Origin: an uncultured Oscillospiraceae bacterium
GTDB taxonomy: Bacteria > Bacillota > Clostridia > Oscillospirales > Oscillospiraceae
Length of the DNA: 64,000 nt
Assembly: GCA_947581795.1 (NCBI GenBank)
Contig: CANPVS010000013.1
Coordinates: 64-64,063 of the forward strand
Direction of reading: 5' to 3'
Shown here: one piece after another, positions 1 to 64,000 of the stretch
How the letters are laid out: each line of letters begins with the position of its first letter
How positions within the stretch are numbered: the first letter of the stretch is position 1
Notes under the pieces: model-generated
The model's input: the letters and a program-made list of their open reading frames with translations, nothing else
Told to the model about the DNA's origin: nothing
Database searches by the model: none
Made by a program: the position numbers and the translations under genes

Positions 1-1823
1 ACTCCACCCAGCGGGACTACATGGCCGGCGAAGTCAGCCGTGACATCACCAACCGCCTGTTGCTGCCTCCCGACATCGTGGAGGCCCACGAGGAGGGCAT
101 CATCCACTTCCACGATACGGATTACTATGCCCAGCACATGCACAACTGCGACCTGGTGAACCTGGAGGACATGCTCCAGAACGGCACCGTCATCACCGAC
201 ACCCTCATCGAGCGGCCCCACTCCTTCGCCACCGCCTGCAACATCGCCACGCAGATCGTGGCCCAGGTGGCCTCCAACCAGTACGGCGGCCAGTCCATCT
301 CTCTGGCCCACCTGGCGCCTTTCGTCCAGGTCAGCCGGGAGAAGATCCGCGCCATCGTCCGGGACGAGATCAGCACTCTGGGCGTCATCCCCACCTCCGA
401 GCAGGTGGACGGCATCGTGGAAAAGCGCCTGCGGGAGGAGATCCGCCGGGGCGTGCAGACCATCCAGTATCAGGTGGTCACGCTCCTGACCACCAACGGA
501 CAGGCCCCCTTCGTCACCGTGTTCATGTACCTGAACGAGGCCAAGAGCGAGCAGGAGAAGAAGGACCTGGCCATCATCATCGAGGAGACCCTGCTCCAGC
601 GGTACGAGGGCGTGAAGAACGAGAAGGGCATCTGGGTCACTCCCGCCTTCCCCAAGCTCATCTACGTGCTGGAGGAGGACAACGTGGAGGAGGGCACGCC
701 TTACTGGTACCTGACCAAGCTGGCGGCCAAGTGCACCGCCAAGCGGATGGTGCCCGACTATATCTCCGAGAAGAAGATGCTGGAGCTGAAGGGCGACGTG
801 TATACCTGCATGGGCTGCCGCTCCTTTCTGACTCCGGACCGTTTCACCGACGCGGGCGTGGGCAACATCGCCAACGCCGGCAACTACGAGCCGGGCAAGC
901 ACAAGTACTATGGCCGTTTCAACCAGGGCGTGGTCACCATCAACCTGCCGGACGTAGCTCTGTCCTCCGGCGGCAGCATGGAGAAGTTCTGGAACATCTT
1001 TGAAGAGCGGCTGGAGCTGTGCCACCGGGCCCTCCGGTGCCGCCACGAGCGGCTGAAGGGCACGCTGTCCGACGCGGCCCCCATCCTCTGGCAGTACGGC
1101 GCTCTGGCCCGTCTGCAGAAGGGGGAGAAGATCGACAAGCTCCTTTACGGCGGCTACTCCACCATCTCCCTGGGCTACGCCGGCCTCTATGAGTGCGTCA
1201 AGTATATGACCGGCAAGAGCCACACGGACCCCGCCGCCACGCCTTTCGCCCTGGATATCATGCAGAAGATGAACGACAAGTGCAAGGAGTGGAAGACGGC
1301 CGAGAACATCGACTACTCCCTGTACGGCACGCCCCTGGAGAGCACCACCTACAAGTTCGCCAAGTGCCTGCAGAAGCGTTTCGGCATCATCCCCGGCATC
1401 ACCGACAAGGGCTATATCACCAACTCCTACCACGTCCATGTGACCGAGCAGATCGACGCGTTCACCAAGCTGAAATTTGAGGCCCAGTTCCAGCACCTGT
1501 CTCCCGGCGGCGCCATCAGCTATGTGGAGGTGCCCGACATGCAGAACAACCTGGAGGCCGTGCTTCAGGTCATGCGCTTCATCTACGACAATATCATCTA
1601 CGCCGAGCTGAACACCAAGAGCGACTACTGCCAGGTGTGTGGCTGGGACGGCGAGATCGGGATCGTGGAGGACGACGGCAAGCTCATCTGGCGCTGCCCC
1701 CGCTGCGGCAACACCGACCAGAGCAAGATGAACGTGGCCCGGCGCACCTGCGGCTACATCGGCACCCAGTTCTGGAACCAGGGCCGCACCCAGGAGATCA
1801 AGGACCGGGTCCTGCACCTGTAA
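1..1823 (+). CDS. nrdD: anaerobic ribonucleoside-triphosphate reductase (class III), 5' end outside window
   Basis: Reading frame is open to the window edge. C-terminal Cys ribbon CQVCGW..CPRCG and glycyl-radical motif RTCGYIG. The activase gene follows 4 nt later. Confidence 0.9.
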   Translation, partial: STQRDYMAGEVSRDITNRLLLPPDIVEAHEEGIIHFHDTDYYAQHMHNCDLVNLEDMLQNGTVITDTLIERPHSFATACNIATQIVAQVASNQYGGQSISLAHLAPFVQVSREKIRAIVRDEISTLGVIPTSEQVDGIVEKRLREEIRRGVQTIQYQVVTLLTTNGQAPFVTVFMYLNEAKSEQEKKDLAIIIEETLLQRYEGVKNEKGIWVTPAFPKLIYVLEEDNVEEGTPYWYLTKLAAKCTAKRMVPDYISEKKMLELKGDVYTCMGCRSFLTPDRFTDAGVGNIANAGNYEPGKHKYYGRFNQGVVTINLPDVALSSGGSMEKFWNIFEERLELCHRALRCRHERLKGTLSDAAPILWQYGALARLQKGEKIDKLLYGGYSTISLGYAGLYECVKYMTGKSHTDPAATPFALDIMQKMNDKCKEWKTAENIDYSLYGTPLESTTYKFAKCLQKRFGIIPGITDKGYITNSYHVHVTEQIDAFTKLKFEAQFQHLSPGGAISYVEVPDMQNNLEAVLQVMRFIYDNIIYAELNTKSDYCQVCGWDGEIGIVEDDGKLIWRCPRCGNTDQSKMNVARRTCGYIGTQFWNQGRTQEIKDRVLHL

Positions 1824-1826
1824 GAG

Positions 1827-2372
1827 ATGAACTACGGCGAGATCAAGGACTGTGACATCGCCAACGGCGTGGGCGTGCGCGTGACGCTGTTCGTGTCCGG
1901 CTGCACCAACCGCTGCCCCGGCTGCTTCCAGCCCCAGACATGGGATTTCGGCTACGGCGAGCCCTTCACCGCCGAGACGGAGGAAAAGCTCCTGGCCATG
2001 CTGGCCCCCGGCTATATCAACGGGCTCACCCTCCTGGGGGGCGATCCCTTCGAGCCGGAGAACCAGCGGGCACTGGTGCCCTTCCTCCGGCGGGTGCGTG
2101 AGGCTTATCCTCAAAAGACGGTCTGGGCCTTCACTGGCTTCGTCTATGAGGACCTCCTCCGGGAGGGCAGCCATCCCCGCTGTGAGGCGACGGACGAGCT
2201 GCTGGCCATGACGGACGTGCTGGTGGACGGGCCCTTCATCCAGGCCCAGAAGGACATCAGCCTCCGCTTCCGGGGTTCCCGGAATCAGCGCCTTATCGAT
2301 ATGAACAAGACCCGCGCGGCAGGCGAGGTAGTCCTCTGGGACGACGAAATGTTTCCGGCATCCCGTAGATAA
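1827..2372 (+). CDS. nrdG: anaerobic ribonucleotide reductase activating protein (radical SAM)
   Basis: 181 aa with an N-terminal CTNRCPGC cluster. Sits directly downstream of nrdD. Confidence 0.85.
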   Translation: MNYGEIKDCDIANGVGVRVTLFVSGCTNRCPGCFQPQTWDFGYGEPFTAETEEKLLAMLAPGYINGLTLLGGDPFEPENQRALVPFLRRVREAYPQKTVWAFTGFVYEDLLREGSHPRCEATDELLAMTDVLVDGPFIQAQKDISLRFRGSRNQRLIDMNKTRAAGEVVLWDDEMFPASRR

Positions 2373-2403
2373 CGGGGTGCCGGCTTTTAATAGGGGAGAG
2401 CAT

Positions 2404-3135
2404 ATGAAAAATCATCTGGAAAAGGACGTGTCGCTGTTCACCAGCCGGGTGGACTACGAGGGAAAGCTGAAGCTGGCGGGCCTGTTCGACCTGTTTATGG
2501 ACTTGGCGGCGGAGCAGGCCGAGCTCATGGGCGTGGGCTACGAGGACATGATGCGCCACCGGGCCTTCTGGCTGGCGGTGCGCACCCGGGTGCACATCTA
2601 CAAAAACCCCGGCTACGGCGACGTGGTGCGGGTCAAGACATGGCCGGGCAAGCCGTCGCTTGTGAAGTGCGACCGGTTCTACACCCTCAAAATGGGAGAG
2701 GAGCTGCTGGCCGAGGGGCGCACCGAGTGGGCAGCCCAGAACATCGACACTGGCCGGGTCATGAAGACCGACGGCTTCGGCTATCCCGTGGACATGGAGC
2801 CCCTACCCGAGCGCGTGCTGGACCGGCCATTCACCCGGTTCAAGGACAAGCCGGACCCGGAGTTTCTGCACACCACCTACACCGTTTGCTCCCGGGACAT
2901 CGACACAGGCCATCACATGAACAACGTGGCCTATGTGCGTATGCTCATGGGCACCTTCACCGTGGCGGAGCTGCAGGCCATGGACGTGGCCGAGGCGGAG
3001 ATCAGCTACAGTTCCGCCTGCCGGGAGGGGGAGACCCTTCGGGTCTACCGGCGGAAGGACGATGAGGGATGGCATCTGCTGGTCCAGAAGCCGGACGACA
3101 CCGTTGCCGCGCAAATGGTCCTCCGGCTGCGTTGA
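2404..3135 (+). CDS. acyl-ACP thioesterase family protein
   Basis: About 243 aa with a double hot-dog-like layout (SRVDYEGKLKL..., HHMNNVAYVRM). ATG at 2404 is preceded by GGGGAGAG. Confidence 0.65.
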   Translation: MKNHLEKDVSLFTSRVDYEGKLKLAGLFDLFMDLAAEQAELMGVGYEDMMRHRAFWLAVRTRVHIYKNPGYGDVVRVKTWPGKPSLVKCDRFYTLKMGEELLAEGRTEWAAQNIDTGRVMKTDGFGYPVDMEPLPERVLDRPFTRFKDKPDPEFLHTTYTVCSRDIDTGHHMNNVAYVRMLMGTFTVAELQAMDVAEAEISYSSACREGETLRVYRRKDDEGWHLLVQKPDDTVAAQMVLRLR

Positions 3136-3177
3136 ACGATGAAAAATGACCGCCGGTGAAAGCCACCGGCGGCCGTC

Positions 3178-3951
3178 TTATTTCTTCTGGTTTTTCTTCC
3201 ATATGAGCCACAGTCCCCGTGGGATCAGGTCCCTGTCCACCTGAATATCCTTCCTGCGGCAGTGGGGGATGACGGCCTCGGCCCAGACGCCGGTGGCCAC
3301 CACCGTCGGCCGCTGGCCCAGTTCCTCCTCCATGCCCTGCAGGAGCCCGTCCAGCATAGCGGCGCAGCCGTAGATGATGCCGGAGCGCATGGACTCGTCG
3401 GTGTTCTTGCAGATGATATGGCCCGGCGCCTGGGGCACTACGTTGTGCAGAAGGGATGCGCGGCTGGTGAGGGCGGCGGTGGAGACCATGATGCCCGGGG
3501 CGATGACGCCGCCCACATACCGGCCTTCGCCGTCGGTGACGCCCATGCCGATGGCCGTGTCCATATCCACGGTGATGACCGGCAGGGGGTATGCCTCCTG
3601 AGCCGCCACGGCAGCGGCCACGAAATCGCTGCCCAGCTCCGAGGGGTCGTCCAGACGGATATTGAGCCCGGTTTTCACACCGGGACCCACCACCATGGGG
3701 GCGATGCCTGTGAGGAGCTCCAGCGCCTGGCGCAGCGTCAGCGTCAGCTCCGGCACCACGGAGGAGAGGATGCAGCCCTCCCACTTGTCCCCGCCTGCCC
3801 CGTGCTGTTCCAGTATGAGGGCCATGAGGGCGGCGTATTCGTCCGCCGTGCGGGTCTTCACCGTGGCCATGCCGCAGGAGAAGGCCACGGCTCCGTCCTT
3901 TACGCCCGCCATGGTCACACGGCTGTTGGATAAGTCCACAGTCAAAAGCAT
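3178..3951 (-). CDS. coaX: type III pantothenate kinase
   Basis: MLLTVDLSNSR start and ASKHA-fold motifs (TVDMDTAIG, GGVIAPG). Length is typical of CoaX. Confidence 0.8.
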   Translation of the reverse strand: MLLTVDLSNSRVTMAGVKDGAVAFSCGMATVKTRTADEYAALMALILEQHGAGGDKWEGCILSSVVPELTLTLRQALELLTGIAPMVVGPGVKTGLNIRLDDPSELGSDFVAAAVAAQEAYPLPVITVDMDTAIGMGVTDGEGRYVGGVIAPGIMVSTAALTSRASLLHNVVPQAPGHIICKNTDESMRSGIIYGCAAMLDGLLQGMEEELGQRPTVVATGVWAEAVIPHCRRKDIQVDRDLIPRGLWLIWKKNQKK

Positions 3952-3996
3952 TCGTATCACTTCCCGGGCATAGCTTATCAAATCCCGGCGGATATG

Positions 3997-5529
3997 TCAA
4001 AGGATAGTTAAATGCTTTCGGATGGCAAGGCAGAATAGTCCCAGACCCGCGGCCATGGACAGCACCAGCGCCGGTACGCTCACCGCCGCGCCCGTATACT
4101 GTCCCAGAAGCCAGGCGGCCCCGCCGCCGAGAGCCGCGAGAAGCACAGCCCGGGCCGTGTCCAGGACAGGCAGGCGGAAGCCGGAGACCCGCTTTAAGCG
4201 CCAAATGCTCAGGACGAAGTTGAATATTTCCGTGAAGCAGATGACGAAAATATAGGCGCCCAGGCCCCAGCGGGGCAGCATGAGCCACACCAGGAGGGCG
4301 GAGAGACCCACATCCGCGATGTTCACGTACATGCAGAACATCATCTCGCCCAGACCCTTCAGGCACCCGTCCGTGGCCATGTCCATGTACATGACCGGCA
4401 CGATAAGGGCGAAAAGCCGTATGTACCGCCCGGCCTCCTCCGAACCGTAAAGGGCCAGGCCCAGGCTGCTGCCCATGGCAAGAAACAGGGCGGCGGTGAC
4501 GGCGCTGAACAGCAGGCTCTTGTACAGCACATCCTCGGTCACGGCGCGGATGCTGTCCGCCCGGCCCTGGATCTGTTTTTCTGTCAGCTTCGGCACGATG
4601 AGCTCCGCGATGGCCATCATGAGGCAGGAGGGGAACAGCACCACCGGCAGGGCCATGCCCTGGATGACTCCGTAGCCGGCCAAAGCCGTCTCCGCGGCCA
4701 GGCCAGACGCCCGCAGGCCCCGGGGCACCAGAAGGTGCTGGAGGGTGGAAAGGCCGCTTCGGGCGTAAGACGCAGCCGCAAGGGGCAGGGCGATGCGGAA
4801 CATACGGCCCGCCATGCCCGGCCGGGGGACCTGGCCCGTCTTGCGGACGATGCCGTGCTTCCGCCGGTCCAGGACATAGGCGAGGCCCAGGGCGGTGACG
4901 CCGCCGAGCTCGCCGATGAGGCTGCCGCCGGTGATGACCGCCACGGCGTATTCCAGGTTCCCCGCCGGCCGCGTCACCAGCATGGCGGCGGTGACGGCGA
5001 TGGTGATAAGCTGCTGGCCCACGGATACCGCTACGCTCTTCCACACCCGGCCCACGGCGGTGAAGTACCCGTGCATGACGGAGTCCACGCCGGTCAGAGG
5101 CAGGGCCAGGGCCAGGAGCATCAGCGGACGCACCGTTCTGGCGTCCTCCAGCCAGAGGAAGCCCAGCGGTTCCGCCAGGACCATGAGGATGAGTCCCGCC
5201 GCGAGGCCGAAGCCAAGGCCGTAGAGCATGCAGTCGTTCAGCGCCTGGGCGGCGCCTTGGGGGCGGTCCAGGCCACGCTCCTCCGACACCAGGCGGGTGA
5301 CGGCGTAGCGGCTGCCGCTCATGGCCACCGTTACGGCCAGGGCGTTGACGCTCATCACCAGCTGGAACAGGCCGATACCTGCCTCGCCGATGCGGCTGAC
5401 CAGCCACACCTGCCAGACCATGCCCACGAACCGCATGGCGAGGCCGGAGGCGGTGAGAAGGGCCGTATTGAAAGCCAATGTTCTGTCTTGGAGCAAGGAA
5501 AGACCTCCCCATACTTGCGTAAGAACCAC
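3997..5529 (-). CDS. MOP-superfamily flippase (SpoVB / polysaccharide biosynthesis protein-like)
   Basis: 510-aa polytopic membrane protein with the repeated hydrophobic helices typical of MurJ/SpoVB-type proteins. Confidence 0.65.
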   Translation of the reverse strand: MVLTQVWGGLSLLQDRTLAFNTALLTASGLAMRFVGMVWQVWLVSRIGEAGIGLFQLVMSVNALAVTVAMSGSRYAVTRLVSEERGLDRPQGAAQALNDCMLYGLGFGLAAGLILMVLAEPLGFLWLEDARTVRPLMLLALALPLTGVDSVMHGYFTAVGRVWKSVAVSVGQQLITIAVTAAMLVTRPAGNLEYAVAVITGGSLIGELGGVTALGLAYVLDRRKHGIVRKTGQVPRPGMAGRMFRIALPLAAASYARSGLSTLQHLLVPRGLRASGLAAETALAGYGVIQGMALPVVLFPSCLMMAIAELIVPKLTEKQIQGRADSIRAVTEDVLYKSLLFSAVTAALFLAMGSSLGLALYGSEEAGRYIRLFALIVPVMYMDMATDGCLKGLGEMMFCMYVNIADVGLSALLVWLMLPRWGLGAYIFVICFTEIFNFVLSIWRLKRVSGFRLPVLDTARAVLLAALGGGAAWLLGQYTGAAVSVPALVLSMAAGLGLFCLAIRKHLTIL

Positions 5530-5661
5530 GATAAGGGTATAATAGCGCCGAAACTGCTATTATACTTAAAAATACCGGCCGCGCTCCTGGCTATGCCGGA
5601 ACCGCGCGACATGGCATAATCATTCATATGGGACAAAACCGCTGGATATGTTGAGGCGCTT

Positions 5662-6384
5662 ATGAGAAGACCGTCGGAACAACTGAAAAGGGAGAGACTG
5701 CCCTATGCCGCGGCGGTGATCGTGGCTGGAGGCTCGGCCCGGCGCTTCGGCTCCGATAAGCTGATGGAGGACCTGGCTGGGTTCCCGGTGCTCATACGGT
5801 CTGTGCTGGCCTTTGAGCGGTGCGAGGCGATCAACGCCATTGTGGTGGCCGCCCGGGCCGACAGGGTGGACGAGGTGAGAGCGCTCTGCGATACGTACGG
5901 CGTCACCAAGCTCACGGCAGTTGTCGCCGGCGGGGACACCAGAGCCAAGTCCTGCCTCGCTGGAGTAATGGCTGTGCCACCGGAAGCGGAACTCATCGCC
6001 ATCCATGACGGCGCCCGGCCTCTTGTGACGGACGATGTCATCCTGGATGCTCTGTGGACTGCCTATCGCCACACGGCGGCGCTGCCCGCCGTCCCGGTGC
6101 GGGACACGATAAAAGAAGCGGAGGACGGCGTTGTGTCCGCGACGCCGGACAGGTCCCGCCTGTGGGCCGCCCAGACGCCCCAGTGCTTCCAGGCCGACCT
6201 TATCCGGGCCGCCCTGCAGGACGCGGCGGCCAACGCCCCGGAGGTCACGGACGACTGCCTCGCCGTGGAGCGCATCGGCGGGCGGATATATCTTTCTAAG
6301 GGCAGCGAGGAGAACATCAAGATCACCACGCCCCTGGACCTGAAGCTGGCCGGGGCGCTGCTGGCGGAGAGGAGCGGCATATGA
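5662..6384 (+). CDS. ispD: 2-C-methyl-D-erythritol 4-phosphate cytidylyltransferase
   Basis: [17 protein letters not shown] motif, 240 aa, overlaps ispF by 4 nt. Confidence 0.9.
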
Positions 6385-6860
6385 GCATACGCATAGGCCA
6401 CGGATATGACGCCCACCGGCTCACGGAGGGACGGAAGCTCATCCTGGGCGGGGTAGATATACCCTATGAGAAGGGGCTTCTGGGCCACTCGGACGCGGAT
6501 GTGCTGCTCCATGCTTTGGCGGACGCTATCCTGGGCGCCGCGGCGTTAGGGGACATCGGGAAGCTCTTTCCAGACAATGACCCGGCTACGGAGGGAATTG
6601 ACAGCCGCATTATCCTCCGGGCGGCAGTGAGGGCGGCGGCGGACGCGGGGTACGGCGTGGGAAACTGCGACGTGACCGTTATCGCCCAGCGACCGAAGCT
6701 GGCGCCCTATATCGAAGAGATGCGCCAAAACATAGCCGCTGACCTGGGTGTGGATGTTTCCGCTGTCAGCGTGAAGGCCACCACCGAGGAGCGCATGGGC
6801 TTTACCGGCTCCGGGGAGGGCATCAGCTGCCACGCGGTGGCGCTGCTGGCCTCCCGCTGA
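6381..6860 (+). CDS. ispF: 2-C-methyl-D-erythritol 2,4-cyclodiphosphate synthase
   Basis: [10 protein letters not shown]..., [11 protein letters not shown] and DIGKLFPD motifs. 159 aa. Confidence 0.92.
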
Positions 6861-6923
6861 ATTTGAACCAAACAACGACCCTCCCGCATACAATGGTGCG
6901 TAACCAGTGCGGGAGGTCATTTT

Positions 6924-7172
6924 ATGCACTATCTACTGTCATTTCGGAGCCTGACCTATGCCCAGCGGGCGGCCCGTATCCTGGAGCGGGCGGGCATCAC
7001 GGGCACGGTCTCCCGCGTACCGAAGGCCGCGTCTACGAAGGGCTGCGCTTACTGCGTGATCGTGGCGGCGCGGCATAAGGAGCGTTCCCTGTCCATCCTT
7101 GCTAGTGCCGGCGTCGCGCCGGAACGGGTGCTGCTGCGCCATCCAGACGGGACGCTGGAGGCGGGAGCATGA
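6924..7172 (+). CDS. DUF3343-like small protein (putative S/Se carrier-like)
   Basis: 82 aa starting FRSLTYAQRAARILERAGI. Overlaps the downstream cysteine desulfurase-family gene by 4 nt. Confidence 0.6.
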   Translation: MHYLLSFRSLTYAQRAARILERAGITGTVSRVPKAASTKGCAYCVIVAARHKERSLSILASAGVAPERVLLRHPDGTLEAGA

Positions 7173-8287
7173 TCTATCTGGACTGCGCCGCCACCTCCTT
7201 TCAGAAGCCCGCCGCCGTGAACTATGCCGTATCTGAGGCCATGCGGACCCTCTCCAGCCCGGGCCGGGGCGGATATCCAAGCGCCATGGCCGCGGCGGAG
7301 CTGCTGCTGGACTGCCGCCTGGCGCTGGCGGACCTCTTCTGCGTGAAAGACCCGGAACAGGTCGTTTTCACTTCCAGCGCTACCCATGGGCTCAACATCG
7401 CCCTGCGGAGCCTGGTGGGGCCCGGCGACCCGGTGGTCATATCCGGCTATGAGCACAACGCCGTGTGGCGGACGCTGCATGGCATAGGTGCGGACGTGCG
7501 TGTCGCCGCTTCGCCGCTCTTTGCGCCGGAGGCTGCCGTAGAGGCCTTCCGCGCGAAGCTGCCCGGCGCGAAGGCGGCGGTGTGCACCCAGGTGTCAAAT
7601 GTGTTCGGCTATATCATGCCTGTCCGGGAGATCGCCGCCCTGTGCCGGGACGCGGATGTGCCCCTGGTGGTGGATGCCTCCCAGGGGGCGGGCGCTGTGG
7701 GTCTGGACTTTGACGGCCTGGGCTGCGCTTTTGCCGCCATGCCAGGCCACAAGGGGCTTCTTGGTCCGCAGGGGACGGGGGTGCTCCTGTGTCGGGACGG
7801 GAAGATAACGCCCCTCTTCTTTGGCGGGACCGGCTCCGTGAGCGCGGACCCGGCCATGCCGGACTTCCTGCCGGACCGGCTGGAGCCGGGCACCCACAAC
7901 GTGCCGGGCATAGCAGGGCTTCTGGAGGGTGTGAAGTGGCTGCGGCGGAAGACGCCGGCGGCGGTGCTTGCCCATGAGAAGGAGCTGCTGGGGGTCTTTT
8001 CCAAAGCACTTGAAGGAGAGAAACGAGTGAAACTGTTCCTTTCATCCGATCCGGCTTTACAGGCAGGGGTGCTCTCGGTGCAGATGAATGGACTTGACTG
8101 CGAGGAGGCGGCGTCGCGTCTCGCGGAAAGAGGCGTCGCCGTCCGGGCGGGGCTCCACTGCGCGCCCCTGGCCCACGATACGGCCGGGACGCTGGGGGAG
8201 GGAACAGTGCGCTTCAGCTTTTCTCCTTTCAATACGTATCAGGAGGTCATGGCAGCGGTGGAGGCCGTGCGGAAGATACTTAACTGA
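7169..8287 (+). CDS. class V aminotransferase / cysteine desulfurase family protein
   Basis: 372 aa. MIYLDCAATS start, PLP-lysine region (MPGHKGLLGPQGTG) and RAGLHCAP motif. Confidence 0.8.
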   Translation: MIYLDCAATSFQKPAAVNYAVSEAMRTLSSPGRGGYPSAMAAAELLLDCRLALADLFCVKDPEQVVFTSSATHGLNIALRSLVGPGDPVVISGYEHNAVWRTLHGIGADVRVAASPLFAPEAAVEAFRAKLPGAKAAVCTQVSNVFGYIMPVREIAALCRDADVPLVVDASQGAGAVGLDFDGLGCAFAAMPGHKGLLGPQGTGVLLCRDGKITPLFFGGTGSVSADPAMPDFLPDRLEPGTHNVPGIAGLLEGVKWLRRKTPAAVLAHEKELLGVFSKALEGEKRVKLFLSSDPALQAGVLSVQMNGLDCEEAASRLAERGVAVRAGLHCAPLAHDTAGTLGEGTVRFSFSPFNTYQEVMAAVEAVRKILN

Positions 8288-8292
8288 CCTGC

Positions 8293-8324
8293 GGGGCGGA
8301 GCTTTTCCGCCCCTGTCTTTTTTA
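8293..8324 (+). terminator. rho-independent terminator
   Basis: GGGGCGGA / TCCGCCCC stem followed by a T-run, 5 nt after the stop codon. Confidence 0.7.
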
Positions 8325-8358
8325 CCGGAGAAGGACAGGCCAAAACGCAGAAATGAGG

Positions 8359-8387
8359 TTGCCAAAGGTCACAACTTGTTATATAAT
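8359..8387 (+). promoter_or_regulatory. sigma-A-type promoter upstream of cdaA
   Basis: TTGCCA, 17-nt spacer, TATAAT. Confidence 0.55.
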
Positions 8388-8446
8388 ACAAAGTTGACAT
8401 AGAGTGTTCGTCAACCGACAGTCGTACGAATGAATGGTACTGGTCT

Positions 8447-9310
8447 ATGAATGAATTTCTAACCAACCTGCGCGAATCCTTCGGCCTCATCCTGGACATG
8501 GGACCGGCGGACATCGCCGATGTGCTCATCGTGGCGGCGGCGCTGTACGCGGTCATATCCTTCGTGCGCCGGACCAACTCCCTGCGCGTGGCCCAGGGCA
8601 TATTGCTGCTGCTGGTGGCCCTGGGACTGTCCAGCGCTCTCCACCTGACGCTGACCAGCTTCCTGCTGCGGCAGGTCTTTGAGATAGGCGTTCTGGCGGT
8701 GATCGTGCTGTTCCAGCCGGAGATCCGCCGGGCCCTGGAGCGAGTGGGCTCCTACCGGCTGTTCTCCCTGTTCGGCCGGAACGTGGGCGGCCAGGCACTG
8801 GACAAGACCATCATGCAGACCGTGTATGCCTGTGAGGATATGTCCCGGAGCCGCACGGGCGCGCTCATCGTCTTTGAGCGGACCAACCGGCTGAACGAGG
8901 CCATGGCCTCCGGCACCCAGGTGGACGCGCTGGTGTCGTCGGAATTACTCAAAAACGTCTTTTACGACAAGTCGCCTCTCCATGACGGGGCGGTGATCAT
9001 CCGTGACGGACGCCTCGCCGCGGCGGGGTGCATGCTGCCCCTCAGCGAGAACGCCAACTTGAGCCGGGACTTGGGCATGCGCCACCGGGCCGGCATTGGC
9101 ATGAGCGAGCGGTCCGATGCGGTGGTGGTCATCGTCTCCGAGGAGACGGGCGGTATCAGTGTGGCGGAGGACGGCCTTTTGAAACGCCATCTGAGCGCGG
9201 ATACCTTTGAGACGCTGCTGCGCCAGGAACTCCTCCCGGAGGATGACGCCGGAAAGACCAGCTGGCTTGCCAAGCTCAAGGGGCTGAAGGGAGCGGACCA
9301 TGAGAAATGA
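8447..9310 (+). CDS. cdaA: diadenylate cyclase
   Basis: N-terminal TM helices plus a DAC domain (DGAVIIRDGRLAAAGCMLPLS, RHRAGIGMSE). Confidence 0.9.
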   Translation: MNEFLTNLRESFGLILDMGPADIADVLIVAAALYAVISFVRRTNSLRVAQGILLLLVALGLSSALHLTLTSFLLRQVFEIGVLAVIVLFQPEIRRALERVGSYRLFSLFGRNVGGQALDKTIMQTVYACEDMSRSRTGALIVFERTNRLNEAMASGTQVDALVSSELLKNVFYDKSPLHDGAVIIRDGRLAAAGCMLPLSENANLSRDLGMRHRAGIGMSERSDAVVVIVSEETGGISVAEDGLLKRHLSADTFETLLRQELLPEDDAGKTSWLAKLKGLKGADHEK

Positions 9311-10571
9311 CAACACCGCCCGCAGCCGCGGGATACTGGACAGCCGCATCTTCTGGCTCATACTGTGCCTGTGTGCGTCGCTTGTCATCTGGCTATACTA
9401 TACGTCGAACTACGGCATCTCCAAGACCCAGACCTATTACGGCGTGGAGGTGACCTTCACCGGCCAGGACGCCATGCGGGACACCCTGAATTTGGTGGTC
9501 TCCGAGCAGGACACCACCCGCGTGAACGTGACCCTCTCCGGCACCCGCCGGGAGCTGGCGAAGATCACCAGCGACGACATCAAGGCCGTGGTGAACCTGT
9601 CCAACGTGACCATGGCAGGTTATCGGACCATGACCTACTCCCTGAGCTATCCCTCCGGGGTGAACCAGTCCAACATCCGGGAGACCTCCCGGTCGCCCTC
9701 TACCGTAGGCCTGCAGATCAGCAAGCTGGCCACCATGCCCATCGTGGTCTCCGGCCAGTTCGAGGGCACCACCGCCGACGGCTATATGGTGGACGCGGCG
9801 GAGATGACCTTTGACCCCGCTACCGTGACTTTCACCGGCCCTGAGGAGGAACTGAACCAGATCAACAAGGTCCAGGTAGTGGTGGCCCGGGACGAGGTGA
9901 GCGCCTCTTTCAACGCGGTGGGCAACTACGTGCTGCTGGACGCCGACGGCAACATCCTGGAGTTCGAGGACGTCCAGGCGGACGTGGAGACCGTCTCTGT
10001 GAACGTGCCGGTGAGCACGGTGAAGGAAGTGGCCCTGGGCATGGACCTGGTGCCCGGGGGCGGCGCCTCGGCCGACAATGTCATCACCACCATAGAGCCT
10101 GCGGCCATCACAGTCGCCGGCGACGCGGCCACCCTGGACGGGCTGAACATCATCTCCCTGGCTACGGTCCAGCTGGCCAATACCCTGAGCTTTGAGCCCA
10201 CGACCTACAACATCGTTCTGCCCAACGGCGTGGAGTGCCTTACCGGCGAGACCACGGCCACGGTGAGCATGGAATTCGTGGGGCTTAGCTCCAACCTGTT
10301 TGGCGTGACGAACCTGAGCTATGTGAACGCGCCGGCGGGATATGATGTGAGCATCATCGATATGAACAAGGTGGTCACGGTCCGGGCCCCGTCTGACGTC
10401 CTGCCCAGGATCACCGCCAACAATATCCGCGTGGTGGCCGATCTGTCCAGCCTGGCGGATTCCGCGCCCGGGCGGTACCGGGTGTCGGCCAACGTATATG
10501 TGGACGGTTTTGAAAGCGCCGGCGCGGTGGGCAGCTATTCCGTCTATGTGCAGCTGGAGGAAGAAAAATGA
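9300..10571 (+). CDS. cdaR: CdaR-like YbbR-domain protein
   Basis: 423 aa with an N-terminal TM helix and repeated YbbR-like beta modules. Overlaps the cdaA stop. Confidence 0.75.
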   Translation: MRNDNTARSRGILDSRIFWLILCLCASLVIWLYYTSNYGISKTQTYYGVEVTFTGQDAMRDTLNLVVSEQDTTRVNVTLSGTRRELAKITSDDIKAVVNLSNVTMAGYRTMTYSLSYPSGVNQSNIRETSRSPSTVGLQISKLATMPIVVSGQFEGTTADGYMVDAAEMTFDPATVTFTGPEEELNQINKVQVVVARDEVSASFNAVGNYVLLDADGNILEFEDVQADVETVSVNVPVSTVKEVALGMDLVPGGGASADNVITTIEPAAITVAGDAATLDGLNIISLATVQLANTLSFEPTTYNIVLPNGVECLTGETTATVSMEFVGLSSNLFGVTNLSYVNAPAGYDVSIIDMNKVVTVRAPSDVLPRITANNIRVVADLSSLADSAPGRYRVSANVYVDGFESAGAVGSYSVYVQLEEEK

Positions 10572-10966
10572 CCCAGACAGGCATTGTGAAAAAAATACTG
10601 GATAAGGGCATGGCGGATGTGGCCGTGGAGCGTGTCACCGCCTGCAGCCATTGCTCCGGGTGCGGCGAGTGCATTTACGGCAAGGAGATCCACGTGGAAG
10701 CCGAAAATAAGATATTCGCCAAGCCAGGGGAGAGGGTGGTCCTGGAGAGCAAGACCACGACCATCCTGGGCGTGACGCTGCTGGTGTATATGCTGCCGGT
10801 GGCCATGCTGTTCATAGGCTACGCCATCGGGGCGGCGCTCCATCTCGATCAGCAGAAGTGTATCATCGCAAGCGCTGTGGGCATCGCCATAGGCGTCGCT
10901 GTCTCCACGGAACTGGGCAAGCGCTTCAAGAAGATCGATTATTACATCACCGGCTATAAACGCTGA
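10568..10966 (+). CDS. RseC/MucC-family (SoxR-reducing system) membrane protein
   Basis: 132 aa. N-terminal Cys-containing OB-like part (CSHCSGCGEC) followed by two TM helices. Confidence 0.65.
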   Translation: MTQTGIVKKILDKGMADVAVERVTACSHCSGCGECIYGKEIHVEAENKIFAKPGERVVLESKTTTILGVTLLVYMLPVAMLFIGYAIGAALHLDQQKCIIASAVGIAIGVAVSTELGKRFKKIDYYITGYKR

Positions 10967-11853
10967 TGTACGGCTATGTCCGCCCGGTGAAGGGCGAACT
11001 GAAGGTATCGGAATTCGAGCGGTTTCGCGGCGTGTACTGCGGGCTGTGCCATGAGCTGGCCCGGCGGTACGGCTTCGCCGCCCGTTTTCTGGTGAACTAT
11101 GACTTCACCTTTCTGGCCATGCTCCTGGCCCAGCCGGGCCCGGCGGTCACCTGCCCCCGGCGCTGCCCGGCCCATCCGCTGAAAAAGACGGAGTGCCTCT
11201 CCGGCTGCGACAGCCTTGCCATGGCGGCGGATATGACCGTCATCCTGGGCTGGTGGAAGCTGGCCGACGGGGGAGAGGACAAATCCTTTCCGGCCAACTG
11301 GGGCTATAAAGCCGCCTGCGGCATACTGAAAGGCGCCTATAAAAAGGCGGCGGCACGACAGCCGGATTTTGCGGCTGCCACGGAGCGAAACCTCAGAGAG
11401 CTGCAGACCCTGGAAAAGGCCAAGTGCCCCAGCGTGGACGAGGCGGCGGACAAGTTCGCCCTCGTCCTCCGGGCCGTGGGCGCGGCTATTGACGGGGAGA
11501 AGGGACGTGTTCTTTCGGAGCTTCTCTATCACCTGGGCCGCATCATCTACATCCTGGACGCGGCGGACGATCTGGCCGAAGATATCAAAACGGACAGCTA
11601 CAACCCTCTGCGCTACCGGTTCCGGCCCACGGAGGAGGGGAAGCTGTCGGAAGAGGACCAGCGGACCATCCGCGTCAGCTTACAGCACTCTCACAACGCC
11701 CTGTCCGGGGCATACGCTCTCCTGGGCGAGAATATTTATTCAGGCATTCTCTCCAACACCATATACCTAGGCCTTCCGGCGGCGACCCAGGCGGTGTTTT
11801 CCGGCACGTGGAAGACGAACGGAAGAATACAAAGAGAACGGAGCATATCATGA
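10966..11853 (+). CDS. DUF5685-like protein
   Basis: [32 protein letters not shown]-terminus is typical of this family, as I recall it. Confidence 0.55.
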
Positions 11854-12491
11854 ACGATCCATACAGCGTACTGGGCGTGTCGCCCTCTGCCAGCGACGAC
11901 GAGGTCAAGAAGGCCTACAGGGACCTGGCCCGGAAATACCATCCGGACAACTACCACGATAACCCCCTGGCGGACCTGGCCTCCGAGAAGATGAAGGAGA
12001 TCAACGAGGCCTACGACGCCATCACCAAGAGCCGGGAGCAGAGCGGCTCCTCCGGTTCGGGCGGATACGGCTATGCCTACCAGAGCCAGGCCCGGCAGCA
12101 ATCCACCGGCTCCAACGCCCAATATGTGCAGATACGAAACCTCATCAACGCCAACAACCTGGCCCAGGCCGAGGCCATGCTGAACGCTATCCCCACCCAC
12201 GACGCGGAGTGGTACTACCTGATGGGCAGCGTGTGCTGGCGCAAGGGCTGGATGGACCAGGCGGGCCAGTATTTCCGCACCGCCTCCACCATGGAGCCCG
12301 GCAACGTGGAGTACCGCAACGCCGTCCAGTACATGAACCAGGGCGGCCAGGCCTACCGCCCCGCCGGCGCGGGCATGGGCGACATGATGGGCGGCGACGC
12401 TGCCTGCAATCTGTGCCAGAACCTGATCTGCGCGGACTGCTGCTGCGAGATGTTCGGTGGGAACCTGATCCCCTGCATAGGCTGCCGGTAA
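11850..12491 (+). CDS. J-domain protein with Cys-rich C-terminus
   Basis: [32 protein letters not shown]-domain. Tail is [27 protein letters not shown]. The ATG overlaps the upstream stop codon. Confidence 0.8.
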
Positions 12492-12492
12492 G

Positions 12493-12996
12493 ATGAAAAG
12501 CGGAACAAAACGGCTGGCCCGGCTGGCCATTTTGACGGCCCTGGGTACGGTGCTGCTGGTATTGGGTTCGGTGCTGCCCGCGGGGCGGCTGGCGCTGGCG
12601 GCGGTCTCCAGTCTGGGCGTGTGCGTGGCCCTCATGATGTACGGGATCAAGTGGTCGCTGGTGGTGTTTTTGCTCACCACGGCCCTGGGCGCGCTGCTGT
12701 TTCCCGGCGCGTCAGTCATCATGTACGCGGCCTTTTTTGGATACTATCCCATTGCCAAAAGCCTTTTTGAGCGGCTGCACAAGCTGTGGCAGGTGTGGGC
12801 GTGCAAGTTCGCCCTCTATACCTTCGCCTTCGTCATCTATTGGCTGCTGGCCAGGGCGCTTTTCACCTTCCAGGGCGGCGAGCTGGGCTGGTACATACTC
12901 TATCCGCTGGGAGCGGTGGTGTTCTGGCTGTACGACCAGGCGTATTCCTCTCTCATACGGTTTTATATCGTGAAGATCGCGAGGTACTTTGAATGA
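12493..12996 (+). CDS. hypothetical integral membrane protein
   Basis: 167 aa with about 5 hydrophobic helices, packed between neighbouring genes. Confidence 0.5.
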   Translation: MKSGTKRLARLAILTALGTVLLVLGSVLPAGRLALAAVSSLGVCVALMMYGIKWSLVVFLLTTALGALLFPGASVIMYAAFFGYYPIAKSLFERLHKLWQVWACKFALYTFAFVIYWLLARALFTFQGGELGWYILYPLGAVVFWLYDQAYSSLIRFYIVKIARYFE

Positions 12997-13871
12997 TCAA
13001 GAGCATGACCGGTTACGGCGGGGCCAAGGGCGAGACAGACGCCATCGCCGTGACGGCGGAGCTGAAGAGCGTCAATAACCGGTATCTGGACGTATCCGTA
13101 CGCCTGCCCAAGAGCTGCCTGTTCGCCGAGGAGGCGGTGCGCGCCGCCGTGGCGGATACCATCAGTCGGGGCAAGGTGGATGTGTTCGTCACTGTTGACA
13201 CCTCCCGGGCGGAACAGGCCGTCATCCGGGTGAACGACAACCTGGCGGAAGCCTATCTGAAGGCCGTCCGGGACACGGCGGAAAAGTATGGTCTGGACGG
13301 GGAGGTGAGCGCACTCAGCTTGGTGCGGTTCCCCGAGGTCTTGTCTGCCGATAAGACCGATATCGGCCGGGACGCGGTGGCCGGCGCCATTTCGGCGGTG
13401 CTTCGGGAGGCCCTGGCGGAGTTTGACGCCATGCGCACCCGGGAAGGCGAGAAGCTCCGGGAGGACATCGAGGGCAAGCTGGATACCCTGGAAGCCATGG
13501 TCGCAGCGATCGAAGAGCGGTCACCCCAGACTGTGACGGAGTACAGGGAGAAGCTCCTGGCCCATATGAAAGAGGTCCTTGAAGGCGCGGCGGTGGACGA
13601 GAGCCGCATCCTTCAGGAGGCGGCCATTTACGCGGACAAGGTGGCTGTGGACGAGGAGATGGTCAGGCTGAAGAGCCACATCGCCCAGTTCCGGCTTTTG
13701 CTGGCCGCCGGTTCCCCCGTGGGACGGAAACTGGATTTTCTGGTTCAGGAGATGAACCGGGAGGCAAACACCACCGGTTCCAAGTGCGCGGACAGCGCCA
13801 TCGCCAAGACCGTCATCGACATGAAGGCGGAGCTGGAAAAGATCCGCGAGCAGATACAGAACATGGAGTGA
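12993..13871 (+). CDS. yicC: YicC-family stress-induced protein
   Basis: MTGYG start, KSVNNRYLD motif and C-terminal REANT motif. 292 aa. Confidence 0.85.
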
Positions 13872-13876
13872 GTCCT

Positions 13877-14134
13877 ATGGAGTTCGTCAGTATCGGATTT
13901 GGCAGCTTTGTAGCCGCCGGAAAGATCGTGGCGGCGGTGGCGCCGGAGTCGAACCCCATCAAGCGGGTCATATCCCAGGCTCGGGAGGCGGGCCGTCTGG
14001 TGGACGCCACCTATGGCCGAAAGACCGAGGCCGTGCTCATCATGTCCAGCGGCCACGTGATCCTGTCGCCTGTCGCCCCCGGCGAAGTGGCCGGTCGGGC
14101 GGCCGGGCAGGAGGGAGGCGCTGAAAATGGCTGA
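13877..14134 (+). CDS. remA: RemA/DUF370 family regulator
   Basis: [30 protein letters not shown] and DATYGRKT motifs. Confidence 0.8.
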
Positions 14135-14738
14135 AAAGGGACTTCTTGTCGTTATATCCGGCCCCTCCGGCGCCGGAAAGAGCACCGTCATTTCAGAGCT
14201 TATGAAGCTGCGGAGCGACATCCGCTTTTCTGTTTCCGCCACCACCCGGGCTCCCCGGCCCTTTGAGGAAGACGGCCTGCACTATTATTTCCGCACTCAC
14301 GAGGAATTCGCCCGCATGATCAAAGAGGGAGAGTTCCTGGAATACGCCGAATATGTGGGAAATTACTACGGTACGCCCGCCGGGCCGGTGAATGAACATA
14401 TGGCGGAAGGGTGGAACGTGCTGCTGGACATCGAGGTCCAGGGCGCGGCCCAGGTCATGGCCAAGCGGCCCGACGCCGTGAGCATTTTCATGGCGCCGCC
14501 CAGCTTTGAGGAGCTGGAGCGCCGTCTCCGCGGCCGGGCTACCGACGCCGAGGAGAAGATCCTGGGCCGACTGGAGACCGCGAGGCTGGAGTGCTCTCAA
14601 GCTAAAAACTATGCCTACATCGTCGTCAATGACGACGCGGAGATCGCCGCCAGGAAGCTGGACGCCATCATCACTGCGGAGCGCTGCCGCAGCGGCCGAA
14701 AACTGGAATCTATCGCAGAAGGAGATTTTCTATTATGA
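14127..14738 (+). CDS. gmk: guanylate kinase
   Basis: [10 protein letters not shown]-loop and YYFRTHEEF motif. 203 aa. Confidence 0.92.
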
Positions 14739-14950
14739 TGCTCTATCCCCCCGTAGCCGATCTGGTGGACAAGGTCGGCAGCCGTTACGCCCTCATCAAT
14801 CTCGTGGCCAAGCGGGCCCGGGCCATCTCTGCCGAGGCGGAGGCCGACGGCCAGTCCCTGACGAAAAAGCCCGTTTCCGCCGCCATCGACGAGGTCTATA
14901 CCGGCAAGCTCACCATCAACGCGGCCGACGGGACCGACAGCGAGCAGTAA
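14735..14950 (+). CDS. rpoZ: DNA-directed RNA polymerase subunit omega
   Basis: 71 aa with SRYALINLVAKRARAI. Conserved gmk-rpoZ order. Confidence 0.85.
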   Translation: MMLYPPVADLVDKVGSRYALINLVAKRARAISAEAEADGQSLTKKPVSAAIDEVYTGKLTINAADGTDSEQ

Positions 14951-14983
14951 GCGCGCTGTCTTTCAGCACGATTGGACGTTTCG

Positions 14984-17437
14984 ATGAGCGGTATGACGGC
15001 CCGGATCGCCGTGGCGGACGTGACCTATTGGGTTGACCGTCCTTACACCTATGCCGTGCCACCACAGCTGGCGGCGAAGGTGAAGCCCGGCGTGCGGGTA
15101 GCTGTTCCCTTTGGGGGCAGCCGTCCCCGTGAGGGCGTGGTGCTGGCCCTGGGCGGCCAGATCGACAAGAAGCTCAAAAACGTCCTGGAGGTGCTGGACG
15201 AGGAGCCCCTTTTGAGCGAGACACAGCTCAAACTGGCCCTCTGGATGCGGGAGCGGTTTTTCTGCACGGTCATGGACGCGGTGCGGGCCATGCTCCCGGC
15301 GGGGCTCTGGTACAACGTCTGGCCCGTCTATTTGCTGGGGGAGGGCATAGAGCCCTCCGCCGCCTATGAAAAGGCGCATGGCGCCGGCGAAAAGCTGGTG
15401 CTGGACGCGGTCATCGGCCACGGCGGCCGCTGTGAGCTGGCAGACATCGAGGCCGTGTTCGGCCAGAAGAATCCCGGGCCTGCCCTGGCGTCCCTGGTGA
15501 AAAAGGGCGTTCTGAGGGCTGAAGCCGGCGCCTCCCGCCGGGTCTCCGACAGGACCATCCTCCAGGCGGAGCTTACCGTGTCCCCGGAGGAGGCCCGGGC
15601 GGTGGCGGAAAAGAATGTCCGAGCCGTGCGCCAGAGCGCCGTGCTGCGCCTTTTGGCCGATCTGGGCCGGGCAAGTGTGGCGGACATCTGCTACTTCACC
15701 GGCGCGGGCCGCGACGCGATCAAAAGGCTGGAAGAGAAAGGGCTCGTGACCACCTCCCGCCGGGAGGTATATCGCCGGCCGGACTACGACGGCGGCGAGG
15801 AGGGCGGAAAGCCCTTGCCTCAGCTCAATCCCGAGCAGAAGGCCGCTTTTGAGGGCATTTTGGCCTTGGCGGATGGAAAAGAGGCACGGGCGGTGCTGCT
15901 GTTCGGCGTCACCGGAAGCGGCAAGACCACCATCTACATCCATCTCATCCACCAGATGCTTCTGCGGGGCAAGTCGGCCATCTTTCTGGTGCCCGAGATC
16001 GCCCTGACGCCCCAGATGCTCCAGACCTTTTCCTCCCACTTCGGCGACAAGATCGCCGTGCTCCACTCGTCTCTTTCCATGGGCGAGCGGTATGACGAGT
16101 ATAAGCGCATCCGCGCCGGGGACGCCCGTGTGGTCATCGGCACCCGCAGCGCCGTGTTTGCGCCTGTGTCCGACTTGGGTATCATCATCATGGATGAGGA
16201 GCAGGAGGATACCTACAAATCTGAGAACAGCCCCCGCTACCATGCCCGGGACGTGGCGAAGTTCCTCTGCGCCCGGTCCAAGGCGGCCCTGGTGCTGGGC
16301 AGCGCTACGCCGGATGTGTGCAGCCGGTACTACGCCGAGACGGGGCGGTATGCCCTTTTTGAGCTTCCCCATCGCTACAACGCCATGCAGCTGCCCCAGG
16401 TGCGGATCGCGGACATGAAAAAAGAGCTGCGGGCCGGCAACGGCACCAGCATCTCGTCACTGCTGCGGCAGGAGCTGCAGGAGAACATCGACCGTGGTGA
16501 GCAGTCCATCCTCTTTTTGAACCGCCGGGGCGCCAGCAAAGTGGTGGCCTGCGGGGAGTGCGGATACACTTATAAGTGTCCCAACTGCACCGCGTCGCTG
16601 ACTTACCACAGCGTGGGCAACCGGCTCATGTGCCACTACTGCGGCCATGTCCAGCGGCTGGACGCCGCTTGCCCCCAGTGCGGCGGCAAGCTCACCTTTA
16701 CCGGCGCGGGGACCCAGAAGGTGGTGGAGGAGCTGGCCGAACTCTTTCCCGGTGTTCCGGTCCTGCGCATGGATACGGACGCTGTGGCCCCGGTGGGGAG
16801 CCATCGGGCGCTGTTCGAGCAGTTCCGGGCCCAGCGCATCCCCATTTTAGTGGGTACGCAAATGGTGACCAAGGGGCTCAACTTTGAAAATGTGACGCTG
16901 GTTGGCGTTTTATCCGCCGACCAAAGCCTGTACAGCAGCGACCACCGGGCGGGGGAGCGGACCTTCTCCCTCATCACCCAGGTCATTGGCCGGAGCGGCC
17001 GGTTTGAAAAGCCAGGCCGTGCGGTAATCCAGACCTTCACCCCGGAAAATCAGATCATCCGGCAAGCCGCGCGCCAGGACTACGACGGCTTTTACGAGGG
17101 TGAGATAGGGCTCCGGCGGCTCACGGGCGCGCCGCCCTTTTCCGAGCTCTATGTGCTCACGGCCTCAGGAAACGACGAGCACGAGGTGCTTCGCTGCTGC
17201 GCCGATATTCGGGAGGAGATGGCGCGGCTCACGAAGGATATGTCCGAGGCAAGGGTTCTTGGCCCCGCGCCGCTGCCGGTGGCGAAGGTGAACGGCGCCT
17301 GGCGCTACCGGGTGACGGTGAAGAGCCCCGCATCCAAAGAGATACGGGCCGCGGTAGGTCGGGTCCTGCTGCTTGCCAACGACGGCAAACGATATAAGGG
17401 CGTGTCCGTGTACGCGGACTTCGACCCCTTGGACTGA
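14984..17437 (+). CDS. priA: primosomal replication protein N' (helicase PriA)
   Basis: GVTGSGKT Walker A, DEEQE box and Zn-binding CxxC pairs (CGECG..CPNC..CHYCG..CPQCG). Start is uncertain (TTG 14972, ATG 14984 or ATG 14993). Confidence 0.9.
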   Translation: MSGMTARIAVADVTYWVDRPYTYAVPPQLAAKVKPGVRVAVPFGGSRPREGVVLALGGQIDKKLKNVLEVLDEEPLLSETQLKLALWMRERFFCTVMDAVRAMLPAGLWYNVWPVYLLGEGIEPSAAYEKAHGAGEKLVLDAVIGHGGRCELADIEAVFGQKNPGPALASLVKKGVLRAEAGASRRVSDRTILQAELTVSPEEARAVAEKNVRAVRQSAVLRLLADLGRASVADICYFTGAGRDAIKRLEEKGLVTTSRREVYRRPDYDGGEEGGKPLPQLNPEQKAAFEGILALADGKEARAVLLFGVTGSGKTTIYIHLIHQMLLRGKSAIFLVPEIALTPQMLQTFSSHFGDKIAVLHSSLSMGERYDEYKRIRAGDARVVIGTRSAVFAPVSDLGIIIMDEEQEDTYKSENSPRYHARDVAKFLCARSKAALVLGSATPDVCSRYYAETGRYALFELPHRYNAMQLPQVRIADMKKELRAGNGTSISSLLRQELQENIDRGEQSILFLNRRGASKVVACGECGYTYKCPNCTASLTYHSVGNRLMCHYCGHVQRLDAACPQCGGKLTFTGAGTQKVVEELAELFPGVPVLRMDTDAVAPVGSHRALFEQFRAQRIPILVGTQMVTKGLNFENVTLVGVLSADQSLYSSDHRAGERTFSLITQVIGRSGRFEKPGRAVIQTFTPENQIIRQAARQDYDGFYEGEIGLRRLTGAPPFSELYVLTASGNDEHEVLRCCADIREEMARLTKDMSEARVLGPAPLPVAKVNGAWRYRVTVKSPASKEIRAAVGRVLLLANDGKRYKGVSVYADFDPLD

Positions 17438-17455
17438 CAGTTAGGAGATCATTTT

Positions 17456-17992
17456 ATGGCTCTGCGCAACATCTTGAAGCAGGGGGACGAGACCCTCACC
17501 AAGCGCTGCCGTCCCGTTACGGACTTCAACGAGCGGCTGCATACTCTCCTGGACGACATGGCCGAGACCATGACCGAGGCCAACGGCGTAGGCCTGGCCG
17601 CGCCCCAGGTGGGCATCCTCCGCCGGGCGGTGGTGGTCCTGGAGACCAACGTGCCCGAGGGAGAGCCGGAGCGCGTCATTGAGCTGGTGAACCCTGAGAT
17701 ATTGGAATCCTCCGGCGAGCAGACCGGCCCGGAAGGGTGCCTGTCCGTGCCGGGAGATTTCGGCATGGTGACCAGGCCCGATCATGTGAAGGTGAGAGCC
17801 CAGGACCGGGACGGAAACTGGTTCGAGATAGAGGGCGTGGACCTGACCGCAAGGGCGTTCTGCCATGAGATCGACCACCTGGACGGACATATGTTCACAG
17901 AGCTGTGCGACCACATCCTGACGGACGAGGAGCTGTCGGATTACTATGCCGCCCAGCAGGAAGAGCAGGACGGCGGGGAGACCGGCCAATGA
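17456..17992 (+). CDS. def: peptide deformylase
   Basis: GVGLAAPQVG, EGCLSVPG and HEIDHLDG motifs. Confidence 0.93.
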   Translation: MALRNILKQGDETLTKRCRPVTDFNERLHTLLDDMAETMTEANGVGLAAPQVGILRRAVVVLETNVPEGEPERVIELVNPEILESSGEQTGPEGCLSVPGDFGMVTRPDHVKVRAQDRDGNWFEIEGVDLTARAFCHEIDHLDGHMFTELCDHILTDEELSDYYAAQQEEQDGGETGQ

Positions 17993-18906
17993 GAGTCGTA
18001 TTCATGGGCACGCCGGACTTCGCCGCCTGCTCTCTGGAAAAACTCCTGTCGGAGGGGTTCGACGTGGCCGCCGTGTTCTGCCAGCCGGACAAGCCCCGGG
18101 ACCGGGGACACAAACTGGTCCCCTGCGCCGTGAAACAGACGGCCCAGGCGGCGGGCATCCCTGTGTACCAGCCGGAAAAACTCCGGGACGGCACGGCCCT
18201 TGCCATATTAAATGAGCTGGCCCCGGATATCATCGTGGTGGTGGCCTACGGGCGCATCATCCCAGATGACATCCTGGCCCTGCCCAAGTACGGCTGTATC
18301 AACGTCCACGGCTCGCTCCTGCCCAAGTATCGGGGCAGCGCCCCCATCCAGCGGGCGGTGCTGAACGGCGACGACGTCACCGGCGTCACCACCATGTACC
18401 TTTCCACCGGCATGGACGAGGGGGATATGATATACACCGCGGAGACAGCTATCGGCGACACTGAGACCAGCGGCGATCTCTTCGACCGGCTGGCCCCTCT
18501 GGGCGCGGAGCTGCTCATAAAAACGCTCCGGGATATCGAGGCCGGTACGGCGCCCCGCATCCCCCAGGACGGGAGCAAGGCCACCTACGCGCCACCTCTG
18601 AGCAAAGAGGAGTCTCCTGTAGACTGGGCCAAGCCGGCCCGGATGGTGCTCAAGCACATATATGGTATGCAGCCCTGGCCCTGCGCCACGGCGGAGCTGG
18701 GCGGCACAGCCTTCAAGCTCTTTGCCGGCGAGGCGACGGAAAGGCATTCCGATAGAGCGCCGGGCACAGTCCTTTCCGCCGGAAAGTCGGGCATCGAGGT
18801 GGCCTGCGGCGGGGGAGAGACCCTGCTCATCACCGAACTGCAGGCTGCGGGCGGCAAGCGTATGGCGGCGGGCGCATGGCTCCTGGGCCACCCCATGGAG
18901 GTCTGA
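17989..18906 (+). CDS. fmt: methionyl-tRNA formyltransferase
   Basis: MRVVFMGTPDFA start and HGSLLPKYRGSAPIQ motif. The ORF-track start at 17905 overlaps def and is rejected. Confidence 0.9.
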   Translation: MRVVFMGTPDFAACSLEKLLSEGFDVAAVFCQPDKPRDRGHKLVPCAVKQTAQAAGIPVYQPEKLRDGTALAILNELAPDIIVVVAYGRIIPDDILALPKYGCINVHGSLLPKYRGSAPIQRAVLNGDDVTGVTTMYLSTGMDEGDMIYTAETAIGDTETSGDLFDRLAPLGAELLIKTLRDIEAGTAPRIPQDGSKATYAPPLSKEESPVDWAKPARMVLKHIYGMQPWPCATAELGGTAFKLFAGEATERHSDRAPGTVLSAGKSGIEVACGGGETLLITELQAAGGKRMAAGAWLLGHPMEV

Positions 18907-18908
18907 CC

Positions 18909-20156
18909 ATGCCCAGGAGAACGGCGCTGGAAGCTCTGGAGCGCTTTCGACGGGATTCCGCCTGGAGCCGCCAGGTCATGGAGGGCCTGGCGGAGAAAAA
19001 TCGCCTGTCCGGCCGGGACAGAGCTTTGGCGGCGCGGCTGTTTTACGGCGTGCTCCAGAACATGGCCCTGTGCGACTACTACATCGGCTGCTACGCCAGG
19101 GGAAAGCTGGAGCCCAAGGTGCGGGACATCCTGCGGCTGGGCGTCTATCAACTCCTCTTCATGGACAAAATACCGCCCAGAGCTGCAGTGGACGAGGCTG
19201 TACGCCTCTGCCGGAACCTTGGCTATGCCCGGGCATCTGGCCTTGTGAACGCGGTTCTGCGGCGGATAGGGGATAATAGAGATGACCTGCCTGCGATCCC
19301 CGGCGAGGGGACAGCGGAGTATCTCTCCATTCGCTGGAGCCACCCCAGATGGCTGGTGGAAGAGCTCATGGCCCTGCGGGGCTATGAGGGCGCGGAGGCT
19401 GTGTTAACAGCCGACAACGCCGAGCCGCCTGTGTACGTGCAGGTCAACACCTGCCGGACCACAAAGGACGAGCTCAAAGCCATGCTGGACCTCACCGAGA
19501 CGCCCGCGGGCCTGATCCTCAGCCGGGCGGGGGACTTCACCTCCACGGAGGCATTTCAAAAGGGCCTTTTCTATGTGCAGGACCCGGCAGCCCACGCCGT
19601 GGTGGAGGCCGCGGAGCTGAAGCCCGGTATGCGGGTGCTGGACGCCTGCGCCGCCCCCGGCGGCAAGAGCTTCGCCGCCGCCATTGCCATGGGAAATGAG
19701 GGTTTCGTCACGGCAAGGGACATTCTGGCCAAGAAACTGGCCCTGGTTGCGGAGGGCGCGGGGCGGCTGGGCCTTTCCTGCATCGAGTGCGTGCCCGGCG
19801 ACGCCCGGGACATCGACGGCGGGGACTATGACGTTGTGTTCGCGGACCTTCCCTGCAGCGGCCTCGGCGTCATTCGCAAGAAACCGGACATCCGCTACCG
19901 TGACCCTGTGGAACTGGACAGGCTCCCGGAGCTCCAGGAGGAGCTTCTGGACCATATCGCCTCGGCGGTGCGCCCCAGCGGAAAGCTCATCTACTCCACC
20001 TGCACCTGGCGGGAGAGGGAGAACGGCGCGGTGGCGGAGGCGTTTTTGCGGGCGCATCCCCAATTCACCAAGACCCTGGAACGGACCTTCTGGCCGGACC
20101 GGGACGGAACGGACGGGTTTTATCTATGCCGGATGGAGCGGTCAAACGAGATATAA
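18909..20156 (+). CDS. rsmB: 16S rRNA (cytosine967-C5)-methyltransferase
   Basis: NusB-like N-terminal domain, SAM motif DACAAPGGKS and catalytic DLPCSGLG / YSTCT motifs. Confidence 0.85.
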   Translation: MPRRTALEALERFRRDSAWSRQVMEGLAEKNRLSGRDRALAARLFYGVLQNMALCDYYIGCYARGKLEPKVRDILRLGVYQLLFMDKIPPRAAVDEAVRLCRNLGYARASGLVNAVLRRIGDNRDDLPAIPGEGTAEYLSIRWSHPRWLVEELMALRGYEGAEAVLTADNAEPPVYVQVNTCRTTKDELKAMLDLTETPAGLILSRAGDFTSTEAFQKGLFYVQDPAAHAVVEAAELKPGMRVLDACAAPGGKSFAAAIAMGNEGFVTARDILAKKLALVAEGAGRLGLSCIECVPGDARDIDGGDYDVVFADLPCSGLGVIRKKPDIRYRDPVELDRLPELQEELLDHIASAVRPSGKLIYSTCTWRERENGAVAEAFLRAHPQFTKTLERTFWPDRDGTDGFYLCRMERSNEI

Positions 20157-21172
20157 AGTCCATGCTCCCAGCGGAGATCGCCGCCGCGTTCAAGGACCTG
20201 GGCCTGCCAGGCTACCGGGCGGGACAGGTATTTCGTTGGCTGGGCCGGGGCGTCACCTCCTTTGAGGAGATGAGCGACCTGTCCAAAGACCTGCGCCAGC
20301 GGCTGGATGGCCTTTTCGCCATCCCGAGCCTCACCATGCTGCGCCGGCAGGTGTCGGCGAAGGACGGCACGGAGAAATATCTCTGGCAGCTGCCCGACGG
20401 TGAGAGCGTGGAGACGGTGTTCATGCGCTATAAGCACGGCAATACGGTTTGTATCTCCTCCCAGGTGGGCTGCCGCATGGGCTGCGCCTTCTGCGCCAGT
20501 ACCATCGGCGGAAAGGTCCGGGATCTGACCGCCTCGGAGATGCTGGATGAGGTGATCCGCACCGGCCTCGCCGCCGGAGATGAGGTCACCGGCATCGTGC
20601 TCATGGGCATAGGCGAGCCCCTGGACAACTACGACAACGTGATGCGGTTTCTCCAGCTGGTGAACGACCCGGAGGGCGCCAATATCGGCATGCGGCATAT
20701 ATCCCTCTCCACCTGCGGACTGGTGGAAGCGATTGACAAACTGGCCGCCTCCCGGTTACAATTGACATTGTCCGTATCCCTGCACGCGCCGGACGACGAG
20801 ACCCGCACCCGGCTCATGCCGGTGAACGCCCGCTACGGCGTGGACGCGGTGTTTGACGCCTGCGAGCGGTATTTTGCCGCCACGGGCCGGCGCATCTCCT
20901 TTGAATACGCCATGGTGAAGGACATAAACGACACGCCCCGCCACGCGGATCTGCTTGTAAAACATCTGCGTGGCACAGGATCCCATGTGAATCTCATTCG
21001 GCTGAACTACGTGTCTGAGAGGGGCTTACAGCCCTCTTCGGAGCAGACCGTCCGCGACTTCGTGAAGAGGCTGGAGGACGGCGGCGTCACCGTTACCGTG
21101 CGGCGGCGGCTGGGCAGCGACATCGACGCGGCATGCGGCCAGCTCCGCCGGGGACAGATGAGGAAGCAATGA
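20126..21172 (+). CDS. rlmN: 23S rRNA/tRNA (adenine-C2)-methyltransferase, radical SAM
   Basis: CRMGCAFCAS cluster and GIGEPLDN motif. Alternative start at 20162. Confidence 0.88.
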   Translation: MPDGAVKRDIKSMLPAEIAAAFKDLGLPGYRAGQVFRWLGRGVTSFEEMSDLSKDLRQRLDGLFAIPSLTMLRRQVSAKDGTEKYLWQLPDGESVETVFMRYKHGNTVCISSQVGCRMGCAFCASTIGGKVRDLTASEMLDEVIRTGLAAGDEVTGIVLMGIGEPLDNYDNVMRFLQLVNDPEGANIGMRHISLSTCGLVEAIDKLAASRLQLTLSVSLHAPDDETRTRLMPVNARYGVDAVFDACERYFAATGRRISFEYAMVKDINDTPRHADLLVKHLRGTGSHVNLIRLNYVSERGLQPSSEQTVRDFVKRLEDGGVTVTVRRRLGSDIDAACGQLRRGQMRKQ

Positions 21173-21924
21173 ACTATTTCGGATTGAGCGACAAGGGACA
21201 ATACCGAGCGGAGAACCAGGACTGCTTTGACCTGCGGCCCGTGGCCGGGGGCGTCCTCGCCGTCGTGTGCGACGGCATGGGCGGCGCGGCAGGGGGGCTG
21301 ATGGCCAGCGATCTGGCGGCCGGCCGGTTCTTTGCTTTTGCCCGGGCGGCCCTGGAGGCCTCCGATGGGGAGGACCCTGCGGAAGCCCTGCGCCAGGCCA
21401 TCGACGCCGCCAACCGAAAGGTGTTCCGCTACGCCGCCCAGCTGGACGAGTACTCCGGTATGGGCACCACCTTGGTGGCTGGGTACTGGCAGCAGGACAC
21501 GGCCTTTTTTGTGAATGTGGGAGACAGCCGGGCCTACCGCATCGCAAAGGACGGCATCCTGCAGATCACCAGAGACCACTCCCTGGTCCAGCAGATGATC
21601 GACAGAGGAGAGATAACCCCTGCCCAGAGCCGGACCCACCCGCGACGAAATATCATCACCCGGGCGGTGGGCAGCGAGCGGTTCGTCTCCTGCGACGAAT
21701 TCGCCATCCCGATACGGGAGGGAGACCGGTTTTTGCTCTGCTCCGACGGGCTGACGAACGCCATGGAGGACGCGGAGCTGCACCGGGTGCTGCTGGCCGA
21801 GGAGGACGCCGAGAGCGCCTGCCGGAAGCTGGTGGAAGAGGCCATAAACAACGGAGCGCGGGACAATGTGACCGCCATCGTGATATACGCTGAGAAAGGA
21901 GGCGCCGTGAAGAATGGAAAATAA
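21169..21924 (+). CDS. stp: PP2C-family Ser/Thr phosphatase (Stp1/PrpC-like)
   Basis: DKGQYRAENQD, VCDGMGG and LLCSDGL motifs. Lies upstream of the prkC-like kinase. Confidence 0.85.
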   Translation: MNYFGLSDKGQYRAENQDCFDLRPVAGGVLAVVCDGMGGAAGGLMASDLAAGRFFAFARAALEASDGEDPAEALRQAIDAANRKVFRYAAQLDEYSGMGTTLVAGYWQQDTAFFVNVGDSRAYRIAKDGILQITRDHSLVQQMIDRGEITPAQSRTHPRRNIITRAVGSERFVSCDEFAIPIREGDRFLLCSDGLTNAMEDAELHRVLLAEEDAESACRKLVEEAINNGARDNVTAIVIYAEKGGAVKNGK

Positions 21925-23692
21925 GGTGAATTGGCGTCTCGGAAAGATATTGGACGGCCGTTACGAGATCGTGTCTGTGGTGGGCATCGGCGGCATGGCC
22001 GTGGTATACCAGGCTTACGACCTGGAGAAAAAGCGGGATGTGGCTGTTAAGGTCCTTCGTGACGACGTGTCCATGGACGCGGACAGCCGCCGCCAGTTCC
22101 GCAAGGAATACCAGGCGGTGGAGAAGCTGAATCATCCCAATATCCGCGCCGTTTACGACGTGGTATCCTCCGGCGACACGGAGTATATCGTGATGGAATA
22201 TGTGGACGGCATCAACCTGAAGCAGTATATGAAGGGAAAGGGCGTGCTCTCCTGGCAGGAGGTGCTGCACTTCTCCACCCAGATCGCCCGGGCCCTCAGC
22301 CACGCTCACAGCCGGGGCATCATCCACATGGATATCAAGCCCCAGAACATCATGCTGCCCAAGGACGGCACGGTGAAGATCGCCGATTTCGGCATTGCCC
22401 AGATGGATGAGGCCGATGTTGCCGACGCGGAGGAGGCCCTGGGAAGCATCCACTATATCTCTCCGGAACAGGCACGGGGCGGCAATGTGGACGCCCGCAG
22501 CGACATCTATTCTCTGGGCGTGGTCATGTATGAGATGCTCACGGGCAAACTGCCTTTCAACGGCAAGACTGTGGGGGAGGTGGCCGTGCAGCAGGTCTCC
22601 GTCCTGCCCGACGCGCCCAGCGCCATCAACCCCGACGTCCCCCCGGAGCTGGAGGACATCACGCTCCGGGCCATGCAGCCCGAGCCCAACGACCGTTACT
22701 CCTCCGCCGGCGAGATGCTGGCGGACCTGGAGGATTTCCGCCGGTCCCGCAGCGGCACGGCCGCCGTTCAGGACCAGGCCTATGAGATTCGGGACGAAGT
22801 CCATGTGATCTCGAAGAACGTGCCCCGCATCAGCAAGTCCGGTGAGCTGTCCAAGGAGGGCTATGCCCGCCGCCGGTCCCGCGCCGCCAGCATCAGCCTG
22901 CTGTCCGGGTGTGTGATCGTGGTGGCCTTCGCTCTGGCCCTGTTCGTATTTGTTTGGCAGTACTGGCTGGCGGACATCTTCCGGGACGCGGAGCGTGTGA
23001 ACGTGTCCTCCTTTACCGGGCTCCGGTACGAGGACATCATGATGGACGAGCAGCTGAAGGAGCTGTATAACTTCAAGGTCGTCTACAAAGCCGATTCCAC
23101 CCACGACGAGGGCATGGTGGTGGACCAGGACCCCACCGCCGGCGCCAGCCGGATGGTCACCTCCGAGGGCATCGACGTGACCCTGACGGTCAGCTCCGGC
23201 GTGCAGCTGGTCACCATCCCCGACGATATTCTGAACGCCCCCTACACGAACGTACAGGTCCGTCTGGAGGCCAAGGATCTGAACGTGAGCATCGAGCTGC
23301 AGGAGTCCAGCTCCGTCACGGAGAACTACGTCATCTCCTCCGATCCCGCTCCCGGCGCCTCCGTATCCAGCGGCAGCACCGTGACGCTGTATGTCAGCGC
23401 AGGACCCGCGGCCAGCTATACGTCCGTGCCCAGCGTGATAGGCCTTTCCAAGGAATCCGCTCTGCTCACCCTGCAGCGGGAAGGACTTATCTGCGGCGAG
23501 AACGAGATATCCTATGTCAGCTCTTCCGCTACTGAGGCCGGCAAGGTCATGTGGCAGAGCTATTCCGCCGGCACCCAGGTCATCATGGGCACCCAGGTGT
23601 ATCTGCAGGTTGGTACCGGTCCCGCCGTGGCGTCCCAGCCTGCCCAGGCCCCACAGCAGCAACAGGAGGCGGCGCCTCCCGCGGAGGGTTGA
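21914..23692 (+). CDS. prkC: Ser/Thr protein kinase with extracellular PASTA repeats
   Basis: Hanks kinase motifs (GIGGMAVVY, HMDIKPQN, DFG), one TM helix and PASTA-like repeats. Confidence 0.88.
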   Translation: MENKVNWRLGKILDGRYEIVSVVGIGGMAVVYQAYDLEKKRDVAVKVLRDDVSMDADSRRQFRKEYQAVEKLNHPNIRAVYDVVSSGDTEYIVMEYVDGINLKQYMKGKGVLSWQEVLHFSTQIARALSHAHSRGIIHMDIKPQNIMLPKDGTVKIADFGIAQMDEADVADAEEALGSIHYISPEQARGGNVDARSDIYSLGVVMYEMLTGKLPFNGKTVGEVAVQQVSVLPDAPSAINPDVPPELEDITLRAMQPEPNDRYSSAGEMLADLEDFRRSRSGTAAVQDQAYEIRDEVHVISKNVPRISKSGELSKEGYARRRSRAASISLLSGCVIVVAFALALFVFVWQYWLADIFRDAERVNVSSFTGLRYEDIMMDEQLKELYNFKVVYKADSTHDEGMVVDQDPTAGASRMVTSEGIDVTLTVSSGVQLVTIPDDILNAPYTNVQVRLEAKDLNVSIELQESSSVTENYVISSDPAPGASVSSGSTVTLYVSAGPAASYTSVPSVIGLSKESALLTLQREGLICGENEISYVSSSATEAGKVMWQSYSAGTQVIMGTQVYLQVGTGPAVASQPAQAPQQQQEAAPPAEG

Positions 23693-23712
23693 GCTTGCTG
23701 GAAGGCGTCATC

Positions 23713-24576
23713 ATGCGGGCCCTCAGCGGATTCTATGACGTTCGCGCGGGCTCTGAGTTGGTGCGGTGCCGTGCCAAAGGACGGTTCCGCAAGGACGGGC
23801 TCACGCCCTTGGTGGGTGACCGGGTCCTGATCGAAGAGACCGGCGACGGCACTGGTACCGTAGCGGAGATACTCCCGAGAAAGAATGCCTTCTGCCGCCC
23901 GGCGGTGGCAAATGTGGACTACCTGGTGATGGTGGTATCCGCCGTCATACCGGTGACGGACCCGTACCTTATCGACCGGGTAACGGTCCGGTGCGAGAAA
24001 AATTGGTGCGGCGTGCTCCTGGCCCTCAACAAATGCGATCTGGATCCCGGCAAAGAGCTGAGGCAAATATATGCCGCCGCAGGCTATAGTGTGTATCCTG
24101 TCAGTGCTTTTACCGGCGAAGGCGTGGACGCGTTCCGCCGCGCTATCGAAGGCAAGATCTGCTGCTTCACCGGGAATTCCGGCGTGGGCAAGAGCAGCCT
24201 TATCAACGCCCTGGCGCCCGGACTCGCCATCCCCACGGCGGAGGTGAGCCAAAAGCTGGGCCGGGGCAGACATACCACCCGCCACGTGGAGCTTTTCGAC
24301 ATCGGCGGCGGCACGCTTCTGGGGGACACGCCTGGATTTGCCTCCTTCGGGGACGAGGACGAGACGCCGTTTCTGCCCGAGGAGCTGGATGGGCTCTTCC
24401 CGGAGTTTCTGCCTTATCTGGGCAAATGCCGCTTTGACGACTGCACCCATCGGTCGGAACCCGGCTGCGCGGTGCGCTCCGCGCCCCCGGAACATATCCA
24501 TCCCAGCCGCTACGCCTCTTATCTGCGGCTTTACGAGGAGGCCTCCAAGCTCAAACGCTGGGAGCTGGAGCCGTAA
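23713..24576 (+). CDS. rsgA: ribosome small subunit-dependent GTPase A
   Basis: ALSGFYDV OB-fold start, NKCDL, GNSGVGKSSLIN and a C-terminal Zn motif CRFDDCTHRSEPGC. A TTG at 23695 is an alternative in-frame start. Confidence 0.88.
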   Translation: MRALSGFYDVRAGSELVRCRAKGRFRKDGLTPLVGDRVLIEETGDGTGTVAEILPRKNAFCRPAVANVDYLVMVVSAVIPVTDPYLIDRVTVRCEKNWCGVLLALNKCDLDPGKELRQIYAAAGYSVYPVSAFTGEGVDAFRRAIEGKICCFTGNSGVGKSSLINALAPGLAIPTAEVSQKLGRGRHTTRHVELFDIGGGTLLGDTPGFASFGDEDETPFLPEELDGLFPEFLPYLGKCRFDDCTHRSEPGCAVRSAPPEHIHPSRYASYLRLYEEASKLKRWELEP

Positions 24577-24621
24577 CATATTCCGCCTTTCATCCATACA
24601 ATGGATGGGAGGCGGTGTTTT

Positions 24622-24774
24622 ATGGGCAGAAGGGGAGGCGGCGCGCTTTGCTGCTGCGCGGTGATATTGGGTACGCTCATATTGGTGACGCTTATGATGC
24701 CCAACTGGTTCTGGTGGCTGGCCGGGGCGGGACTGCTCGCTCTCGGTTGTCGGGGGATGTTCCGGGACCGGTGA
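24622..24774 (+). CDS. candidate 50-aa small membrane protein (below the ORF-track cutoff)
   Basis: GGGAGG Shine-Dalgarno 6 nt upstream of the ATG. Sequence is MGRRGGGALCCCAVILGTLILVTLMMPNWFWWLAGAGLLALGCRGMFRDR, with two hydrophobic helices. Confidence 0.35.
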   Translation: MGRRGGGALCCCAVILGTLILVTLMMPNWFWWLAGAGLLALGCRGMFRDR

Positions 24775-24837
24775 CATATTCCCATGGACGGACGCATACC
24801 CTTGCCATAGAAAAATTCGGCAAGGAGCGATCGAATC

Positions 24838-26337
24838 ATGGATACGGCCCTGAAAAAGGATATATATGAGCAGTTGGTCCCCGTGTGGTCGGGCTCGTTC
24901 AGCCGGGACTTCACCGCGGAGACCATCGTGCCTGACGCCATGCCGGACATGGCCTCGGTGGTGGACGCGGAGGGGATCATCACCCTGCGGAGCAAGGAGA
25001 CGGTCCAGGGAAGCGTATCCCTGGGCGCCAGTGTGAGCGTGTCGGTGCTGTACATGCCGGAAAACGGCGGCATGGTACAGAGCCTGGCTCTGGTGGTGCC
25101 TGTGGAGATGCACGCCGACGCACCGGGAGCGGACGCGGACTGCCAAACCGTGGCCAGGCTGCGGGTCCGGGCGCTGGATGCCCGGATGGTCAACTCCCGG
25201 AAGCTCTCCGTGCGGGTGGATGTGGACTGCGAGGCGCGGTGCTATCAGAGCAAGCCTATGGAGCTGCCCTGTGGACTGGCGGCGGAGGAGAAGAGCGTTC
25301 ATGTGCTCACAAAGACAGCGCCTCTGGTGACGGCGGCGGACGTGCGGGAGAAGACCTTCGTGCTGACCGACGCCTATCCGCTGCCCACGGGCAGTGCCGG
25401 TGTGGAGCGCATTCTGAGCCAGCGGGTTGACGCGGCCCTGGAGGACGTGAAGTACGTCTCCGGCAAGGTGGTGTTCCGGGGCAAGGTCCGTGCGGGGCTG
25501 GTGTTCGCCTGCCAGGATAGGGAGGTATTCGCCGGCCGGTATGAGACGGAATTCTCTCAGATCATGGAGGTGGAGGCACAGGAGGGTGACGTGACGCCGG
25601 AGGTTGCGCTCATGTTCACAGGGGCCTACTTTGACCTTCCGGAGCGGCAGGACGAGGACGGCAAGGTGGGAGCGGAGCTGCATCTGGTGGCTCAGACCGT
25701 ATGCCGTAAGGTGGTCGAGGCGGCCTACATAGCGGACCTCTACAGCAACCGGACCGTGCTGGTCCCCAAGCGGGAGCAGATACCGTTGGTCAGCGCCGCA
25801 AAGCCCATCTCCATGCGCCAGTCCGTCACCGGTACTGCGGAGCTCATGGGCGCCTCTGGGGACGTGCTGACCCTGGCGGCCAGCGTAGGCTCTGTAACCG
25901 TGGAGGGCAATACCGTAAAGACGGCGGTGAACGTCCGGGTCATATTGAAGGGAGAGAACGGCTGCGGCGCTGTGCGCTGCCGCCTCACGGCGGAGTTCAC
26001 CACGGACATCGGCTCTGACACGGAGCTACAGGGCGTCGCCGTCACCGCGGCGGACGTATTCTGCGCCCCGGCCGGCGGGAGCATGGACGTGCGGGCCACC
26101 CTGCAGATGGAGGCCATGGCCGTGACCCGTTCCGCTCTCGCCGCTGTGACCGAAGTGACTGAGGATCCGGATGCCTGGGCGTCCATGCCGCCCGCGCCCT
26201 CTATAACGTTGGTCCGGGTGGAGCCGGAGGCGGATATGTGGGCCCTGGCGCAAAAATACCGCTCTACCGTGGAGGCCATCGCCGCCGCCAACGGCGGAAA
26301 GGACCATGGGCTGCTTCTAATTCCGAAGGCCAGATAG
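24838..26337 (+). CDS. DUF3794-like repeat protein with C-terminal LysM domain (spore-envelope-type)
   Basis: 499 aa. The C-terminal approx. 45 aa (ITLVRVEPEADMWALAQKYRSTVEAIAAANG...LLIP) fit LysM. Confidence 0.6.
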   Translation: MDTALKKDIYEQLVPVWSGSFSRDFTAETIVPDAMPDMASVVDAEGIITLRSKETVQGSVSLGASVSVSVLYMPENGGMVQSLALVVPVEMHADAPGADADCQTVARLRVRALDARMVNSRKLSVRVDVDCEARCYQSKPMELPCGLAAEEKSVHVLTKTAPLVTAADVREKTFVLTDAYPLPTGSAGVERILSQRVDAALEDVKYVSGKVVFRGKVRAGLVFACQDREVFAGRYETEFSQIMEVEAQEGDVTPEVALMFTGAYFDLPERQDEDGKVGAELHLVAQTVCRKVVEAAYIADLYSNRTVLVPKREQIPLVSAAKPISMRQSVTGTAELMGASGDVLTLAASVGSVTVEGNTVKTAVNVRVILKGENGCGAVRCRLTAEFTTDIGSDTELQGVAVTAADVFCAPAGGSMDVRATLQMEAMAVTRSALAAVTEVTEDPDAWASMPPAPSITLVRVEPEADMWALAQKYRSTVEAIAAANGGKDHGLLLIPKAR

Positions 26338-26400
26338 TTGATATTGTGAAAAAATTGTGCTACAATGTCCGGGAACGCAATTTTACAGGGGGATAACACC

Positions 26401-27141
26401 ATGTCCGGACATTCCAAGTGGCACAACATACAGAAAACGAAGGGCGCCGCCGACGCGAAGCGTGCCCAAGCCTTCACCAAGATCGCCCGCGAGATCATCG
26501 TGGCGGTGAAGGAGGGCGGCAGCGGCGACCCCAAGAATAATATGCGCCTGGCCGCCGTCATTACCAAGGCCAAGGCCGCCAATATGCCCAACGACAACAT
26601 CAAGCGCACCATCGACAAGGCGCTGGGCAGCGGCGACACCTCCAGCTTCGAGTCCGTCACCTATGAGGGCTACGGCCCCAGCGGCGTGGCCATCATCGTG
26701 GAGGCCATGACCGATAACCGCAACCGCACCGCCAGCGACGTGCGTCACACCTTCGACAAGTACAACGGCAACATGGGTCCCACCAACTGCGTGAGCTGGT
26801 CCTTTGACCGCAAGGGCGTCATCGTGGTGGACAACGAGGACGGCGACCTGGACGAGGACACCGTCATGATGGACGCCATGGAGGCGGGCGCCGCCGATAT
26901 GGAGACCGAGGAGGGCGTGTTCACCCTCTACACCGCCCCAGAGGATGTGACCGCCGTGGCGGAGTACATGACCGCCCACGGCTACAAGCTGGACTCCGCC
27001 CAGGAGGAGATGGTCCCCCAGAACTACGTCACCCTGACGGCGGAGGGCGACCGGAAGAATATGCAGAAGATGCTGGATGTGTTTGAGGACAACGAGGACG
27101 TGCAGAACGTCTGGCACAACTGGGACAATCCCGACGACTGA
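26401..27141 (+). CDS. yebC: YebC/PmpR-family transcriptional regulator
   Basis: MSGHSKWHNIQ start and the typical 246-aa layout. Confidence 0.9.
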   Translation: MSGHSKWHNIQKTKGAADAKRAQAFTKIAREIIVAVKEGGSGDPKNNMRLAAVITKAKAANMPNDNIKRTIDKALGSGDTSSFESVTYEGYGPSGVAIIVEAMTDNRNRTASDVRHTFDKYNGNMGPTNCVSWSFDRKGVIVVDNEDGDLDEDTVMMDAMEAGAADMETEEGVFTLYTAPEDVTAVAEYMTAHGYKLDSAQEEMVPQNYVTLTAEGDRKNMQKMLDVFEDNEDVQNVWHNWDNPDD

Positions 27142-27149
27142 GTAAGGTA

Positions 27150-27498
27150 GCGAGTTTTCCGAATGGCCGCGGGCATGAGCCGAAAGGCTGTGCGTGAGGA
27201 AAGTCCGGGCTCCACAGGGCAAGGATAACGGGTAACGCCCGCCGATGGCGACATCAGGACGAGTGCAACAGAGACAGACCGCCGCGTCTTTGGCGCGGTA
27301 AGGGTGGAAAGGCGGTGTAAGAGACCACCCGGCGCCCTGGCGACAGAGCGCTGCTGTAAACTCTATCCGGAGCAACACCGTGGAGGGGAACATAGGCCGG
27401 CCCGGCCTCCCCGGGGAGGTGGCTTGAGCGCAGCGGCAACGCGGCGCCTAGATAGATGGCCATTTTAAACAGAATCCGGCTTACACGAGAGCTCGTTT
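27150..27498 (+). ncRNA. rnpB: RNase P RNA, bacterial type A
   Basis: Universal GAGGAAAGUCCGGGCUCC, GGGUAACGCC, AGUGCAACAGAGA, GUAAGGGUGGAAAGG..GUAAGAGACCACC and ACAGAAUCCGGCUUAC. P1 pairs 27151-27160 with 27487-27496. Confidence 0.9.
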
Positions 27499-27501
27499 AT
27501 C

Positions 27502-27535
27502 AAAAAGAGACAGGATCGCGGTCCTGTCTCTTTTT
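27502..27535. terminator. bidirectional rho-independent terminator after rnpB
   Basis: AAAAA-GAGACAGGA-tcgcgg-TCCTGTCTC-TTTTT. Confidence 0.8.
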
Positions 27536-27559
27536 ATACCTTCTTGTAGGTATCTGTTT

Positions 27560-27588
27560 CTTGTAAACCACAAGATATTGTATTATAA
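27560..27588 (+). promoter_or_regulatory. sigma-A-type promoter for murD
   Basis: TTGTAA, 17-nt spacer, TATAAT. This places the ORF-track ATG at 27578 inside the promoter. Confidence 0.55.
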
Positions 27589-27613
27589 TACCTGTGATCG
27601 TGAGGTGTATGCC

Positions 27614-28999
27614 TTGACACTGAAAGAGTATTTGAAGGGCCTGACGGGAAAGCGGGCCGCCGTGGTGGGCGCGGGGCTTTCCAACCGGCCTTTGGTAGCG
27701 TTGCTGGCCGACGCCGGCGTGGACACCACGGTATATGACAAAGCCAGTCCGGAGGCGCTGGGCGCCTTCTATGAGGATATGAGCGCCAGGGGCGTAAAGT
27801 TCCATCTGGGGGAGAACTACCTGGCCTGCCTGGAGGGGGATATAGTCTTCCGCAGTCCCAGCATCCTGCCGTTCCGGCCGGAGCTGGCCCGAGCGGCGGA
27901 CGGAGGCGCGGTCATCACCAGCGAGATGGAGGTCTTCATGGACCTTTGTCTTTGTCCTATCATCGCCGTGACAGGCTCTGACGGCAAGACCACTACCACG
28001 ACCCTCATCGCGAAGATACTGGAGGCTGCCGGCAGAAAGGTTTGGCTGGGGGGCAATATCGGCCATCCGCTGCTGGCTGACGTGGATAATATCGCCCCGG
28101 AGGACGCGGCTGTGCTGGAGCTCAGCTCCTTCCAGCTGCACAGCATAAACTGCTCGCCGGATGTAGCCGTTATCACCAACATGGCCCCCAATCATCTGGA
28201 CATCCATAAGGACTATCAGGACTATATCGACGCGAAAAAACAGATATTCAAAAACCAGCGCCCGGACGCCAAGCTGGTCCTCAACCATGACAACGCCGTG
28301 ACGATGGCTTGCGCTGGGGAGGCGAAGTGCCCCGTGTGGTGGTTCAGCCGGAAGGAGAAGGTCTCTCCAGGCCTCTGGCTGCGGCCCGACGGGATGATCT
28401 GCGCCTCGGTGGACGGGGAGGATAAGGAAGTATTGCCCATGGGGGATATCCGCATCCCGGGCATGCACAACGTGGAGAACATGATGACCGCCTTCGCGGC
28501 CACTTGGGGCATTGCGGATATGGAAGCTATGAGAAAGGTAGCCCGCTCCTTCACAGGCGTACCCCACCGGCTGGAGACCGTCCGGGTCCACAAGGGCGTG
28601 ACATATATCAACGACTCCATCGCCTCCAGTCCGGACCGTACCCTGGCGGGCCTGGCCTGCTTCAAGGATAAGCTCATCCTCATCGCCGGGGGAAAGGACA
28701 AGGGCGTGCCCTTCGACAGTCTGGGCCCGTCCATATGCGCTCACGTGAAGAAACTGTACCTGACCGGCCTCACGGCGGGGAAGATCAGAGCCGCTGTGGA
28801 GAATGCCAGGGAATATGTCCCCGGCGCGCCGGAGATATTTGAAATAGAGGATTTCACGGAGACGGTGAAGGCGGCCGCCGCCGCGGCCCGGCCCGGCGAC
28901 ACGGTGCTTATGAGCCCGGCCAGTACGTCCTTCGACCGTTTTAAGAACTTCGAGGAGCGCGGTGAGCGCTTCCGCCGGATCGTGGAGGGATTGGAGTAA
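27614..28999 (+). CDS. murD: UDP-N-acetylmuramoylalanine--D-glutamate ligase
   Basis: VVGAGLSN Rossmann motif, GSDGKTTTT P-loop and Mur ligase C-terminal domain. TTG 27614 is preceded by GAGGTG. Confidence 0.88.
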   Translation: MTLKEYLKGLTGKRAAVVGAGLSNRPLVALLADAGVDTTVYDKASPEALGAFYEDMSARGVKFHLGENYLACLEGDIVFRSPSILPFRPELARAADGGAVITSEMEVFMDLCLCPIIAVTGSDGKTTTTTLIAKILEAAGRKVWLGGNIGHPLLADVDNIAPEDAAVLELSSFQLHSINCSPDVAVITNMAPNHLDIHKDYQDYIDAKKQIFKNQRPDAKLVLNHDNAVTMACAGEAKCPVWWFSRKEKVSPGLWLRPDGMICASVDGEDKEVLPMGDIRIPGMHNVENMMTAFAATWGIADMEAMRKVARSFTGVPHRLETVRVHKGVTYINDSIASSPDRTLAGLACFKDKLILIAGGKDKGVPFDSLGPSICAHVKKLYLTGLTAGKIRAAVENAREYVPGAPEIFEIEDFTETVKAAAAAARPGDTVLMSPASTSFDRFKNFEERGERFRRIVEGLE

Positions 29000-29002
29000 A
29001 CT

Positions 29003-30025
29003 ATGGAACTTGCGGAACTGACAAAATGCCTGTCCGGCCTGTCCGGACCCTCCGGCTTTGAGGAGAGCGTGCGGGAGTATATCTCGTCTTACCTGCACCA
29101 CGCGGCGGACGAGATACGCACCGACGCCCTGGGCAACATGATCGCCATCAAACGCTGTGGCAAACTGGGCGCGAAGATGATACTTCTTGACGCCCACATG
29201 GACGAGATCGGCTTCATCGTCACCGGCGCGAAGGACGGCTTTCTGTCCTTCGGGATGCTGGGCGGTGTGGACCAGCGGATGCTGCCCGCCCGGGAGGTGA
29301 TGGTGCTGTCCGACCCGCCTCTGTACGGCGTCATCGACACCATGCCGCCCCATGTGCTCACGGTGGAGGAGAAGAGCAAGGCCATCGAGCCGGACAAGCT
29401 CTTCATCGACGTTGGCCTTACCCAGGAAGAGGCCCTGAAGGCCGCGCCCCAGGGAACGCCTGTGGTGTATGCGGCAGGCTGCGACGACCTGGGACAGGGG
29501 CAGCTGTGCGGCAAAGCCCTGGACGACCGGGCCTGCGCCGCCGTCATCATCAAGGCTTTTGAGCGCCTGGCGGCTCAGGAACTGAACGCGGACATTTGCT
29601 GCCTCGTCAGTACCCAGGAGGAGGTGGGCCACCGGGGCGCCACCGTGGCGGCCTTCGGTCTGGAGCCGGATATCGCCATCGTGGTGGACGTGACCCACGG
29701 CAGGACACCCGACGGGAAAGAGGCCCTCACCGACTGTGGGAAGGGCGCCGCCATCGGCATCGGACCCAATATCAACACGGCCCTGGCCCGCCAACTCATA
29801 GCTATGGCGGAGGAGAAGAAGATACCCTATCAGCCGGAGGCGGTGCCCGGCGGCAACAGCGGCACCAACGCCCACGCCATCCAGGTGGCCCGCACCGGCG
29901 TGGTGACGGCGCTCATATCCCTGCCGCTGAAATACATGCACACGCCGGTGGAGGTGGTCCACATCTCCGATATGGAGGCCATCGTGGACCTGATCGCCGC
30001 CTACGTGGAAAGCCTGGAGGTGTGA
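29003..30025 (+). CDS. M42 family metallopeptidase (paralog 1)
   Basis: 340 aa with HMDEIGF, DDRA and QEEVG motifs. Confidence 0.85.
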   Translation: MELAELTKCLSGLSGPSGFEESVREYISSYLHHAADEIRTDALGNMIAIKRCGKLGAKMILLDAHMDEIGFIVTGAKDGFLSFGMLGGVDQRMLPAREVMVLSDPPLYGVIDTMPPHVLTVEEKSKAIEPDKLFIDVGLTQEEALKAAPQGTPVVYAAGCDDLGQGQLCGKALDDRACAAVIIKAFERLAAQELNADICCLVSTQEEVGHRGATVAAFGLEPDIAIVVDVTHGRTPDGKEALTDCGKGAAIGIGPNINTALARQLIAMAEEKKIPYQPEAVPGGNSGTNAHAIQVARTGVVTALISLPLKYMHTPVEVVHISDMEAIVDLIAAYVESLEV

Positions 30026-30026
30026 T

Positions 30027-31049
30027 ATGATGCTGGATACTCTGGAGACCCTGTGCTGTCTGGAGGGCGTGTCCGGCGGGGAGGACGAGGTCCGGGACTA
30101 TATTCTGGAGCGCGTATTGCCTCACGCCGACGAGATACGCACCGACCCCTTGGGCAACCTGATGGTGTTCAAAAAGGGCGCTGTGACGCCGGAAAAGCGA
30201 GTCATGCTATGCGCCCATATGGATGAGGTGGGCCTCATCGTGACCCATATCACAGAGGACGGATATCTGCGCTTCGACCAGGCCGGCGGCATTGACCGTC
30301 GTGTCATCATCGGCAAGAAGGTGTTCGTTGGCCCGGGGCGCATCCTGGGCGTGGTGGGCTCCAAGGCCGTGCACATGACCACGGCGGAGCAGCGCAAAAA
30401 GCTGCCGGAAATAAAGGACATGTTCATCGACATCGGCGCGAAGGATAAGGCCGAGGCGGAAAAGCAGGTCCACATCGGCGACCTGGTGGCCTTTGATGAC
30501 CGGGTGGTCCGCTTTGGGGACGGCTTCGTGAAGGCCAAGGCCATCGACGACCGGGTTGGCTGCGCGACCATGGTAGAACTCATCGAGAGCGAACTTCCCT
30601 GTGACTGCTGGTTTGCCTTTACCACCCAGGAGGAGGTGGGCTCCCGGGGCGCCACGGTAGCGGCCCGGAGCATCCAGCCGGATGTGGCTCTCGTTCTGGA
30701 AGGCACCACGGCGGCGGATATCCCCGGCACGGAGGGGGCAGGTCGGGTGTGCCTGCTGGGCAGCGGCGTGGTGCTCCCCTTTATGGACAGGGGCACCATC
30801 TATGATAAGGACCTCCGGGCGACGCTCATCCGCCTGGCGGAGGAAAACGGCATCCCCTGGCAGACAAAGAGCATGATCGCCGGCGGCACCGACGGCTCCG
30901 TTGTCCAGCGCAGCGGCGCGGGCGCGGAGGTAGCTGCCCTGTCCGTAGCCGTGCGGAACATCCACTCCCCGGCGTGCGTGGCGAAGATTTCCGAGTGCGA
31001 GGATCAGCTGAAGCTGGCCAGGCTCTTCCTGGCGGAAATGGCGAAATGA
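30027..31049 (+). CDS. M42 family metallopeptidase (paralog 2)
   Basis: 340 aa with HMDEVGL, DDRVG and QEEVG motifs. In tandem with paralog 1. Confidence 0.85.
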   Translation: MMLDTLETLCCLEGVSGGEDEVRDYILERVLPHADEIRTDPLGNLMVFKKGAVTPEKRVMLCAHMDEVGLIVTHITEDGYLRFDQAGGIDRRVIIGKKVFVGPGRILGVVGSKAVHMTTAEQRKKLPEIKDMFIDIGAKDKAEAEKQVHIGDLVAFDDRVVRFGDGFVKAKAIDDRVGCATMVELIESELPCDCWFAFTTQEEVGSRGATVAARSIQPDVALVLEGTTAADIPGTEGAGRVCLLGSGVVLPFMDRGTIYDKDLRATLIRLAEENGIPWQTKSMIAGGTDGSVVQRSGAGAEVAALSVAVRNIHSPACVAKISECEDQLKLARLFLAEMAK

Positions 31050-31101
31050 TGTCATAATCCGTCGTCCCGGCGCATAGTCTCCCCTGATAGGGGGTGTAGC
31101 T

Positions 31102-31749
31102 ATGACGGCGAGACGCTGGCCCAGAAGAAGTCCTTTGAGTCCAGCGGTGCGCAGATGGCTGCTGGTACTGTTGATACTGTTTTTCGTGGTCACGACTGCC
31201 GCGGTGAGCGTGGTACTGCGGGACATGGTGACGGAATACGCCGTCTCCTCGGCCAGGGACCTGGTGGTGACGCGAGTCAACGCTATCGTCAAGGACGTGA
31301 TGACGGACCCCGCCTTTGCCGGGGAGGACCTGGTAGCGCTGAAATGGGACAATTCCGGCGCCGTCACGGCGGTGACCGCCAACGCCCCGGCCATCAACGC
31401 CCTGTCGGCGGAGGTGCTCTCCCGGGCCGTCCGGGAGACCGAGCAGGAGGCCATCAAGGTAAGGATACCCGTCATGAACCTGCTGGGCAGCGCGCTGTTC
31501 ATGAACCACGGACCCAGCCTCACTGTGGACGTGACCATGCTCTCGTCCAGCACGGCCAGCTTTCGCAGCGAGCTGACCGGCGCGGGCATCAACCAGACCC
31601 GCCACCAGATATTCCTGGACCTGGACGTACAGCTTTCTTTTCTCATGCCCTGGCGGGACATGCAAACCGACGTGCAGACGGAGATACTTGTATCCGAGAC
31701 CGTGATCGTGGGACGGGTGCCCGGCAGTTATATGAACTGGGAGAGATGA
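31102..31749 (+). CDS. yunB: sporulation protein YunB
   Basis: N-terminal TM helix, GINQTRHQIFLDLDV motif and C-terminal VIVGRVPGSY, as in YunB. Confidence 0.7.
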   Translation: MTARRWPRRSPLSPAVRRWLLVLLILFFVVTTAAVSVVLRDMVTEYAVSSARDLVVTRVNAIVKDVMTDPAFAGEDLVALKWDNSGAVTAVTANAPAINALSAEVLSRAVRETEQEAIKVRIPVMNLLGSALFMNHGPSLTVDVTMLSSSTASFRSELTGAGINQTRHQIFLDLDVQLSFLMPWRDMQTDVQTEILVSETVIVGRVPGSYMNWER

Positions 31750-31751
31750 TA

Positions 31752-33725
31752 ATGGAACCGACGATCAAAGACTATAACGAGCTGGTGGAGAAGCTCCTGG
31801 CGCTGTCCGTTGCCTACTACGACAACGACGCGCCCCTTGTGTCGGACTTTGAGTACGACATGATGAACAACTCCCTCAAGCGCATGGAGGCGGAGCATCC
31901 CGAGTGGATACGCCCCGACTCGCCCACCCAGCACGTGGGCGGCCACGTGAGCGAGGCCTTTGCCCCCGTGGCCCATGAGGTGCCGCTGGAGAGCCTTCAG
32001 GATGTATTCTCCTTCGAGGAGGTCGCCGGTTTCGTGGAGCGGATGGACGCCTCCGTCTCCGCGCCCCACGACTATGTGACGGAGCCGAAGATCGACGGGC
32101 TGTCCGTGGCGGTGGAGTACCATGACGGCTTGTTCTTCCGTGGCGCCACCCGTGGAAACGGCGAGGTGGGGGAGGACGTGACGGAAAATCTCCGCACCAT
32201 CCGCTCGCTGCCCAAGAAGCTGAAAAACGCACCGCCCCGGCTCATCGTCCGTGGCGAGGTATATATGTCCCACGACACCTTCAATACCCTCAACGCCCGG
32301 CGGGAAGTGGCAGGGGAGCCCTTGCTGGCCAATCCCCGCAACGCCGCCGCCGGTTCCCTGCGCCAGCAGGACCCGGCCGTGTGCGCCGAGCGGATGCTGG
32401 ATGTGATATTCTTCAACATCCAGCTGGCCGAGGGCAGGAGCTTCACCTCCCACTATGAGACCCTGGAGGCCATGGCGGCTATGGGTCTGCCCGTGGTGGC
32501 CCACACCCTGTGCAAGACGCCGAAGGAATGCACTGACACCATAAGCGCCATCGGCGAGGGCAGGGAGGGGTATCCCTTCGACATCGACGGGGCCGTGGTG
32601 AAGCTTAACGACCTCTTCCAGCGCCAGACCTTGGGCAGCACGGCGAAATATCCACGCTGGGCGGTGGCCTATAAGTATCCCCCGGAGAAGAAGCCCAGTA
32701 AGGTAGTGGATATCCTCATCCAGGTAGGCCGCACAGGCGTGCTCACGCCCAAGGCTGTCATTGAGCCCATACGTCTGGCCGGCACCACCGTCACCAACGC
32801 CACGCTCCATAACCAGGATTTCATTGAGAACATGGGCGTGAACGTGGGGGACACCGTGCTGGTGCAGAAGGCAGGGGAGATCATCCCCGAAGTGCTCCAG
32901 GTGGTGAAAAAGGAGAGCGACGGCTTCTTCCGATTCCCCGCGGTGTGCCCGGTGTGCGGCGCGCCCGCCGAGAGGGACGAGGACGGCGCGGCCATCCGCT
33001 GCACCGGCGCGGAGTGCCCGGCCCAGCGGCTTCGGAACATCGTCCACTTCGCCTCCAAGGACGCCATGGACATCGACGGCCTTGGTCCCGCGGTGGTGGA
33101 GGCCCTGGACAAGGCAGGACTCATCAAAACTCCGGCGGAGCTCTATACTCTGGACGCCCAATCCGTGGCCGCTGTGGACAGAATGGGAAAGAAGTCCGCG
33201 GAGAATCTGATCGCCCGCATTGAGGACAGCAAGGAAAGAGGCCTTGCCCGCCTCCTGTGCGCCTTCGGCATCCGGCAGGTGGGGGCCAAGGCGGCCAAGG
33301 TCCTGGCCCGGCGCTTCGCCACGCTGGACGAGCTCATGGACGCCGATGAGGAGACACTCACCGTCATCGACGACGTGGGGCCCATCACCGCACGGTATAT
33401 CGTCAAGTGGTTTGAAAATCCCCAGAGCCGCCACCAGATCGAACTTCTGCGCCAGGCCGGCGTCAGCTTTGACAGCCGGGAGGAGATCGCGGACACCCGC
33501 TTCGCCGGTAAGACCTTCGTCCTCACCGGCGCGCTGGAGCATTTCACCCGCTCAGAGGCGGAGGAGATCGTGGAGCGCTTCGGCGGCAAAGCCTCCGGCT
33601 CCGTGTCCAAGAAGACCTCCTATGTGCTGGCAGGGGCCGACCCGGGCTCCAAACTCACCAAGGCCCAGACATTGGGCGTCCCCATCATATCCGAGGAGGA
33701 TTTCCTCCGGATGATCGGGGAATAA
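31752..33725 (+). CDS. ligA: NAD-dependent DNA ligase
   Basis: Adenylation motif EPKIDGLS, Zn finger CPVCG..C..C, and HhH and BRCT regions. The ORF-track N-terminal extension from 31155 is rejected. Confidence 0.92.
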   Translation: MEPTIKDYNELVEKLLALSVAYYDNDAPLVSDFEYDMMNNSLKRMEAEHPEWIRPDSPTQHVGGHVSEAFAPVAHEVPLESLQDVFSFEEVAGFVERMDASVSAPHDYVTEPKIDGLSVAVEYHDGLFFRGATRGNGEVGEDVTENLRTIRSLPKKLKNAPPRLIVRGEVYMSHDTFNTLNARREVAGEPLLANPRNAAAGSLRQQDPAVCAERMLDVIFFNIQLAEGRSFTSHYETLEAMAAMGLPVVAHTLCKTPKECTDTISAIGEGREGYPFDIDGAVVKLNDLFQRQTLGSTAKYPRWAVAYKYPPEKKPSKVVDILIQVGRTGVLTPKAVIEPIRLAGTTVTNATLHNQDFIENMGVNVGDTVLVQKAGEIIPEVLQVVKKESDGFFRFPAVCPVCGAPAERDEDGAAIRCTGAECPAQRLRNIVHFASKDAMDIDGLGPAVVEALDKAGLIKTPAELYTLDAQSVAAVDRMGKKSAENLIARIEDSKERGLARLLCAFGIRQVGAKAAKVLARRFATLDELMDADEETLTVIDDVGPITARYIVKWFENPQSRHQIELLRQAGVSFDSREEIADTRFAGKTFVLTGALEHFTRSEAEEIVERFGGKASGSVSKKTSYVLAGADPGSKLTKAQTLGVPIISEEDFLRMIGE

Positions 33726-33732
33726 AAAGTGT

Positions 33733-33766
33733 ACCGGCGGCAGCGGTGCCGCCGGTGCTTTTTTGT
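33733..33766 (+). terminator. rho-independent terminator after ligA
   Basis: ACCGGCGGCA-gcgg-TGCCGCCGGT followed by a T-run. Confidence 0.8.
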
Positions 33767-33857
33767 GCAGAATTGGGCAGTCGTAAACGCTTGTGCAGCA
33801 TGTCGGAATGTAGTATAATAAAGTTTAATGACATTGAAAAGAAACAAGGAGACCGAA

Positions 33858-35234
33858 ATGGCGCAGACCCAGAACAGATTGGATTCCAGCCGTATGGGGG
33901 AGATGCCGGAGGGGCGGCTGCTTCTCTCCATCGCCGTTCCCATGATGCTTTCCATGCTGGTGCAGGCCCTGTACAACATCGTGGACAGCGTGTATGTATC
34001 CCGGGTGTCGGAGGACTGCCTGTCCGCCCTGAGCCTGGCGTTCCCGGCCCAGAACGTGATGATCGGCCTGGGGACCGGCACAGGCGTGGGCGTGAGTACG
34101 CTGGTGTCCCGTGCCCTGGGCAGCCGTAATGAAAAACTGGCCAGCCGCACGGCGGGCACGGCGGTAGCGCTGAGCTTCTGCTGCTGGCTGCTGATGGCCC
34201 TGTTCGGCATCTTCGGCGCGGACGCGTTCATCCGTTCCCAGACGGATATCGAAAGCATCCGGGCCTACACCGATTCCTATCTGCGCATCGTGACCATCGG
34301 GTCTACGTTCGTATATCTGGAGATATGCGCCGAGAGGCTGCTCCAGTCCACGGGGCTCACGACGCTGTCCATGTGGACCCAGATGATCGGCGCGGTCACC
34401 AACATCATCCTGGACCCGTTTTTCATCTACGGCTGGTGCGGCCTGCCCGCCATGGACACCGCCGGCGCCGCCATCGCCACCGTTATCGGCCAGGCCATGG
34501 GCGCGGGCGTGGGCTTTTTGTTCCACTTCAAAAAGAACAGGGAGCTTCCGCTCCACTGGCGCGACATCCGTCTGCCCTGGTCCATCGTGAAGGACATCTA
34601 CCGGATAGGCTTCCCATCCATCCTGATGGTGGCCATTGGCTCCATCACAAACTACCTAATGAACATCATCCTCATCGGCTTTACCTCCACGGCCGTGGCG
34701 GTGTACGGGGCCTATTTCAAGATCCAGAGTTTCTTCTTCATGCCTGTGTTCGGCCTGAACAATGGCATCATCCCCATCATCGGCTACAACTATGGCGCGC
34801 GGAAGAAGGAGCGCATCTATCGGACTATCCGCTACGGCGTGCTCTATGCCTCCTGCTTTATGATCCTGGGGCTCATATGCTTCCAATTCTTCCCGGAGTT
34901 TTTCCTGGGCATTTTCAGCCCCTCGGAGACCATGCTGTCCATCGGCGTACCCGCTCTGCGGCGCATCAGTCTGAGCTTCCTGCTGGCGGGCTTCTGCATC
35001 GTGGCCGGCTCCGCCTGCCAGGCGCTGGACAAGAGCTTTTATTCCTTCTTCGTGTCCGTGCTGCGGCAGGTATTGGCGCTGATCCCGGCGGCGTGGCTTT
35101 TGAGCCTCACCGGCAACGTGGACAACGTGTGGTGGTGTTTCCCCATCGCGGAACTGGTGAGTCTGGCCGCCAGCGCCTTCTTCCTGCGGAAGGCATTGAA
35201 GGACGTGGAGAAAAAACTGACGGCGCCTGTGTGA
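33858..35234 (+). CDS. MATE family efflux transporter
   Basis: 12-TM layout, N-terminal LLLSIAVPMMLSMLVQALYNIVDSVYVS motif. About 458 aa. Confidence 0.85.
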   Translation: MAQTQNRLDSSRMGEMPEGRLLLSIAVPMMLSMLVQALYNIVDSVYVSRVSEDCLSALSLAFPAQNVMIGLGTGTGVGVSTLVSRALGSRNEKLASRTAGTAVALSFCCWLLMALFGIFGADAFIRSQTDIESIRAYTDSYLRIVTIGSTFVYLEICAERLLQSTGLTTLSMWTQMIGAVTNIILDPFFIYGWCGLPAMDTAGAAIATVIGQAMGAGVGFLFHFKKNRELPLHWRDIRLPWSIVKDIYRIGFPSILMVAIGSITNYLMNIILIGFTSTAVAVYGAYFKIQSFFFMPVFGLNNGIIPIIGYNYGARKKERIYRTIRYGVLYASCFMILGLICFQFFPEFFLGIFSPSETMLSIGVPALRRISLSFLLAGFCIVAGSACQALDKSFYSFFVSVLRQVLALIPAAWLLSLTGNVDNVWWCFPIAELVSLAASAFFLRKALKDVEKKLTAPV

Positions 35235-35257
35235 GCGCCGTAAAATGTAAGATAAGA

Positions 35258-35278
35258 CCGGCCGGGTATCCCGGCCGG
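35258..35278. terminator. GC-rich hairpin between the convergent MATE and cotJC genes
   Basis: CCGGCCGGG-tat-CCCGGCCGG followed by CCTTTCT. Confidence 0.55.
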
Positions 35279-35293
35279 CCTTTCTGTACGTGT

Positions 35294-35491
35294 TTACTTC
35301 ATCTTGTCGAAGGCGGGGTTCACGGCGTAGACGTTCCGCTTATCCATCTTTCCGGTGGCGATGGCCATGGCCTCGCCGAAGCGCTGAAAATGGACCACCT
35401 CCCGCTCCCGCAGGAACCGCATGACGTCTATCACGTCCGGGTCGTCGCACATGCGCAGGATGTTGTCGTAGGTCACCCGGGCCTTCTGCTC
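35294..35491 (-). pseudogene. cotJC: cotJC 3' segment (C-terminal approx. 65 codons of Mn-catalase-family spore coat protein), separated from its 5' segment by the element
   Basis: Encodes EQKARVTYDNILRMCDDPDVIDVMRFLREREVVHFQRFGEA... The 14 N-terminal residues of ORF 35294..35533 derive from element DNA. Confidence 0.85.
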
Positions 35492-35500
35492 TGGTACGAC
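35490..35500. repeat. left att junction: TC crossover core plus 9-bp terminal inverted repeat TGGTACGAC
   Basis: Reverse complement of the right terminus GTCGTACCA. The core TC is shared with the right junction. Confidence 0.8.
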
Positions 35501-35520
35501 CATGTAAGTACAACAAATCG

Positions 35521-37074
35521 CTAAAAATTCCAATGGATTTCGATTGGAACATCCCTTGTGCCGGGGATTCGTTTGCCAATGGTCACATAGTCGATCAGTG
35601 TGTCCACAATCTCACGGGTAAGGTGTTCTAGGTTGGTGTACTGTTCTATCAACTCACGGCGGTTGTCGCCAGCGGCGATACGTTCTTCTATCTCTGACAA
35701 CTGCTTCTCACCATCAGCAACAACGTGTTCCAGCCTGTCGCGCTCCGTAATAAAGTCCTGGGACATTTCCCTGTAATCGCTCTCGGAGATCAGCCCCTTG
35801 ACTTTATCCAGATAAAGTTCCCGGATACCCTTGGAATACTCCGCTATCTTTTTCTGATAGGTGGCTATGTCTGACTTTAGACTAGATTTTTTCTCCTGAA
35901 GGCTGCCGCAAAACTCAATGTTTCGCTCCAACTCGTCCTTGTCAAGATACTCCGCTGACAGCCTATTCAACTCCGCCAGTACCATCTGTTCCAGTTTGTC
36001 AACGGCGATGAACGCCCCCTCGCAGGCATCTCTTGACACATGGCGGGTGCAGCATTGCAGATAGTGGCGGCCTCGGCTTTTGGACGAGCGCATGACATAG
36101 CCGCAATTAGCACAACGGGCTTTTCGGGCGAATAGACCTAGTTCCCCGCTGTCAAAGGGTTTGGCACGCTGGTCGATCAACGCTTGGACTCTATCCCATA
36201 GGTCGCGGTCAATGATAGGCTCATGGGTGCCTTTCACGATAATCCATTGATCTTTTGGCCTTGGCCTGCAAATCTTGGTCTTATAGGACACACTGGCGTA
36301 TTTGCCCTGTACCATATTACCAATATAGATTTCATTTGACAGCATATCCGCGATGGCGAAGTATTTCCAGAGAGTACTGTTCTTCGTGGCTGGCTGCATA
36401 TAGCGCAGACCGTGCAGGCGCTTGTACTCCGTGGGATTCGGAATGCCTCGGTCGTTGAGCATCCGTGCGATGGCGGTCTTGCCATAGCCCTGGGCAAAGA
36501 GAGTGAATACCTCCCGGACAACGGCGGCGGCTTCCTCGTCGATGATAAGATGGCCTTTCTGTTCAGGGTCTTTCAAATAGCCATAGAGAGCAAAGGCCCC
36601 AATGTGAAAGCCGTTTTCCCGGCGGCTGGTCAGTACGCTGCGGATATTCTCAGACATATCCTCCAAATACCACTCGTTCACCAGCCCATTGATTTGGCGG
36701 GATTTTTTGTTGCCCTTGTTGGCGGTATCGGCGTTGTCCACGATGCTGATAAAGCGGATGCCCCAGAGCGGGAAGAGACCGTGTATGTACTTCTCCACCA
36801 ACTCCAGCTCGCGGGTGAAGCGGGATTGAGTCTTACAGAGAACAATGTCAAATTTCCGCTGCTCCGCGTCCTGCAGGAGCCGATTGAACTCCGGCCGCCG
36901 TCGGTCTGACCCCGTGTAGTCGTCGTCACTGTAGATATTGAAAAGCTCCCACCCCTGTTCCATTACATATTGCAGCAGCATGGCTTTCTGATTCTGAATG
37001 CTGTTGCTGTCGTCGGTCGCGTGCTGCTTGTTTCGGTCTTCTTCGCTCAATCTGCAATAGATTGCTACCTTCAT
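35521..37074 (-). CDS. large serine recombinase (resolvase domain + recombinase/zinc-ribbon + DUF4368-like coiled-coil; TndX/TnpX-like)
   Basis: MKVAIYCRLSEED catalytic Ser region, SRFTRE motif and Zn ribbon CANCGY..C..H. GAAAGGAG RBS upstream. The ORF-track start at 37155 is rejected. Confidence 0.9.
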   Translation of the reverse strand: MKVAIYCRLSEEDRNKQHATDDSNSIQNQKAMLLQYVMEQGWELFNIYSDDDYTGSDRRRPEFNRLLQDAEQRKFDIVLCKTQSRFTRELELVEKYIHGLFPLWGIRFISIVDNADTANKGNKKSRQINGLVNEWYLEDMSENIRSVLTSRRENGFHIGAFALYGYLKDPEQKGHLIIDEEAAAVVREVFTLFAQGYGKTAIARMLNDRGIPNPTEYKRLHGLRYMQPATKNSTLWKYFAIADMLSNEIYIGNMVQGKYASVSYKTKICRPRPKDQWIIVKGTHEPIIDRDLWDRVQALIDQRAKPFDSGELGLFARKARCANCGYVMRSSKSRGRHYLQCCTRHVSRDACEGAFIAVDKLEQMVLAELNRLSAEYLDKDELERNIEFCGSLQEKKSSLKSDIATYQKKIAEYSKGIRELYLDKVKGLISESDYREMSQDFITERDRLEHVVADGEKQLSEIEERIAAGDNRRELIEQYTNLEHLTREIVDTLIDYVTIGKRIPGTRDVPIEIHWNF

Positions 37075-37098
37075 AGTCCATACTCCTTTCGGAGATAG

Positions 37099-37146
37099 GA
37101 CAAGCCGTTTCCGGCAGGTAGTATACCACGCCGGAAACGGCTTGTC
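37099..37146. repeat. 17-bp perfect inverted repeat (stem-loop) just upstream of the recombinase RBS
   Basis: GACAAGCCGTTTCCGGC, 14-nt loop, GCCGGAAACGGCTTGTC. Confidence 0.85.
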
Positions 37147-37160
37147 TATTTCCAATGTAA

Positions 37161-37346
37161 TTATAATGACTTGGCCTGTTTACCTCTTTCTATGCGGTTG
37201 ATCAAATCAATCCACCGCCTTGTGTACTCCTCCTTGGATGGCGAACTACCCCGGAATATGCTCGTGCACAGCGGCTGTGGCTGTTTATCAACAGCACTAG
37301 GATGATGTCGTGTCATCAATATCACCAGACCTATCTTATGCCACAT
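37161..37346 (-). CDS. hypothetical small protein (doubtful; possible directionality-factor position)
   Basis: 61-aa ORF with a weak RBS and no recognisable motif. Confidence 0.25.
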   Translation of the reverse strand: MWHKIGLVILMTRHHPSAVDKQPQPLCTSIFRGSSPSKEEYTRRWIDLINRIERGKQAKSL

Positions 37347-37373
37347 GAATGAGAGGTAGCACCCTAGTTGGCG

Positions 37374-37976
37374 CTACCTCTTGTTGTCCTTCTGCAGCTG
37401 CTCGCGCAGCCGCCGCATTCGCTCCACCTCGGCGGCGTCGGGCGCGGTCGTGACCGTCTGCTCCGGGGCTGGTGACGGGGTGCCACGCTCGCGGAGCGCC
37501 CATGTCTGCACGGTTGCCTTCCAGTCATCTATCGGCTGACCATTCAGCTTCCAGCCTCTCGCTTGGTAGTAGGAATGAAACAGGGCCGCATTGACCCGCA
37601 ACCCATTAGCCTCACAAAACTCCTCAACCTCTACGAGAGAGGGTGGGACCCCTGATTTTTCCTCTCGCTCTTTATCATTATACTTTATTTTATTTTCTTT
37701 TATTTTTCTTTTTCCTTTTCCTTTTCCTTTTCCGCGGTCAGCATTTTGGTCAAAAGCGATTCGTTTGGTATTTGTGTCCTCCAATTTCGCTGTGTAATAA
37801 TCGACAACAGAGATCATTCGCCTTAGATAGAATTTAGCGTTGCCCACGACATCGCTGACCTCGCCAGTCATTGCGTAGCGTTGCCCGGCGCGGATGAGGG
37901 AGCCATACTCCTCATCCGAAAGGGCGTCCATCTCGTCAACAAAAGAATCCAGGAGCACGATGTAATACCTTTCCAT
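37374..37976 (-). CDS. phage/plasmid-type DUF6291-like protein with Lys/Gly-rich linker
   Basis: N-terminus is YIVLLDSFVDEMDALSDEEYGSLIRA. C-terminus has FHSYYQARGWKLNGQPIDDWKATVQTW. GGGAGG RBS. Confidence 0.6.
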   Translation of the reverse strand: MERYYIVLLDSFVDEMDALSDEEYGSLIRAGQRYAMTGEVSDVVGNAKFYLRRMISVVDYYTAKLEDTNTKRIAFDQNADRGKGKGKGKRKIKENKIKYNDKEREEKSGVPPSLVEVEEFCEANGLRVNAALFHSYYQARGWKLNGQPIDDWKATVQTWALRERGTPSPAPEQTVTTAPDAAEVERMRRLREQLQKDNKR

Positions 37977-38095
37977 TTTGGACCTCCCAAAAAGTAAAGT
38001 GTAGGGGTCTTGCGTCCCCTCAACTATCTACCATGATTTTTTATGACAAAGTGGGGTGCCGCTACAAATTGTTTACACTTTGTTAACATTTGGAT

Positions 38096-38128
38096 ATAAA
38101 AAGACGGAGGGACTCTAGCCCCTCCGTC
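38096..38128 (-). terminator. rho-independent terminator after the sigma-like gene
   Basis: GACGGAGGG / CCCTCCGTC stem, followed on the minus strand by TTTTTATATCC. Confidence 0.7.
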
Positions 38129-38161
38129 TCGTGACGTACGCGCCCGCTCACGTCAACAGGG

Positions 38162-38629
38162 TTACCTTAGCGTGTCAGCAATGCGTTTGACAATCTCCCA
38201 TGCCCAGCGCACACGTTCGTAGCTCGCGCCAGTCATCTCTGCGATCTCAGTGGTGTCGAATCCAGCCCCGCGCATGAGCAACACATTCCGTTGGAAGTCG
38301 GTCAGTTGCTCGACGATGCTTTGGAGCGTAATACGTTGCAGCGCGATCTCCTCCGCGCTGGCTCCGTACTCATCACGGCTGTGCACGACCACATCGAGCA
38401 GTTCTGGGGTTGCGGACCGATCGAGGGGTACGTAACATTTGCATATGTGACAATCACCGATGCAGCGCTGCCACACCGCACACTCGCACTGCCCTGTGGT
38501 GCGCATAAGGCGATACAGCTTGTGGCTACCGCCCTCATACGCACGCAGCACTTGCAGAGTTACAGGCACGCGGATTTGCATAATCCTCCCATCAACGTTG
38601 GTCTCGACAAGAACATAATGATCTGCCAT
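38162..38629 (-). CDS. sigma-70 region-4-like HTH protein with Cys-rich N-terminal part
   Basis: C-terminus LTDFQRNVLLMRGAGFDTTEIAEMTGASYERVRWAW resembles sigma region 4. N-terminal part has CECAVWQRCIGDCHICKC. Confidence 0.6.
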   Translation of the reverse strand: MADHYVLVETNVDGRIMQIRVPVTLQVLRAYEGGSHKLYRLMRTTGQCECAVWQRCIGDCHICKCYVPLDRSATPELLDVVVHSRDEYGASAEEIALQRITLQSIVEQLTDFQRNVLLMRGAGFDTTEIAEMTGASYERVRWAWEIVKRIADTLR

Positions 38630-38740
38630 CGCAAATCCTGCGCAACACCCCGGAGGGTAGCATGACAATGGCAATAATAGACCTCGGGCGCAGGGACTAC
38701 CCACCACTGTCTATCCGGTAGTCCTGCGCCCTTTCTTTTG

Positions 38741-38785
38741 AAATAAAAAGGCGCCAGCAAAGATTAAATAATCTTCACTGGCGCC
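38741..38785 (-). terminator. intrinsic terminator/attenuator inside the leader upstream of the sigma-like gene
   Basis: GGCGCCAG..AAGATT-aaat-AATCTT..CTGGCGCC, followed on the minus strand by TTTTTATTTC. Confidence 0.6.
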
Positions 38786-38818
38786 ATTCCCTCACAAAAC
38801 ATGGAGGGAAATATGCTA

Positions 38819-38858
38819 CCCCGGCATAGCGTGTCCGTGGGGACACGCCATGCCGGGG
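38819..38858. repeat. long two-helix hairpin in the intergenic leader
   Basis: CCCCGGCAT-a-GCGTGTCC-gtgg-GGACACGC-c-ATGCCGGGG. Confidence 0.8.
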
Positions 38859-39075
38859 CGCATACTCGTGCGCTATTTGTCTGTAATTAGCATACACTAA
38901 CCTACGCTGGGCCTCTCGGCCCATACGATCTTGTAGTAACAGGCCGCTCTGGGCGGTCAACTTCCTTAGTATGTGTATTATGACTCGAAAAAGCTCTGAA
39001 GTCAACCTAATTTTATATAAATTTTTAAGAAAATTTGAAGTGCGCTTTCAATCGCGTTGGTTGCGCACTTGGTAC

Positions 39076-39105
39076 TTGACTGCCGAGGTCATCTCATGTT
39101 ATAAT
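39076..39105 (+). promoter_or_regulatory. sigma-A-type promoter of the methyltransferase/helicase operon
   Basis: TTGACT, 18-nt spacer, TATAAT. Confidence 0.55.
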
Positions 39106-39129
39106 GTTGAAAATTATATAATATTCAAC
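39106..39129. promoter_or_regulatory. 24-bp near-perfect palindrome (operator candidate) abutting the -10 box
   Basis: GTTGAAAATTATATAATATTCAAC, self-complementary at 22 of 24 positions. Confidence 0.5.
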
Positions 39130-39148
39130 ATATTAAGGGGTGATCAAG

Positions 39149-39793
39149 GTGACACAGATCAAGAGCAAAGAGCGGGTGCAACGGCATGGCGAGGTATTCA
39201 CGGCACAGCACGAGGTAACCGCTATGCTAGATTTGGTGCGGAAAGAGGCCAAGAGGATAGACAGCACCTTTTTGGAGCCTGCCTGCGGCAACGGTGCCTT
39301 TCTTGCTGAAATCCTCCGGCGCAAGCTGAACACGGTGTTTCGCATGGCTGGCATGAACGATGCGGACTGTGAGTATTGGGCGACTAGGGCCTTCTCTACC
39401 ATCTACGGCATAGACATCATGGCGGACAATATCGCAGAGGCCCGTGAACGCCTGTTCAATGACTTCTTTGCCCGGTTTCTCAACCGATACAAGCACCAGC
39501 CCACGCACATCTGCATGGACAGCATCCGCTTCATATTGAGCCAGAATATCCAGCAGGCCGATTCCCTGACGTGCAAGACGGGTGGGGGAACAGACCTCAT
39601 AATGACCTCATGGGTCTTTGACGAGAACGACGGTCTGACCATCGGTCTGTTCCGCTATGCCGATATGGTCCGCTCCGGGTGCAGCTGCAAGCCTCTCCGG
39701 GTCTTGCCGAAAATCCCGTATATGATGCTCCCGGCTATCTTTCGGAGTGATGAATGCTGGACATGGCAGACTAGTCATGGTAGAATAATATAG
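39149..39793 (+). CDS. DNA N6-adenine-methyltransferase-like protein lacking the NPPY catalytic motif and TRD (paralog A)
   Basis: HGEVFTA (motif X-like), LEPACGNGAFL (motif I), IYGIDI (motif II), QQADSL (motif III); DLIMTSWVF sits where FDxIxGNPPY is expected. GTG start after AAGGGG (alternative GTG at 39140). Confidence 0.7.
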   Translation: MTQIKSKERVQRHGEVFTAQHEVTAMLDLVRKEAKRIDSTFLEPACGNGAFLAEILRRKLNTVFRMAGMNDADCEYWATRAFSTIYGIDIMADNIAEARERLFNDFFARFLNRYKHQPTHICMDSIRFILSQNIQQADSLTCKTGGGTDLIMTSWVFDENDGLTIGLFRYADMVRSGCSCKPLRVLPKIPYMMLPAIFRSDECWTWQTSHGRII

Positions 39794-39828
39794 ATTATTG
39801 AGCAATATTCCATGCGGGGTGAGTACGT

Positions 39829-40491
39829 TTGGAGCAGCAGATCAAGTCAAAGCAGCGGGTGGCCGATCACGGCGAGGTGTTCACAGCCGAACGAGAAGTG
39901 AACGCTATGTTGGACATGGTTAAACAGGAAACGGAGCGAATCGACTCCCGCTTCCTGGAACCCGCCTGTGGTGAGGGAGCTTTCCTGGCCGAAGTGCTGC
40001 GACGGAAGCTGGCTGTCGTGAAGCAAAAGTACGGACGAAACCCATCAGACTATGAACTCTACGCTTTGATTGCCGTGACGAGCATTTACGGCGTGGATAT
40101 AATGGAGGACAACACCGAGAACTGCCGCAAGCGGCTATTCAAGATATGGAATAAAGAATACACCGCCGTTATGAAGAAAGAGGCGAACGACCGCTGCCGT
40201 GAGGTCGTAAAGTTTATCTTCAAGAAGAACATCCTTTGCGGCGATGCCCTAAAAATGGAGCAGCAGGACGGAACCCCGATCCTATTCGCAGAGTGGAGCC
40301 AAGTATCCGGCAGCCTTATCAAGAGAAGGGACTTTGAGCTGAACGAACTTCTGAAAGGCCATGAACGGCAGATGGACATGGATATGCTCCTCGGCGGCTG
40401 GGAGTACGACGAGGAAATAGACGCATATATCCCGGCACCTATAAAGGAATACCCACCGACTGATTATAGGAGGTTGGATGATTATGAATGA
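39829..40491 (+). CDS. DNA N6-adenine-methyltransferase-like protein lacking the NPPY catalytic motif and TRD (paralog B)
   Basis: HGEVFTA, LEPACGEGAFL, IYGVDI and ILCGDAL, then PILFAEWSQV with no NPPY. TTG start. The N-terminal approx. 60 aa are clearly paralogous to A. Confidence 0.7.
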   Translation: MEQQIKSKQRVADHGEVFTAEREVNAMLDMVKQETERIDSRFLEPACGEGAFLAEVLRRKLAVVKQKYGRNPSDYELYALIAVTSIYGVDIMEDNTENCRKRLFKIWNKEYTAVMKKEANDRCREVVKFIFKKNILCGDALKMEQQDGTPILFAEWSQVSGSLIKRRDFELNELLKGHERQMDMDMLLGGWEYDEEIDAYIPAPIKEYPPTDYRRLDDYE

Positions 40492-42103
40492 TGATTTTTT
40501 CGATGCTGTTTATAACCCGGATGTTCTGTCCTGCATCGCAAACTTGAGCAGCGACGAGGTATTCACGCCGCCCGGTATTGCAAATGATGTTCTGGATATG
40601 CTGCCCCAGGAGCTTTTCCAAAGCCGGGACACCACCTTCCTTGACCCCGGCTCCAAGAGCGGTATCTTTTTGCGGGAGATCGCAAAGCGGCTCCTCAGAG
40701 CGCAGATTCCAGGCTATGAACGGATCGCCCGAGAAATACGCCAGAAACAGCGTGAAGGGGGCACACTGGACCCGGACGAGGAATCCTTTTTGGAAGTCCT
40801 ACAGGAGAACATAGACCACATCTTTCATAACCAGCTTTTCGGTATTGCTGTTACTGAACTTACCAGCCTTCTTTCCAGGCGGAGCGTCTACTGTTCCAAA
40901 TTCCCAAACAGTGAGTTCTCCATTTCTCATTTCGACTCCGCGGAGGGAAATATCCGTTTCCGGCGCACCCAGCACATTTGGGATAAGAACGGAAGTTGTA
41001 AGTATTGTGGCGCATCCAAAGAATTATATGACCGAGGGGATAAGCTGGAAACCCATGCGTATGAGTTCATCCACACGAAAAAGCCGGAGGATATTTTCTC
41101 GATGAAGTTTGATGTTATTATCAGTAATCCGCCATACGCCCAGGACACAGCAGGGGCTGGCCGTCAAGCCAAACCCCTTTATAATTTGTTTGTTGAACAA
41201 GCGAAAAAACTTCATCCACGGTATCTGTGTATGATTATTCCGTCTCGCTGGTTTTCTGGCGGCATGGGTCTGGATGATTTCCGTAAATCCATGATTTCGG
41301 ATGCTCATATCACAAAGATGGTTGACTTCACCAATTCAAAAGATTGTTTTCCAGGGGTCAGCGTAAGCGGCGGCGTGTCATATTTTCTGTGGGAACGGGA
41401 CAAAACATCTGAATGTGAGTTTACTAATATAACGAATGGTGAAACAAATGTGATGGTACGCCCGTTAAATGAGTTCTCGACCCTCGTTAGATACAACAGC
41501 GCTGTTTCAATCATCCACAAGGTCAACGCTCTGACAAAGGAGAAACTTGAAACTATTATTAGTTCTCTTATGCCCTATGGGCTGTCCACCAGCTATCGCG
41601 GCAGAGCACTAAAAACAGAGAGGAGCCAACTCACGTTGTATGCCAGTAATGGTGTGACATATATAAATCGGAACGAGATCACAAAGGGACTTGAAACAGT
41701 CGATAAATATAAAATCCTTGTGAGTAAGACAAGCGCGGAGCACGCGGGAGAACCTGGGAACGATGGTAAATTCAAGGTTATCCCTTCGTCCATGAAGGTC
41801 ATTGGCCCTGGGGATGTGTGTACCCATTCATATTTCATTATTGGAAATTGGGACAGCGAATCTCCCGCTAAAAACGCCCTGTCTTACATGAGGACAAAGT
41901 TTGTCAGATTCTTGATGCTACTTTGTATCAGCGGCTTTGGTCTATCCAAAATTGTCTTTCCATTTGTACCAATGCAAGACTTCTCTAAGCCTTGGACAGA
42001 CAAAGAATTGTATGCGAAGTATGGCCTGACGGATAAAGAAATCGAGTTCATCGAATCTATGATTAAGCCTATGGACGGCGCAGATGAAGATGTTGAGCCG
42101 TAA
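40478..42103 (+). CDS. Eco57I-family (gamma-class) N6-adenine DNA methyltransferase with C-terminal putative target-recognition region
   Basis: DEVFTPP (motif X), FLDPGSKSGIFL (motif I) and VIISNPPYAQ (motif IV). 541 aa. Overlaps paralog B by 14 nt. Confidence 0.85.
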   Translation: MIMNDDFFDAVYNPDVLSCIANLSSDEVFTPPGIANDVLDMLPQELFQSRDTTFLDPGSKSGIFLREIAKRLLRAQIPGYERIAREIRQKQREGGTLDPDEESFLEVLQENIDHIFHNQLFGIAVTELTSLLSRRSVYCSKFPNSEFSISHFDSAEGNIRFRRTQHIWDKNGSCKYCGASKELYDRGDKLETHAYEFIHTKKPEDIFSMKFDVIISNPPYAQDTAGAGRQAKPLYNLFVEQAKKLHPRYLCMIIPSRWFSGGMGLDDFRKSMISDAHITKMVDFTNSKDCFPGVSVSGGVSYFLWERDKTSECEFTNITNGETNVMVRPLNEFSTLVRYNSAVSIIHKVNALTKEKLETIISSLMPYGLSTSYRGRALKTERSQLTLYASNGVTYINRNEITKGLETVDKYKILVSKTSAEHAGEPGNDGKFKVIPSSMKVIGPGDVCTHSYFIIGNWDSESPAKNALSYMRTKFVRFLMLLCISGFGLSKIVFPFVPMQDFSKPWTDKELYAKYGLTDKEIEFIESMIKPMDGADEDVEP

Positions 42104-42650
42104 CGAGGAATACTACGACCGTTACACCGAACTTCAGGACCTGGTTCTGCGGGCCTATATTGACGTGCTGTCCCTTGAAGAAATAACCTCTGCTGTAGGG
42201 ACAAACCAAGACAGCCATATTGAAATGCTGGATGTCAGCATCAACGCCTTGGGCCATATCTGTGAACTGCTGAAGGCAGATATGGCGCTTACCATCTGGA
42301 AGATTTACTATGAATCGTATGGCTGGGCGAATAACATTGGAAATCTGAACCGTGATTTCTTCGCGCCTCGCGGTGAGCGCCGAGAAACAAAACTCCCAAA
42401 GGACCTTAAAACATACAAGGCACCCATTCAAACCCTACGAAAAGAATACCTTGCTCATAACAGCGCCGAGAAAAGCGGAACGAGCATATCCGTGCAGGCG
42501 TTAAGGGCTGTTCTGGATGCCATAAAGGATTTGCTGAACGGATTGTGCGATCCCACGCTGGACAGCCGCGTGGAACCTGTCACAGAGTCCGCTTTGTACA
42601 CGCTGGATATAAACGTAAAACTCGGCCTTGGTACAGTCATCAGAAAGTGA
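42084..42650 (+). CDS. hypothetical helical protein, HEPN-like (AbiU2-type) candidate
   Basis: 188 aa. RKEYLAH fits the HEPN Rx4-6H motif near the expected position. Overlaps the MTase stop by 20 nt. Confidence 0.45.
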   Translation: MKMLSRNEEYYDRYTELQDLVLRAYIDVLSLEEITSAVGTNQDSHIEMLDVSINALGHICELLKADMALTIWKIYYESYGWANNIGNLNRDFFAPRGERRETKLPKDLKTYKAPIQTLRKEYLAHNSAEKSGTSISVQALRAVLDAIKDLLNGLCDPTLDSRVEPVTESALYTLDINVKLGLGTVIRK

Positions 42651-42686
42651 TGTGCTTTTCTGCCAGGCAAAATGGAGGGTCATCCT

Positions 42687-45674
42687 ATGCCCAACACTGA
42701 TTTCTTCCCGTCGCGTCCAAAAACTTTTCCCCAAGTGTATGCCTATACCATTCCCGGTCTGAAGACGCATGAGGGATATATCAAAGTAGGCTACACGGAG
42801 CGTGAGAACGCGAGTGAGCGTATTCGAGAACAGCTGCATACGGCTGGCATAAAGCACGACCTTCTGTTCATCGAATCTGCTATGCGGACAGATGGCAGCA
42901 GCTTTACCGACTATGATGTTCACAGAGTGCTTCGCAGAAAGGGGTATCCCCAGCTGAACGAGGGGGAGGACAGAAACGAATGGTTCAAGTGTAGTGCGGA
43001 CGCTGTTCGCGCTGCGATCATAGCCGTTCGGGATAGGACCGACAACGCAGAGGAGCGGTCTCAGTCTTTTCCGATGCGCCCGGAACAGGCCCGCGCCGTG
43101 CAGGTGACAACTGACTATTTTCGGAGGGTCAGCCAGGACGAGCCGGGTAGGCGGCCCAAATTCCTTTGGAACGCGAAGATGCGCTTTGGCAAGACTTTTG
43201 CCTCGTATGAGCTGGCAAAGGCCATGGGACTGAAACGGATATTGGTGCTGACATTCAAGCCTGCGGTAGAATCCGCCTGGCGGGATGATCTTATGACCCA
43301 TGTGGATTTTGAAGGCTGGCAGTTCGTATCCAATAAGGACGCGCACAACAACAATCTGAACATCGACGAGCAGTATGCCAAGACGGACAAAAGCAGACCC
43401 ATCGTGGTGTTTGGTTCCTTTCAGGACCTACTCGGAACGAATGAAAATGGCGGTATCAAGGCCAAGAACGAGTTCATCCATACGAACAACTGGGATTTAG
43501 TCATCTTCGATGAATACCACTTCGGCGCATGGCGTGAAAACGCTGCCAAGCTGTTTGAACGCCCGGACGAAGAAAAAGACGTGGACTTCGATGCCGAGGA
43601 ATACAGCAAAGAAGAAGCAGGAAACGCCTTCAACGAGACGTTCATTGAGATCACAACGAAATACTATCTGTTTCTCTCGGGCACGCCGTTCCGTGCCCTC
43701 AACTCCGGCGAGTTCATAGAGGAGCAGATATACAACTGGACGTACTCTGACGAGCAGCGGGCAAAGGAACAATGGCCGTACCTTGCTGATTTCCCCGAAT
43801 ACCATGCCCAACCCAGCGACACAAACCCCTATGCCGCCCTTCCTCGCATGGTGATGCTCACATACCGTATCCCCGATGACATCCGCAGAGTAGCGCAGCA
43901 GGGAGAGTTTAACGAGTTCGACCTAAATGAGTTCTTCGCGGCTAAACCTGCAGAGAAGGGCAAGCCAGAAACATCCCGATTCGTGCATGAGAATGAAGTC
44001 CAGAAATGGCTTGATCTTATCAGAGGAGCGCATCTCCCTTCATCTATAGACGAGTTGAAGCTGGACGCTGGAAAACGCCCGCCCATGCCGTACTCTGACA
44101 GCAACTTGCGCGGGATATTGAGCCATACGCTGTGGTTCCTGCCGAATGTGGCAAGCTGCTTTGCCATGTTTAATCTGCTGATGCAGCGTCAAAACGGCTT
44201 CTATAATAACTATTACACTATCAAGGTGTGCGCTGGGTCAAAGGCTGGCATAGGCTTGGATGCGCTCGCTCCCATACGACAGGCGATGGGGAACCCGCTG
44301 GAAACACAGACCATCACCCTGTCCTGCGGCAAGCTGACGACGGGCGTAACGGTAAAGCCCTGGTCTGGCGTGTTCATGCTGCGCAACCTGAAAAGCCCGG
44401 AAACTTACTTCCAGACAGCTTTCCGTGTCCAGTCCCCATGGACTATACAGGACAATGAGGGCAAGACGCAAATCATCAAGAGGGAGTGCTATGTTTTTGA
44501 CTTTGCTCTGGACAGAGCACTCCGACAAATCTCCGATTATGCCCGCAGTCTGGATGTAAAGGGAGATAAAAGCCCGGAAGAAAAGGTGGCCGAGTTCATT
44601 CAATTTCTGCCCGTTTTGGCGTACAACGGCAGTTCTATGCAGCAAGTGGACGCACAGGCCATTTTGGACATCGCTATGTCCGGCACCTCTGCTACACTTC
44701 TTGCGCGGCGGTGGCAATCCGCTCTGCTGGTGAATGTCGATAATACGACGCTGCAAAGACTTCTTGCCAGCCAGGAGGCCATGGATGCTCTCAGCAGGAT
44801 CGAAGATTTCAGAAATTTGAATCAGGACATCGAGATCATCATCAACAGGTCTGAAAGCGTAAAGAAGGCAAAAACAAAGGGAGAAAAGATGACTCCCCAA
44901 GAGAAGGAGAAGGTAAAGGAGGATGAAAACGAGTTCAAGAGCCGCCGGAGAGACATCCAGAAAAAGCTGATTAAGTTTGCCAGCCGTATCCCGCTGTTTA
45001 TGTATCTGACCGACTACCGTGAGCGGACGCTAAAAGACGTAATCACGCAAATTGAGCCGGGGCTGTTTATGAAGGTCACGGGGCTGGATACCAAAGACTT
45101 TGAGCTTCTGTGCTCCCTGGGGGTGTTCAACGCTGGGCTGATGACCGATTCTATCTTCAAATTCAGAAGATACGAGGATGCGTCCCTGTCCTATGCTGGC
45201 ATCGACAAGAACGCGGATAAGGCTGTCGGCGGCTGGGACACTGTTCTCCGCAGAGAGGAATATGAGAGGCTGTATTATACGCAGCAGTCCTCTATGTCTG
45301 CAGGAGTGGTGGAGGAATACGCGGAAGATGCAGAACAGACCCCAGCCGAGACTGTAAAGCCCATAGAGGTGAAAAAGCCAAAAGAAACAGCACCCAAAGC
45401 CACTGTGCCAAAAGTTGCAGTTGCGCCGAGCCGTACACAAGCCCCCACTCCTGCACCTGCAAAAGTGCCGTTAAAACCGTTTTTCAGCAAAGCACAGGCT
45501 TACACGCCACCGAATGTCAAAGTTGGCGATGATGTGAACCACAAGAAGTTTGGAAAAGGTGCTGTTGTTGCTTTAGACCCGGTAGCAAAATACATCCGCG
45601 TTCAGTTTTCAGAGGGCGAGAAGTCGTTTATATTCCCGGATGCGTTCAAAAACGGTTTTTTGAGCATTAAATGA
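42687..45674 (+). CDS. GIY-YIG/T5orf172-like nuclease domain fused to SF2 (type III Res-like) helicase with long C-terminal extension
   Basis: N-terminus is VYAYTIPG..GYIKVGYTER...NEWF. Helicase motifs are MRFGKTF (I), FDEYH (II) and QTAFRVQSP (VI). C-terminus is HKKFGKGAVV (UvrD/PcrA-tail-like). GGAGGG RBS (alternative ATG at 42672). Confidence 0.8.
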   Translation: MPNTDFFPSRPKTFPQVYAYTIPGLKTHEGYIKVGYTERENASERIREQLHTAGIKHDLLFIESAMRTDGSSFTDYDVHRVLRRKGYPQLNEGEDRNEWFKCSADAVRAAIIAVRDRTDNAEERSQSFPMRPEQARAVQVTTDYFRRVSQDEPGRRPKFLWNAKMRFGKTFASYELAKAMGLKRILVLTFKPAVESAWRDDLMTHVDFEGWQFVSNKDAHNNNLNIDEQYAKTDKSRPIVVFGSFQDLLGTNENGGIKAKNEFIHTNNWDLVIFDEYHFGAWRENAAKLFERPDEEKDVDFDAEEYSKEEAGNAFNETFIEITTKYYLFLSGTPFRALNSGEFIEEQIYNWTYSDEQRAKEQWPYLADFPEYHAQPSDTNPYAALPRMVMLTYRIPDDIRRVAQQGEFNEFDLNEFFAAKPAEKGKPETSRFVHENEVQKWLDLIRGAHLPSSIDELKLDAGKRPPMPYSDSNLRGILSHTLWFLPNVASCFAMFNLLMQRQNGFYNNYYTIKVCAGSKAGIGLDALAPIRQAMGNPLETQTITLSCGKLTTGVTVKPWSGVFMLRNLKSPETYFQTAFRVQSPWTIQDNEGKTQIIKRECYVFDFALDRALRQISDYARSLDVKGDKSPEEKVAEFIQFLPVLAYNGSSMQQVDAQAILDIAMSGTSATLLARRWQSALLVNVDNTTLQRLLASQEAMDALSRIEDFRNLNQDIEIIINRSESVKKAKTKGEKMTPQEKEKVKEDENEFKSRRRDIQKKLIKFASRIPLFMYLTDYRERTLKDVITQIEPGLFMKVTGLDTKDFELLCSLGVFNAGLMTDSIFKFRRYEDASLSYAGIDKNADKAVGGWDTVLRREEYERLYYTQQSSMSAGVVEEYAEDAEQTPAETVKPIEVKKPKETAPKATVPKVAVAPSRTQAPTPAPAKVPLKPFFSKAQAYTPPNVKVGDDVNHKKFGKGAVVALDPVAKYIRVQFSEGEKSFIFPDAFKNGFLSIK

Positions 45675-45686
45675 GAGGAGATCAGA

Positions 45687-45869
45687 ATGGCAAGACAGAA
45701 AAAGGATGGGCATTATATTAACTGCTATCTTGATCGGAACCTCTATAACCGACTCTGCTATTATGCGGAGGAGAAAGGACAGACAAAGACCCTCGCCATT
45801 GAGAGAATCCTAAAGGAGCACTTCGATAAAAGCGGCGTTCCAGCAGAGGTTGATACTCCAAAGGATTGA
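45687..45869 (+). CDS. ribbon-helix-helix (Arc/CopG-like) protein
   Basis: 60 aa with beta-strand YINCYL followed by two helices (NLYNRLCYYAEEKGQTKTLAIERILKEHF). GAGGAG RBS. Confidence 0.6.
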   Translation: MARQKKDGHYINCYLDRNLYNRLCYYAEEKGQTKTLAIERILKEHFDKSGVPAEVDTPKD

Positions 45870-45881
45870 GACAGCAAAAAA

Positions 45882-45917
45882 GGACAGAATCTCCACTCTG
45901 GAGGTGCTGTCCTTTTA
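45882..45917 (+). terminator. rho-independent terminator ending the operon
   Basis: GGACAG..CTCCA-ctc-TGGAG..CTGTCC followed by TTTT. Confidence 0.7.
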
Positions 45918-45933
45918 CACAAACAGGCGGCAG

Positions 45934-45953
45934 TTTGTGTGTGCACTTTCAAA
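45934..45953 (+). repeat. 20-bp direct repeat, copy 1
   Basis: TTTGTGTGTGCACTTTCAAA. Matches 19 of 20 positions with 46640..46659. Confidence 0.85.
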
Positions 45954-45959
45954 AACAGA

Positions 45960-45980
45960 GGGGCGGCTTGATACCGCCCC
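45960..45980 (-). terminator. terminator hairpin after the DUF2442 gene
   Basis: GGGGCGG-cttgata-CCGCCCC, followed on the minus strand by TCTGTTTTTG. Confidence 0.65.
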
Positions 45981-45985
45981 TGCAT

Positions 45986-46288
45986 TTACGCCGTTTCCAG
46001 CACACCCAGCGGGTCATCCACGATGGGGGCTTTCTCAAAAATCGTGAAGCTGTCCAAGTCCACGCAGGCCGTCGTATCCCGGTTCCCAGCAATATCCCAG
46101 GCCACAGCATCATTCAGCACCGTTAGGCGTTCCCGGAAAAATGCGGGGTCGGCCAGCGGCGCGAATACGCCGCCCTTGGCGATATAAGGTTTTACATCCA
46201 CCAGGCGGACGGCCCCGTCGCTGCAGTAAGCATAAACAGTGAAGTCGTCGCCGGGGATGACCTGCACAACAGCGGGAAAAAGTTCCAT
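45986..46288 (-). CDS. DUF2442 domain protein
   Basis: 100 aa with FTVYAYCSDGAVRLVDVKPY and VAWDIAGN motifs typical of DUF2442. Confidence 0.8.
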   Translation of the reverse strand: MELFPAVVQVIPGDDFTVYAYCSDGAVRLVDVKPYIAKGGVFAPLADPAFFRERLTVLNDAVAWDIAGNRDTTACVDLDSFTIFEKAPIVDDPLGVLETA

Positions 46289-46301
46289 GGTATGATCTCC
46301 T

Positions 46302-46562
46302 TTACATAAGCGGCTCGATCTGCTTCAGCGGCTGCTGATCTTTGGCAAGTTCCCAGTTTTGCATCAGCTCATCCCGGTGCATCTCGCCCCAGGCAAGGAC
46401 AAATTTCAACTGCCGGAACGGGAGCGCCCCTCTGATAACGTAACCGCGCTGAATGTCTATGAGGGCCTTATACCCGGCATATTCCGCGTGGAAGTGCGGT
46501 GGGTTGTGGTCGTCATAGAACATTTTTATCCGTATGCCGCCAAACAGAGAAATCTCCGGCAT
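46302..46562 (-). CDS. DUF4160 domain protein
   Basis: MPEISLFGGIRIKMFYDDHNPPHFHAEY signature. Confidence 0.85.
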   Translation of the reverse strand: MPEISLFGGIRIKMFYDDHNPPHFHAEYAGYKALIDIQRGYVIRGALPFRQLKFVLAWGEMHRDELMQNWELAKDQQPLKQIEPLM

Positions 46563-46639
46563 GGTACGGCCTCCTTTTTGCAGCGACTTTTCATTAAAAC
46601 TAGTGTATCATATTTTGCTCCAAATCACAACACCCGACA

Positions 46640-46659
46640 TTTGCGTGTGCACTTTCAAA
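46640..46659 (+). repeat. 20-bp direct repeat, copy 2
   Basis: TTTGCGTGTGCACTTTCAAA. Confidence 0.85.
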
Positions 46660-46660
46660 T

Positions 46661-46694
46661 GATGTGAGGGACGGCTCAGGCCGTCCCTCACATC
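46661..46694. terminator. 15-bp perfect hairpin after the SprT-like gene
   Basis: GATGTGAGGGACGGC-tcag-GCCGTCCCTCACATC. Overlaps the stop codon. Confidence 0.65.
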
Positions 46695-47337
46695 ATACCT
46701 CTATCATCTGGCGCATACAGTCGCCGCACAGGATGTTGACCTTTTTCGTGGCCCTCACGCTCTGACCGCAGACGGGACAGGCCAGTTTGCGGGTGCTGCT
46801 GGGGCGTTTGCCGCCCAGGAGCGGTTCCCCGGCCTGGGCGGTGCCGCCTGCGCCAAGCCGTATCATGGGCGGTAGAGTGGAGCGGCCTATTTTTATCTCA
46901 GACCAGCCTTTTGAAAGTGCATACTCAACGAGATTGTCGCCGGGCTTGGTGTTCCAGCCGTATTGACCCTGACGAAAGCAGGTAAGGCCGTGGGCCTCGG
47001 CAATCGCTTTGAACAGCCCATTGTGGTACTTGCCGCCTCGGCTCACCTCTTTGATGCCGTGCTCCCGGCAATAGATATGCACCATCTCATGGAGCATGGT
47101 GTCGATGGTTTCCTCTATGGGGTAGGAAAGCACCTCGGCGGCGATGTTCAGCTCATAGGTGCTGTCCTCTTGCCTGCGCCAGACCTTGGCGACGGAACTG
47201 TGGCCGTAGGTGCCGGGTTTGCTCTGCACAGTGATAATGGGCGTGGGCAGCTCGCTGGCGAAGAAATCGGTGTTGAGGCAGTTAAAAATGTGCTCCAGCT
47301 GACTGACGGCGCGGGACATCTTGGTGGTGGGCTTCAT
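46693..47337 (-). CDS. SprT-like zinc metalloprotease domain protein with C-terminal zinc ribbon
   Basis: HEMVH motif and CPVCG...CGDC. GGGAGG RBS before the ATG at 47337. Confidence 0.75.
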   Translation of the reverse strand: MKPTTKMSRAVSQLEHIFNCLNTDFFASELPTPIITVQSKPGTYGHSSVAKVWRRQEDSTYELNIAAEVLSYPIEETIDTMLHEMVHIYCREHGIKEVSRGGKYHNGLFKAIAEAHGLTCFRQGQYGWNTKPGDNLVEYALSKGWSEIKIGRSTLPPMIRLGAGGTAQAGEPLLGGKRPSSTRKLACPVCGQSVRATKKVNILCGDCMRQMIEV

Positions 47338-47455
47338 AGTGGTGTACCTCCCATAATGTAATATGTGTGATAGCAAAGCGGCTCGCTCGCTTTGCTTGCT
47401 TACAGGAGGCACACCCGCCCGCACGGTCAAGACTGGCCCACAGGGCCACTCGCGC

Positions 47456-47499
47456 AAAAAATTTTCCTCCCAGCCTCACGGCCAGGAGGAAAAATTTTT
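47456..47499. terminator. A/T-flanked hairpin after the coupling-protein gene
   Basis: AAAAAATTTTCCTCC, loop, GGAGGAAAAATTTTT. Confidence 0.6.
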
Positions 47500-47540
47500 G
47501 CTGGTCTTTACCGTGTCCCAGGGGCGCGGTGTGCTATGTG

Positions 47541-49145
47541 TCACACCTCCACGAATGGTATATGTACCAGGGATACACGCTCCGGGTGCTGCTTATCGTA
47601 ATAGATCGCCGTCAAGGGACGCAGTTCCTTGATGGTGTCGGGAGAGACCTTGTACTCATGTACCAGCTTCTTGGTGCCCGCCGCGTCCGGGTCGAGGAGC
47701 CTGCCAGTGGATTTGCGGGTAGTCTCCACCGTGAGCTTTGTGCCGATGATGTTCGCCATCGTCTCCGCGTCGGCAGCGGCGTTGAGCTGCAGAACAGCGT
47801 ACTGTCCGCAATTTTCCATGACCCTTTCTGCGAACGATTCTGATACAGCGGACAGGTCCGCGATGGATTGGGTGGCGACGATGATCTGATAGCCGTAGCT
47901 CCGGGCTTGGGCGAACAGGGGCATAAGCTGCTCCGTGGCGTAGGCTCCCAGCTCGTCCAGGATGACACGCTTCCGGGTGCTCATGTTGCGCTCTTGGGAG
48001 ATAACATGGCGGACGTCCGCGATGAACAGCTTGCCCACCGCCTGGGTGTAGTCCGTGTACCTGAAGCTATCCAAATCCACGAAGAACACAGCACCGTCTT
48101 TCTGCGCTGTTGCTGCGCTCACATAGTCCCCGGTGCCGTCCCCGAATAAGTCGCTGCCATCGCCATACAGCAGGTTTTGGTAGCGGCTCCGGGACAGAGC
48201 CGCTTCCTCTGCCACGTCTGACAGGGCAAGATACCCACGCGCCTGTTCCGCTGTCAATACGCCGTCCTTCCTCAGCTGGCCTATCAGAGAAGAAAACTCT
48301 TTCCATGCGTAGAAGTCACACACCGAGGCAAGAGACAGCGGTATATCCGCTGCCTGAAGCACCTCGCACAGCGCCTTTAGCCAGGTCGCCGTGCAAGCCT
48401 TGTAATGGGGTTCGGTAAACTCACTGATGCTCACCAGCGCGTCCGACAGCTCTGTAGGCGTCATTTCCGCCAGGGGGTTGTACTTCCGGCGGTCATGCTC
48501 GCGGGGATTGAGCGATACGACCAGCATCTTGCGTCCATACTTGGCGGCCAAGGCTTTGGTCGCGTTGAGCAGGCTCCGGCTGTCATCTGTGCCGTTCTTG
48601 CCGCTGAGAACATACAGAGGCTCGCCGCGTCGGATGGAATCCTCTATGTGATGCAGCAGGAGCGTTGTCTTGCCGCTGCCCGTAGTCCCGGCGACAAACG
48701 CATGGGTTCGGTTGCCCGTGTCCACTTGCTGGGTGTGGGTGAACTGCCGCAAGGATTTCTTTCGCTCATGCCGCAGCAGTGCGTCATCTGCACTCTCGCC
48801 GCCCACCCAGGCGATAGCGATGACGGTAGCGTCAACGAAGAGAAAACGAGTGGGCGCGGGATACACCAGCCATTTGTAGGCTGTTTCGGGGAAAGTACCC
48901 ATCCAAAAGCCACCTAGGCCATTACCAAGGACAAGCGATACCAAAATAACAGCGACCACGTCCGAAGCACCAATGAGCAGGAGCCATAACACGATTTGTC
49001 TCTTTGCTGCATCGCACTTCCAGCGCATATAGGCATAGATGACTATTAGTGCCAAAAAGTAGGCAGGGGAGAAAAATAGGGACGCGACAATGAAGTACGG
49101 AAGACACATCACAAGGCGCTGGCGGAAATCCAAAGTATTGTTCAT
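47541..49145 (-). CDS. type IV coupling protein (TraG/TraD/VirD4-like ATPase)
   Basis: N-terminal TM helices, Walker A GTTGSGKT and Walker B VILDELG. 534 aa. Confidence 0.8.
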   Translation of the reverse strand: MNNTLDFRQRLVMCLPYFIVASLFFSPAYFLALIVIYAYMRWKCDAAKRQIVLWLLLIGASDVVAVILVSLVLGNGLGGFWMGTFPETAYKWLVYPAPTRFLFVDATVIAIAWVGGESADDALLRHERKKSLRQFTHTQQVDTGNRTHAFVAGTTGSGKTTLLLHHIEDSIRRGEPLYVLSGKNGTDDSRSLLNATKALAAKYGRKMLVVSLNPREHDRRKYNPLAEMTPTELSDALVSISEFTEPHYKACTATWLKALCEVLQAADIPLSLASVCDFYAWKEFSSLIGQLRKDGVLTAEQARGYLALSDVAEEAALSRSRYQNLLYGDGSDLFGDGTGDYVSAATAQKDGAVFFVDLDSFRYTDYTQAVGKLFIADVRHVISQERNMSTRKRVILDELGAYATEQLMPLFAQARSYGYQIIVATQSIADLSAVSESFAERVMENCGQYAVLQLNAAADAETMANIIGTKLTVETTRKSTGRLLDPDAAGTKKLVHEYKVSPDTIKELRPLTAIYYDKQHPERVSLVHIPFVEV

Positions 49146-49888
49146 CTCTGCGCCCCCGTCCCTTTATAGCAACGATATTTCAAGAGACTATGGCTCTCTT
49201 TGGACTTCGCTTCTCGGAGTACCTCCCCGACATCTACACCTGCTGGCTCTATGTAGGTGTTGTGGTGTATGTTCGCCATCAGGATACGCTCGTCCATACA
49301 GGACAGCGGCATCGTGAGCAGATTAACACCTATCCGGCTTGCCACAGTTTGGATATTCTTGCCGATGCTGGGTGGCTTGTCGGGGACGAGCCACGTTTGC
49401 CCCTCAAAAATATCGTTTGAAACGATGTTCCGTTCCAGCACAGCGATGGGCTTGTGGTTCAACTCTACCTCAAAAGCCTTTCCACGCAGCACGATATCAG
49501 GACGGTGTGCCTTGCGGCTAAAATAAGGCATCATGTCCCGGTCAACGATCATGTCAAATATGCTGACCCGGTCGGTGATGCAGAGCCATGTACAGGCACG
49601 TCCCACCATCAGAGCATGGTAGGTCGTATAGCTTACTTCATAGGTCCTGCCAGTAGACTTTCCTATCTCTCTCATACCAGCTGCCGTCAAGAAGTAACAC
49701 TTTGCTCCCAGACAGTCACGTACCGTCTGTAGTAGACCCATCCGCACCAACTCCATCAATTTCTTCCGACAGAATGTCACATCCGTAAAACCCGCCAGCC
49801 ATGCCAGTTCCAATGCCTGGACTATCCGCAGCTTGTCGATGATCTCAAGCATCCGATATTCACGTTCACCAAGTTTTTTGATTACCAT
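49142..49888 (-). CDS. replication-relaxation (Replic_Relax) family protein
   Basis: 248 aa with an N-terminal winged-helix-like part (REYRMLEIIDKLRIVQALELAWLAG). Overlaps the coupling-protein start by 4 nt. Confidence 0.6.
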   Translation of the reverse strand: MVIKKLGEREYRMLEIIDKLRIVQALELAWLAGFTDVTFCRKKLMELVRMGLLQTVRDCLGAKCYFLTAAGMREIGKSTGRTYEVSYTTYHALMVGRACTWLCITDRVSIFDMIVDRDMMPYFSRKAHRPDIVLRGKAFEVELNHKPIAVLERNIVSNDIFEGQTWLVPDKPPSIGKNIQTVASRIGVNLLTMPLSCMDERILMANIHHNTYIEPAGVDVGEVLREAKSKESHSLLKYRCYKGTGAQR

Positions 49889-50011
49889 AGTTCATGAACC
49901 CTCCTTGTATTATCCAGACCGAACGCCGCGCAACGACGCGCGCGCAAAACCTCGATACCCGTTGCTGCCATTTCCCGGCCCGGTATGACCTGCTGTCATG
50001 CACCATGTTGT

Positions 50012-50052
50012 CCGTCCGGGGTTCCGGGGTGGAACGCCGGAACCCCGGACGG
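50012..50052. repeat. 16-bp perfect inverted repeat (oriT / structural hairpin candidate)
   Basis: CCGTCCGGGGTTCCGG-ggtggaacg-CCGGAACCCCGGACGG, in the noncoding segment upstream of the relaxase-like gene. Confidence 0.8.
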
Positions 50053-50245
50053 CAACCCTTGGTGCTGGCGGGTCGCCGGACCGCAAATGGCGCAAATGCG
50101 CGCGCGACGATGGGCGGCGATTCGGGCCAATAAATTAAAAGACCTCATGCACAAAGCCAGTGCATAAGGTCTAAACGGAAACAGCTTGTCCCATCATAAA
50201 TTATGGGTTTTCTCCAATTATTTGTGGCTATGTTGTCCTTTCCAC

Positions 50246-50256
50246 GTCGTACCATC
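50246..50256. repeat. right att junction: terminal inverted repeat GTCGTACCA plus TC core
   Basis: See the left junction feature. Confidence 0.8.
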
Positions 50257-50661
50257 CGCGCCCATGTCCTCGGCCAGGTCCGCGATCACGTCGCCCTTCA
50301 CCTGGAAGGTGGCGGCGGAGTAGGGGAAGCCGGCGGCCGCCTGGGCATACACGCCGGCGGTGTGGTCCACGAAGTAGTCCTGGAAGCCCTGCTTCTCCAC
50401 CTGCTCCACGGTCATGTTCCGGGTGAGCTGGTGTACCACAGTGCCCACGATCTCCAGGTGGCCAAGCTCCTCCACGCCGATGTCGGTCAGCACGGCCTTC
50501 AGCTCCGGATAGGGCATGGAGTACCGCTGGCTCAGATACCGCAGGGAGGCGGAGAGCTCACCGTCGGGCCCGCCGTACTGGCTGATGATATACTTGGCCA
50601 TGGCGGGATTGGGGTTCTTGATGTGAACGGGATATTGAAGCTTCTTCTCATATACGAACAT
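50257..50661 (-). pseudogene. cotJC: cotJC 5' segment (N-terminal approx. 135 codons)
   Basis: MFVYEKKLQYPVHIKNPNPAMAKYIISQYGGPDGELSASLRYLSQRY...EELGHLE (Mn-catalase/CotJC). The reading frame continues for 12 unrelated codons into the element, to a stop at 50218. Confidence 0.88.
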
Positions 50662-51104
50662 TACTTCTTACCTGCCTTTCTGCCATTCCAGGGCCAGGGG
50701 TCCTCGGGCCACACCCAGGAGTCGAACATGGCCGTCTCGCCGCGTGTCACGGGACCGCATATCTCCACGTAGCGCTTGCGGCCCTCCTTGGCAAGAGCCT
50801 TGAAGCTCTTCCACTTCTTAAAGGCCTCGGCGTCGCCGGGATGGGTGTCCAGATAGAGCGCCAGCTCCTGGCATACGAAGTCCAGAGCCATGAGCTCCGT
50901 CAGAGGCGAAGCCTCCACAGGGCCGCTGGCCACATAATCCATGAAGGGCAGGTCGAGCCCGGGAAAAAGCGTGCCCTTGGTGAGAGCGTCCACGCTCTCA
51001 TAGGCGGGCTCGCTGCGCTGCTGAGCGGCCAGCATGGGAACGGCCAGCGGCGCGCAGGAGGGCAGAGGGCCCTCTTTGTAGGTGCAAGTATCTTTATCTG
51101 ACAA
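50661..51104 (-). CDS. CotJA-CotJB fusion-like spore coat-associated protein
   Basis: GTLFPGLDLPF (CotJA-like) followed by ALYLDTHPGDAEA...YVEICGPVT (CotJB-like) in one frame. TTG start after AAGGGGGA. TAATG overlap with cotJC. Confidence 0.65.
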   Translation of the reverse strand: MSDKDTCTYKEGPLPSCAPLAVPMLAAQQRSEPAYESVDALTKGTLFPGLDLPFMDYVASGPVEASPLTELMALDFVCQELALYLDTHPGDAEAFKKWKSFKALAKEGRKRYVEICGPVTRGETAMFDSWVWPEDPWPWNGRKAGKK

Positions 51105-51168
51105 AAGTATTTCCCCCTTTGCACGCCATACTATGCAAAGGGGGAGTTCTCTTGTGTCAAACCCAGTT

Positions 51169-51765
51169 TTATAGTTCGATATGAGCGGTAGGCAGACCCT
51201 TATAATGGGCCGCCAGGCGCCTTGCCTTGTCCACATTCCACTCGCCAAGCTGGAACACGATGGTCTTGCCGGGCTGGTCTGGAGTGTCGGCGTAGGTGAG
51301 CACGAGGCAGCGGGAAAAGGAGCGCACGGTCTTTTTCCGTACCCACAGGAGCCGGGGCACGAAATGCTTTTCCGCCGCTTTTTGGGTCAGCACCGCAGCA
51401 CCGCGGATTTTCTCTTCCGCCAGAGTGAACACCTGGTTCATGGCGGCGATGTGAAGGGCGCCGCCGCTGCGGCTGATCTCACACTCCACGTCCTCCGCCA
51501 GGGGCAGGCCGGAGGCGTGGCGGAACTTGCCAAAGAATTCCGTCTTCTGCTCCAGCTGGCCGGCCGCCGCGGCCTGTTTCTTTTTCCGGGCACGGTGGAT
51601 GCAGAAGACGGCCTCGCCCAGCAGGACCACGCCCAGGCCGCTCAATATGGCCGCCAGGTCATCGTTCTCGCCCAGATAGCTGAATGCCAGCAACAGGCAT
51701 ATGACGCCCGCCAGGATGCAAATGACAGCCAGTGGCCATTTGACGGCGTTCCAGATCTTCCGCAT
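51169..51765 (-). CDS. hypothetical membrane-anchored protein
   Basis: 198 aa with two N-terminal TM helices. No recognisable motif. Confidence 0.5.
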   Translation of the reverse strand: MRKIWNAVKWPLAVICILAGVICLLLAFSYLGENDDLAAILSGLGVVLLGEAVFCIHRARKKKQAAAAGQLEQKTEFFGKFRHASGLPLAEDVECEISRSGGALHIAAMNQVFTLAEEKIRGAAVLTQKAAEKHFVPRLLWVRKKTVRSFSRCLVLTYADTPDQPGKTIVFQLGEWNVDKARRLAAHYKGLPTAHIEL

Positions 51766-51834
51766 CGCGTTCCTCCATACATGGTTTAAGGAAAACCGGC
51801 TGGGGATACCCAGCCGGCCTTTTGGGAGATGGTA

Positions 51835-53076
51835 TTACGCCAGGACCTTCTTGAGTTTGGCGTAGCGGGGCAGGGAGCACTCCGTGGGACGCTCAGGCTC
51901 GCCCTGGATCAGGGGCAGGACGTAGTTGATGAAGTCCTCGGTGACGAAGTTGTGCTCGGCGTTGATCCACTCCAGAGGCACCTTCTTCTCCGCGTTGGCC
52001 ACTGAGGTGAGGGGGAGAAGGATATACTTGCACTTGTAGCTGCCCTTCTCGTCGGTGTCCCGCTCAAAGGCCACCATCTTGCCGGTCTCGCCGGCCACGG
52101 CGGCCTGGACGACCTTACGGCCGGCAGTCTCCGCCTCCTCCAGGTCGGTCTTGGAGGCCAGGTGGGCGCCGCAGCGCTGCAGCAGGCTCAGCTCGATGGG
52201 GCGGACCTTGGCGCCGGTGCGCTCCTTGACCTGCTCGGCCAGGCGGGCGGCCAGACCGCCCAACTGGGCGTGGCCGAAGCCGTCGGTGGAGCTGGTCTTG
52301 GCCTGGGACACGAAAGTGCCATCGGCGAAGTGCAGGCCCTCGGACACGGCCACCAGGCAGTTCTTTTTCTCGTTATAGATGCGCTCCACATCGTTCAGGA
52401 ACGCGTCCATGTCAAAGTCGACCTCGGGCAGGTACACCAGGTCGGGGCCCGCGCCGAAGTGGGTGGCGAGGGCGGCGGAGCCAGCCAGCCAGCCGGCGTG
52501 GCGGCCCATGATCTCGATGATGGTCACCTGGCCGGTGGGATAGACCTTGCCGTCCTTGGACACTTCCATGGCGCTGGTGGCAATATACTTGGCCGCGGAG
52601 GGGAAGCCGGGGCAGTGGTCAGTGCCCCACAGGTCGTTGTCGATGGTCTTGGGGATGCCCATGACGCGGCAGTCCCAGCCGGACTTGGACATGTAGCGGC
52701 TGATCTTGTCGCAGGTGTCCATGGAGTCGTTGCCGCCGTTGTAGAAGAAATAGCGGACGTTGTGCTTTTTGAAGACCTCCAAGATGCGCTTGTAGTCAGT
52801 GTCGTCCACCTCGGGATCGGCCAGCTTATACCGGCAGGAGCCCAGCTCGGAGGAGGGGGTGTTCTTCAGATAGGCCAGCTCCTGGGGGTCCTCTTTGCCC
52901 ATATCATAGAGCTTGTCGGCCAGAACGCCGGTGATGCCGTGGTCGGCGCCCAGGACCTGGGTGATCTCGTCGGTGGCCAGGGCCTCGGCGATGGCGCCGT
53001 ATGCGCTGGCGTTGATGACGGAGGTGGGTCCGCCGGACTGCCCGATGATGCAGGCGCCTACAAGTTTATCTGCCAT
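51835..53076 (-). CDS. 6-phosphofructokinase (PfkA family, long type; ATP or PPi donor unresolved)
   Basis: IIGQSGGPTSVINAS, GGNDS and PKTIDNDL motifs. The ATG at 53076 is preceded by GGAGGAAAA. Confidence 0.85.
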   Translation of the reverse strand: MADKLVGACIIGQSGGPTSVINASAYGAIAEALATDEITQVLGADHGITGVLADKLYDMGKEDPQELAYLKNTPSSELGSCRYKLADPEVDDTDYKRILEVFKKHNVRYFFYNGGNDSMDTCDKISRYMSKSGWDCRVMGIPKTIDNDLWGTDHCPGFPSAAKYIATSAMEVSKDGKVYPTGQVTIIEIMGRHAGWLAGSAALATHFGAGPDLVYLPEVDFDMDAFLNDVERIYNEKKNCLVAVSEGLHFADGTFVSQAKTSSTDGFGHAQLGGLAARLAEQVKERTGAKVRPIELSLLQRCGAHLASKTDLEEAETAGRKVVQAAVAGETGKMVAFERDTDEKGSYKCKYILLPLTSVANAEKKVPLEWINAEHNFVTEDFINYVLPLIQGEPERPTECSLPRYAKLKKVLA

Positions 53077-53173
53077 GTGTTTTTCCTCCAAAATAAATAA
53101 GTTTTGGTTGATTATAGCATAAATCTGCGGTAAAATAAAGGGCACGGAAAAATATTGTAAAGGAGTCTTTACT

Positions 53174-54142
53174 ATGCCTCTGGTAACTTCCACCGAAATG
53201 TTCAAGAAGGCCTATGACGGCGGTTACGCTGTCGGCGCTTTCAACGTCAACAACATGGAGATCCTCCAGGCCATCACCGAGGCCTGCCGCGAGGAGCACG
53301 CTCCCGTGATCCTGCAGGTGTCCAAGGGCGCCCGCGCCTACGCCAACCACACCTATCTGGTGAAGCTGGTAGAGGCCGCCGTTATCGAGTGCCCGGAGAT
53401 CCCCATCGTGCTGCATCTGGACCACGGCCCCGACTTCGAGACCTGCAAGGCCTGCATCGACGGCGGCTTCACCTCTGTCATGATCGACGCCTCTTCCAAG
53501 CCCTTCGCCGAGAATATCGAGATCACCAAGAAGGTGGTCGAGTATGCCCATGACCACGGCGTGGTCGTGGAGGCCGAGCTGGGCACCCTGGCCGGTGTGG
53601 AGGACGAGGTGAAGGTCTCTGCCGAGGATTCCTCCTATACCCACCCCGAAGAGGTGGAGGAGTTCGTGACCAAGACCGGCTGTGACAGCCTGGCCATCGC
53701 CATCGGCACCAGCCACGGCGCCTATAAATTCACCGCCGCCCAGTGCACCCGCAACGCCCAGGGCATCCTGGTCCCGCCTCCTCTGCGCTTCGACGTGCTG
53801 GAAGAGGTCTCCAAGCGCCTGCCCGGCTTCCCCATCGTGCTGCACGGCTCTTCCTCCGTGCCCCAGAACTATGTGAAGATGATCAACGACCACGGCGGCA
53901 AGATGCCCGACGCCATCGGCATCCCCGAGGACGAGCTGCGCAAGGCGGCCACCAGCAGCGTGTGTAAGATCAACATCGACTCTGACCTGCGCCTCACCAT
54001 GACCGGCACCATCCGCCAGTTCTTCGATGAGCATCCTGACAAGTTCGACCCCCGCGAGTATCTGAAGCCCGCCCGCGCCAACATCAAGGAGCTGGTGCGC
54101 CACAAGCTCATCGACGTGCTTGGCTGCGCTGGCAAGGCCTGA
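53174..54142 (+). CDS. fba: class II fructose-1,6-bisphosphate aldolase
   Basis: GAFNVNNME, LHLDHG and GTSHGAYKF motifs. Confidence 0.9.
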   Translation: MPLVTSTEMFKKAYDGGYAVGAFNVNNMEILQAITEACREEHAPVILQVSKGARAYANHTYLVKLVEAAVIECPEIPIVLHLDHGPDFETCKACIDGGFTSVMIDASSKPFAENIEITKKVVEYAHDHGVVVEAELGTLAGVEDEVKVSAEDSSYTHPEEVEEFVTKTGCDSLAIAIGTSHGAYKFTAAQCTRNAQGILVPPPLRFDVLEEVSKRLPGFPIVLHGSSSVPQNYVKMINDHGGKMPDAIGIPEDELRKAATSSVCKINIDSDLRLTMTGTIRQFFDEHPDKFDPREYLKPARANIKELVRHKLIDVLGCAGKA

Positions 54143-54149
54143 GACATAA

Positions 54150-55853
54150 ATGGGCTTTATCCGGGAGATAAAACAAGCCGCTGAAGGTCACGGTCACGAC
54201 TGTACCTGTGACAGCTGCATGGAAGAGCACCACCACGATCATCACGGTTTCGACACCGTGATGATCTGGCGTCTCGTCACCGCTGTCGTCTTCTTCATAG
54301 GCGGCGTTGTGGCGGAGCATGTGCTGCCCTGGCTGGGAACGGTGCTGAACGTGCTGGCCATCCTCTGCGCGGGCTATGACGTGTTCATCCGCGCGGTGGC
54401 CAACATCATCCGAAAGCGCCTGTTCGACGAGAGCCTTCTCATGAGTGTGGTGGCCATCGCCTCCGTGCTCATCGGCGAGGCCAGCGAGGGCGCGTCGGTC
54501 ATGCTGCTGTACCAGCTGGGCGAGCTGTTTCAGGGCTACGCCGTGGCGAAGGTACGCCAGAACATCGAGGGCCTTATGGAGAACCGCTCTCCTGAGGCCA
54601 GCGCCGTCCTGGCGGACGTGCGCTCCGACAAGGGGCGCAAGGGCCGCACGGAGGAATTTATCACCCATTTTGCCCGTATCTATACGCCGGTGGTATTGGG
54701 CATCGCGGTGCTGATCGCCGCGGTGTCCCCGCTGGCGCTGCATACCACCGTGACCGAGGGTATCTACCGTGCTCTCGTGCTCATGGTTATCGCGTGCCCC
54801 TGCGCCATCGTCATCTCCGTGCCATTGAGCTACTTTGCTGGCATCGGCGGGGCGACGCGTCAGGGCATCCTCTTTAAGAGCACCTGCGCCATGGACGACG
54901 TCTCCCGCGCCAGAGCCGTGGTCTTCGATAAGACCGGAGCGCTGGAAGGGGAGGGGCTTCGCGTCACCTCCGTCAAGAGCGAGAAGATGGACGCGGATGT
55001 GTTCCTGCGCATCGCGGCCCATGCATGCGCCTACGCGGAGGGGCCCTATGCAGAGGCCATCAAGGCGGCCTACAAGGGCGTCATCTACATCGAACTCATT
55101 CAGAGCTTCCAGCCCAAGACCGACGGCTTCGGCGTCACCGTGAAGGTGGACGGCGTTGAGATCATCCTGGGCCCCCTGGACATGCTTTTAGAGGCCGGGG
55201 TTGACCCGGATGCCGACCGCACCAGCGAAAATTGCGTCTACCTGGCCATCAACGGCCAGTACGCCGGCCGCATCGTGTTCGGCAGCGTGGCAAAGCCTGA
55301 CGTGCCCGGCACCGTGACGGTGCTGAGCTGGGACAAGGAAAAGCAGATCGCCATGCTCACCGAGGACAGCCCCGCCGCCACGGAGAAATTCGCCCGCCAG
55401 GTTGGCATCGGGGAGTTTTATCCCAACTGCCAGCCCTCCGAGAGAGTGGCCGTGGTGAAGGAGATACAGAACCGCCAGATCAAGCGCGGCACCCTCATCT
55501 TCGTGGGCGACGCGGAGACAAGCGGCGACTGCATCGAGGCCGCAGACGTGGGCGTGAGCCTCCATGGCGCCACCTCCGACGCCGCCATCCAGGCCGCCGA
55601 CGTGGTCATCATGGGCGCTGCGCCCTCCAAGGTGGTCACCGCCCTGGACGCGGCCAAGCACACCCGCGCCATCGTCTGGCAGAATATCGTCTTTGCCCTG
55701 GCATTCAAGGCCATCATTCTGGTGTTGGACATGTTCGGCACCTGCCCGCTGTGGCTGGCTGTATTCGCGGACGTGGGCGTGGCCCTCCTGGCCGTGCTCA
55801 ACTCTCTGCGGGCCTTCGTCATGCGGGAACCGGTGATACCAAAAGAGGAATAA
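54150..55853 (+). CDS. P1B-type ATPase-like protein with degenerate catalytic motifs and no actuator domain
   Basis: His/Cys-rich N-terminus and CPC TM motif. DKTGA replaces DKTGT, TED replaces TGD, GDAETSGD replaces GDGxNDxP. No TGES segment. Confidence 0.75.
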   Translation: MGFIREIKQAAEGHGHDCTCDSCMEEHHHDHHGFDTVMIWRLVTAVVFFIGGVVAEHVLPWLGTVLNVLAILCAGYDVFIRAVANIIRKRLFDESLLMSVVAIASVLIGEASEGASVMLLYQLGELFQGYAVAKVRQNIEGLMENRSPEASAVLADVRSDKGRKGRTEEFITHFARIYTPVVLGIAVLIAAVSPLALHTTVTEGIYRALVLMVIACPCAIVISVPLSYFAGIGGATRQGILFKSTCAMDDVSRARAVVFDKTGALEGEGLRVTSVKSEKMDADVFLRIAAHACAYAEGPYAEAIKAAYKGVIYIELIQSFQPKTDGFGVTVKVDGVEIILGPLDMLLEAGVDPDADRTSENCVYLAINGQYAGRIVFGSVAKPDVPGTVTVLSWDKEKQIAMLTEDSPAATEKFARQVGIGEFYPNCQPSERVAVVKEIQNRQIKRGTLIFVGDAETSGDCIEAADVGVSLHGATSDAAIQAADVVIMGAAPSKVVTALDAAKHTRAIVWQNIVFALAFKAIILVLDMFGTCPLWLAVFADVGVALLAVLNSLRAFVMREPVIPKEE

Positions 55854-55862
55854 AAGACAAAG

Positions 55863-55896
55863 CGCCCCGAAAATTCGGGGCGTTTATCATTTTTTA
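55863..55896 (+). terminator. rho-independent terminator
   Basis: CGCCCCG-aaaatt-CGGGGCG followed by a T-rich tract. Confidence 0.75.
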
Positions 55897-55971
55897 AGAG
55901 AATCTTAAAATTTACCCTCTTTCATCTTTCTGTAACTTGTGTTACCATGGAAACAGAAGGAGGCGAGGGGT

Positions 55972-56661
55972 ATGTACACCGTTCTCATCTGTGACGACGA
56001 CAGGGATATCCGCCGGGCGCTGCATATATACCTCACCGGAGCGGGCTATACCGTCCTGGAGGCATCCAACGGCAGGGAGGCTCTGGACATCGTGGACAGG
56101 GAGGATGTACACCTGGTCCTCCTGGACATCATGATGCCCGAGATGGACGGGGTATCCGCTCTGACCCTCCTGCGGGAGCGGAACGACAACATCCCCGTGA
56201 TCCTTCTCACCGCCAAGAGCGAGGACAGCGACAAGATCATGGGCCTGGAGCTGGGCGCGGACGACTACGTGACCAAGCCCTTCAACGCGCAGGAGGTCAT
56301 CGCCCGGGTGAAGGCTCTGCTGCGTCGGTACATGCGCATGAGCGAGAAGGACCAGAAGCCCTCCACGCTTGCCTTGGGCGGTATTGAGATGGACGACGAC
56401 ACCAAGACCGTCACCGTGGACGGGGAGGAGATCACCATCACGCCCAAGGAATACGACATTCTGAAGTTTTTCCTGGAGAATCCCGGCAAGGTCTTCTCCA
56501 GCCGGGAGATATACCGCCAGGTCTGGCAGGACACGCCCATGGGCGCGGAGGGGACGGTGGCCGTCCATATCCGCCATCTGCGGGAGAAGGTGGAGATAAA
56601 CCCTGCCGAGCCGCGGTATTTGAAGGTGGTCTGGGGGAAGGGATACAAGATCGAGGGGTGA
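55972..56661 (+). CDS. OmpR-family response regulator
   Basis: Receiver domain (LICDDD..., LLDIMMPEMDG, K at TAKS) plus a winged-helix C-terminal domain. Confidence 0.9.
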   Translation: MYTVLICDDDRDIRRALHIYLTGAGYTVLEASNGREALDIVDREDVHLVLLDIMMPEMDGVSALTLLRERNDNIPVILLTAKSEDSDKIMGLELGADDYVTKPFNAQEVIARVKALLRRYMRMSEKDQKPSTLALGGIEMDDDTKTVTVDGEEITITPKEYDILKFFLENPGKVFSSREIYRQVWQDTPMGAEGTVAVHIRHLREKVEINPAEPRYLKVVWGKGYKIEG

Positions 56662-56667
56662 GGCTGT

Positions 56668-58674
56668 TTGAGGACGCTCTTGCGGGAGATGTGGTTCCGG
56701 GCGCTGATGATGCTTCTGTACTGCCTTGCAGCGGCAGCGGGCGCGGTGAGCCTGAGCCTTTATAACTTCGCGCTGAGAGACGGCTGGTATGGTGAGAACA
56801 ACGCTGTAAGAGGCTTTGGGTTCCAGGACAGTCAGCTGTGCCGGTACTATGTCCAGGACTGTCTGTACGCGGTCCAGCGCAATCTTGTATGGCTGGAGGA
56901 CCCAACCAACGAGACCCTGGGCGGCTACGGCGGCGCCGCCTTTTCCTATAAGATATACGACGGCAGCATCGTCACGGCGGACACCACCTCCGAGGACTCC
57001 CGCTATGTGTATTCCATAAATGTAGAGCTTCCTGTTCCCGACACGGAGGTGATAAGGGTATCCATCGACCCAGCGGATGGCTCGGTGGAGACGGATGGCT
57101 CTGCTTTACCCGCACCTACGCCGCTCCCATGGGAGACGGAGGAAAGCGGCGAGATCCGATACGACGCCTATAAGACCTATCTGGTCGAGGGCTATGTGAA
57201 TCTGCCGGTAAAGCCCTATGACGGCTGCTACCGGGAGTATTACGTTTTTCAGCACCTGTACGCCTTCAAGGACTATTTTCTCCCCATCTGGATACCGTCT
57301 ATCCTCCTGGCGGTAGTGCTGTTCGTGTTCAGCATGGTGGCGGCGGTCCAGGAGGGGCGGCAGGGAAAGACCACCCTCACGGGGCACATCCCCTTTGACG
57401 CGGCCGCCCTGGTGTTCTGGCTGGTATTCTCCTGGGCCAGGACAATTTTCTGGCGCATGCCGGAGATATACAATATCATGTGCATGGTGGGGATCACCAA
57501 CGAGACCATCAACGTGATATTTATGCTGTGGGTGGCGCTTCTGAGCGGGGTCATCCTGGCCAACCAACTGACCAACGGGACTTTTGGGGACAGGTTGCTG
57601 CTGCGCAGGCTGGTCCGAAAGATACCGGCCCAGTTGTTTGTTTTGGGCACTTTGGGGCTGCACGCGGTGCTCATCATGCTGCTGGTCATGTTCGGTGTCG
57701 ACAGGGCCTTCCTCACAATGAGCCTGTTGGCCTTTGACGCGGTGCTGGTTCCCTTCATCCTGCGCTGGTATCTGGAGGAAAAGCGCATCCGGGACGCAGC
57801 CGAGGCGCTGGCGGCGGGCGACCTCACCTACAAGGTGGACGCCAAGAAGCTCCACGTGGGCTGGAAGGCTCTGGGGCAGGACCTGAACCGCATCGGCGAC
57901 GGCATGGCCCTGGCCGTAGAGGAGCAGATGCGCTCCGAGCGGATGAAGACCGAGCTCATCACCAATGTGAGCCACGACCTGAAGACGCCCCTGACAAGCA
58001 TCATCAACTATATCGAATTGTTGAAGGATGAGAGCCTTCCGGAGGAGACACGCCGGGAGTATCTGGCAGTGCTGGACAGGCAGGGGGCCAAGCTCAAGAA
58101 GCTCACAGAGGACGTAGTGGAGGCCTCCAAAGCCGTCAGCGGCGCGGTGACCGTGAACGCGGAACTTTTCGATGTGCGGGAGCTTTTGGAGCAGTCGGTG
58201 GGTGAGTACAGCGAGCGGCTGGCCGCCGCGGGAATAGAGCCCGTGCTGCACGCCCCGGAGCAGGAGACATACATTCTGGCGGACGCCAGGCTCTTGGGGC
58301 GGGTGCTGGATAATTTTATCACCAATGTTCTCAAATATGCCCAGCCTGGTACGAGGGCCTACTTTGACTTGGATGTGGACGGGGAGAAGACTGCCATCGC
58401 CATAAAGAACGTGTCCCGGTTCCCGCTGGATATCCCCGCGGATGAGCTCATGGAGCGATTCGTCCGGGGCGACAGCTCCAGGAGCACCGAGGGCAGCGGT
58501 CTCGGCCTCTCCATCGCCAGGAGCCTCACGGAGCTCATGGGCGGCGAGATGACCCTCACCCTGGACGGGGACCTGTTCAAAGTAGAAGTCTCTTTCCCTG
58601 GCTCAGCGCCGCCGGTTCTGGCGGAAGGGGAGGCAAAATCCCTGCCGGAACCAGTTGTGGCAGCGGCTGAATAA
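56668..58674 (+). CDS. sensor histidine kinase
   Basis: Multi-TM N-terminal half, HAMP-like region, H-box ELITNVSHDLKTPLTSI, and N and G boxes (GSGLGLSIA). TTG start. Confidence 0.88.
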   Translation: MRTLLREMWFRALMMLLYCLAAAAGAVSLSLYNFALRDGWYGENNAVRGFGFQDSQLCRYYVQDCLYAVQRNLVWLEDPTNETLGGYGGAAFSYKIYDGSIVTADTTSEDSRYVYSINVELPVPDTEVIRVSIDPADGSVETDGSALPAPTPLPWETEESGEIRYDAYKTYLVEGYVNLPVKPYDGCYREYYVFQHLYAFKDYFLPIWIPSILLAVVLFVFSMVAAVQEGRQGKTTLTGHIPFDAAALVFWLVFSWARTIFWRMPEIYNIMCMVGITNETINVIFMLWVALLSGVILANQLTNGTFGDRLLLRRLVRKIPAQLFVLGTLGLHAVLIMLLVMFGVDRAFLTMSLLAFDAVLVPFILRWYLEEKRIRDAAEALAAGDLTYKVDAKKLHVGWKALGQDLNRIGDGMALAVEEQMRSERMKTELITNVSHDLKTPLTSIINYIELLKDESLPEETRREYLAVLDRQGAKLKKLTEDVVEASKAVSGAVTVNAELFDVRELLEQSVGEYSERLAAAGIEPVLHAPEQETYILADARLLGRVLDNFITNVLKYAQPGTRAYFDLDVDGEKTAIAIKNVSRFPLDIPADELMERFVRGDSSRSTEGSGLGLSIARSLTELMGGEMTLTLDGDLFKVEVSFPGSAPPVLAEGEAKSLPEPVVAAAE

Positions 58675-58676
58675 GC

Positions 58677-58708
58677 AAAAAGGAGCGTCGTTTGACGCTC
58701 CTTTTTAT
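58677..58708. terminator. bidirectional terminator between the convergent kinase and dut genes
   Basis: AAAAA-GGAGCGTC-gttt-GACGCTCC-TTTTT. Confidence 0.8.
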
Positions 58709-58722
58709 TATGTCGGAATAGT

Positions 58723-59133
58723 TCACGCGCCGGTGCTGCCGAAGCCGCCGGCGCCCCGGTCCGTCTCGTCCAGGGAGTCCACCTGCTCCAGTGCCGGGGT
58801 TAAGATAGGGAGGATCACCAGCTGGATCAGCTTCATCCCTGCCTCGATCGTCACATCCTCGTCGCCCTGATTGTAGAGTTTGACCACGATGGGGCCTGTA
58901 TAGCCGGAATCAATGACGCCCTCGCCCAGGATGTTCCGCTTCACATTGAGGCCGCTCTTGCTTTTGAGCATGCCCACGTACCCCTCCGGAATGGCTACAT
59001 GCACGCCCGTGTCCACCGTGGCGCGCCCACGCGCCGGGATAGTCACGGCTTTGAGGGCGTACAGGTCCAGGCCCGCGTCGGTAGGGTGAGCCCGGGTGGG
59101 CATGATGGCGCCGGGATCAAGCATCACTTTCAT
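58723..59133 (-). CDS. dut: dUTP diphosphatase
   Basis: DAGLDLY, GVIDSGYTG and C-terminal RGAGGFGSTG motifs. Confidence 0.9.
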   Translation of the reverse strand: MKVMLDPGAIMPTRAHPTDAGLDLYALKAVTIPARGRATVDTGVHVAIPEGYVGMLKSKSGLNVKRNILGEGVIDSGYTGPIVVKLYNQGDEDVTIEAGMKLIQLVILPILTPALEQVDSLDETDRGAGGFGSTGA

Positions 59134-59135
59134 GG

Positions 59136-60293
59136 TCAGAATTCCTCCCCTATGGGCGTCAGTATGGCGGGCTTCAGCAGGAACAGGTTGTTGTCCGTAG
59201 AGAAATTGCTCACGCTGTAGAGCACCAATATCATATCGAAATCGTTGTCCAGTGCGTACTGATATAGGCCGCTGCGGTAGTACCGAAGGTCCATCAGGTC
59301 CACCCGGGAGAAGTTTTCCAGCAGGAAGGGAGCCAGACTGTCGGAATAGGAGTCCCGGACGATCAGCAGCCGGGGCCCGTCATGGGCTGTCTCGATGGAA
59401 CGGAGAGGGGAGACCCCGCCCAGGAACATGGAGTACTTGTCCTTCACGTCCAGATAGGATGTGTCATAGAGGGGGCCCTCGCTGGTCTGCACACCCTCGT
59501 AGCTCATTACAGTCACGGTGCCGTCGTCAGGGACGAATGTCTCTATTTCGTCCGGCCGCACCCAGGCGAAGCCGGAGGAGGAGTAGGTGGTCCCGTAGAA
59601 CTGATCCGTGACCACCTGACGGTTGTAGTCGGACAGGGAGGGGGCGGGGAGGTCCATGGCCTCACACAGCGCCTGGTAGCCGTAGAACGCGCCCAGGCTG
59701 GTCCAGTGATGGTCCGTGCGGTAAAAGATATACTCGTCGCTGTGGGCCCGCAGCGCGGAGGAGAAGTCGATATTCACAGCCTTGCTCTCGCTGTAAGCCC
59801 GGTCTATCACCGCCTGCTGGCTGTCGCAGGGGGCGTTTTCCGGCAGGAGGGAGGCGTTGATCTCCGATGCGCCGGGAATGAGGCCAAAGTAGACGGGTAT
59901 CTCGCTCTGCTCCGCCAAGGCATTGACAAAGCCCATTTTTTCATCTATCTCTTCGTCGGAGGGGGCTGTAAAGCGGGTGATGAGGGTGTCATCGCCGCAG
60001 TAGAAGACATCGTTGTTCTCCTTCTTGCCGGAGAGGAGCTCGCAGCGGGCTTTCAGGGCTGTCCAGGTGTCCCGGAAGGCAAATTGGTCGGTGGTATAGC
60101 TCTCAAAATCGGAGGTGAAATCCCCCTTGAACAGCGCCCGGAAGGAGAAATCCGGCAGCATTTGCAGGTACCGATTCTCCTGCTGGGAGAATTCCACGTC
60201 CGGCAGGGCGATATTGAGGATGAAAAACGCGCCGATGAAGCCCAGAAACACCACGAGCACGGCGATCTTTGCTGCTTTCTGCATTGCGTTCAC
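59136..60293 (-). CDS. DHHW-motif (AlgX/SGNH-like) protein partnering the MBOAT
   Basis: RTDHHWTSLGA motif and an N-terminal TM helix. Confidence 0.75.
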   Translation of the reverse strand: MNAMQKAAKIAVLVVFLGFIGAFFILNIALPDVEFSQQENRYLQMLPDFSFRALFKGDFTSDFESYTTDQFAFRDTWTALKARCELLSGKKENNDVFYCGDDTLITRFTAPSDEEIDEKMGFVNALAEQSEIPVYFGLIPGASEINASLLPENAPCDSQQAVIDRAYSESKAVNIDFSSALRAHSDEYIFYRTDHHWTSLGAFYGYQALCEAMDLPAPSLSDYNRQVVTDQFYGTTYSSSGFAWVRPDEIETFVPDDGTVTVMSYEGVQTSEGPLYDTSYLDVKDKYSMFLGGVSPLRSIETAHDGPRLLIVRDSYSDSLAPFLLENFSRVDLMDLRYYRSGLYQYALDNDFDMILVLYSVSNFSTDNNLFLLKPAILTPIGEEF

Positions 60294-60294
60294 C

Positions 60295-61695
60295 TCAGAA
60301 ACGGAAGTAGAGGAAGGGGTTATAGGTGGAATCCACGAGGTATGCGGTGGATACCACCAGCACCAGGGCGATGAGCACCGGCGCGGCTACGGCCCGGAGC
60401 TTTTCCGGGAGCTTTTTGAAGAAGCTCCGGCCTACGGGGAGGCTGGATATACAGCCTACCAGGAGCACGCCGCCGAACCCTACGAGATAATAGAGGTCCC
60501 TGCCAGCGCAGAAGCCCGCCTGACCAAAGCCATACATGGCCCGGAAGAATACCAGCGTCTGGCTCACGCTGGTCTGCTGGAAGATGACCCAGCCGGAGAT
60601 AGCGATGAGCAGGGTATAGATATGGCCCACGAACCGGGGGAGCCTGTCCAGCCACTTCAGCAGGAACATCTTCTCCAGGATGAGGAAGAAGGCGTAGTAT
60701 AGGCCCCAAAAGAGGAACGTCCAGCTGGCCCCGTGCCACAGGCCTGTGAGGGACCAGACGATCAGCAGATTCAGCATCTGCCGGGGAAGGCCCTTCCGGC
60801 TGCCGCCCAGGGGGATATACACATAGTCCCGAAACCAGGTGCCCAGACTCATGTGCCAGCGGCGCCAAAACTCCGTCACCGTCCGTGATATATAGGGATA
60901 GTTGAAGTTCTCCAAAAACTCAAAGCCAAGCATCCGCCCCAGGCCGATGGCCATGTCGGAGTAACCGGAGAAATCGAAGTAGATCTGCAGGGAGAAGGCG
61001 ATGGCCGCCATCCAGGCCCCGGCAAAGGTGAGCTCCGAGGCAGGGGCACCCGCGTACACGTCCCAGAGCATACCCACATTGTTGGCGATGAGCACCTTTT
61101 TGGCCAGACCAACGATGAACCGTTCCACGCCGGAGGCGAACTTGTCCAGGGTCTCATGGCGCTCGTCCAGCTGTTCGGCGACGTCCTTGTAGCGGACGAT
61201 AGGGCCGGCGATGAGCTGGGGGAACAGGGCCACGAAGGTGCCAAATTTGATGAAGTTCCGCTGGACGTGCCCGTCGCCGCGATACACGTCGATGGGGTAG
61301 CTCATGGTCTGGAAGGTGTAGAAGGAAATGCCGATGGGCAGGGCCAGCCCCAGGGTGGGGATATCCACGCCGGGGATCATGCTCAGGGTCTCCGCCACCA
61401 GGTCGAAGTACTTGAAGAAGAACAGGATGCCCAGATTCAGGACCGTATTGACGATGAGCACCCGCTTGGCCTTTGGCCGGGCGTCAGGCAGATACCGGCC
61501 GATGAGAAGGCCGCTCACATAGTTGATGCAGATGGAAAGGAGCATCAAAAGGATGTAGACCGGCTCGCCCCAGCCGTAGAACACCAGATTCACGGCAAAC
61601 AGCCAGACGTTCCGCCAGCGGGCCGGGCAGATGTAATACACCGCCAGGACCACGGGCAGATATAGGAACATGAAGAGGATGCTGGAAAATACCAT
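60295..61695 (-). CDS. MBOAT family O-acyltransferase (AlgI/DltB-like)
   Basis: 466 aa, polytopic, with FWRRWHMSLGTWFRDYVYIPLGG motif. Confidence 0.88.
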   Translation of the reverse strand: MVFSSILFMFLYLPVVLAVYYICPARWRNVWLFAVNLVFYGWGEPVYILLMLLSICINYVSGLLIGRYLPDARPKAKRVLIVNTVLNLGILFFFKYFDLVAETLSMIPGVDIPTLGLALPIGISFYTFQTMSYPIDVYRGDGHVQRNFIKFGTFVALFPQLIAGPIVRYKDVAEQLDERHETLDKFASGVERFIVGLAKKVLIANNVGMLWDVYAGAPASELTFAGAWMAAIAFSLQIYFDFSGYSDMAIGLGRMLGFEFLENFNYPYISRTVTEFWRRWHMSLGTWFRDYVYIPLGGSRKGLPRQMLNLLIVWSLTGLWHGASWTFLFWGLYYAFFLILEKMFLLKWLDRLPRFVGHIYTLLIAISGWVIFQQTSVSQTLVFFRAMYGFGQAGFCAGRDLYYLVGFGGVLLVGCISSLPVGRSFFKKLPEKLRAVAAPVLIALVLVVSTAYLVDSTYNPFLYFRF

Positions 61696-61701
61696 GCTCG
61701 A

Positions 61702-62676
61702 TCATTCCTCCGTGTCTTTCGGTGTAAAATCCCCCAGGGGATTGGCCTCCGCGGCCTTTTTCAGTTCCGCGTTGGCGATGTGGGTGTAGATCTGGGTGGT
61801 GTTCAGGTTCTCGTGGCCCAGGACCTCCTGGAGCGTGCGCACATCCACGCCGTTCTGGAGCATCAGGGTGGCCGCCGTGTGGCGCAGCTTGTGGGGGGAG
61901 ATGTGGCTGGCGTCCAGGCCGGCCTTCAGGAGGGTCTTGTGGACCATCACCTGCACCGCGTCCACGCTCATACGTGTCCGCCGGTTAGAGAGAAAAACAG
62001 CGTTTTTGTCCGTTGTAGGTATATCCTTCCGGACCAGCAGCCAGTCATTCAGTGCCTTAGCACTTGCTGGGTTTAAGTAGACCACCCGCTCCTTGCTGCC
62101 TTTGCCATGGATGAGGAGACTGTCCTGGCGGATGTCCGTGAGGTTCAGGCCCACCATCTCGGAGATGCGGAGGCCGCAGTTAAGGAACAGACACAGAATG
62201 CAGTAATCTCGCTCGGCGTTTTTCCCGTCCACGGCGTTCAGGAGCCGGCGGCTCTCGTCCAGGGTCAGGTAGTGGGGGAGGGTCTTCTTCAGCTTGGGCG
62301 CGTCCAGGTCCTGGACGGGGTTTTCCGTGAGCTGCTTCGTCTTTACGGTGAGGTAGCGGTAAAACCCCTTCAGGCTGGTGATCATCCGCGCCCGGGAGGC
62401 CGCGTTCAATTCCCGGTCGCGGGAAAGATAGGCCAAAAAGTCGTAGACCTCCGCCAACGTCACAGAGCCATAGAAGTCCAGATCCGCGTTCCGAATGTCC
62501 ACGTCTTCCAGGGGCGTGTCCCGGGGGACTATGTCCCGGGAAATATAGAGATACCGGGTGAAGGTCCGCAGATCCATGAAATAGGAATCCACCGTTTTCT
62601 TCGATTGTCCCTTGATGGTGTCGTGGTACACGAGAAATTCCCGCAGCACCCGCGGCGCCTCGGTCTGATAGCTCAT
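61702..62676 (-). CDS. tyrosine recombinase, XerC/XerD-like
   Basis: Core-binding domain, then catalytic RISE...HKLRHTAAT...LGHENLNTTQIYTH. Confidence 0.8.
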   Translation of the reverse strand: MSYQTEAPRVLREFLVYHDTIKGQSKKTVDSYFMDLRTFTRYLYISRDIVPRDTPLEDVDIRNADLDFYGSVTLAEVYDFLAYLSRDRELNAASRARMITSLKGFYRYLTVKTKQLTENPVQDLDAPKLKKTLPHYLTLDESRRLLNAVDGKNAERDYCILCLFLNCGLRISEMVGLNLTDIRQDSLLIHGKGSKERVVYLNPASAKALNDWLLVRKDIPTTDKNAVFLSNRRTRMSVDAVQVMVHKTLLKAGLDASHISPHKLRHTAATLMLQNGVDVRTLQEVLGHENLNTTQIYTHIANAELKKAAEANPLGDFTPKDTEE

Positions 62677-62743
62677 GGAAAAGCCCTCCAACAATGCAAT
62701 ATAATAGCAGAGAGGGACGGGGCTTGTCTATAGGCAAAATACA

Positions 62744-62778
62744 CTAAAAATTCGGCATAATTAATATTATGCCGAATT
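62744..62778 (-). terminator. rho-independent terminator
   Basis: AATTCGGCATAAT-taat-ATTATGCCGAATT, followed on the minus strand by TTTTTAG. Confidence 0.75.
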
Positions 62779-63470
62779 TAGGGGAGGACTATGGAGCCGC
62801 CTATATCAAATATGGGCCTGTCCGTCAGGAACAGGGCTTTCTGCCCATGGGCAGCGAGAAAATCGGTAATGCGTCCCTCGTCCGGATGTCCGTCCAGATT
62901 TCCGGTGAACGCTACTGTATTACTATTTATTTTAAATGACGCGCCGCCGATGAATCCATAGTCGTATCCGTCCAAATCTATGTGGCCTGGCTCGATGAGC
63001 AGCACGTCCATCCCGGCGTTTTTCGCGGCTCTGGAGACGCCAGCGTCAGACGTAATGATGGAATGGTCGTCTACGATCGCCGCAGCGCAGCGGGCGTAGC
63101 CCTGATTCACATGGACCGGCTTGCCGCACAGCAGCGGCAGCACCGCGGGGTCAACGGCGGCAGGGTCATATATCGTGTATTCCCCCGTGGCGCAGACGCA
63201 CAATCCCGCGTCCCTGGGATAGTCCGGTCCCTGCTCCCGCTGAGCTTCCGTCACCATATATCCCCTATTAGTCAAAAAGTTAACAATATAAGGATATATC
63301 CCCTTCGCCGCCACCACATGACCGTCGGAGACAAAAACGGACAGGTCCGCGTGACCCGCAAGGCGCGGGTCTACGTCATTGTTATCAGGAAGCCAAAACG
63401 CCTCTATCCCTTGGCGCGCAAGGCTTTGGGCCAGTTCAGGCTCATACCTCTTCCCTATCAGGAACGTCAC
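62778..63470 (-). CDS. hypothetical protein (possibly DUF6873-like)
   Basis: 230-aa ORF with host-like codon usage. Family assignment is from memory only. Confidence 0.45.
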   Translation of the reverse strand: MTFLIGKRYEPELAQSLARQGIEAFWLPDNNDVDPRLAGHADLSVFVSDGHVVAAKGIYPYIVNFLTNRGYMVTEAQREQGPDYPRDAGLCVCATGEYTIYDPAAVDPAVLPLLCGKPVHVNQGYARCAAAIVDDHSIITSDAGVSRAAKNAGMDVLLIEPGHIDLDGYDYGFIGGASFKINSNTVAFTGNLDGHPDEGRITDFLAAHGQKALFLTDRPIFDIGGSIVLP

Positions 63471-64000
63471 AGCGTCTTCTCCACAGCCTCCCGCAGGGTC
63501 TTCACGTAAATGAGCTCCAGCCCCTTAGGCGGCTTCAGTTCGCCCCGGATCCGGGAGGGGATCACACACTGGGTGAAGCCCAGGCGCGCGATCTCGGAAA
63601 GTCGCTGGTCCAGTGCCTGGACGGCGCGGATCTCTCCGGTGAGGCCCACCTCCCCTACCGCGGCCAGCTTGTCCGGCAGGGGCATATCCCGGAAGCTGGA
63701 GGCGATGGCGAGGCAGGCGGCCAGGTCCGCGGCGGGCTCGTCCAATGTGAGGCCGCCCACGATATTGATATAGGCGTCGCAAGAGCTCAGGTTCATGCCG
63801 CCCCGCTTTTCCAGCACGGCCAGCAGCAGATAGAGCCGGTTGTAATCAAAGCCGTTGGAGGTGCGACGGGCAGCGGAGAAGCCTGTGGGCGTCACCAACG
63901 CCTGCACCTCGGCCAGAATGGGGCGGCTGCCCTCCATCACACAGGCCACGCATGTGCCGGGCACGCCCACGGGGCGTCCTGCCAGCATGACCTCCGAGGG
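63467..64000 (-). CDS. radA: DNA repair protein RadA/Sms, C-terminal Lon-like part (5' end outside window)
   Basis: AEVQALV...DYNRLYLLLAVLEKR...GEVGLTGEIR motifs. The frame is open to the window edge. Confidence 0.85.
   Translation of the reverse strand, partial: PSEVMLAGRPVGVPGTCVACVMEGSRPILAEVQALVTPTGFSAARRTSNGFDYNRLYLLLAVLEKRGGMNLSSCDAYINIVGGLTLDEPAADLAACLAIASSFRDMPLPDKLAAVGEVGLTGEIRAVQALDQRLSEIARLGFTQCVIPSRIRGELKPPKGLELIYVKTLREAVEKTL

What the first reader, a model, noticed from the sequence alone, without database searches (positions are those of the whole stretch)
35521..37146. Skin-like developmental excision, or a plain insertional knock-out of cotJC?
Several sporulation genes are known to be interrupted by elements that a large serine recombinase removes in the mother cell. 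Examples are sigK/skin with SpoIVCA and spsM/SPbeta with SprA. To my knowledge cotJC is not among the classic cases.

The host here has sporulation genes (yunB, a spoVB-like gene, the cotJ operon, a LysM/DUF3794 protein). The insertion is exactly reversible, and cotJC is a mother-cell-expressed gene. That is the situation in which germline-preserving excision is tolerated.

I could not identify a convincing SigE/SigK-type promoter by eye. The recombinase gene is preceded by a strong 17-bp stem-loop (37099..37146) rather than an obvious promoter. Regulation is therefore open.
Basis: inference. Interest (0 to 1): 0.75.

Follow-up and report, generated by a model that had tools for sequence, protein, structure and literature searches.

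The report
Mobile element splitting spore-coat gene cotJC
A 14.8-kb mobilizable DNA element carrying a serine recombinase sits precisely inside the spore-coat gene cotJC of a gut Clostridium; it belongs to a very large family that targets this same codon in hundreds of species, and whether it pops out in the mother cell during sporulation is plausible but still unproven.

Summary
Window 35521..37074 (-) encodes a 517-aa large serine recombinase (LSR), 29 bp inside the left end of a 14,765-bp low-GC element (35492..50256) that splits cotJC. Joining the flanks at a TC core restores an intact 200-aa CotJC.

The 17-bp stem-loop is real, but it does not replace a promoter. It brackets a sigma-A-type promoter (TAGACA-17-TGgTATACT).

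The element is not a one-off. At least 578 species genomes encode relatives of the LSR. In 77 of the 80 closest, the gene abuts a cotJC fragment broken at codon 133-136, in either orientation. Element sizes range from 3 kb to over 14 kb.

cotJC-interrupting elements were already noted by Abe 2013 (as cited in a later preprint) and Galperin 2022.

For developmental excision:
- A conserved small ORF (candidate directionality factor) lies next to the LSR.
- 52 of 57 distinct relatives have a sigma-E-type promoter in front of that ORF.
- SpoIIID-consensus boxes, including an exact TAGGACAAGC, flank the LSR promoter.
- cotJC remains under strong purifying selection.
- SPbeta and skinCd are wired the same way.

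Against:
- This element's subgroup lacks the sigma-E motif and keeps only a sigma-K-like -10.
- It carries transfer genes, and the family clearly moves horizontally.
- No attP joints were found.

I put mother-cell excision at about 0.45.

The parts
35294..35491 (-). C-terminal fragment of cotJC (codons 136-200 plus stop). 35490-35491 is the TC crossover core at attL.
   Evidence: Pfam Mn_catalase positions 149-199; reconstruction; alignment to intact CotJC.
35492..35520 (.). Near-end att half-site of the element: TGGTACGAC-CATG-TAAGTACAAC. It is the inverted partner of 50227..50254.
   Evidence: Inverted repeat I6; attP reconstruction; the same half-site architecture in relatives.
35521..37074 (-). 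Large serine recombinase gene (517 aa plus stop), transcribed outward toward the cotJC C fragment.
   Evidence: Pfam Resolvase/Recombinase/Zn_ribbon_recom/DUF4368; more than 7000 homologues; 77/80 closest genomic relatives abut cotJC.
37083..37094 (-). Small hairpin CTCC-GAAA-GGAG that sequesters the recombinase Shine-Dalgarno sequence. The equivalent in relatives is CTATCTC..GAGATAG.
   Evidence: Sequence; MFE structure. The function is inferred.
37099..37146 (.). It most likely terminates the small-ORF transcript, and the recombinase promoter is embedded in it.
   Evidence: conserved in 48/58 distinct relatives; 8 of 14 pairs show compensatory changes.
37120..37148 (-). Sigma-A-type promoter of the recombinase: -35 TAGACA (37148..37143), 17-nt spacer, extended -10 TGgTATACT (-10 hexamer at 37125..37120).
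   Evidence: Promoter scan, 10/12 with TG; the same promoter at the same position in 51/58 distinct relatives.
37096..37105 (+). Exact match to the B. subtilis SpoIIID idealized site TAGGACAAGC, at about +10..+25 of the recombinase promoter. A second box, ATAGACAAGC, lies at 37140..37149 (-) and overlaps the -35.
   Evidence: It is the only exact copy in the 64 kb. Consensus taken from PMC11180830. The family consensus is (T/A)(A/G)(G/A)(A/G)ACAAGC at a fixed distance from the start codon. SpoIIID binding is inferred, not shown.
37161..37316 (-). Conserved small ORF (51 aa; ...LCTSIFRG...EEYTRRWIDLINRIERGK). It is a candidate recombination directionality factor or regulator.
   Evidence: Present next to the recombinase in nearly all relatives, including 3-kb mini-elements. 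More than 1000 clusters, all 'hypothetical', with no Pfam/NCBIfam/PHROG hit.
37332..37358 (-). Sigma-K-like motif AC-15-CATAAGATA just upstream of the small ORF. The -10 is perfect but the -35 and spacing are imperfect.
   Evidence: It is the only such hit in the element, and about 1.4 are expected by chance (my estimate). The -10 block is conserved in the 95%-identical relative L011. This is weak evidence.
37374..38707 (-). Two element genes: a 200-aa DUF6291-like protein (37374..37976) and a 181-aa protein with a sigma-70 region-4 HTH (38162..38707).
   Evidence: Pfam, NCBIfam and PHROGs.
39140..45674 (+). Cargo: a split Type IIG-like restriction-modification module. It has two short methyltransferase-like ORFs, an Eco57I-type methylase, a 188-aa ORF and a 1000-aa T5orf172 + ResIII helicase/nuclease.
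   Evidence: Pfam; PADLOC.
45986..47457 (-). DUF2442 and DUF4160 small genes and a SprT-like protein.
   Evidence: Pfam; PHROGs.
47541..49888 (-). Mobilization module: a type IV coupling protein (TrwB_AAD_bind/TraG-D_C, 534 aa), translationally coupled to an upstream 248-aa protein of unknown family.
   Evidence: Pfam; NCBIfam TraD/VirD4-like. No relaxase family hit.
49889..50226 (.). Far-end non-coding region with GC-rich inverted repeats (50012..50052 and 49924..50119), a possible oriT. It contains a third SpoIIID-like box, TGGGACAAGC, at 50184..50193 (-).
   Evidence: Inverted repeats I5, I13 and I16; box; similar far-end copies in relatives. The oriT assignment is inferred.
50227..50256 (.). 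Far-end att half-site (GTTGTCCTT-TCCA-CGTCGTACCA) plus the TC core (50255..50256) at attR.
50257..50661 (-). N-terminal fragment of cotJC (codons 1-135). The open frame runs on into the element to a stop at 50218.
   Evidence: Pfam Mn_catalase positions 1-150.
50664..51248 (-). cotJA/cotJB region of the host cotJ operon.
   Evidence: Pfam CotJA + CotJB; gene calls in L100.

Best explanation
The region is the integration/excision module of a 14.8-kb integrative mobilizable element. The module is a large serine recombinase plus an adjacent small accessory ORF. The element's attachment site is a highly conserved stretch of the mother-cell spore-coat gene cotJC, at codon 135/136 with a GA/TC core.

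Shown:
- The recombinase family targets this exact position in hundreds of Clostridia.
- The insertion is precisely reversible.
- The recombinase has its own sigma-A-type promoter, embedded in a conserved hairpin, and a sequestered ribosome-binding site.
- The element carries a coupling protein and a restriction-modification cargo.

Inferred:
- The recombinase is made at a low constitutive level, as for SPbeta SprA and skinCd CD1231.
- Direction and timing are set by the small ORF acting as a directionality factor.
- That ORF is switched on both for transfer and in the sporulating mother cell. The mother-cell signal would be a sigma-E-type promoter in most relatives and a weaker sigma-K-like -10 here, possibly with SpoIIID acting on the boxes around the recombinase promoter.
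- Excision would therefore rebuild cotJC in the terminal mother cell while the forespore keeps the element.
For: Identity and reversibility.

Family-wide targeting:
- 9 of 10 host contexts of one identical recombinase protein are followed by a cotJC fragment (8 by gene call; 9 by tblastn).
- 77/80 species-representative loci show the same.
- At least 120 attL joints occur in metagenomes.

Sigma-A promoter and hairpin.

Small ORF: it is always adjacent, even in 3.1-kb elements.

Sigma-E-type promoter:
- An ATA-15-CATA promoter lies in front of the small ORF in 52/57 distinct relatives, against about 2-3% of random windows.
- It is kept in mini-elements that have no sigma gene (L016/L026).
- It is kept in a 71%-identical high-GC relative.
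- It resembles the promoter of a bona fide spoIIID gene.
- The sigma-E versus sigma-K consensus is taken from PMC3789822.

SpoIIID boxes: an exact TAGGACAAGC and two near-copies.

Selection:
- Split cotJC fragments are intact in about 42/48 species.
- dN/dS is 0.03 between two occupied genomes whose recombinases are about as diverged as the hosts.

Convergence: other LSR lineages hit cotJC at three further positions.

Precedents: sprA and CD1231 are constitutive from sigma-A promoters, while the directionality factor is sporulation-controlled.
Against: - This element and its 95%-identical relative lack the sigma-E-type motif. The only sporulation-like signal before the small ORF is AC-15-CATAAGATA, which is about what chance gives.
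- The SpoIIID-like boxes lie over the -35 and downstream of the start site. Those positions suit repression more than activation.
- The boxes overlap sequences constrained for other reasons (the -35 GACA, hairpin pairing and the RBS hairpin). They are missing in a 71%-identical cotJC-targeting relative.
- The family is strongly horizontally mobile. An identical protein occurs in many hosts, and 85%-identical recombinases occur across Lachnospiraceae and Oscillospiraceae. Intact cotJC halves could therefore simply reflect recent insertions.
- No attP (excised) joint was found in assembled metagenomes.
- The small ORF has no demonstrated function.
Confidence: 0.45

Rival explanations
1. Plain insertion by a mobile element. 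cotJC is merely a conserved landing site that is dispensable for vegetative growth. The gene stays knocked out in carriers, and excision happens only rarely and in connection with transfer.
For: - The element has a coupling protein and a likely mobilization module.
- The family moves across host families.
- The recombinase promoter is sigma-A type.
- There is no sigma-E motif in this element.
- attP:attL joints in metagenomes are 0 versus at least 120.
- In C. difficile, cotCB and cotD mutants have only mild coat defects (PMC11222575), so loss may be tolerated.
- Targeting the most conserved codons of a widespread gene is the usual strategy of site-specific elements.
Against: - cotJC is under strong purifying selection (dN/dS 0.03-0.15), yet a large number of species representatives carry an insertion.
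- Fragments almost never show decay.
- The sigma-E-type promoter before the small ORF is conserved across the family, including in mini-elements without transfer genes. A transfer-only model gives no reason for it.
- To my knowledge, LSR elements in sporulation genes that have been tested excise during sporulation. Examples are skin, SPbeta and gin; yin in yabG shows growth-phase-dependent excision.
Confidence: 0.4
2. A domesticated, immobile skin-like element that the host retains purely as a developmental switch for cotJC.
For: Mini-elements of 3-6 kb, with little more than the recombinase and the small ORF, exist in relatives.
Against: - The window's element still has a coupling protein, a restriction-modification cargo and a lower GC content than the host.
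- A near-identical module occurs with different cargo in a sister host.
- The family is spreading horizontally.
- Intact, unoccupied cotJC is common in close relatives.
Confidence: 0.07
3. An assembly artefact or chimera that joins unrelated contigs at cotJC.
For: One short contig from the same host ends exactly at the crossover.
Against: - The same junctions, with the identical recombinase and host flanks, were assembled independently in several samples.
- Both junctions share the TC core and inverted half-sites.
- The same architecture recurs in dozens of genomes.
Confidence: 0.01

Closest known systems
skinCd of Clostridioides difficile (LSR CD1231 plus directionality factor CD1234, in sigK)
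   Same: - An LSR element splits a mother-cell sporulation gene in a Clostridium.
- The recombinase has a sigma-A-type promoter flanked by inverted repeats, with an RBS inside a repeat, and is constitutive.
- Timing comes from a small accessory protein under sigma-E and SpoIIID (PMC5025042).
   Different: - The target is cotJC, not sigK.
- The small ORF here is unrelated by annotation and untested.
- This element has no clear sigma-E promoter.
- It carries conjugation-type genes and a restriction-modification system rather than phage remnants.
SPbeta prophage in spsM of Bacillus subtilis (SprA/SprB)
   Same: It is an active mobile element with dual use of excision. sprA is sigma-A driven and constitutive. 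sprB is induced both for the mobile life cycle and from a mother-cell promoter with a perfect -10 and an imperfect -35 (PMC4191935). The -10/-35 pattern resembles AC-15-CATAAGATA here.
   Different: SPbeta is a 134-kb phage, whereas this is a 14.8-kb mobilizable element with no phage genes. No homology between the small ORF and SprB was tested.
gin element in gerE of Bacillus cereus ATCC 10987
   Same: It is a non-prophage, minimal gene-intervening element carrying essentially a recombinase, and it is reconstituted during sporulation (PMC5595907, abstract). It is comparable to the 3-6-kb relatives found here.
   Different: The gene, host clade and recombinase lineage all differ. The window's element is larger and carries cargo.
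cotJC-interrupting elements already listed in surveys
   Same: The same target gene is involved. [quoted passage not shown] 2013 (bioRxiv 10.1101/2021.11.22.469490).
   Different: Those are listings without mechanism or experiments, in other taxa. I could not read Abe 2013. As far as I could find, the size of the gut-Clostridia family, its promoter features and the multiple insertion positions are not described there.
Tn5397 / TndX and related DUF4368 serine recombinases of clostridial conjugative transposons
   Same: The domain architecture is the same, including DUF4368, and the crossover core is a GA dinucleotide. Many relatives share the orf7/orf8-like sigma/HTH genes and a pemK RNA motif upstream.
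   Different: - Identity to TndX is only about 31%.
- TndX elements do not sit in cotJC.
- The TndX upstream region lacks the sigma-E-type motif and the hairpin-embedded promoter.

Membership tests
Large serine recombinase (LSR) | N-terminal resolvase catalytic domain with the active-site serine, followed by a recombinase domain, a zinc ribbon and a coiled-coil/C-terminal extension | tested here: met
   Pfam PF00239, PF07508, PF13408 and PF14287 in that order over 517 aa. The N-terminus is MKVAIYCRLSEED, with the Y-x-R-x-S serine motif.
Large serine recombinase (LSR) | Short att sites with inverted half-sites around a 2-bp crossover core and no long target duplication | tested here: met
   A TC core is shared by both junctions. 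There are 9-bp perfect inverted repeats plus outer GTTGT/ACAAC motifs. Flipping the core (GA versus TC) accompanies the opposite insertion orientation.
Sporulation gene-intervening element (skin-like) | Interrupts a gene expressed in the mother cell during sporulation | tested here: met
   The target is cotJC, the third gene of a cotJA-cotJB-cotJC operon. In C. difficile the homologous cotCB and cotD operons are sigma-K dependent (PMC3789822). Expression in this host was not tested.
Sporulation gene-intervening element (skin-like) | Precise excision restores an intact reading frame | tested here: met
   The in-silico joint gives a 200-aa CotJC that is collinear with intact homologues.
Sporulation gene-intervening element (skin-like) | Recombinase or directionality factor under sigma-E/sigma-K (and SpoIIID) control | tested here: inconclusive
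   - The recombinase has a sigma-A-type promoter.
- The small ORF is preceded only by AC-15-CATAAGATA.
- Relatives have an ATA-15-CATA motif in 52/57 cases.
- SpoIIID-consensus boxes flank the recombinase promoter.
All of these are sequence matches only.
Sporulation gene-intervening element (skin-like) | Excision occurs during sporulation and only in the mother cell | not testable with these tools
   This needs cultures. The only indirect data are 0 attP versus at least 120 attL joints in assembled metagenomes, and one contig that breaks exactly at the crossover.
Integrative mobilizable element (IME) | Integrase plus att sites, and horizontal distribution across hosts | tested here: met
Integrative mobilizable element (IME) | Own mobilization functions (relaxase and oriT, sometimes a coupling protein) but no full mating apparatus | tested here: inconclusive
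   A coupling protein is present. No T4SS genes are present. No recognizable relaxase was found. The adjacent 248-aa protein has no family hit. The inverted repeats at the far end could be an oriT.
Integrative conjugative element (ICE) | Encodes a complete type IV secretion/mating system | tested here: not met
   Only a coupling protein was found. There is no VirB4, VirB6 or other T4SS family among the element's ORFs.
Prophage or prophage remnant | Phage structural, packaging or lysis genes | tested here: not met
   No capsid, terminase, tail or lysis family was found. PHROG hits are only to unknown-function families, a methyltransferase and a sigma-like regulator. No phage record encodes a recombinase more than 45% identical.
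Tn5397/TndX family | Close relationship to TndX and its target preference | tested here: not met
   Identity to TndX is about 31%, and the target and upstream region differ.

The most novel reading that the evidence does not exclude
A very large family of mobilizable and conjugative-type elements in gut Clostridia has wired its recombination unit into the mother-cell programme. The wiring would consist of a sigma-E-type promoter on a new small directionality factor and SpoIIID boxes around the recombinase promoter. cotJC would then be a cost-free 'safe harbour': split in the germ line and rebuilt in the terminal mother cell. At least four independent serine-recombinase lineages have converged on this one gene, sometimes two in the same copy. 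This resembles the interruption elements of heterocyst genes in cyanobacteria.
Probability: 0.4. Interest if true: 0.8.

Novelty: new member of a known kind. Interest (0 to 1): 0.58.

Why it matters
If excision is developmental, cotJC joins sigK, spsM, spoVFB, spoVR, gerE and yabG as a gene rebuilt in the mother cell. It would also show that non-phage, transfer-competent elements carrying defence or resistance cargo use terminal differentiation to remove the cost of interrupting a conserved gene. That could help explain why such elements are so common in spore-forming gut commensals.

The family also supplies several useful things:
- an uncharacterized small protein that may be a new directionality factor for serine integrases;
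- natural pairs of integrases whose att sites differ in core polarity;
- several cultured carrier strains in which the question can be tested directly.

If excision is not developmental, the finding is an ordinary site-specific insertion into a tolerated gene.

Tried and rejected
- **Rfam scan of the element.** No known RNA family was found. The pemK RNA motif seen in relatives is absent here.
- **Sigma-E/sigma-K consensus scan across the whole element.** Sigma-E-like hits are all intragenic or antisense. The only sigma-K-like hit is the one before the small ORF, at roughly chance frequency.
- **attP (excised circle) joints with a degenerate family pattern in metagenome contigs.** None were found. 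Assembled data therefore do not reveal circles.
- **Empty-site search in the same host by exact protein look-up.** It yielded only one 2.1-kb contig, which stops exactly at the crossover. This suggests a branch point but proves nothing. The cotJA/B look-up found nothing.
- **Pfam, NCBIfam, PHROGs and PADLOC on the small ORF and the 248-aa protein.** No hits.
- **The palindrome as a pseudo-att site bound by the recombinase.** Rejected as unlikely, because the ACAAG motifs point toward the centre, opposite to their orientation in attP (reading).
- **The palindrome as a single-strand promoter.** Rejected, because the -10 lies in the loop and the hairpin offers no template strand (inference).
- **Abe et al. 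2013.** The paper could not be read.
- **Phage and plasmid collections.** They gave only distant relatives, except one Subdoligranulum contig, which is also in cotJC.
Full report
**1. What is there**

The window is about 62% GC, but 35.5-50.2 kb drops to about 51%.

The minus-strand ORF at 35521..37155 encodes a large serine recombinase (LSR). Pfam finds Resolvase, Recombinase, Zn_ribbon_recom and DUF4368 in order. The true start is the ATG at 37074 (MKVAIYCRLSEE), 8 nt after AAAGGAG. All homologues begin there.

Immediately downstream on the same strand lies a 65-codon fragment of a manganese-catalase gene (35294..35491). The matching N-terminal 135 codons lie at 50257..50661, behind cotJA/cotJB.

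Both junctions share a TC dinucleotide. The element ends are inverted half-sites: TGGTACGAC...GTCGTACCA, with outer GTTGT/ACAAC motifs. Deleting 35492..50256 (14,765 bp) yields a 200-aa CotJC. It aligns gap-free with intact 200-aa proteins at up to 94% identity. The joint falls in the invariant stretch EDMGAEQKAR-TYDNILRM.

**2. The element**

Reading from the far end, it carries:
- a non-coding region with GC-rich inverted repeats;
- a 248-aa protein of unknown family, coupled to a type IV coupling protein (TrwB/TraG-D_C);
- a SprT-like protein;
- a DUF4160/DUF2442 pair;
- a split Type IIG-like restriction-modification module;
- a sigma-70 region-4 protein;
- a DUF6291-like protein;
- a small ORF;
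- the recombinase.

There are no phage structural genes and no T4SS. I therefore class it as an integrative mobilizable element, with the caveat that no relaxase was recognized.

The same element in the same host context was assembled across both junctions in several independent samples. It is not an assembly artefact.

**3. It is one of a huge family that targets cotJC**

The protein search returned more than 7000 homologues, and the best 120 are all at least 80% identical.

One cluster representative (85% identical; 513 member sequences, seen on 279 contigs, and indexed in 495 blocks of the contig collection) occurs in many different host neighbourhoods. By gene call, 8 of 10 places have a short Mn_catalase fragment right after the recombinase; tblastn raises this to 9 of 10.

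A scan of species-representative genomes found at least 578 relatives. Among the 80 closest (78-95% identity), 77 have a cotJC fragment broken at codon 133-136 right after the recombinase. Hosts include Oscillospiraceae, Lachnospiraceae, Ruminococcaceae, Anaerotignum, Anaerotruncus, Lacrimispora, Blautia and Pseudoflavonifractor.

Sixteen of the 80 are in the opposite orientation. Their near-end half-site is almost the same, but the core reads TC instead of GA. This is a natural illustration that the central dinucleotide sets polarity.

Sizes range from 3.1 kb (L016: one MBL-fold gene, the small ORF and the recombinase) upward.

TndX of Tn5397 is only about 31% identical, and no phage record exceeds 45%.

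**4. Prior knowledge**

cotJC is not a classic case, but it has been recorded.
- A 2021 preprint cites Abe et al. [quoted passage not shown]
- Galperin et al. 2022 report a skin-like element in cotJC of Laceyella sacchari.

I found no experimental test for cotJC.

**5. The stem-loop and the promoter**

The 17-bp hairpin at 37099..37146 is real (z = -6.8). It contains a sigma-A-type promoter. TAGACA lies in the left arm, followed by a 17-nt spacer, and TGgTATACT lies in the loop.

This architecture is family-wide among 58 distinct upstream sequences:
- 51 have at least 9/12 matches at the same position;
- 44 have the extended TG;
- 48 have at least 8 base pairs bracketing the -10.

RNAalifold finds 14 pairs, 8 with compensatory double changes. 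Pairing itself is therefore selected.

The left arm begins at the -35, so it is transcribed only from upstream. The simplest reading is that the hairpin ends or stabilizes the small-ORF transcript, and that the recombinase promoter is embedded in it (inference).

A second small hairpin sequesters the Shine-Dalgarno sequence.

skinCd's CD1231 promoter is described in very similar terms: sigma-A boxes, flanking inverted repeats and an RBS inside a repeat. It is constitutive. sprA of SPbeta is likewise sigma-A driven. A housekeeping promoter on the recombinase is therefore what the developmental systems themselves show.

**6. The small ORF**

A 45-55-aa ORF sits directly upstream of the recombinase in almost every member, including the window. 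Its consensus is C-x-SVFKSGE-TTSK-x-FTKKWIELINRLEK. The window's version is LCTSIFRG...EEYTRRWIDLINRIERGK.

It forms more than 1000 clusters, all annotated 'hypothetical', with no Pfam, NCBIfam or PHROG family.

It travels with the recombinase even in 3-kb elements. That makes it the obvious candidate for a recombination directionality factor. This is inference only.

**7. Sporulation-type signals**

*(a) Sigma-E-type promoter.* In 52 of 57 distinct relatives the small ORF is preceded, at a fixed distance, by ATA-N-CATA with 15-nt spacing. Examples are TAATAGT-15-CATATAGT, TAATATT-15-CATACGCT and GCATAAC-15-CATACGTT. Such a pattern occurs in 2-3% of random 120-nt windows.
- The ATA and CATA cores stay fixed while other positions vary.
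- The motif persists in mini-elements without any sigma-like gene, so a host factor must read it.
- It also persists in a 71%-identical relative in a high-GC host.
- In C. difficile, sigma-E and sigma-K share the -10 and differ by ATA versus AC at -35.
- A genuine spoIIID gene found by chance in locus L027 has TAATATT-14-CATAGTAT.

*(b) SpoIIID boxes.* The outer parts of the palindrome match the B. subtilis SpoIIID site.
- The window has the exact idealized 10-mer TAGGACAAGC at 37096..37105. It is the only exact copy in the 64 kb.
- ATAGACAAGC overlaps the -35.
- TGGGACAAGC lies about 65 bp inside the far end.
- The family consensus is (T/A)(A/G)(G/A)(A/G)ACAAGC, 19-21 nt from the start codon. 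Of 58 sequences, 38 fit WWRRACAR-Y exactly and 26 are within one mismatch of the idealized site.
- The box is kept in a clade that has lost the hairpin.

*Caveats on the boxes.*
- They overlap the -35 GACA, the stem and the RBS hairpin.
- Their positions suit repression.
- A 71% relative lacks them.

*(c) The window's own element.* The window and its 95% relative (L011-L015) lack the sigma-E motif. The small ORF is preceded by a terminator-like hairpin and then AC-15-CATAAGATA. That is a perfect sigma-K-type -10 with imperfect spacing, and it is roughly what chance would give once in the element. The sprB promoter is described in the same terms: a perfect -10 and an imperfect -35.

**8. Selection and persistence**

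C-terminal cotJC fragments are full-length, with all conserved motifs, in about 42 of 48 orientation-A species. The exceptions are contig ends or further insertions.

Between two occupied genomes with related mini-elements (L016 and L026):
- cotJC has dN/dS 0.029 at dS 0.50;
- the recombinases have dS 0.35.

That is compatible with long co-residence while cotJC stayed under constraint. It is not proof, because independent recent insertions from a diverged pool would look the same.

Other pairs clearly show horizontal transfer. Recombinase dS exceeds host dS for the window versus L016. Recombinases 85% identical occur across bacterial families.

**9. Excised forms**

A degenerate attP pattern found no hit in metagenome contigs. 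Circles are therefore rare in assemblies, as either hypothesis predicts.

One contig from the same host ends at exactly the last host base before the element. This hints at alternative paths at the crossover.

**10. Weighing**

Identity, reversibility, family membership and the promoter architecture are shown. Mother-cell excision is inferred.

For it:
- the target gene;
- the precedent of elements of this kind that have been tested;
- the conserved sigma-E-type promoter next to the recombination unit;
- the SpoIIID-type boxes;
- strong constraint on a gene that is nevertheless very often occupied;
- convergence of other LSR lineages on the same gene (section 11).

Against it, for this element specifically:
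- the missing sigma-E motif;
- the presence of transfer genes;
- evident recent mobility.

I put dual-use excision (transfer plus mother cell) at about 0.45 for this element and somewhat higher for the family. Plain knock-out stands at about 0.40.

**11. Beyond the finding**

cotJC is interrupted at other positions (about codons 30, 62 and 176) by unrelated LSRs that are 20-30% identical. Sometimes this occurs together with the codon-136 element, so that the gene is in three pieces (L086).

Noticed in passing
L086 917..11868; also L040, L046, L068, L074, L081: cotJC is interrupted at other positions (about codons 30, 62 and 176) by elements with unrelated serine recombinases (20-30% identity). 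In L086 two elements split the gene into three pieces. cotJC looks like a multi-site landing pad, reminiscent of interruption elements in heterocyst genes.
   Followed up: partly
L029, L030, L033, L085, L088, L090, L091 and others (16 of 80 loci): Elements of the same family are inserted in the opposite orientation at the same codon. Their near-end half-site is almost unchanged, but the crossover core reads TC instead of GA. These are natural pairs showing that the central dinucleotide alone sets integration polarity.
   Followed up: partly
L002 3566..3663; L029 9578..9675; L034 6455..6535; also L098 (Tn5397-type tndX locus): Relatives carry the Rfam pemK RNA motif (RF02913) between the orf7/orf8-like sigma/HTH genes and the small ORF. 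The sequence upstream of tndX in L098 looks very similar by eye but was not scanned. The window's element has no such motif. Its role in these elements is unknown.
   Followed up: partly
L099 (2110 bp), end of contig = window 35491: A metagenomic contig of the same host ends at exactly the last host base before the element. This suggests an assembly-graph branch (occupied versus empty, or differently occupied sites) in that sample.
   Followed up: partly
L020 3643..3760; L054 3820..3930; L019 1555..1650: A second att-like half-site or junction lies 60-100 bp beyond the recombinase end. This suggests tandem or nested accretion of elements at the cotJC site. L019 looks like an attP-type joint between two elements.
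   Followed up: no
window 39140..45674: The cargo is an unusual split Type IIG-like restriction-modification module. It has two truncated-looking methyltransferase ORFs, an Eco57I-type methylase, and a 1000-aa T5orf172 (GIY-YIG-like) + ResIII helicase with a C-terminal tudor-like tail.
   Followed up: partly
window 49889..50226: A GC-rich region (unlike the rest of the element) with a 19-bp near-perfect hairpin (50012..50052) nested in a 23-bp inverted repeat (49924..50119), next to the coupling-protein operon. It is possibly an oriT.
   Followed up: no
L096 (Subdoligranulum variabile OY725880.1): A 43%-identical recombinase with a homologous small ORF and a sigma-E-like motif (GCATATC-14-CATACCGT) abuts a P-type cation ATPase fragment rather than cotJC. 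Whether that ATPase is a sporulation gene (yloB-like) was not checked.
   Followed up: no
L016 1653..2417: The 3.1-kb mini-element in cotJC carries a single cargo gene, an MBL-fold metallo-hydrolase, besides the small ORF and the recombinase.
   Followed up: no
window 27500..35234: The host flank (Mur ligase, two M42 peptidases, yunB, ligA, MatE) is syntenic with contigs of a sister Oscillospiraceae from rabbit-gut MAGs (L011-L015). Those carry a 95%-identical recombinase with different cargo (AAA_14/DUF4143) in their cotJC.
   Followed up: partly

Follow-up and report, generated by a model that had tools for sequence, protein, structure and literature searches.

A probable restriction-modification-like defence module with a three-gene core and add-on genes on a bacterial mobile island

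Closest described systems and layout of the locus

In Type ISP enzymes such as LlaGI and LlaBIII, a nuclease of the Mrr/PD-(D/E)xK type, an SF2 ATPase, a gamma-class N6-adenine methyltransferase (MTase) and a target-recognition domain (TRD) are carried on a single polypeptide. Type III systems (Mod and Res, as in EcoP15I) are two-component, pairing an MTase with an SF2 ATPase-nuclease; Mod is a beta-class enzyme with an internal TRD, and the PD-(D/E)xK nuclease of Res is C-terminal. The same three activities, MTase-TRD, SF2 helicase and T5orf172/GIY-YIG, also occur in the conserved YeeA(DnmA)-YeeB-YeeC cluster. Morgan et al. 2009 (PMC2731913) predicted that such a trio forms a restriction-modification (R-M) system that modifies a single strand. 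DnmA-YeeB-YeeC clusters have been found on horizontally acquired islands (PMC9973331), and Vibrio homologs are described as altering phage sensitivity (as cited in PMC9973331). In B. subtilis the cluster failed to protect against three phages, and the authors of that work see it as a relic whose MTase is an orphan (PMC9973331). In papers on phage ICP1 and the PLE satellite of this phage, T5orf172 domains are described as nucleases (PMC8263062).

The window analysed here is a 64,000-nt stretch of a contig from an uncultured Oscillospiraceae bacterium. An ORF check recovered all six co-directional genes that the original prediction had placed in it, which are listed below with the flanking signals.

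39076-39105, + strand: sigma-70-type promoter-like site upstream of p1, TTGACT-18-(TG)TATAAT, extended -10
39149-39793, + strand: p1, NPPY-less half-methyltransferase-like protein, 214 aa; apparent clade-specific extra
39829-40491, + strand: p2, NPPY-less half-methyltransferase-like protein, 220 aa; invariant core component
40478-42103, + strand: p3, Eco57I-family gamma-class N6-adenine DNA MTase with C-terminal target-recognition region, 541 aa
42084-42650, + strand: p4, AbiU2-like HEPN protein, 188 aa; accessory gene in variable slot
42672-45674, + strand: p5, T5orf172/GIY-YIG nuclease domain and DExH SF2 motor, 1000 aa
45687-45869, + strand: p6, small RHH/CopG-like protein, 60 aa; clade-specific extra
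45878-45916, + strand: intrinsic terminator hairpin of 17 base pairs, interrupted at one internal mismatch position, then UUUU

Gene callers choose the GTG at 39149 as the start of p1 (an alternative GTG at 39140 gives 217 aa) and begin p5 at Met6, giving 995 aa. The coordinates reproduce the predicted overlaps of 14 nt (p2/p3) and 20 nt (p3/p4), and the remaining intergenic gaps are 35 (p1-p2), 21 (p4-p5) and 12 nt (p5-p6). The predicted terminator at the operon end is well supported, with a hairpin fold of -23.1 kcal/mol (z = -5.14) that 0 of 200 shuffles equalled in stability. The promoter-like site matches 11 of 12 consensus positions, but 15 such sites were counted in 38600-46400 against 7.9 +/- 2.6 expected, weaker ones being present within the operon as well; the proposed single promoter for all six genes can therefore be regarded only as plausible. 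The operon lies within a 14.7-kb island with a GC of 0.52 (host GC 0.60-0.63), which encodes a large serine recombinase together with a protein of the TraG/VirD4 (coupling) type, in agreement with its description as mobile-element cargo.

Core proteins and their relation to known enzymes

p3 is a complete Eco57I-family N6-adenine MTase, as predicted (Pfam Eco57I, 2.3e-37), with NPPY at residue 217 (41126-41137) and a hypervariable TRD at about 41435-41857. It also matches PADLOC MTase_II PDLC03375 (4e-41) and profile positions 1010-1359 of REase_MTase_IIG PDLC03626 (5e-36). Across 61 homologs, identity is just 16-36% in residues 320-460 and 50-78% in the catalytic part, which fits the expectation for diversifying sequence specificity.

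The description of p5 as a 1000-aa SF2 helicase protein with a nuclease of the GIY-YIG/T5orf172 rather than the Mrr type was likewise confirmed. The protein contains a T5orf172 domain at residues 22-117 (42735-43022; Pfam, 1.7e-7) and a ResIII match at residues 133-291 (Pfam, 5.5e-6; 26.8 bits against a cut-off of 22.5). The DExH SF2 motor spans about 43056-44681, with GKT at 173 and DEYH at 280, and is followed by a helical C-terminal region, a Pro/Ala/Lys-rich linker and a Tudor-like C-terminal domain (45504-45671). In addition, p5 matches positions 152-679 of the PDLC03626 profile (4e-35). Residues Y23, G40, R50, E103, K174-T175, D280-E281-x-H283 and S336-G337-T338 are invariant in 33 diverse homologs, and the catalytic residues of the system are intact (MTase NPPY, Walker A, DExH, SGT, and the GIY-YIG Y, G, R and E). 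In a Foldseek search with the p5 model (best E 5e-11), Swi2/Snf2-family ATPases (ISWI, Mot1, CHD, RapA, ZorD) made up the majority of the 50 matches listed, with other SF2 ATPases, including RadD and Rad5, accounting for the remainder. The motor may thus resemble Snf2-type double-stranded-DNA translocases, a tentative assignment because confidence in the AF2 model is low (pLDDT 61, pTM 0.36).

p1 and p2 are 48% identical over residues 4-156. Both retain motif I (EPACGxGAF; EPACGNGAF in p1, where motif IV is absent) and lack [DNS]PP[YFW], so that their description as two NPPY-less methyltransferase-like paralogs holds. Motifs X, I and II of p2 are at least 90% conserved across 63 homologs. The AF2 model of p2 (pLDDT 85) can be superposed on no more than the N-terminal ~100-145 residues of CamA, MmeI, BrxX and LlaBIII, the superposition on the MTase part of LlaBIII being weak (rank 49). 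At E <= 1e-30, the p2 family falls into 833 clusters when grouped at 50% identity.

Single-chain relatives are encoded on lactic-acid-bacteria plasmids, for example pRS5 (WP_012660355), whose protein of 1417 aa runs T5orf172-ResIII-Eco57I-TRD; it aligns to p5 residues 1-710 at 34% identity and to p3 residues 6-530 at 28%. Its nuclease, motor, MTase and TRD are homologous to those of p5 and p3, and a small, remote p2 relative is encoded upstream of such fused proteins (hhalign E 2.8e-5; PADLOC PDLC03390, 1e-73). This companion has 306 aa, a degenerate motif I (EITCGEAPY) and ~100 extra N-terminal residues. In the fused form the motor is N-terminal to the MTase in one polypeptide, whereas the window has two genes with the MTase first. 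A fused relative matches the REBASE-derived PADLOC profile PDLC03626 at 1e-117, although the label 'Type IIG' suits these enzymes poorly because a helicase motor is present. A literature search found no experimental characterisation of them.

The original prediction had seen in p3 and p5 a Type ISP-like enzyme divided over two chains and equipped with a GIY-YIG nuclease. Indeed, nuclease, SF2 ATPase, gamma-class N6-adenine MTase and TRD are common to both, and the existence of single-chain pRS5-type relatives upholds the split at the level of architecture. However, phmmer and family-profile PDB searches found no sequence similarity to LlaGI or LlaBIII (E > 0.05), and the genes, with the MTase ahead of the motor, run opposite to the domains of the fused protein. 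In contrast to Type ISP enzymes, the window system consists of two or three polypeptides, has a T5orf172/GIY-YIG nuclease and adds an invariant half-MTase subunit. No solved structure of a sequence relative was found in the PDB with single sequences or family profiles. Compared with Type III systems, p5 also passes the Pfam ResIII cut-off, but in p3 the MTase is gamma-class and its TRD C-terminal, the p5 nuclease is an N-terminal GIY-YIG domain, and no Type III profile in PADLOC was matched. In YeeA(DnmA)-YeeB-YeeC, the T5orf172 and helicase proteins are separate, the MTase belongs to the MmeI family and no half-MTase partner is reported, whereas the window has a fused p5 and an Eco57I-family MTase. 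The earlier statement that the operon fits no named defence system was overstated, since p3 and p5 both match PADLOC REase_MTase_IIG at about 1e-35, but its claim that BREX and DISARM markers are absent stands: a profile search for BREX, DISARM and MADS markers gave only sub-threshold likeness to MTase domains.

Conservation of the triad and proposed mechanism

Of the 58 homologous loci with enough flank, 57 have p2, p3 and p5 homologs in this order on one strand, and a p2-like gene lies upstream of the p3/p5 homologs in all 58. Loci with the triad span Fibrobacterota, Bacillota, Planctomycetota, Actinomycetota, Bacteroidota, Pseudomonadota (including Pelagibacteraceae), Spirochaetota and others, and p5 homologs at E <= 1e-10 form at least 8000 clusters when grouped at 90% identity. 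From these sequence comparisons, the core is best read as a very widespread three-gene R-M-like module, in which a non-catalytic MTase half that is kept invariantly is a point of interest. A literature search found no paper on the p2-p3-p5 triad.

We consider it likely that the locus is an ATP-dependent R-M-like defence module made of this core and add-ons, and we infer its biochemistry, the complexes it forms and what p2/p1 do as follows. p3 would read an asymmetric DNA motif via its variable C-terminal TRD and methylate one adenine (m6A) in host and element DNA, a lone MTase implying an asymmetric site and one-strand methylation. On unmethylated foreign DNA, site-bound p3 would recruit or activate p5, whose DExH Snf2-like motor would use ATP to translocate on double-stranded DNA and whose N-terminal T5orf172/GIY-YIG domain would nick or cut it, resembling Type ISP and Type III enzymes and the predicted YeeA(DnmA)-YeeB-YeeC systems. 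p2, with p1 here, would represent the N-terminal half of such an MTase, non-catalytic with SAM-binding motifs retained. As a presumed obligate partner, p2 (and p1 in this clade) most likely belongs to the MTase-motor complex as a subunit with a structural or regulatory task (SAM sensing or bridging). p2 could also be the evolutionary remnant of a second MTase, because full-length MTases with a p2-type N-terminal half occur; the one examined for context (P0269), a solitary chimeric MTase, is without an adjacent motor gene.

The invariance of the p5 nuclease and ATPase motifs across phyla, the retained triad order, the hypervariable TRD and the location of the module on mobile elements and plasmids beside other defence genes together suggest purifying selection on the triad and diversifying selection on its specificity. 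For example, a Legionella plasmid carries the same triad (28% identity) flanked by AbiEi/AbiEii genes, and GmrSD adjoins the triad in locus L081. These features make it unlikely that the module is a relic or an epigenetic device, with p3 as an orphan-like regulatory m6A MTase and a helicase-nuclease that is inactive or has another role in DNA metabolism, even though B. subtilis DnmA-YeeB-YeeC is a precedent (PMC9973331) and P0269 shows that such derivatives arise.

The serine recombinase and coupling protein of the island would also suit a module serving the mobile element itself, through addiction (post-segregational killing) or through establishment or anti-restriction during transfer of the 14.7-kb island. 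R-M systems are known for selfish behaviour (references listed in PMC12707154). Relatives are frequent on plasmids, of which 45 of 81 are mobilisable or conjugative, but for most of the 78 homologous loci the contig is long and chromosomal, in some cases the complete chromosome of a streamlined, free-living lineage (Nanopelagicaceae, Pelagibacteraceae and Acidimicrobiaceae), and we hold such a service to be very unlikely as the main function. Moreover, addiction and defence are compatible in R-M systems, so this explanation differs from the defence module in emphasis and not in mechanism.

Accessory genes and the cargo slot

Three layers can be distinguished in these loci: the core p2, p3 and p5, the extras p1 and p6 in closer relatives, and, between p3 and p5, a cargo slot of varying content. 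Orthologs of p1 with a conserved C-terminus (67-68% identity) occur in L087-L091 and L094, and only 2 of 58 species-level loci have a second half-MTase copy; p1, paralogous to p2, thus counts as an extra of this clade. Among the genes thought to lie outside Type I, II, III and ISP systems, p2 proves to be an invariant system member and p1 and p6 are clade-specific additions.

In the closest relatives, the p3-p5 slot holds a 393-aa weak RES-like protein, a 236-aa protein or an 85-aa zinc-ribbon protein, and in L094 and L081 it is empty. Elsewhere, slots between core genes contain YhcG/DUF1016 nuclease genes, DUF2971, the toxin-antitoxin pairs YafQ/RelB and HigBA, or weak RES-like or zinc-ribbon genes. 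The slot can be likened to Type I R-M operons, which likewise carry embedded accessory genes (PMC9881135), and p4 would correspondingly be a separate abortive-infection HEPN gene lodged between the MTase and motor genes.

The HEPN assignment of p4 holds at the family level. p4 alone scores below the cut-off of Pfam HEPN_AbiU2 (E = 0.0076; 16.2 bits against 26.8), but 5 of 6 family members match (best 3.7e-7), and the R-x5-H motif shared with AbiU2-type HEPN proteins (R119 and H125, 42438-42458) is invariant in the family. This family is very rare, with only 5 clusters found among 5.8 billion proteins. p4 was not found in any of the 58 well-flanked loci, and its 40%-identical homologs P0123 and P0125 lie in unrelated contexts without an MTase/helicase partner. 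p4 thus appears to be an independent AbiU2-type HEPN protein, a putative RNase, hitchhiking in the slot. The expected co-conservation of the gene set was found for p2, p3 and p5 and, in close relatives, for p1 and p6, and fails for p4, so the proposed six-gene system is not supported. Although tight packing with overlaps on either side of p3, the strong signals at both ends, the joint retention of p1, p2, p3, p5 and p6 in close relatives and a p4-like gene in the same slot of L026 alone (28% identity) would fit one integrated novel system, for example a HEPN RNase triggered by a helicase-MTase sensor, the distribution of p4, the unrelated or missing genes in its slot and 5 p4 clusters against at least 8000 of p5 render this highly improbable.

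The reading of p6 as an RHH protein rests on weak matches (RepB-RCR_reg, 0.013; RelB-like, 0.0049), and it is a probable small RHH transcriptional regulator of the operon. Its orthologs lie directly 3' of p5 in L092 (82% identity), L094 (67%), L087-L091 (58%) and L033/L034 (43-45%), and in L011 the ortholog (62%) is upstream of p2.

Layout of the operon and the island that carries it

The original prediction of six co-directional open reading frames was borne out, including their positions and overlaps, and all six are on the plus strand:

39140/39149-39793, + strand, p1, putative half-methyltransferase of 217/214 aa
39829-40491, + strand, p2, paralog of p1 and putative half-methyltransferase of 220 aa
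40478-42103, + strand, p3, predicted methyltransferase (MTase) of 541 aa
42084-42650, + strand, p4, putative AbiU2-like HEPN protein of 188 aa
42672-45674, + strand, p5, T5orf172/GIY-YIG plus DExH motor protein of 1000 aa
45687-45869, + strand, p6, RHH-like protein of 60 aa

p2 and p3 overlap by 14 nt and p3 and p4 by 20 nt, and the remaining gaps are 12-35 nt. The claim of one promoter and one terminator stood for the terminator, a strong hairpin at 45878-45916 followed by UUUU (-23.1 kcal/mol, z = -5.1), but less so for the promoter: of 15 promoter-like sites in this stretch, where 7.9 are expected, TTGACT-18-TGnTATAAT at 39076-39105 (11/12 matches) is the best. A DUF4160/DUF2442 gene pair (45986-46562, minus strand) converges on the terminator and is bracketed by the 20-nt repeat TTTGYGTGTGCACTTTCAAA at 45934-45953 and 46640-46659.

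The operon lies within a 14.7-kb island with a GC content of 0.52 (host 0.60-0.63), whose remaining genes encode a recombinase, TraG-like, SprT-like and DUF4160/DUF2442 proteins. The island (~35500-50230) interrupts cotJC, a gene for a Mn-catalase-like spore-coat protein, leaving parts at 35294-35500 and 50240-50661, both on the minus strand; the 5' part stops at ...VIADLAEDM and the 3' part restarts at ...EQKARVTYDN.... A large serine recombinase gene (35521-37155) adjoins the cotJC 3' part, and cotJA/cotJB lie upstream. The island looks like a skin/SPbeta-type intervening element of a sporulation gene, in which case restoration of cotJC would need excision. No long direct repeats that could serve as att sites were found at the island, as expected for a serine recombinase, and no near-identical DNA was found in plasmid or phage collections.

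A conserved triad with variable companions

A scan for p5 homologs with one genome per species yielded 78 loci from many phyla, and gene neighbourhoods were counted over those 58 whose p5 homolog had 2.7 kb or more of upstream sequence. A p2-like gene was present in 58/58 loci and a p3-like gene, with order and strand kept, in 57/58; a second p2-like copy occurred in two of the 58, a p6-like gene in three and a p4-like gene in none. These counts indicate that the universal unit is the triad p2-p3-p5, and the proposal of a novel six-gene system, in which p4 would be a member, was not upheld. Carriers of the triad include gut Clostridia and Fibrobacter as well as streamlined lineages of fresh and marine waters, for example Nanopelagicaceae and Pelagibacteraceae; at 28% identity, the triad was also found on a Legionella plasmid with AbiEi/AbiEii genes on its flanks. 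The p5 and p2 families each comprise at least 8000 clusters at 90% identity, and a p2 profile search returned 833 clusters at 50% identity (E <= 1e-30). An apparent 1471-aa fusion of p3 and p5 at one locus (L032) was an artefact of an ORF extended across a stop codon. At another (L093 1-6011), three consecutive tyrosine-recombinase genes and a DUF6262 gene lie directly upstream of a shortened (335-aa) p3 homolog; the recombinase-trio element appears to have taken the place of the p2-like gene together with the N-terminal MTase portion.

The closer relatives, in which p5 is 64-85% identical, showed the following gene contents.

Gene content of closer relatives (percentages are identities)
L087-L091 (abundant P0034 clade): p1 67%, p2 57%, p3 52%, unrelated 393-aa insert, p5 69%, p6 58%
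L094: p1 68%, p2, p3, p5, p6 67%, without insert
L092: 236-aa insert, different from the others; p6 82%
L081: p2-p3-p5 alone
L095: p2-p3-p5 with an 85-aa zinc-ribbon insert

Two points follow from these loci: p1 and p6 are real, conserved additions in one clade, and a variable slot separates p3 from p5. That p1 and p6 are chance neighbours, as their presence in only 2-3 of the 58 species-level loci each might suggest, is ruled out by this conservation. The expectation that the gene set would be kept together in other genomes therefore held widely for p2-p3-p5 and in one clade for p1 and p6, but failed for p4.

At other loci, slots between core genes carry diverse cargo, including YhcG/DUF1016 nucleases (L058, L071), DUF2971 (L015), YafQ/RelB (L052), HigB/HigA (L067), an HATPase_c_4 plus winged-helix protein (L011) and a weak RES-like protein (L087). 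Comparable cargo is reported between the core genes of Type I restriction-modification (R-M) operons (PMC9881135).

p4 is a rare protein, with just 5 clusters among 5.8 billion proteins searched. Its score against HEPN_AbiU2 is 16.2 bits, below the cut-off of 26.8; 5/6 members of its family match (best 3.7e-7), and R119-x5-H125 is invariant in the family. Relatives at 40% identity stand beside DUF4379 proteins on other elements, without an MTase or helicase. An integral role of p4 was rejected in view of its absence from 58/58 loci, its rarity and the lack of such partners beside its relatives. p4 is best read as an independent, putative Abi-type HEPN gene lodged in the slot. In two of the relatives' contexts (L083 5749-8609 and L084 463-2612), the p4-like HEPN gene lies directly 3' of a DUF4379 (zinc-ribbon) protein of 475-677 aa, and one of the two is a mobilisable element with a relaxase; DUF4379 and the HEPN gene may form a two-gene module of their own. 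p6 gave weak RHH matches alone, and neither p4 nor p6 matched BREX, DISARM, MADS, Hma or PADLOC candidate-system profiles.

Predicted functions of the triad proteins

The N-terminus of p5 is a T5orf172/MUG113 domain of the GIY-YIG superfamily, and its ATPase is of the ResIII-type DExH class, with GKT at 173 and DEYH at 280. The GIY-YIG-type residues Y23, G40, R50 and E103 and the ATPase motifs K174-T175, D280-E281-x-H283 and S336-G337-T338 are invariant among 33 diverse homologs. The presence of a DExH motor argues that the p5 system is ATP-dependent. The structural model of p5 was of moderate confidence (pLDDT 61), and its use was limited to the motor's fold class and the small terminal domains. 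Among the matches listed, the motor mostly matched Swi2/Snf2-type dsDNA translocases (ISWI, Mot1, CHD, INO80, RapA and ZorD), and a few others were SF2 ATPases such as RadD (E down to 5e-11). A PDB sequence search by phmmer with p5, p3 and a fused relative from the lactic-acid-bacteria plasmid pRS5, and by hmmsearch with a profile of the 33 p5 sequences, found no relevant solved relative.

The C-terminus of p5 consists of a helical region and a Tudor-like end. Residues 945-1000 (45504-45671 of the window) form a small beta-barrel (pLDDT ~88) with a weak match to the PcrA/UvrD Tudor domain (E 0.0039), preceded by a Pro/Ala/Lys-rich linker at residues ~870-940. This barrel is confined to long homologs (~920-1000 aa) from Clostridia, Fibrobacter and Mollicutes; planctomycete, actinobacterial and proteobacterial homologs end near residue 865. 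The PcrA/UvrD Tudor domain binds RNA polymerase, and a link of p5 to transcription via this domain is conceivable.

p3 passes the Pfam Eco57I model at 129.2 bits against a cut-off of 25.3 (2.3e-37) and carries its catalytic NPPY at residues 217-220. Motifs X, I and IV occur in that order, with the variable region C-terminal to them; this is the gamma-class arrangement, and from its motifs p3 is predicted to be a complete Eco57I-family gamma-class N6A methyltransferase. Identity to 60 homologs is 50-78% in the catalytic part of p3 and falls to 16-36% over residues 320-460, after which the C-terminal tail is conserved again. Such a dip is typical of a swappable target-recognition domain (TRD). 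The GC3 of the TRD-coding part (41378-41917 of the window) is 0.49, compared with 0.70 for p1, 0.66 for p2 and 0.62 for p5, a difference that would fit a specificity region acquired separately or swapped in. In its N-terminal half, p3 is divergent, with DPGSKSGIF as motif I, a CxxC insert and no GDxL motif.

p1 and p2 are 48% identical and have each retained motifs X (GEVFT) and I (EPACGxGAF). Motif IV, (D/N/S)PP(Y/F/W), which marks active DNA methyltransferases, is absent from both proteins and from the family consensus. The p2 model (pLDDT 85) covers Rossmann-fold strands beta1-beta3, with helical insertions and a short additional sheet, and superposes solely on the first ~100-145 residues of CamA, MmeI, BrxX/PglX and LlaBIII, with weak E values of ~0.01-0.6. 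As modelled, p2 would be a half-methyltransferase rather than a cryptic complete enzyme. Among p1-p6, p2 alone matches Pfam MmeI_Mtase, below threshold (23.1 bits, cut-off 27). The idea that p1 is a copy of p2 decaying as a pseudogene or altered by a frameshift was discarded, as no alternative-frame similarity was seen and orthologs at 67-68% identity retain its distinctive C-terminus.

Full-length Eco57I-family MTases make up 5 of the best 150 p2-profile matches (P0269, P0296, P0316, P0331 and P0359; ~490-530 aa), and all except P0269 are known solely as p2-profile matches with a full Eco57I domain. P0269 (L096 276-1778) joins an N-terminal half of p2 type, which is 61% identical to p2, directly to a p3-type catalytic-TRD half, and no motor-nuclease gene lies beside it. 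Such full-length MTases may be deletion derivatives or an ancestral MTase form. A 59-aa gene behind P0269 was considered as a p6 homolog but is not p6-like.

Fused relatives were found on plasmids, where tblastn returned 81 records, many from Enterococcus, Lactococcus and lactobacilli, with a number of matches in genes annotated as Eco57I methylase-domain protein. Detailed examination of one record showed the p5-like sequence to form the N-terminal portion of a single large protein. Domains of the 1417-aa pRS5 protein follow the order T5orf172-ResIII-Eco57I, and residues 934-1416 of this protein align with p3. The 306-aa gene upstream of it matches PADLOC 'MTase_II' (PDLC03390, 1e-73), which is also the best PADLOC match of p1, and encodes a remote p2 homolog (hhalign E 2.8e-5, with EVFT, LExxCGE and S-YG motifs aligned). 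This homology indicates that the half-MTase is kept in both split and fused forms. On L. plantarum plasmid NZ_CP058734 (L098 1-5191), the large gene is split into a 1093-aa part (motor and MTase N-terminal part) and a 334-aa part (MTase C-terminal part). The companion gene there is named 'restriction endonuclease' by PGAP, and the REBASE-derived PADLOC model names the same family 'MTase_II'; the lactic-acid-bacteria companion protein is not covered by any NCBIfam model.

Since the N-terminal half of p3 is divergent, p2 might work in trans with the p3 catalytic half; it might instead be the remnant of a second MTase. It is possible, though we regard it as rather unlikely, that p2 (here p1 and p2) is the obligate non-catalytic third subunit of a very widespread, so far uncharacterised class of ATP-dependent restriction enzymes. 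Judged by domain content, such a class would combine a GIY-YIG/T5orf172 nuclease, a Snf2-like motor and an Eco57I-type MTase/TRD, and p2 might serve as a SAM sensor that licenses cutting or as a half-domain partner, in trans, of the catalytic half of the MTase. If true, either role would represent a new R-M subtype, with a control principle unseen in Types I, III and ISP.

Relation to known systems and proposed mechanism

In architecture, the locus corresponds to a Type ISP enzyme that is split and carries another type of nuclease. Type ISP enzymes unite nuclease, ATPase, MTase and TRD in one chain, whereas p3 and p5 are separate, with p4 between them. Their N-terminal nuclease is Mrr-like PD-(D/E)xK; as originally predicted, p5 has a T5orf172/MUG113 domain of the GIY-YIG superfamily in its place. 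ATP-driven translocation from an asymmetric site with head-on-collision cleavage characterizes Type ISP; what p5 shows of it is intact ATPase motifs. The likeness to LlaGI/LlaBIII that had been proposed is one of architecture and not of sequence: phmmer/hmmsearch against all PDB chains, including 4XQK, gave no LlaGI/LlaBIII match at E <= 1, and none of the pRS5 protein, p3 and p5 resembles LlaBIII/LlaGI in sequence.

Searches with PADLOC profiles placed p3 and p5 on parts of one model, the REBASE-derived 'REase_MTase_IIG' (PDLC03626, 1359 positions): p5 residues 129-670 correspond to positions 152-679 and p3 residues 209-532 to positions 1010-1359, both near 1e-35, and the pRS5 protein matches the model at 1e-117. 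Type IIG enzymes, however, are ATP-independent with REase and MTase in one chain, whereas p3 and p5 are separate chains and a motor is present. Type III Mod is a beta-class MTase with an internal TRD, in contrast to the gamma-class Eco57I-family p3 with its C-terminal TRD; Type III Res has an N-terminal SF2 ATPase and a C-terminal PD-(D/E)xK nuclease, and p5 shares the ResIII domain but has an N-terminal GIY-YIG-type nuclease.

The arrangement also parallels the YeeA(DnmA)-YeeB-YeeC trio, which Morgan et al. (2009) predicted to be helicase-assisted R-M with a GIY-YIG nuclease (PMC2731913). The trio gave no phage defence in B. subtilis but reportedly gives it in Vibrio crassostreae (PMC9973331). 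DnmA(YeeA) is an MmeI-family MTase without an endonuclease domain, whereas p3 matches Eco57I and none of MmeI_Mtase, MmeI_TRD and MmeI_C; the SF2 helicase and T5orf172 are separate proteins in the trio but fused in p5. The locus thus departs from Type ISP, IIG, III and DnmA-type systems in at least one tested defining feature each. The reported absence of BREX and DISARM markers was confirmed and extends to MADS: in PADLOC and NCBIfam, p1-p6 matched none of PglZ, BrxC, DrmA, DrmB, full-length MAD2 and its partners above noise, with weak partial MTase-domain matches to PglX (3e-4) and MAD2 (24 bits against a cut-off of 720). Profiles of Hma and of PADLOC candidate systems likewise gave no more than MTase-domain matches below threshold.

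In the proposed mechanism, p3 would read an asymmetric site and methylate one strand. On unmodified DNA, p3 would engage p5, which would translocate on dsDNA with ATP and cut by its GIY-YIG-type domain. p2 (and p1) would act as a SAM-binding, non-catalytic partner, p6 probably regulates transcription, and p4 would be an independent second-line Abi gene.

We conclude that the locus is an uncharacterised triad of R-M-like type that is widespread and includes an invariant half-methyltransferase, predicted to be catalytically dead, and that is joined here by clade-specific extras and one hitchhiker, and that the triad is no categorically new defence principle. Our literature search found no description of p2-p3-p5, and neither an experimental paper nor a solved relative was found for this abundant core. 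Its characterization would give R-M classification a GIY-YIG-based, motor-driven branch, account for one family of m6A motifs in methylomes, show what the dead half-methyltransferase does and supply a well-documented case of a slot that collects Abi and toxin-antitoxin cargo inside a non-Type-I R-M operon. Database names for its members are inconsistent and include 'DEAD/DEAH box helicase', 'GIY-YIG nuclease', 'hypothetical protein', 'restriction endonuclease' and 'MTase_II'.

Follow-up and report, generated by a model that had tools for sequence, protein, structure and literature searches.

Two short open reading frames, ORF A and ORF B, lie in tandem directly 5' of a DNA methylase gene in a 64,000-nucleotide stretch of an uncultured Oscillospiraceae genome (the window), and both resemble the cofactor-binding part of a methylase and have no catalytic motif. 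The question raised by this locus is what such proteins are and what they do beside a methylase that carries this motif. The original prediction treated them as an unknown class of pseudo-enzymes, a view that is abandoned here: ORF B is almost certainly the M1 subunit of a DrdVI-type system, and ORF A is a rarer extra, diverged copy of the same catalogued M1 family, not a new kind of protein. The features of the locus, in coordinates of the window, are the following.

39076 to 39105, plus strand: predicted promoter-like site 5' of ORF A, with TTGACT, an 18-nt spacer and TG-TATAAT (11/12 hexamer matches, extended -10 TG)
39099 to 39136, no strand assigned: AT-rich palindrome with 24-nt overlapping arms, 88% complementary, covering the -10 region and the ORF A leader
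39149 to 39793, plus strand: ORF A, GTG start, 214 aa, second, diverged M1-like subunit
39829 to 40491, plus strand: ORF B, TTG start, 220 aa, M1.DrdVI ortholog, small subunit of a predicted split methylase
40478 to 42103, plus strand: M2, 541 aa, Eco57I-family gamma-class N6-adenine methylase (Pfam Eco57I, 2.3e-37)
42084 to 42650, plus strand: 188-aa ORF in a variable slot between M2 and R
42672 to 45674, plus strand: R, 1000 aa, N-terminal T5orf172/GIY-YIG-type nuclease fused to an SF2 (ResIII) translocase

The non-ATG starts that had been predicted for both ORFs are confirmed. The GTG of ORF A at 39149 is the start picked by public gene calls (P0121), and with an alternative in-frame GTG upstream, at 39140, the protein would be 217 aa long; ORF B starts with TTG at 39829 and its sequence is identical to P0001. 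By sequence inspection, purine-rich stretches resembling ribosome-binding sites precede the starts of ORF A and ORF B (AAGGGG; GGGGTGAG). The two proteins share 48% identity over about 153 residues (6-158 of ORF A and 4-156 of ORF B; BLASTP E 2e-50), which is far above chance, and their C-terminal ~60 residues do not align, so they are tandem paralogs with closely similar N-termini and diverged tails, as first described. The divergence of the tails does not come from a frameshift, since no other frame of ORF A encodes a B-like tail.

ORF A and ORF B both contain HGEVFT (motif X), FLEPACGxGAFL (motif I), IYG(V/I)DI (motif II) and NI..(G/A)D(A/S)L (motif III), in the gamma order. At the position of NPPY, ORF B has ILFAEW and ORF A has LIMTSW, and both proteins stop 60-65 residues past strand 4 with no target-recognition domain (TRD). 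Motif IV, (D/N/S)PP(Y/F/W), is absent from ORF A, ORF B and all 240 closest homologs, and a search of these homologs for an overlooked catalytic motif in the wider form (D/N/S)PP(Y/F/W/H) gave 0/240. Across the M1 family this position reads [FILMVT][ASTPVI][EKQST]W with an invariant Trp; the common forms are F-[AS]-E-W among B-type proteins and I-T-x-W among A-type ones. Invariant columns of the family include G15, E16, V17, T19, E44, P45, C47, G48, G50, and F52, and further Y87, G88, D94, N95, N134, and I135, while D90 is near-invariant; the conserved C-terminal tail of M1, with KRRDF, WEYDEE, and P-x4-P, has no counterpart in methylases. Judged by these motifs, ORF A and ORF B would each correspond to the SAM-binding half of a gamma-class methylase. 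Having neither motif IV nor a TRD, they do not qualify as catalytically competent N6-adenine methylases.

Profile searches of ORF A and ORF B match only the N-terminal part of gamma-class N6-adenine methylases. The match of ORF B to PF20473 MmeI_Mtase (E 4.8e-5) is under the Pfam cut-off, and the short methylase-like ORFs also match PADLOC MTase_II (3.5e-10) and the PHROG family "DNA methyltransferase" (4e-13). The AF2 model of ORF B is confident, with a pLDDT of 82.9 and a pTM of 0.80. Foldseek with this model gives weak matches (best E 0.09), in which ~105 N-terminal residues align to CamA and PglX, and the matches to the Type ISP structures 4xqk and 5ffj are insignificant. A PDB sequence search with the ORF B family profile and with M2 returned nothing useful (best E 0.042 and 0.27). 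The fold of the C-terminal part of ORF B stays unclassified because the Foldseek matches are weak and N-terminal only.

The system to which these genes belong was found via the name of a plasmid record, pDrdVI. The DrdVI system is from Deinococcus wulumuqiensis NEB 479, plasmid pDrdVI (Fomenkov et al. 2019, PMC6430315); it is filed in REBASE as Type IIG. [quoted passage not shown] ORF B is 41% identical to M1.DrdVI over 212 aa (E 1e-51) and ORF A 38% over 154 aa (E 4e-30), M2 is 42% identical to M2.DrdVI in 556 aligned columns (E 2e-148), and R is 52% identical to the pDrdVI helicase over 871 aa. The window and pDrdVI have the same three genes in the same order, M1-M2-R, with significant full-length similarity of each, and M1.DrdVI also has canonical motifs X, I, II, and III, VVEW at the NPPY position, and no TRD. 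Unlike the window, where A and B are in tandem, pDrdVI has a single M1; the window has in addition the extra 188-aa gene between M2 and R, and its M2 has another recognition region. On sequence grounds, the segment 39149-45674 is a DrdVI-type restriction-modification operon formed by ORF B as M1, the 541-aa M2, and the 1000-aa R. In Methanococcus aeolicus, M1/M2.MaeIV were cloned together and give single-strand m6A at GCACY (PMC10113651). The REBASE authors name the family "split methylase/RM genes" and regard M1 and M2 as parts of a single methylase. In the literature searched, M1 and M2 are always cloned together, and neither a published biochemical role for M1 nor a proof that M1 is required was found.

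The promoter-like site at 39076 to 39105 is probably the operon promoter, as judged from a consensus match only, and the palindrome that covers its -10 region is a possible operator. No convincing terminator-like site occurs on the plus strand from ORF A to the end of the helicase gene. M2 overlaps ORF B by 14 nt at the B stop and M2 start, and it contains DEVFTPP, FLDPGSKSG, SNPPY (residues 216-220), a C-terminal DNA-recognition region, and a Cys/His-rich insertion. The profile matches of R are T5orf172 (1.7e-7) and ResIII (5.5e-6). Most loci have no gene between M2 and R, L107 and L017 have unrelated genes there, and the 188-aa ORF matches no significant family in profile searches (HEPN_AbiU2 at E 0.0076 only); it is probably cargo rather than a core part.

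M1, M2, and R are linked across many phyla. The trio is found in almost all of 80 GTDB loci picked through M1, being present where the contig allows with two clear exceptions, and these loci span Bacillota, Bacteroidota, Actinomycetota, Cyanobacteria, Chloroflexota, Pseudomonadota, Spirochaetes, and Patescibacteria. Among metagenome loci picked through M2, M1 is immediately 5' of M2 in 65/66 and R is 3' of M2 in 60/61. The M1 stop and the M2 start typically overlap by 8 nt, and M1 remains a separate gene even in loci that encode R and M2 as a single fusion protein of ~1440 aa. The functional tie to the neighbouring methylase and helicase-nuclease that the original prediction had proposed is borne out by this linkage and by the orthology to DrdVI. 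A small serine invertase is present in some loci, and at most one of them (L010) has a candidate invertible promoter. DNA exchange between M1 and M2 driven by an invertase was considered and rejected: no long inverted repeats join the two genes and the protein similarity is only ~30%.

The motifs of M1 and M2 are complementary. The canonical [ED]P[ASC]CGxG is present in 238/240 M1 homologs, none of which has an NPPY-like motif, and among M2 homologs an NPPY-like motif is present in 119/120 and the Lys-substituted motif I, DPxxK[ST]G, in 118/120, as in the window (DPxxKSG). In a fused Enterococcus form the M2 loop is degraded further (FADLYVKSG). The adjacent methylase had been described as complete; given its altered motif I, it is probably not self-sufficient. 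Three natural fusions (P0393, P0423, and P0450) join the N-half of M1 to the C-half of M2 at three different junctions, and since the own N-half of M2 is deleted in them, the result is an orthodox X-I-II-III-IV-TRD methylase; one of them, P0423, is an orphan methylase found on 3 contigs.

These observations are consistent with a model in which M1 would be the stand-alone cofactor-binding half of a gamma-class N6-adenine methylase, with X, I, II, and III intact and Trp in place of NPPY, translated in step with M2. M2, whose own glycine loop is altered, would give the catalytic NPPY loop and the DNA-recognition domain, the two would assemble into an active methylase that marks one strand of the asymmetric site, and R, with its GIY-YIG nuclease and ATP-dependent translocase, would then attack unmarked DNA. 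ORF A would most likely be an alternative or auxiliary M1-type subunit that is present in a minority of systems and keeps the SAM-binding residues. Taken as a whole, this statement, with ORF B and M2 as an active split methylase, R attacking unmarked DNA and ORF A as an auxiliary M1, is favoured here with moderate confidence. The orthology to DrdVI, the gene linkage, the purifying selection, the complementary motifs and the natural fusions are observed, whereas SAM binding by M1, a need of M2 for M1 in methylation and any function of ORF A are inferred. Residues 125-205 of M2, which are strongly conserved and have a predicted pLDDT of 30-59, would fit a segment that becomes ordered on a partner.

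Several observations go against this model. M2 alone may bind SAM, because its N-half is strongly conserved, including DEVFTPP (motif X) and an invariant Glu after strand 2, and its predicted fold is like that of complete methylases: the best matches are CamA, BrxX/PglX, M.TaqI, and MmeI, with an end-to-end match to complete methylases such as CamA (TM about 0.5). Lys at the first glycine position of motif I is unusual, but a disabling effect is not proven, and M.TaqI has Ala at this position. One locus (L128) has M2 and R with no upstream M1, and the M1::M2 fusion proteins could be non-functional recombinants. To our knowledge, there is no structural precedent for a half-Rossmann subunit that lends its cofactor to a catalytic loop on another chain.

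A rival possibility, which we regard as somewhat unlikely, is that M2 is self-sufficient and that M1 (ORF B, and with it ORF A) is a pseudo-enzyme without catalytic activity that serves as a regulatory or adaptor subunit. Such a subunit might sense SAM to license the translocase-nuclease, by comparison with the use of SAM in Type I and Type III enzymes, might couple M2 to R, or might set the balance between methylation and restriction. The conserved N-half of M2, with motif X and the acidic residue after strand 2, and a model resembling the single-chain methylases CamA and M.TaqI are in line with this idea, and so are the separate M1 gene beside fused R and M2, as a regulatory subunit might be, the conserved M1 tail, which could be a docking element, and the invariant SAM-contacting motifs of M1, which a sensor would need. 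However, a regulatory function leaves unexplained why the glycine loop of M2 is Lys-substituted systematically and only in M1-partnered enzymes, as well as the intact ORFs in which the N-half of M2 is replaced by that of M1, and it departs from the REBASE authors' view of M1 and M2 as pieces of one enzyme. Nothing was found that speaks positively for the SAM-sensor or regulator idea of the original prediction, which stays a live rival.

A stronger form of the split-methylase model is rather doubtful. In this form M1 would be the only functional SAM site, with a pocket across the subunit interface or made by a domain swap and with the M2 copy crippled, the SAM occupancy of M1 would gate the translocase-nuclease, and ORF A would be an alternative M1 that changes the output of the complex, for example modification only versus restriction. 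If true, the choice of subunit would be a new layer of control in restriction systems.

Selection on the two genes bears on two further explanations. ORF B has a dN/dS of 0.05-0.06, which means strong purifying selection, whereas ORF A, at 0.19-0.24, is more relaxed and evolves ~4x faster. B-type proteins are uniformly ~219 aa long and A-type proteins ~200 aa, and no frameshift is found, so with these dN/dS values a pseudogene or decay fragment is rejected, and the ORFs are intact as predicted. Another suggestion in the original prediction, that A and B act as decoys by binding anti-restriction proteins of phages (such as DNA mimics or methylase inhibitors) and so shield the real methylase, is scarcely credible. 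Both have ~30% identity to the N-half of the adjacent methylase, and Ocr-type inhibitors bind related methylases according to PDB titles; a decoy would be expected to evolve fast in order to track its target surface, but M1 is among the most conserved parts of the system, and invariant SAM-pocket residues would be needless. M1 is tightly coupled to M2 in translation and is nearly obligate across phyla, which indicates a core subunit, and nothing was found in support of a decoy.

A single M1 is found in most loci, and the tandem of A and B is the unusual part of the window. A second M1-like copy is present in 0/66 M2-selected loci and 2/80 M1-selected loci. In all 7/7 contexts examined, a B-type copy follows the A type (the window, L017, L021, L025, L106, L107, and L001-L005). 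The A type is a rare coherent subfamily of ~200 aa (P0122-P0167) with its own conserved tail, C.C..P...LPRIPYLLLPAII, and A-type genes with identities as low as 44% occur in different elements; without exception they are intact and lie 5' of a B type. Between the window and L107, ORF B is 90% identical and M2 only 60% overall, because the recognition region is swapped.

ORF B could be the working M1 and ORF A a recent duplicate that drifts to loss or has no role of its own, which appears improbable. The faster evolution of ORF A fits such a drift, with a nearly neutral tail (dN/dS 0.33-0.63 in the last 45-55 codons), as do the loss of the motif III glycine in the window lineage (NIQQADSL), the C-terminal end that varies between the window, L106, and L107, and the rarity of second copies. 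Against it stand the coherence of the A-type subfamily with its tail, its intact and constantly placed genes, and the dN/dS of 0.15-0.16 over the first 150 codons, a clear sign of purifying selection. An alternative or auxiliary M1-type subunit remains the preferred reading of ORF A; what suggests a role is the conservation seen in its sequence, with the last ~20 residues differing between close relatives.

The original claim is in this way deflated to members of a catalogued subunit family plus one diverged extra copy. DrdVI-type systems are very common and little covered in the literature searched: the B-type family of ~219 aa has >8000 homolog clusters at 90% identity, M1 forms 1644 clusters at 50% identity (E up to 1e-10), and relatives of M1 are encoded by at least 565 stretches of the species-representative genome set. 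The linkage, the motif split, and the fusions make the half-methylase question directly testable, and the tandem of A and B is a rare natural variant that could help to separate the roles of M1. In annotation, M1 goes under either "N-6 DNA methylase" or "hypothetical", and an M2 considered by itself may wrongly be counted as an active orphan methylase.

Among known systems, DnmA(YeeA)-YeeB-YeeC, a proposed Type I-like arrangement with separate subunits (Morgan et al. 2009, PMC2731913; PMC9973331), shares with the window a gamma-class adenine methylase that is related to MmeI and modifies a single strand, together with an SF2 helicase and a nuclease of the T5orf172/GIY-YIG type. It is the only related cluster to which literature searches on this domain combination led. 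DnmA is a single long polypeptide of the MmeI type that has an additional N-terminal domain, whereas the window methylase has a separate N-half-like partner; the helicase and nuclease, fused in the window, are separate genes in YeeB/YeeC, and a small M1-type gene is not described there. The Type ISP enzymes LlaGI and LlaBIII share a nuclease, an SF2 translocase, a gamma-class methylase, a TRD, and the logic of one-strand methylation, and part of R together with the C-half of M2 matches one PADLOC model, a 1359-residue fused enzyme. Type ISP enzymes differ in that all these parts are on one polypeptide, the nuclease is of the Mrr/PD-(D/E)XK kind, and an M1-like partner is lacking; membership in Type ISP is rejected for the locus in the window, which has three to five separate genes and a nuclease of the T5orf172/GIY-YIG type. 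Mechanistically, the DrdVI-type system looks like a split Type ISP or a Type I-like system. Named defence systems are not matched either: PADLOC gives only the generic MTase_II and REase_MTase_IIG models, and the NCBIfam matches to MADS MAD2 and BREX PglX are far under cut-off.

M.AquI alpha/beta and M.EcoHK31I alpha/beta have one catalytic domain distributed over two polypeptides; they are C5-cytosine enzymes, cut once, with no duplicated half. METTL3-METTL14 and DNMT3A-DNMT3L pair an active methylase with an inactive paralog whose fold is still methylase-like. The M2 of the window has retained a degenerate version of the half corresponding to M1, and by analogy the window system would sit between "split" and "dead paralog" methylases.

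ORF A and ORF B are tandem paralogs at the head of five genes that, judged from the sequence, look like one operon, since a strong promoter-like site lies upstream of A (39076-39105) and no convincing plus-strand terminator is seen in the window before the end of the helicase gene. The first four genes are:

39149-39793, plus strand: ORF A, intact, GTG start, 214 aa as in public gene calls (database protein P0121)
39829-40491, plus strand: ORF B, intact, TTG start, 220 aa, identical to database protein P0001
40478-42103, plus strand: M2, Eco57I-family methylase, 541 aa, its start overlapped for 14 nt by the end of B
42084-42650: ORF between M2 and R, 188 aa, no family, with only a weak HEPN_AbiU2 match (E 0.0076)

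The last gene encodes R, a 1000-aa protein in which a T5orf172/GIY-YIG-type domain at the N-terminus precedes an SF2 (ResIII) helicase core. The mechanical start of ORF A is an in-frame GTG at 39140. An AT-rich palindrome at 39099-39136 (TTATAATGTTGAAAATTATATAATATTCAACATATTAA) overlaps the -10 element of the strongest promoter-like site, ends 12 nt before the start of A and may be an operator for a controller protein. A divergent 181-aa ORF at 38162-38707 weakly matches sigma-70 region 4 (E 2e-4). Short ORFs (55-61 aa) come after R in several contexts that are otherwise unrelated, at 45687-45869 (plus strand) in the window and in the loci L014 (12364-12549), L017 (15064-15249) and L021 (13992-14159); the L014 copy is annotated as DUF6472 and the window copy has no Pfam match.

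Residues 6-158 of A and 4-156 of B share 48% identity (BLASTP, E 2e-50), and the last ~60 residues of the two proteins do not align. A frameshift is ruled out as the cause of this divergence, as a B-like tail is absent from the other reading frames of A. In profile searches A and B match gamma-class N6-adenine methylases over the N-terminal part of those enzymes only, with all scores below the curated cut-offs. The dN/dS of B, calculated against the closest relatives (loci L106 and L107), is 0.048-0.060 and uniform along the length, while that of A is 0.19-0.24 overall, with 0.15-0.16 over the first 150 codons against 0.33-0.63 over the tail; at its very C-terminal end A differs among the window, L106 and L107. 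Both ORFs are under purifying selection, which excludes a pseudogene reading. The original prediction, which described two intact tandem paralogs unlikely to be simple decay products and quoted motif strings that are indeed present in the sequence, holds in these respects.

A tblastn search of plasmids found pDrdVI of Deinococcus wulumuqiensis NEB 479, which encodes, in the same order as the window, a 212-aa "DNA methyltransferase", a 539-aa Eco57I-domain protein and an 851-aa helicase. The 212-aa protein matches B at 41% over 212 aa (E 1e-51) and A at 38% over 154 aa (E 4e-30), the 539-aa protein matches the window methylase at 42% (E 2e-148) and the 851-aa protein matches the window helicase at 52% over 871 aa. 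DrdVI is described as "a fused translocase and REase" with a GIY-YIG domain, and its M1.DrdVI and M2.DrdVI are named, in the Bibersteinia methylome study (PMC4996451); DrdVI is also treated by Fomenkov et al. (PMC6430315). From this match and the published descriptions, B is almost certainly the M1 subunit of a DrdVI-type restriction-modification system, with the 541-aa enzyme as M2 and the 1000-aa protein as R. The interpretation in the original prediction is supported in part: A and B are non-catalytic half-methylases with SAM motifs, tied to the neighbouring enzymes. They do not form a new protein class, as B joins the REBASE M1.DrdVI family and A is a rare extra paralog. Nothing was found in favour of decoys for phage anti-restriction proteins. 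The family keeps a moderate, specialist interest, since it is very large and the role of M1 is unaddressed in the DrdVI literature searched, in which M1 and M2 are always cloned together and M1 is nowhere assayed on its own.

More than 8000 clusters of B homologs exist, nearly all of 218-222 aa among the matches listed, and the best 120 of them are 69-90% identical to B. B homologs recurrently stand in a cassette of the small protein, an Eco57I-domain methylase of ~510 aa and a T5orf172-helicase of ~950-1000 aa. The linkage was checked in both directions, in 80 loci selected by M1 (one genome per species) and in 66 metagenome loci selected by M2 that had sufficient upstream sequence. The M1-selected loci, from organisms as varied as Oscillospiraceae, Bifidobacterium, Pontibacter, Pseudanabaena, Azoarcus, Anaerolineae and Patescibacteria, carry the M1-M2-R trio wherever the contig is long enough, except for an IS-disrupted copy (L068) and a lone M1 beside housekeeping genes (L064). 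The M2-selected loci have the small gene immediately upstream in 65/66 and the helicase downstream in 60/61, and the end of M1 usually overlaps the start of M2 by 8 nt. The one locus with M2 and R that lacks an upstream M1 (L128, 1775-6569) encodes there an unknown protein of 336 aa and another of 727 aa, the latter with two methylase-like parts, of which one is of C5-cytosine type; it could serve as a natural test of M2 working without M1. A serine invertase of ~200 aa, absent from the window, lies directly upstream of M1 in ~12/80 genome loci and 10/80 metagenome loci, L007, L010 and L014 among them. At L010, 23-nt inverted repeats (7793-7815 and 7950-7972) flank 134 nt between invertase and M1, a candidate invertible promoter for phase-variable expression.

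In an alignment of 38 sequences of the A and B subfamilies together, the invariant M1 columns are the cofactor-side motifs. These are motif X (G15-E16-V17-x-T19), motif I (E44-P45-x-C47-G48-x-G50-x-F52-L53), motif II (Y87-G88 and D94-N95 invariant, D90 nearly so) and motif III (N134-I135 with G138 and L141); Trp156, at the end of the strand where the catalytic NPPY would sit, is also invariant. The canonical [ED]P[ASC]CGxG loop is found in 238/240 of the closest M1 homologs and a (D/N/S)PP(Y/F/W/H) motif in none of these 240, so no catalytic motif had been overlooked. M2 homologs have NPPY in 119/120, and 118/120 carry DPxxK[ST]G as motif I, Lys replacing the first glycine; in motif II the G+2 position is Ala rather than Asp/Glu, with an invariant Glu three residues later. 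One M1 homolog, P0452 (278 aa), has DPPY at residue 36, upstream of its M1-like region (62-215); a piece of another class of methylase may have been fused to it, or its start may be mis-called.

M1 residues 16 to ~140 are ~30% identical to the N-terminal half of M2, which thus holds a diverged copy of an M1-type module. A scan with A over 1.84 billion cluster representatives (E up to 1e-10) gave 1644 clusters, nearly all of 170-260 aa; three of them are long proteins, P0393 (580 aa), P0423 (500 aa) and P0450 (491 aa). In all three the M1 N-half is joined, at a different junction each time, to an M2 C-half that starts at FDVIIGNPPY; these proteins lack the M2 N-half and have the orthodox single-chain order X-I-II-III-IV-TRD (target-recognition domain). 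P0423 occurs on three contigs as an orphan beside a serine recombinase, without helicase. These natural fusions indicate, at the sequence level, that evolution has treated the M1 and M2 N-halves as interchangeable. R and M2 are fused (~1440 aa) on Enterococcus, Bacillus and Levilactobacillus plasmids, with M1 still a separate gene, which lies downstream in Levilactobacillus; in the Enterococcus form the M2 loop is degraded further (FADLYVKSG).

On balance, M1 is somewhat more likely than not the working cofactor module, given the DrdVI orthology, the near-obligate M1-M2-R linkage with coupled translation, the constrained cofactor motifs, the complementary motif loss in M1 and M2 and the natural M1-M2 fusions. 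The main alternative, a self-sufficient M2 with M1 as a non-catalytic regulator, adaptor or SAM sensor, is less likely, and is favoured by the conserved N-half of M2, the conserved non-methylase tail of M1, the separate M1 of every architecture and the predicted M2 fold, that of a whole methylase. The AlphaFold model of M2 (pLDDT 74.9) matches CamA, BrxX/PglX, BpuSI, M.TaqI and MmeI, with TM ~0.5 and E values as low as 1.5e-14. Over residues 125-205 the pLDDT is 30-59, although this part of M2 includes TELTSLLSRRSxYCSK and a Cys/His-rich insertion, among its most conserved residues; this is compatible with, and not proof of, ordering on a partner. The confident model of B (pLDDT 82.9, pTM 0.80) begins with helix-strand-helix units like those in the first half of Rossmann-type methylases. 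A beta hairpin with Trp156 follows, and after it come another, small hairpin and a C-terminal helix; the match to solved methylases (CamA, PglX) is weak and covers only ~105 residues.

ORF A belongs to a smaller, coherent subfamily (P0122-P0167) whose members are ~200 aa long, share a conserved tail of their own and occur in different elements, with identities as low as 44%. In the A-type loci examined a B-type gene always comes next, followed by methylase and helicase. Second M1-like copies are rare (0/66 M2-selected and 2/80 M1-selected loci). What these data support for A is no more than a functional, faster-evolving second M1-type subunit; that it is a drifting duplicate, as its higher dN/dS might suggest, is improbable.

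Between the window and L107, B is 90% and the R N-terminus 95% identical, and M2 is ~82% identical in the first 200 residues and ~30% at residues 350-500 (window 41525-41980). The M2 recognition module was swapped between close relatives, implying another target sequence. The slot between M2 and R, in which 0.35-2.1 kb is inserted in ~12/57 loci, holds unrelated genes (188 aa in the window, 42084-42650; 236 aa in L107, 4670-5380; 392 aa in L017, 10947-12125) in operons that otherwise closely resemble each other; these genes may be hitch-hikers with a defence or accessory role. The constant parts of the system are thus M1, R and the M2 core, and its swappable parts the recognition region and the gene inserted in this slot.

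The whole operon lies on a ~14.7 kb island, within 35294-50661, by which a Mn-catalase (CotJC-like) gene is interrupted:

35294-35533 and 50218-50661, both minus strand: Mn-catalase gene fragments, split at Pfam profile position ~149/150
35521-37155, minus strand: large serine recombinase, at one end of the island

Its cargo also includes a TraG/VirD4-like ATPase, a SprT-like protein and a DUF4160/DUF2442 pair, and the same insertion recurs in further metagenome contigs (L001, L002). The island has the look of an "intervening element" in a sporulation-coat gene, excisable by the recombinase.

With M1 as the cofactor module, the "split methylase" reading, M1 would bind SAM and M2 would need M1 for methylation. 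R would translocate and cut unmarked DNA. The window genes are orthologous to those of DrdVI, for which m6A activity is documented with M1 and M2 together, and their complex, like DrdVI and MaeIV, would mark an asymmetric site on a single strand.
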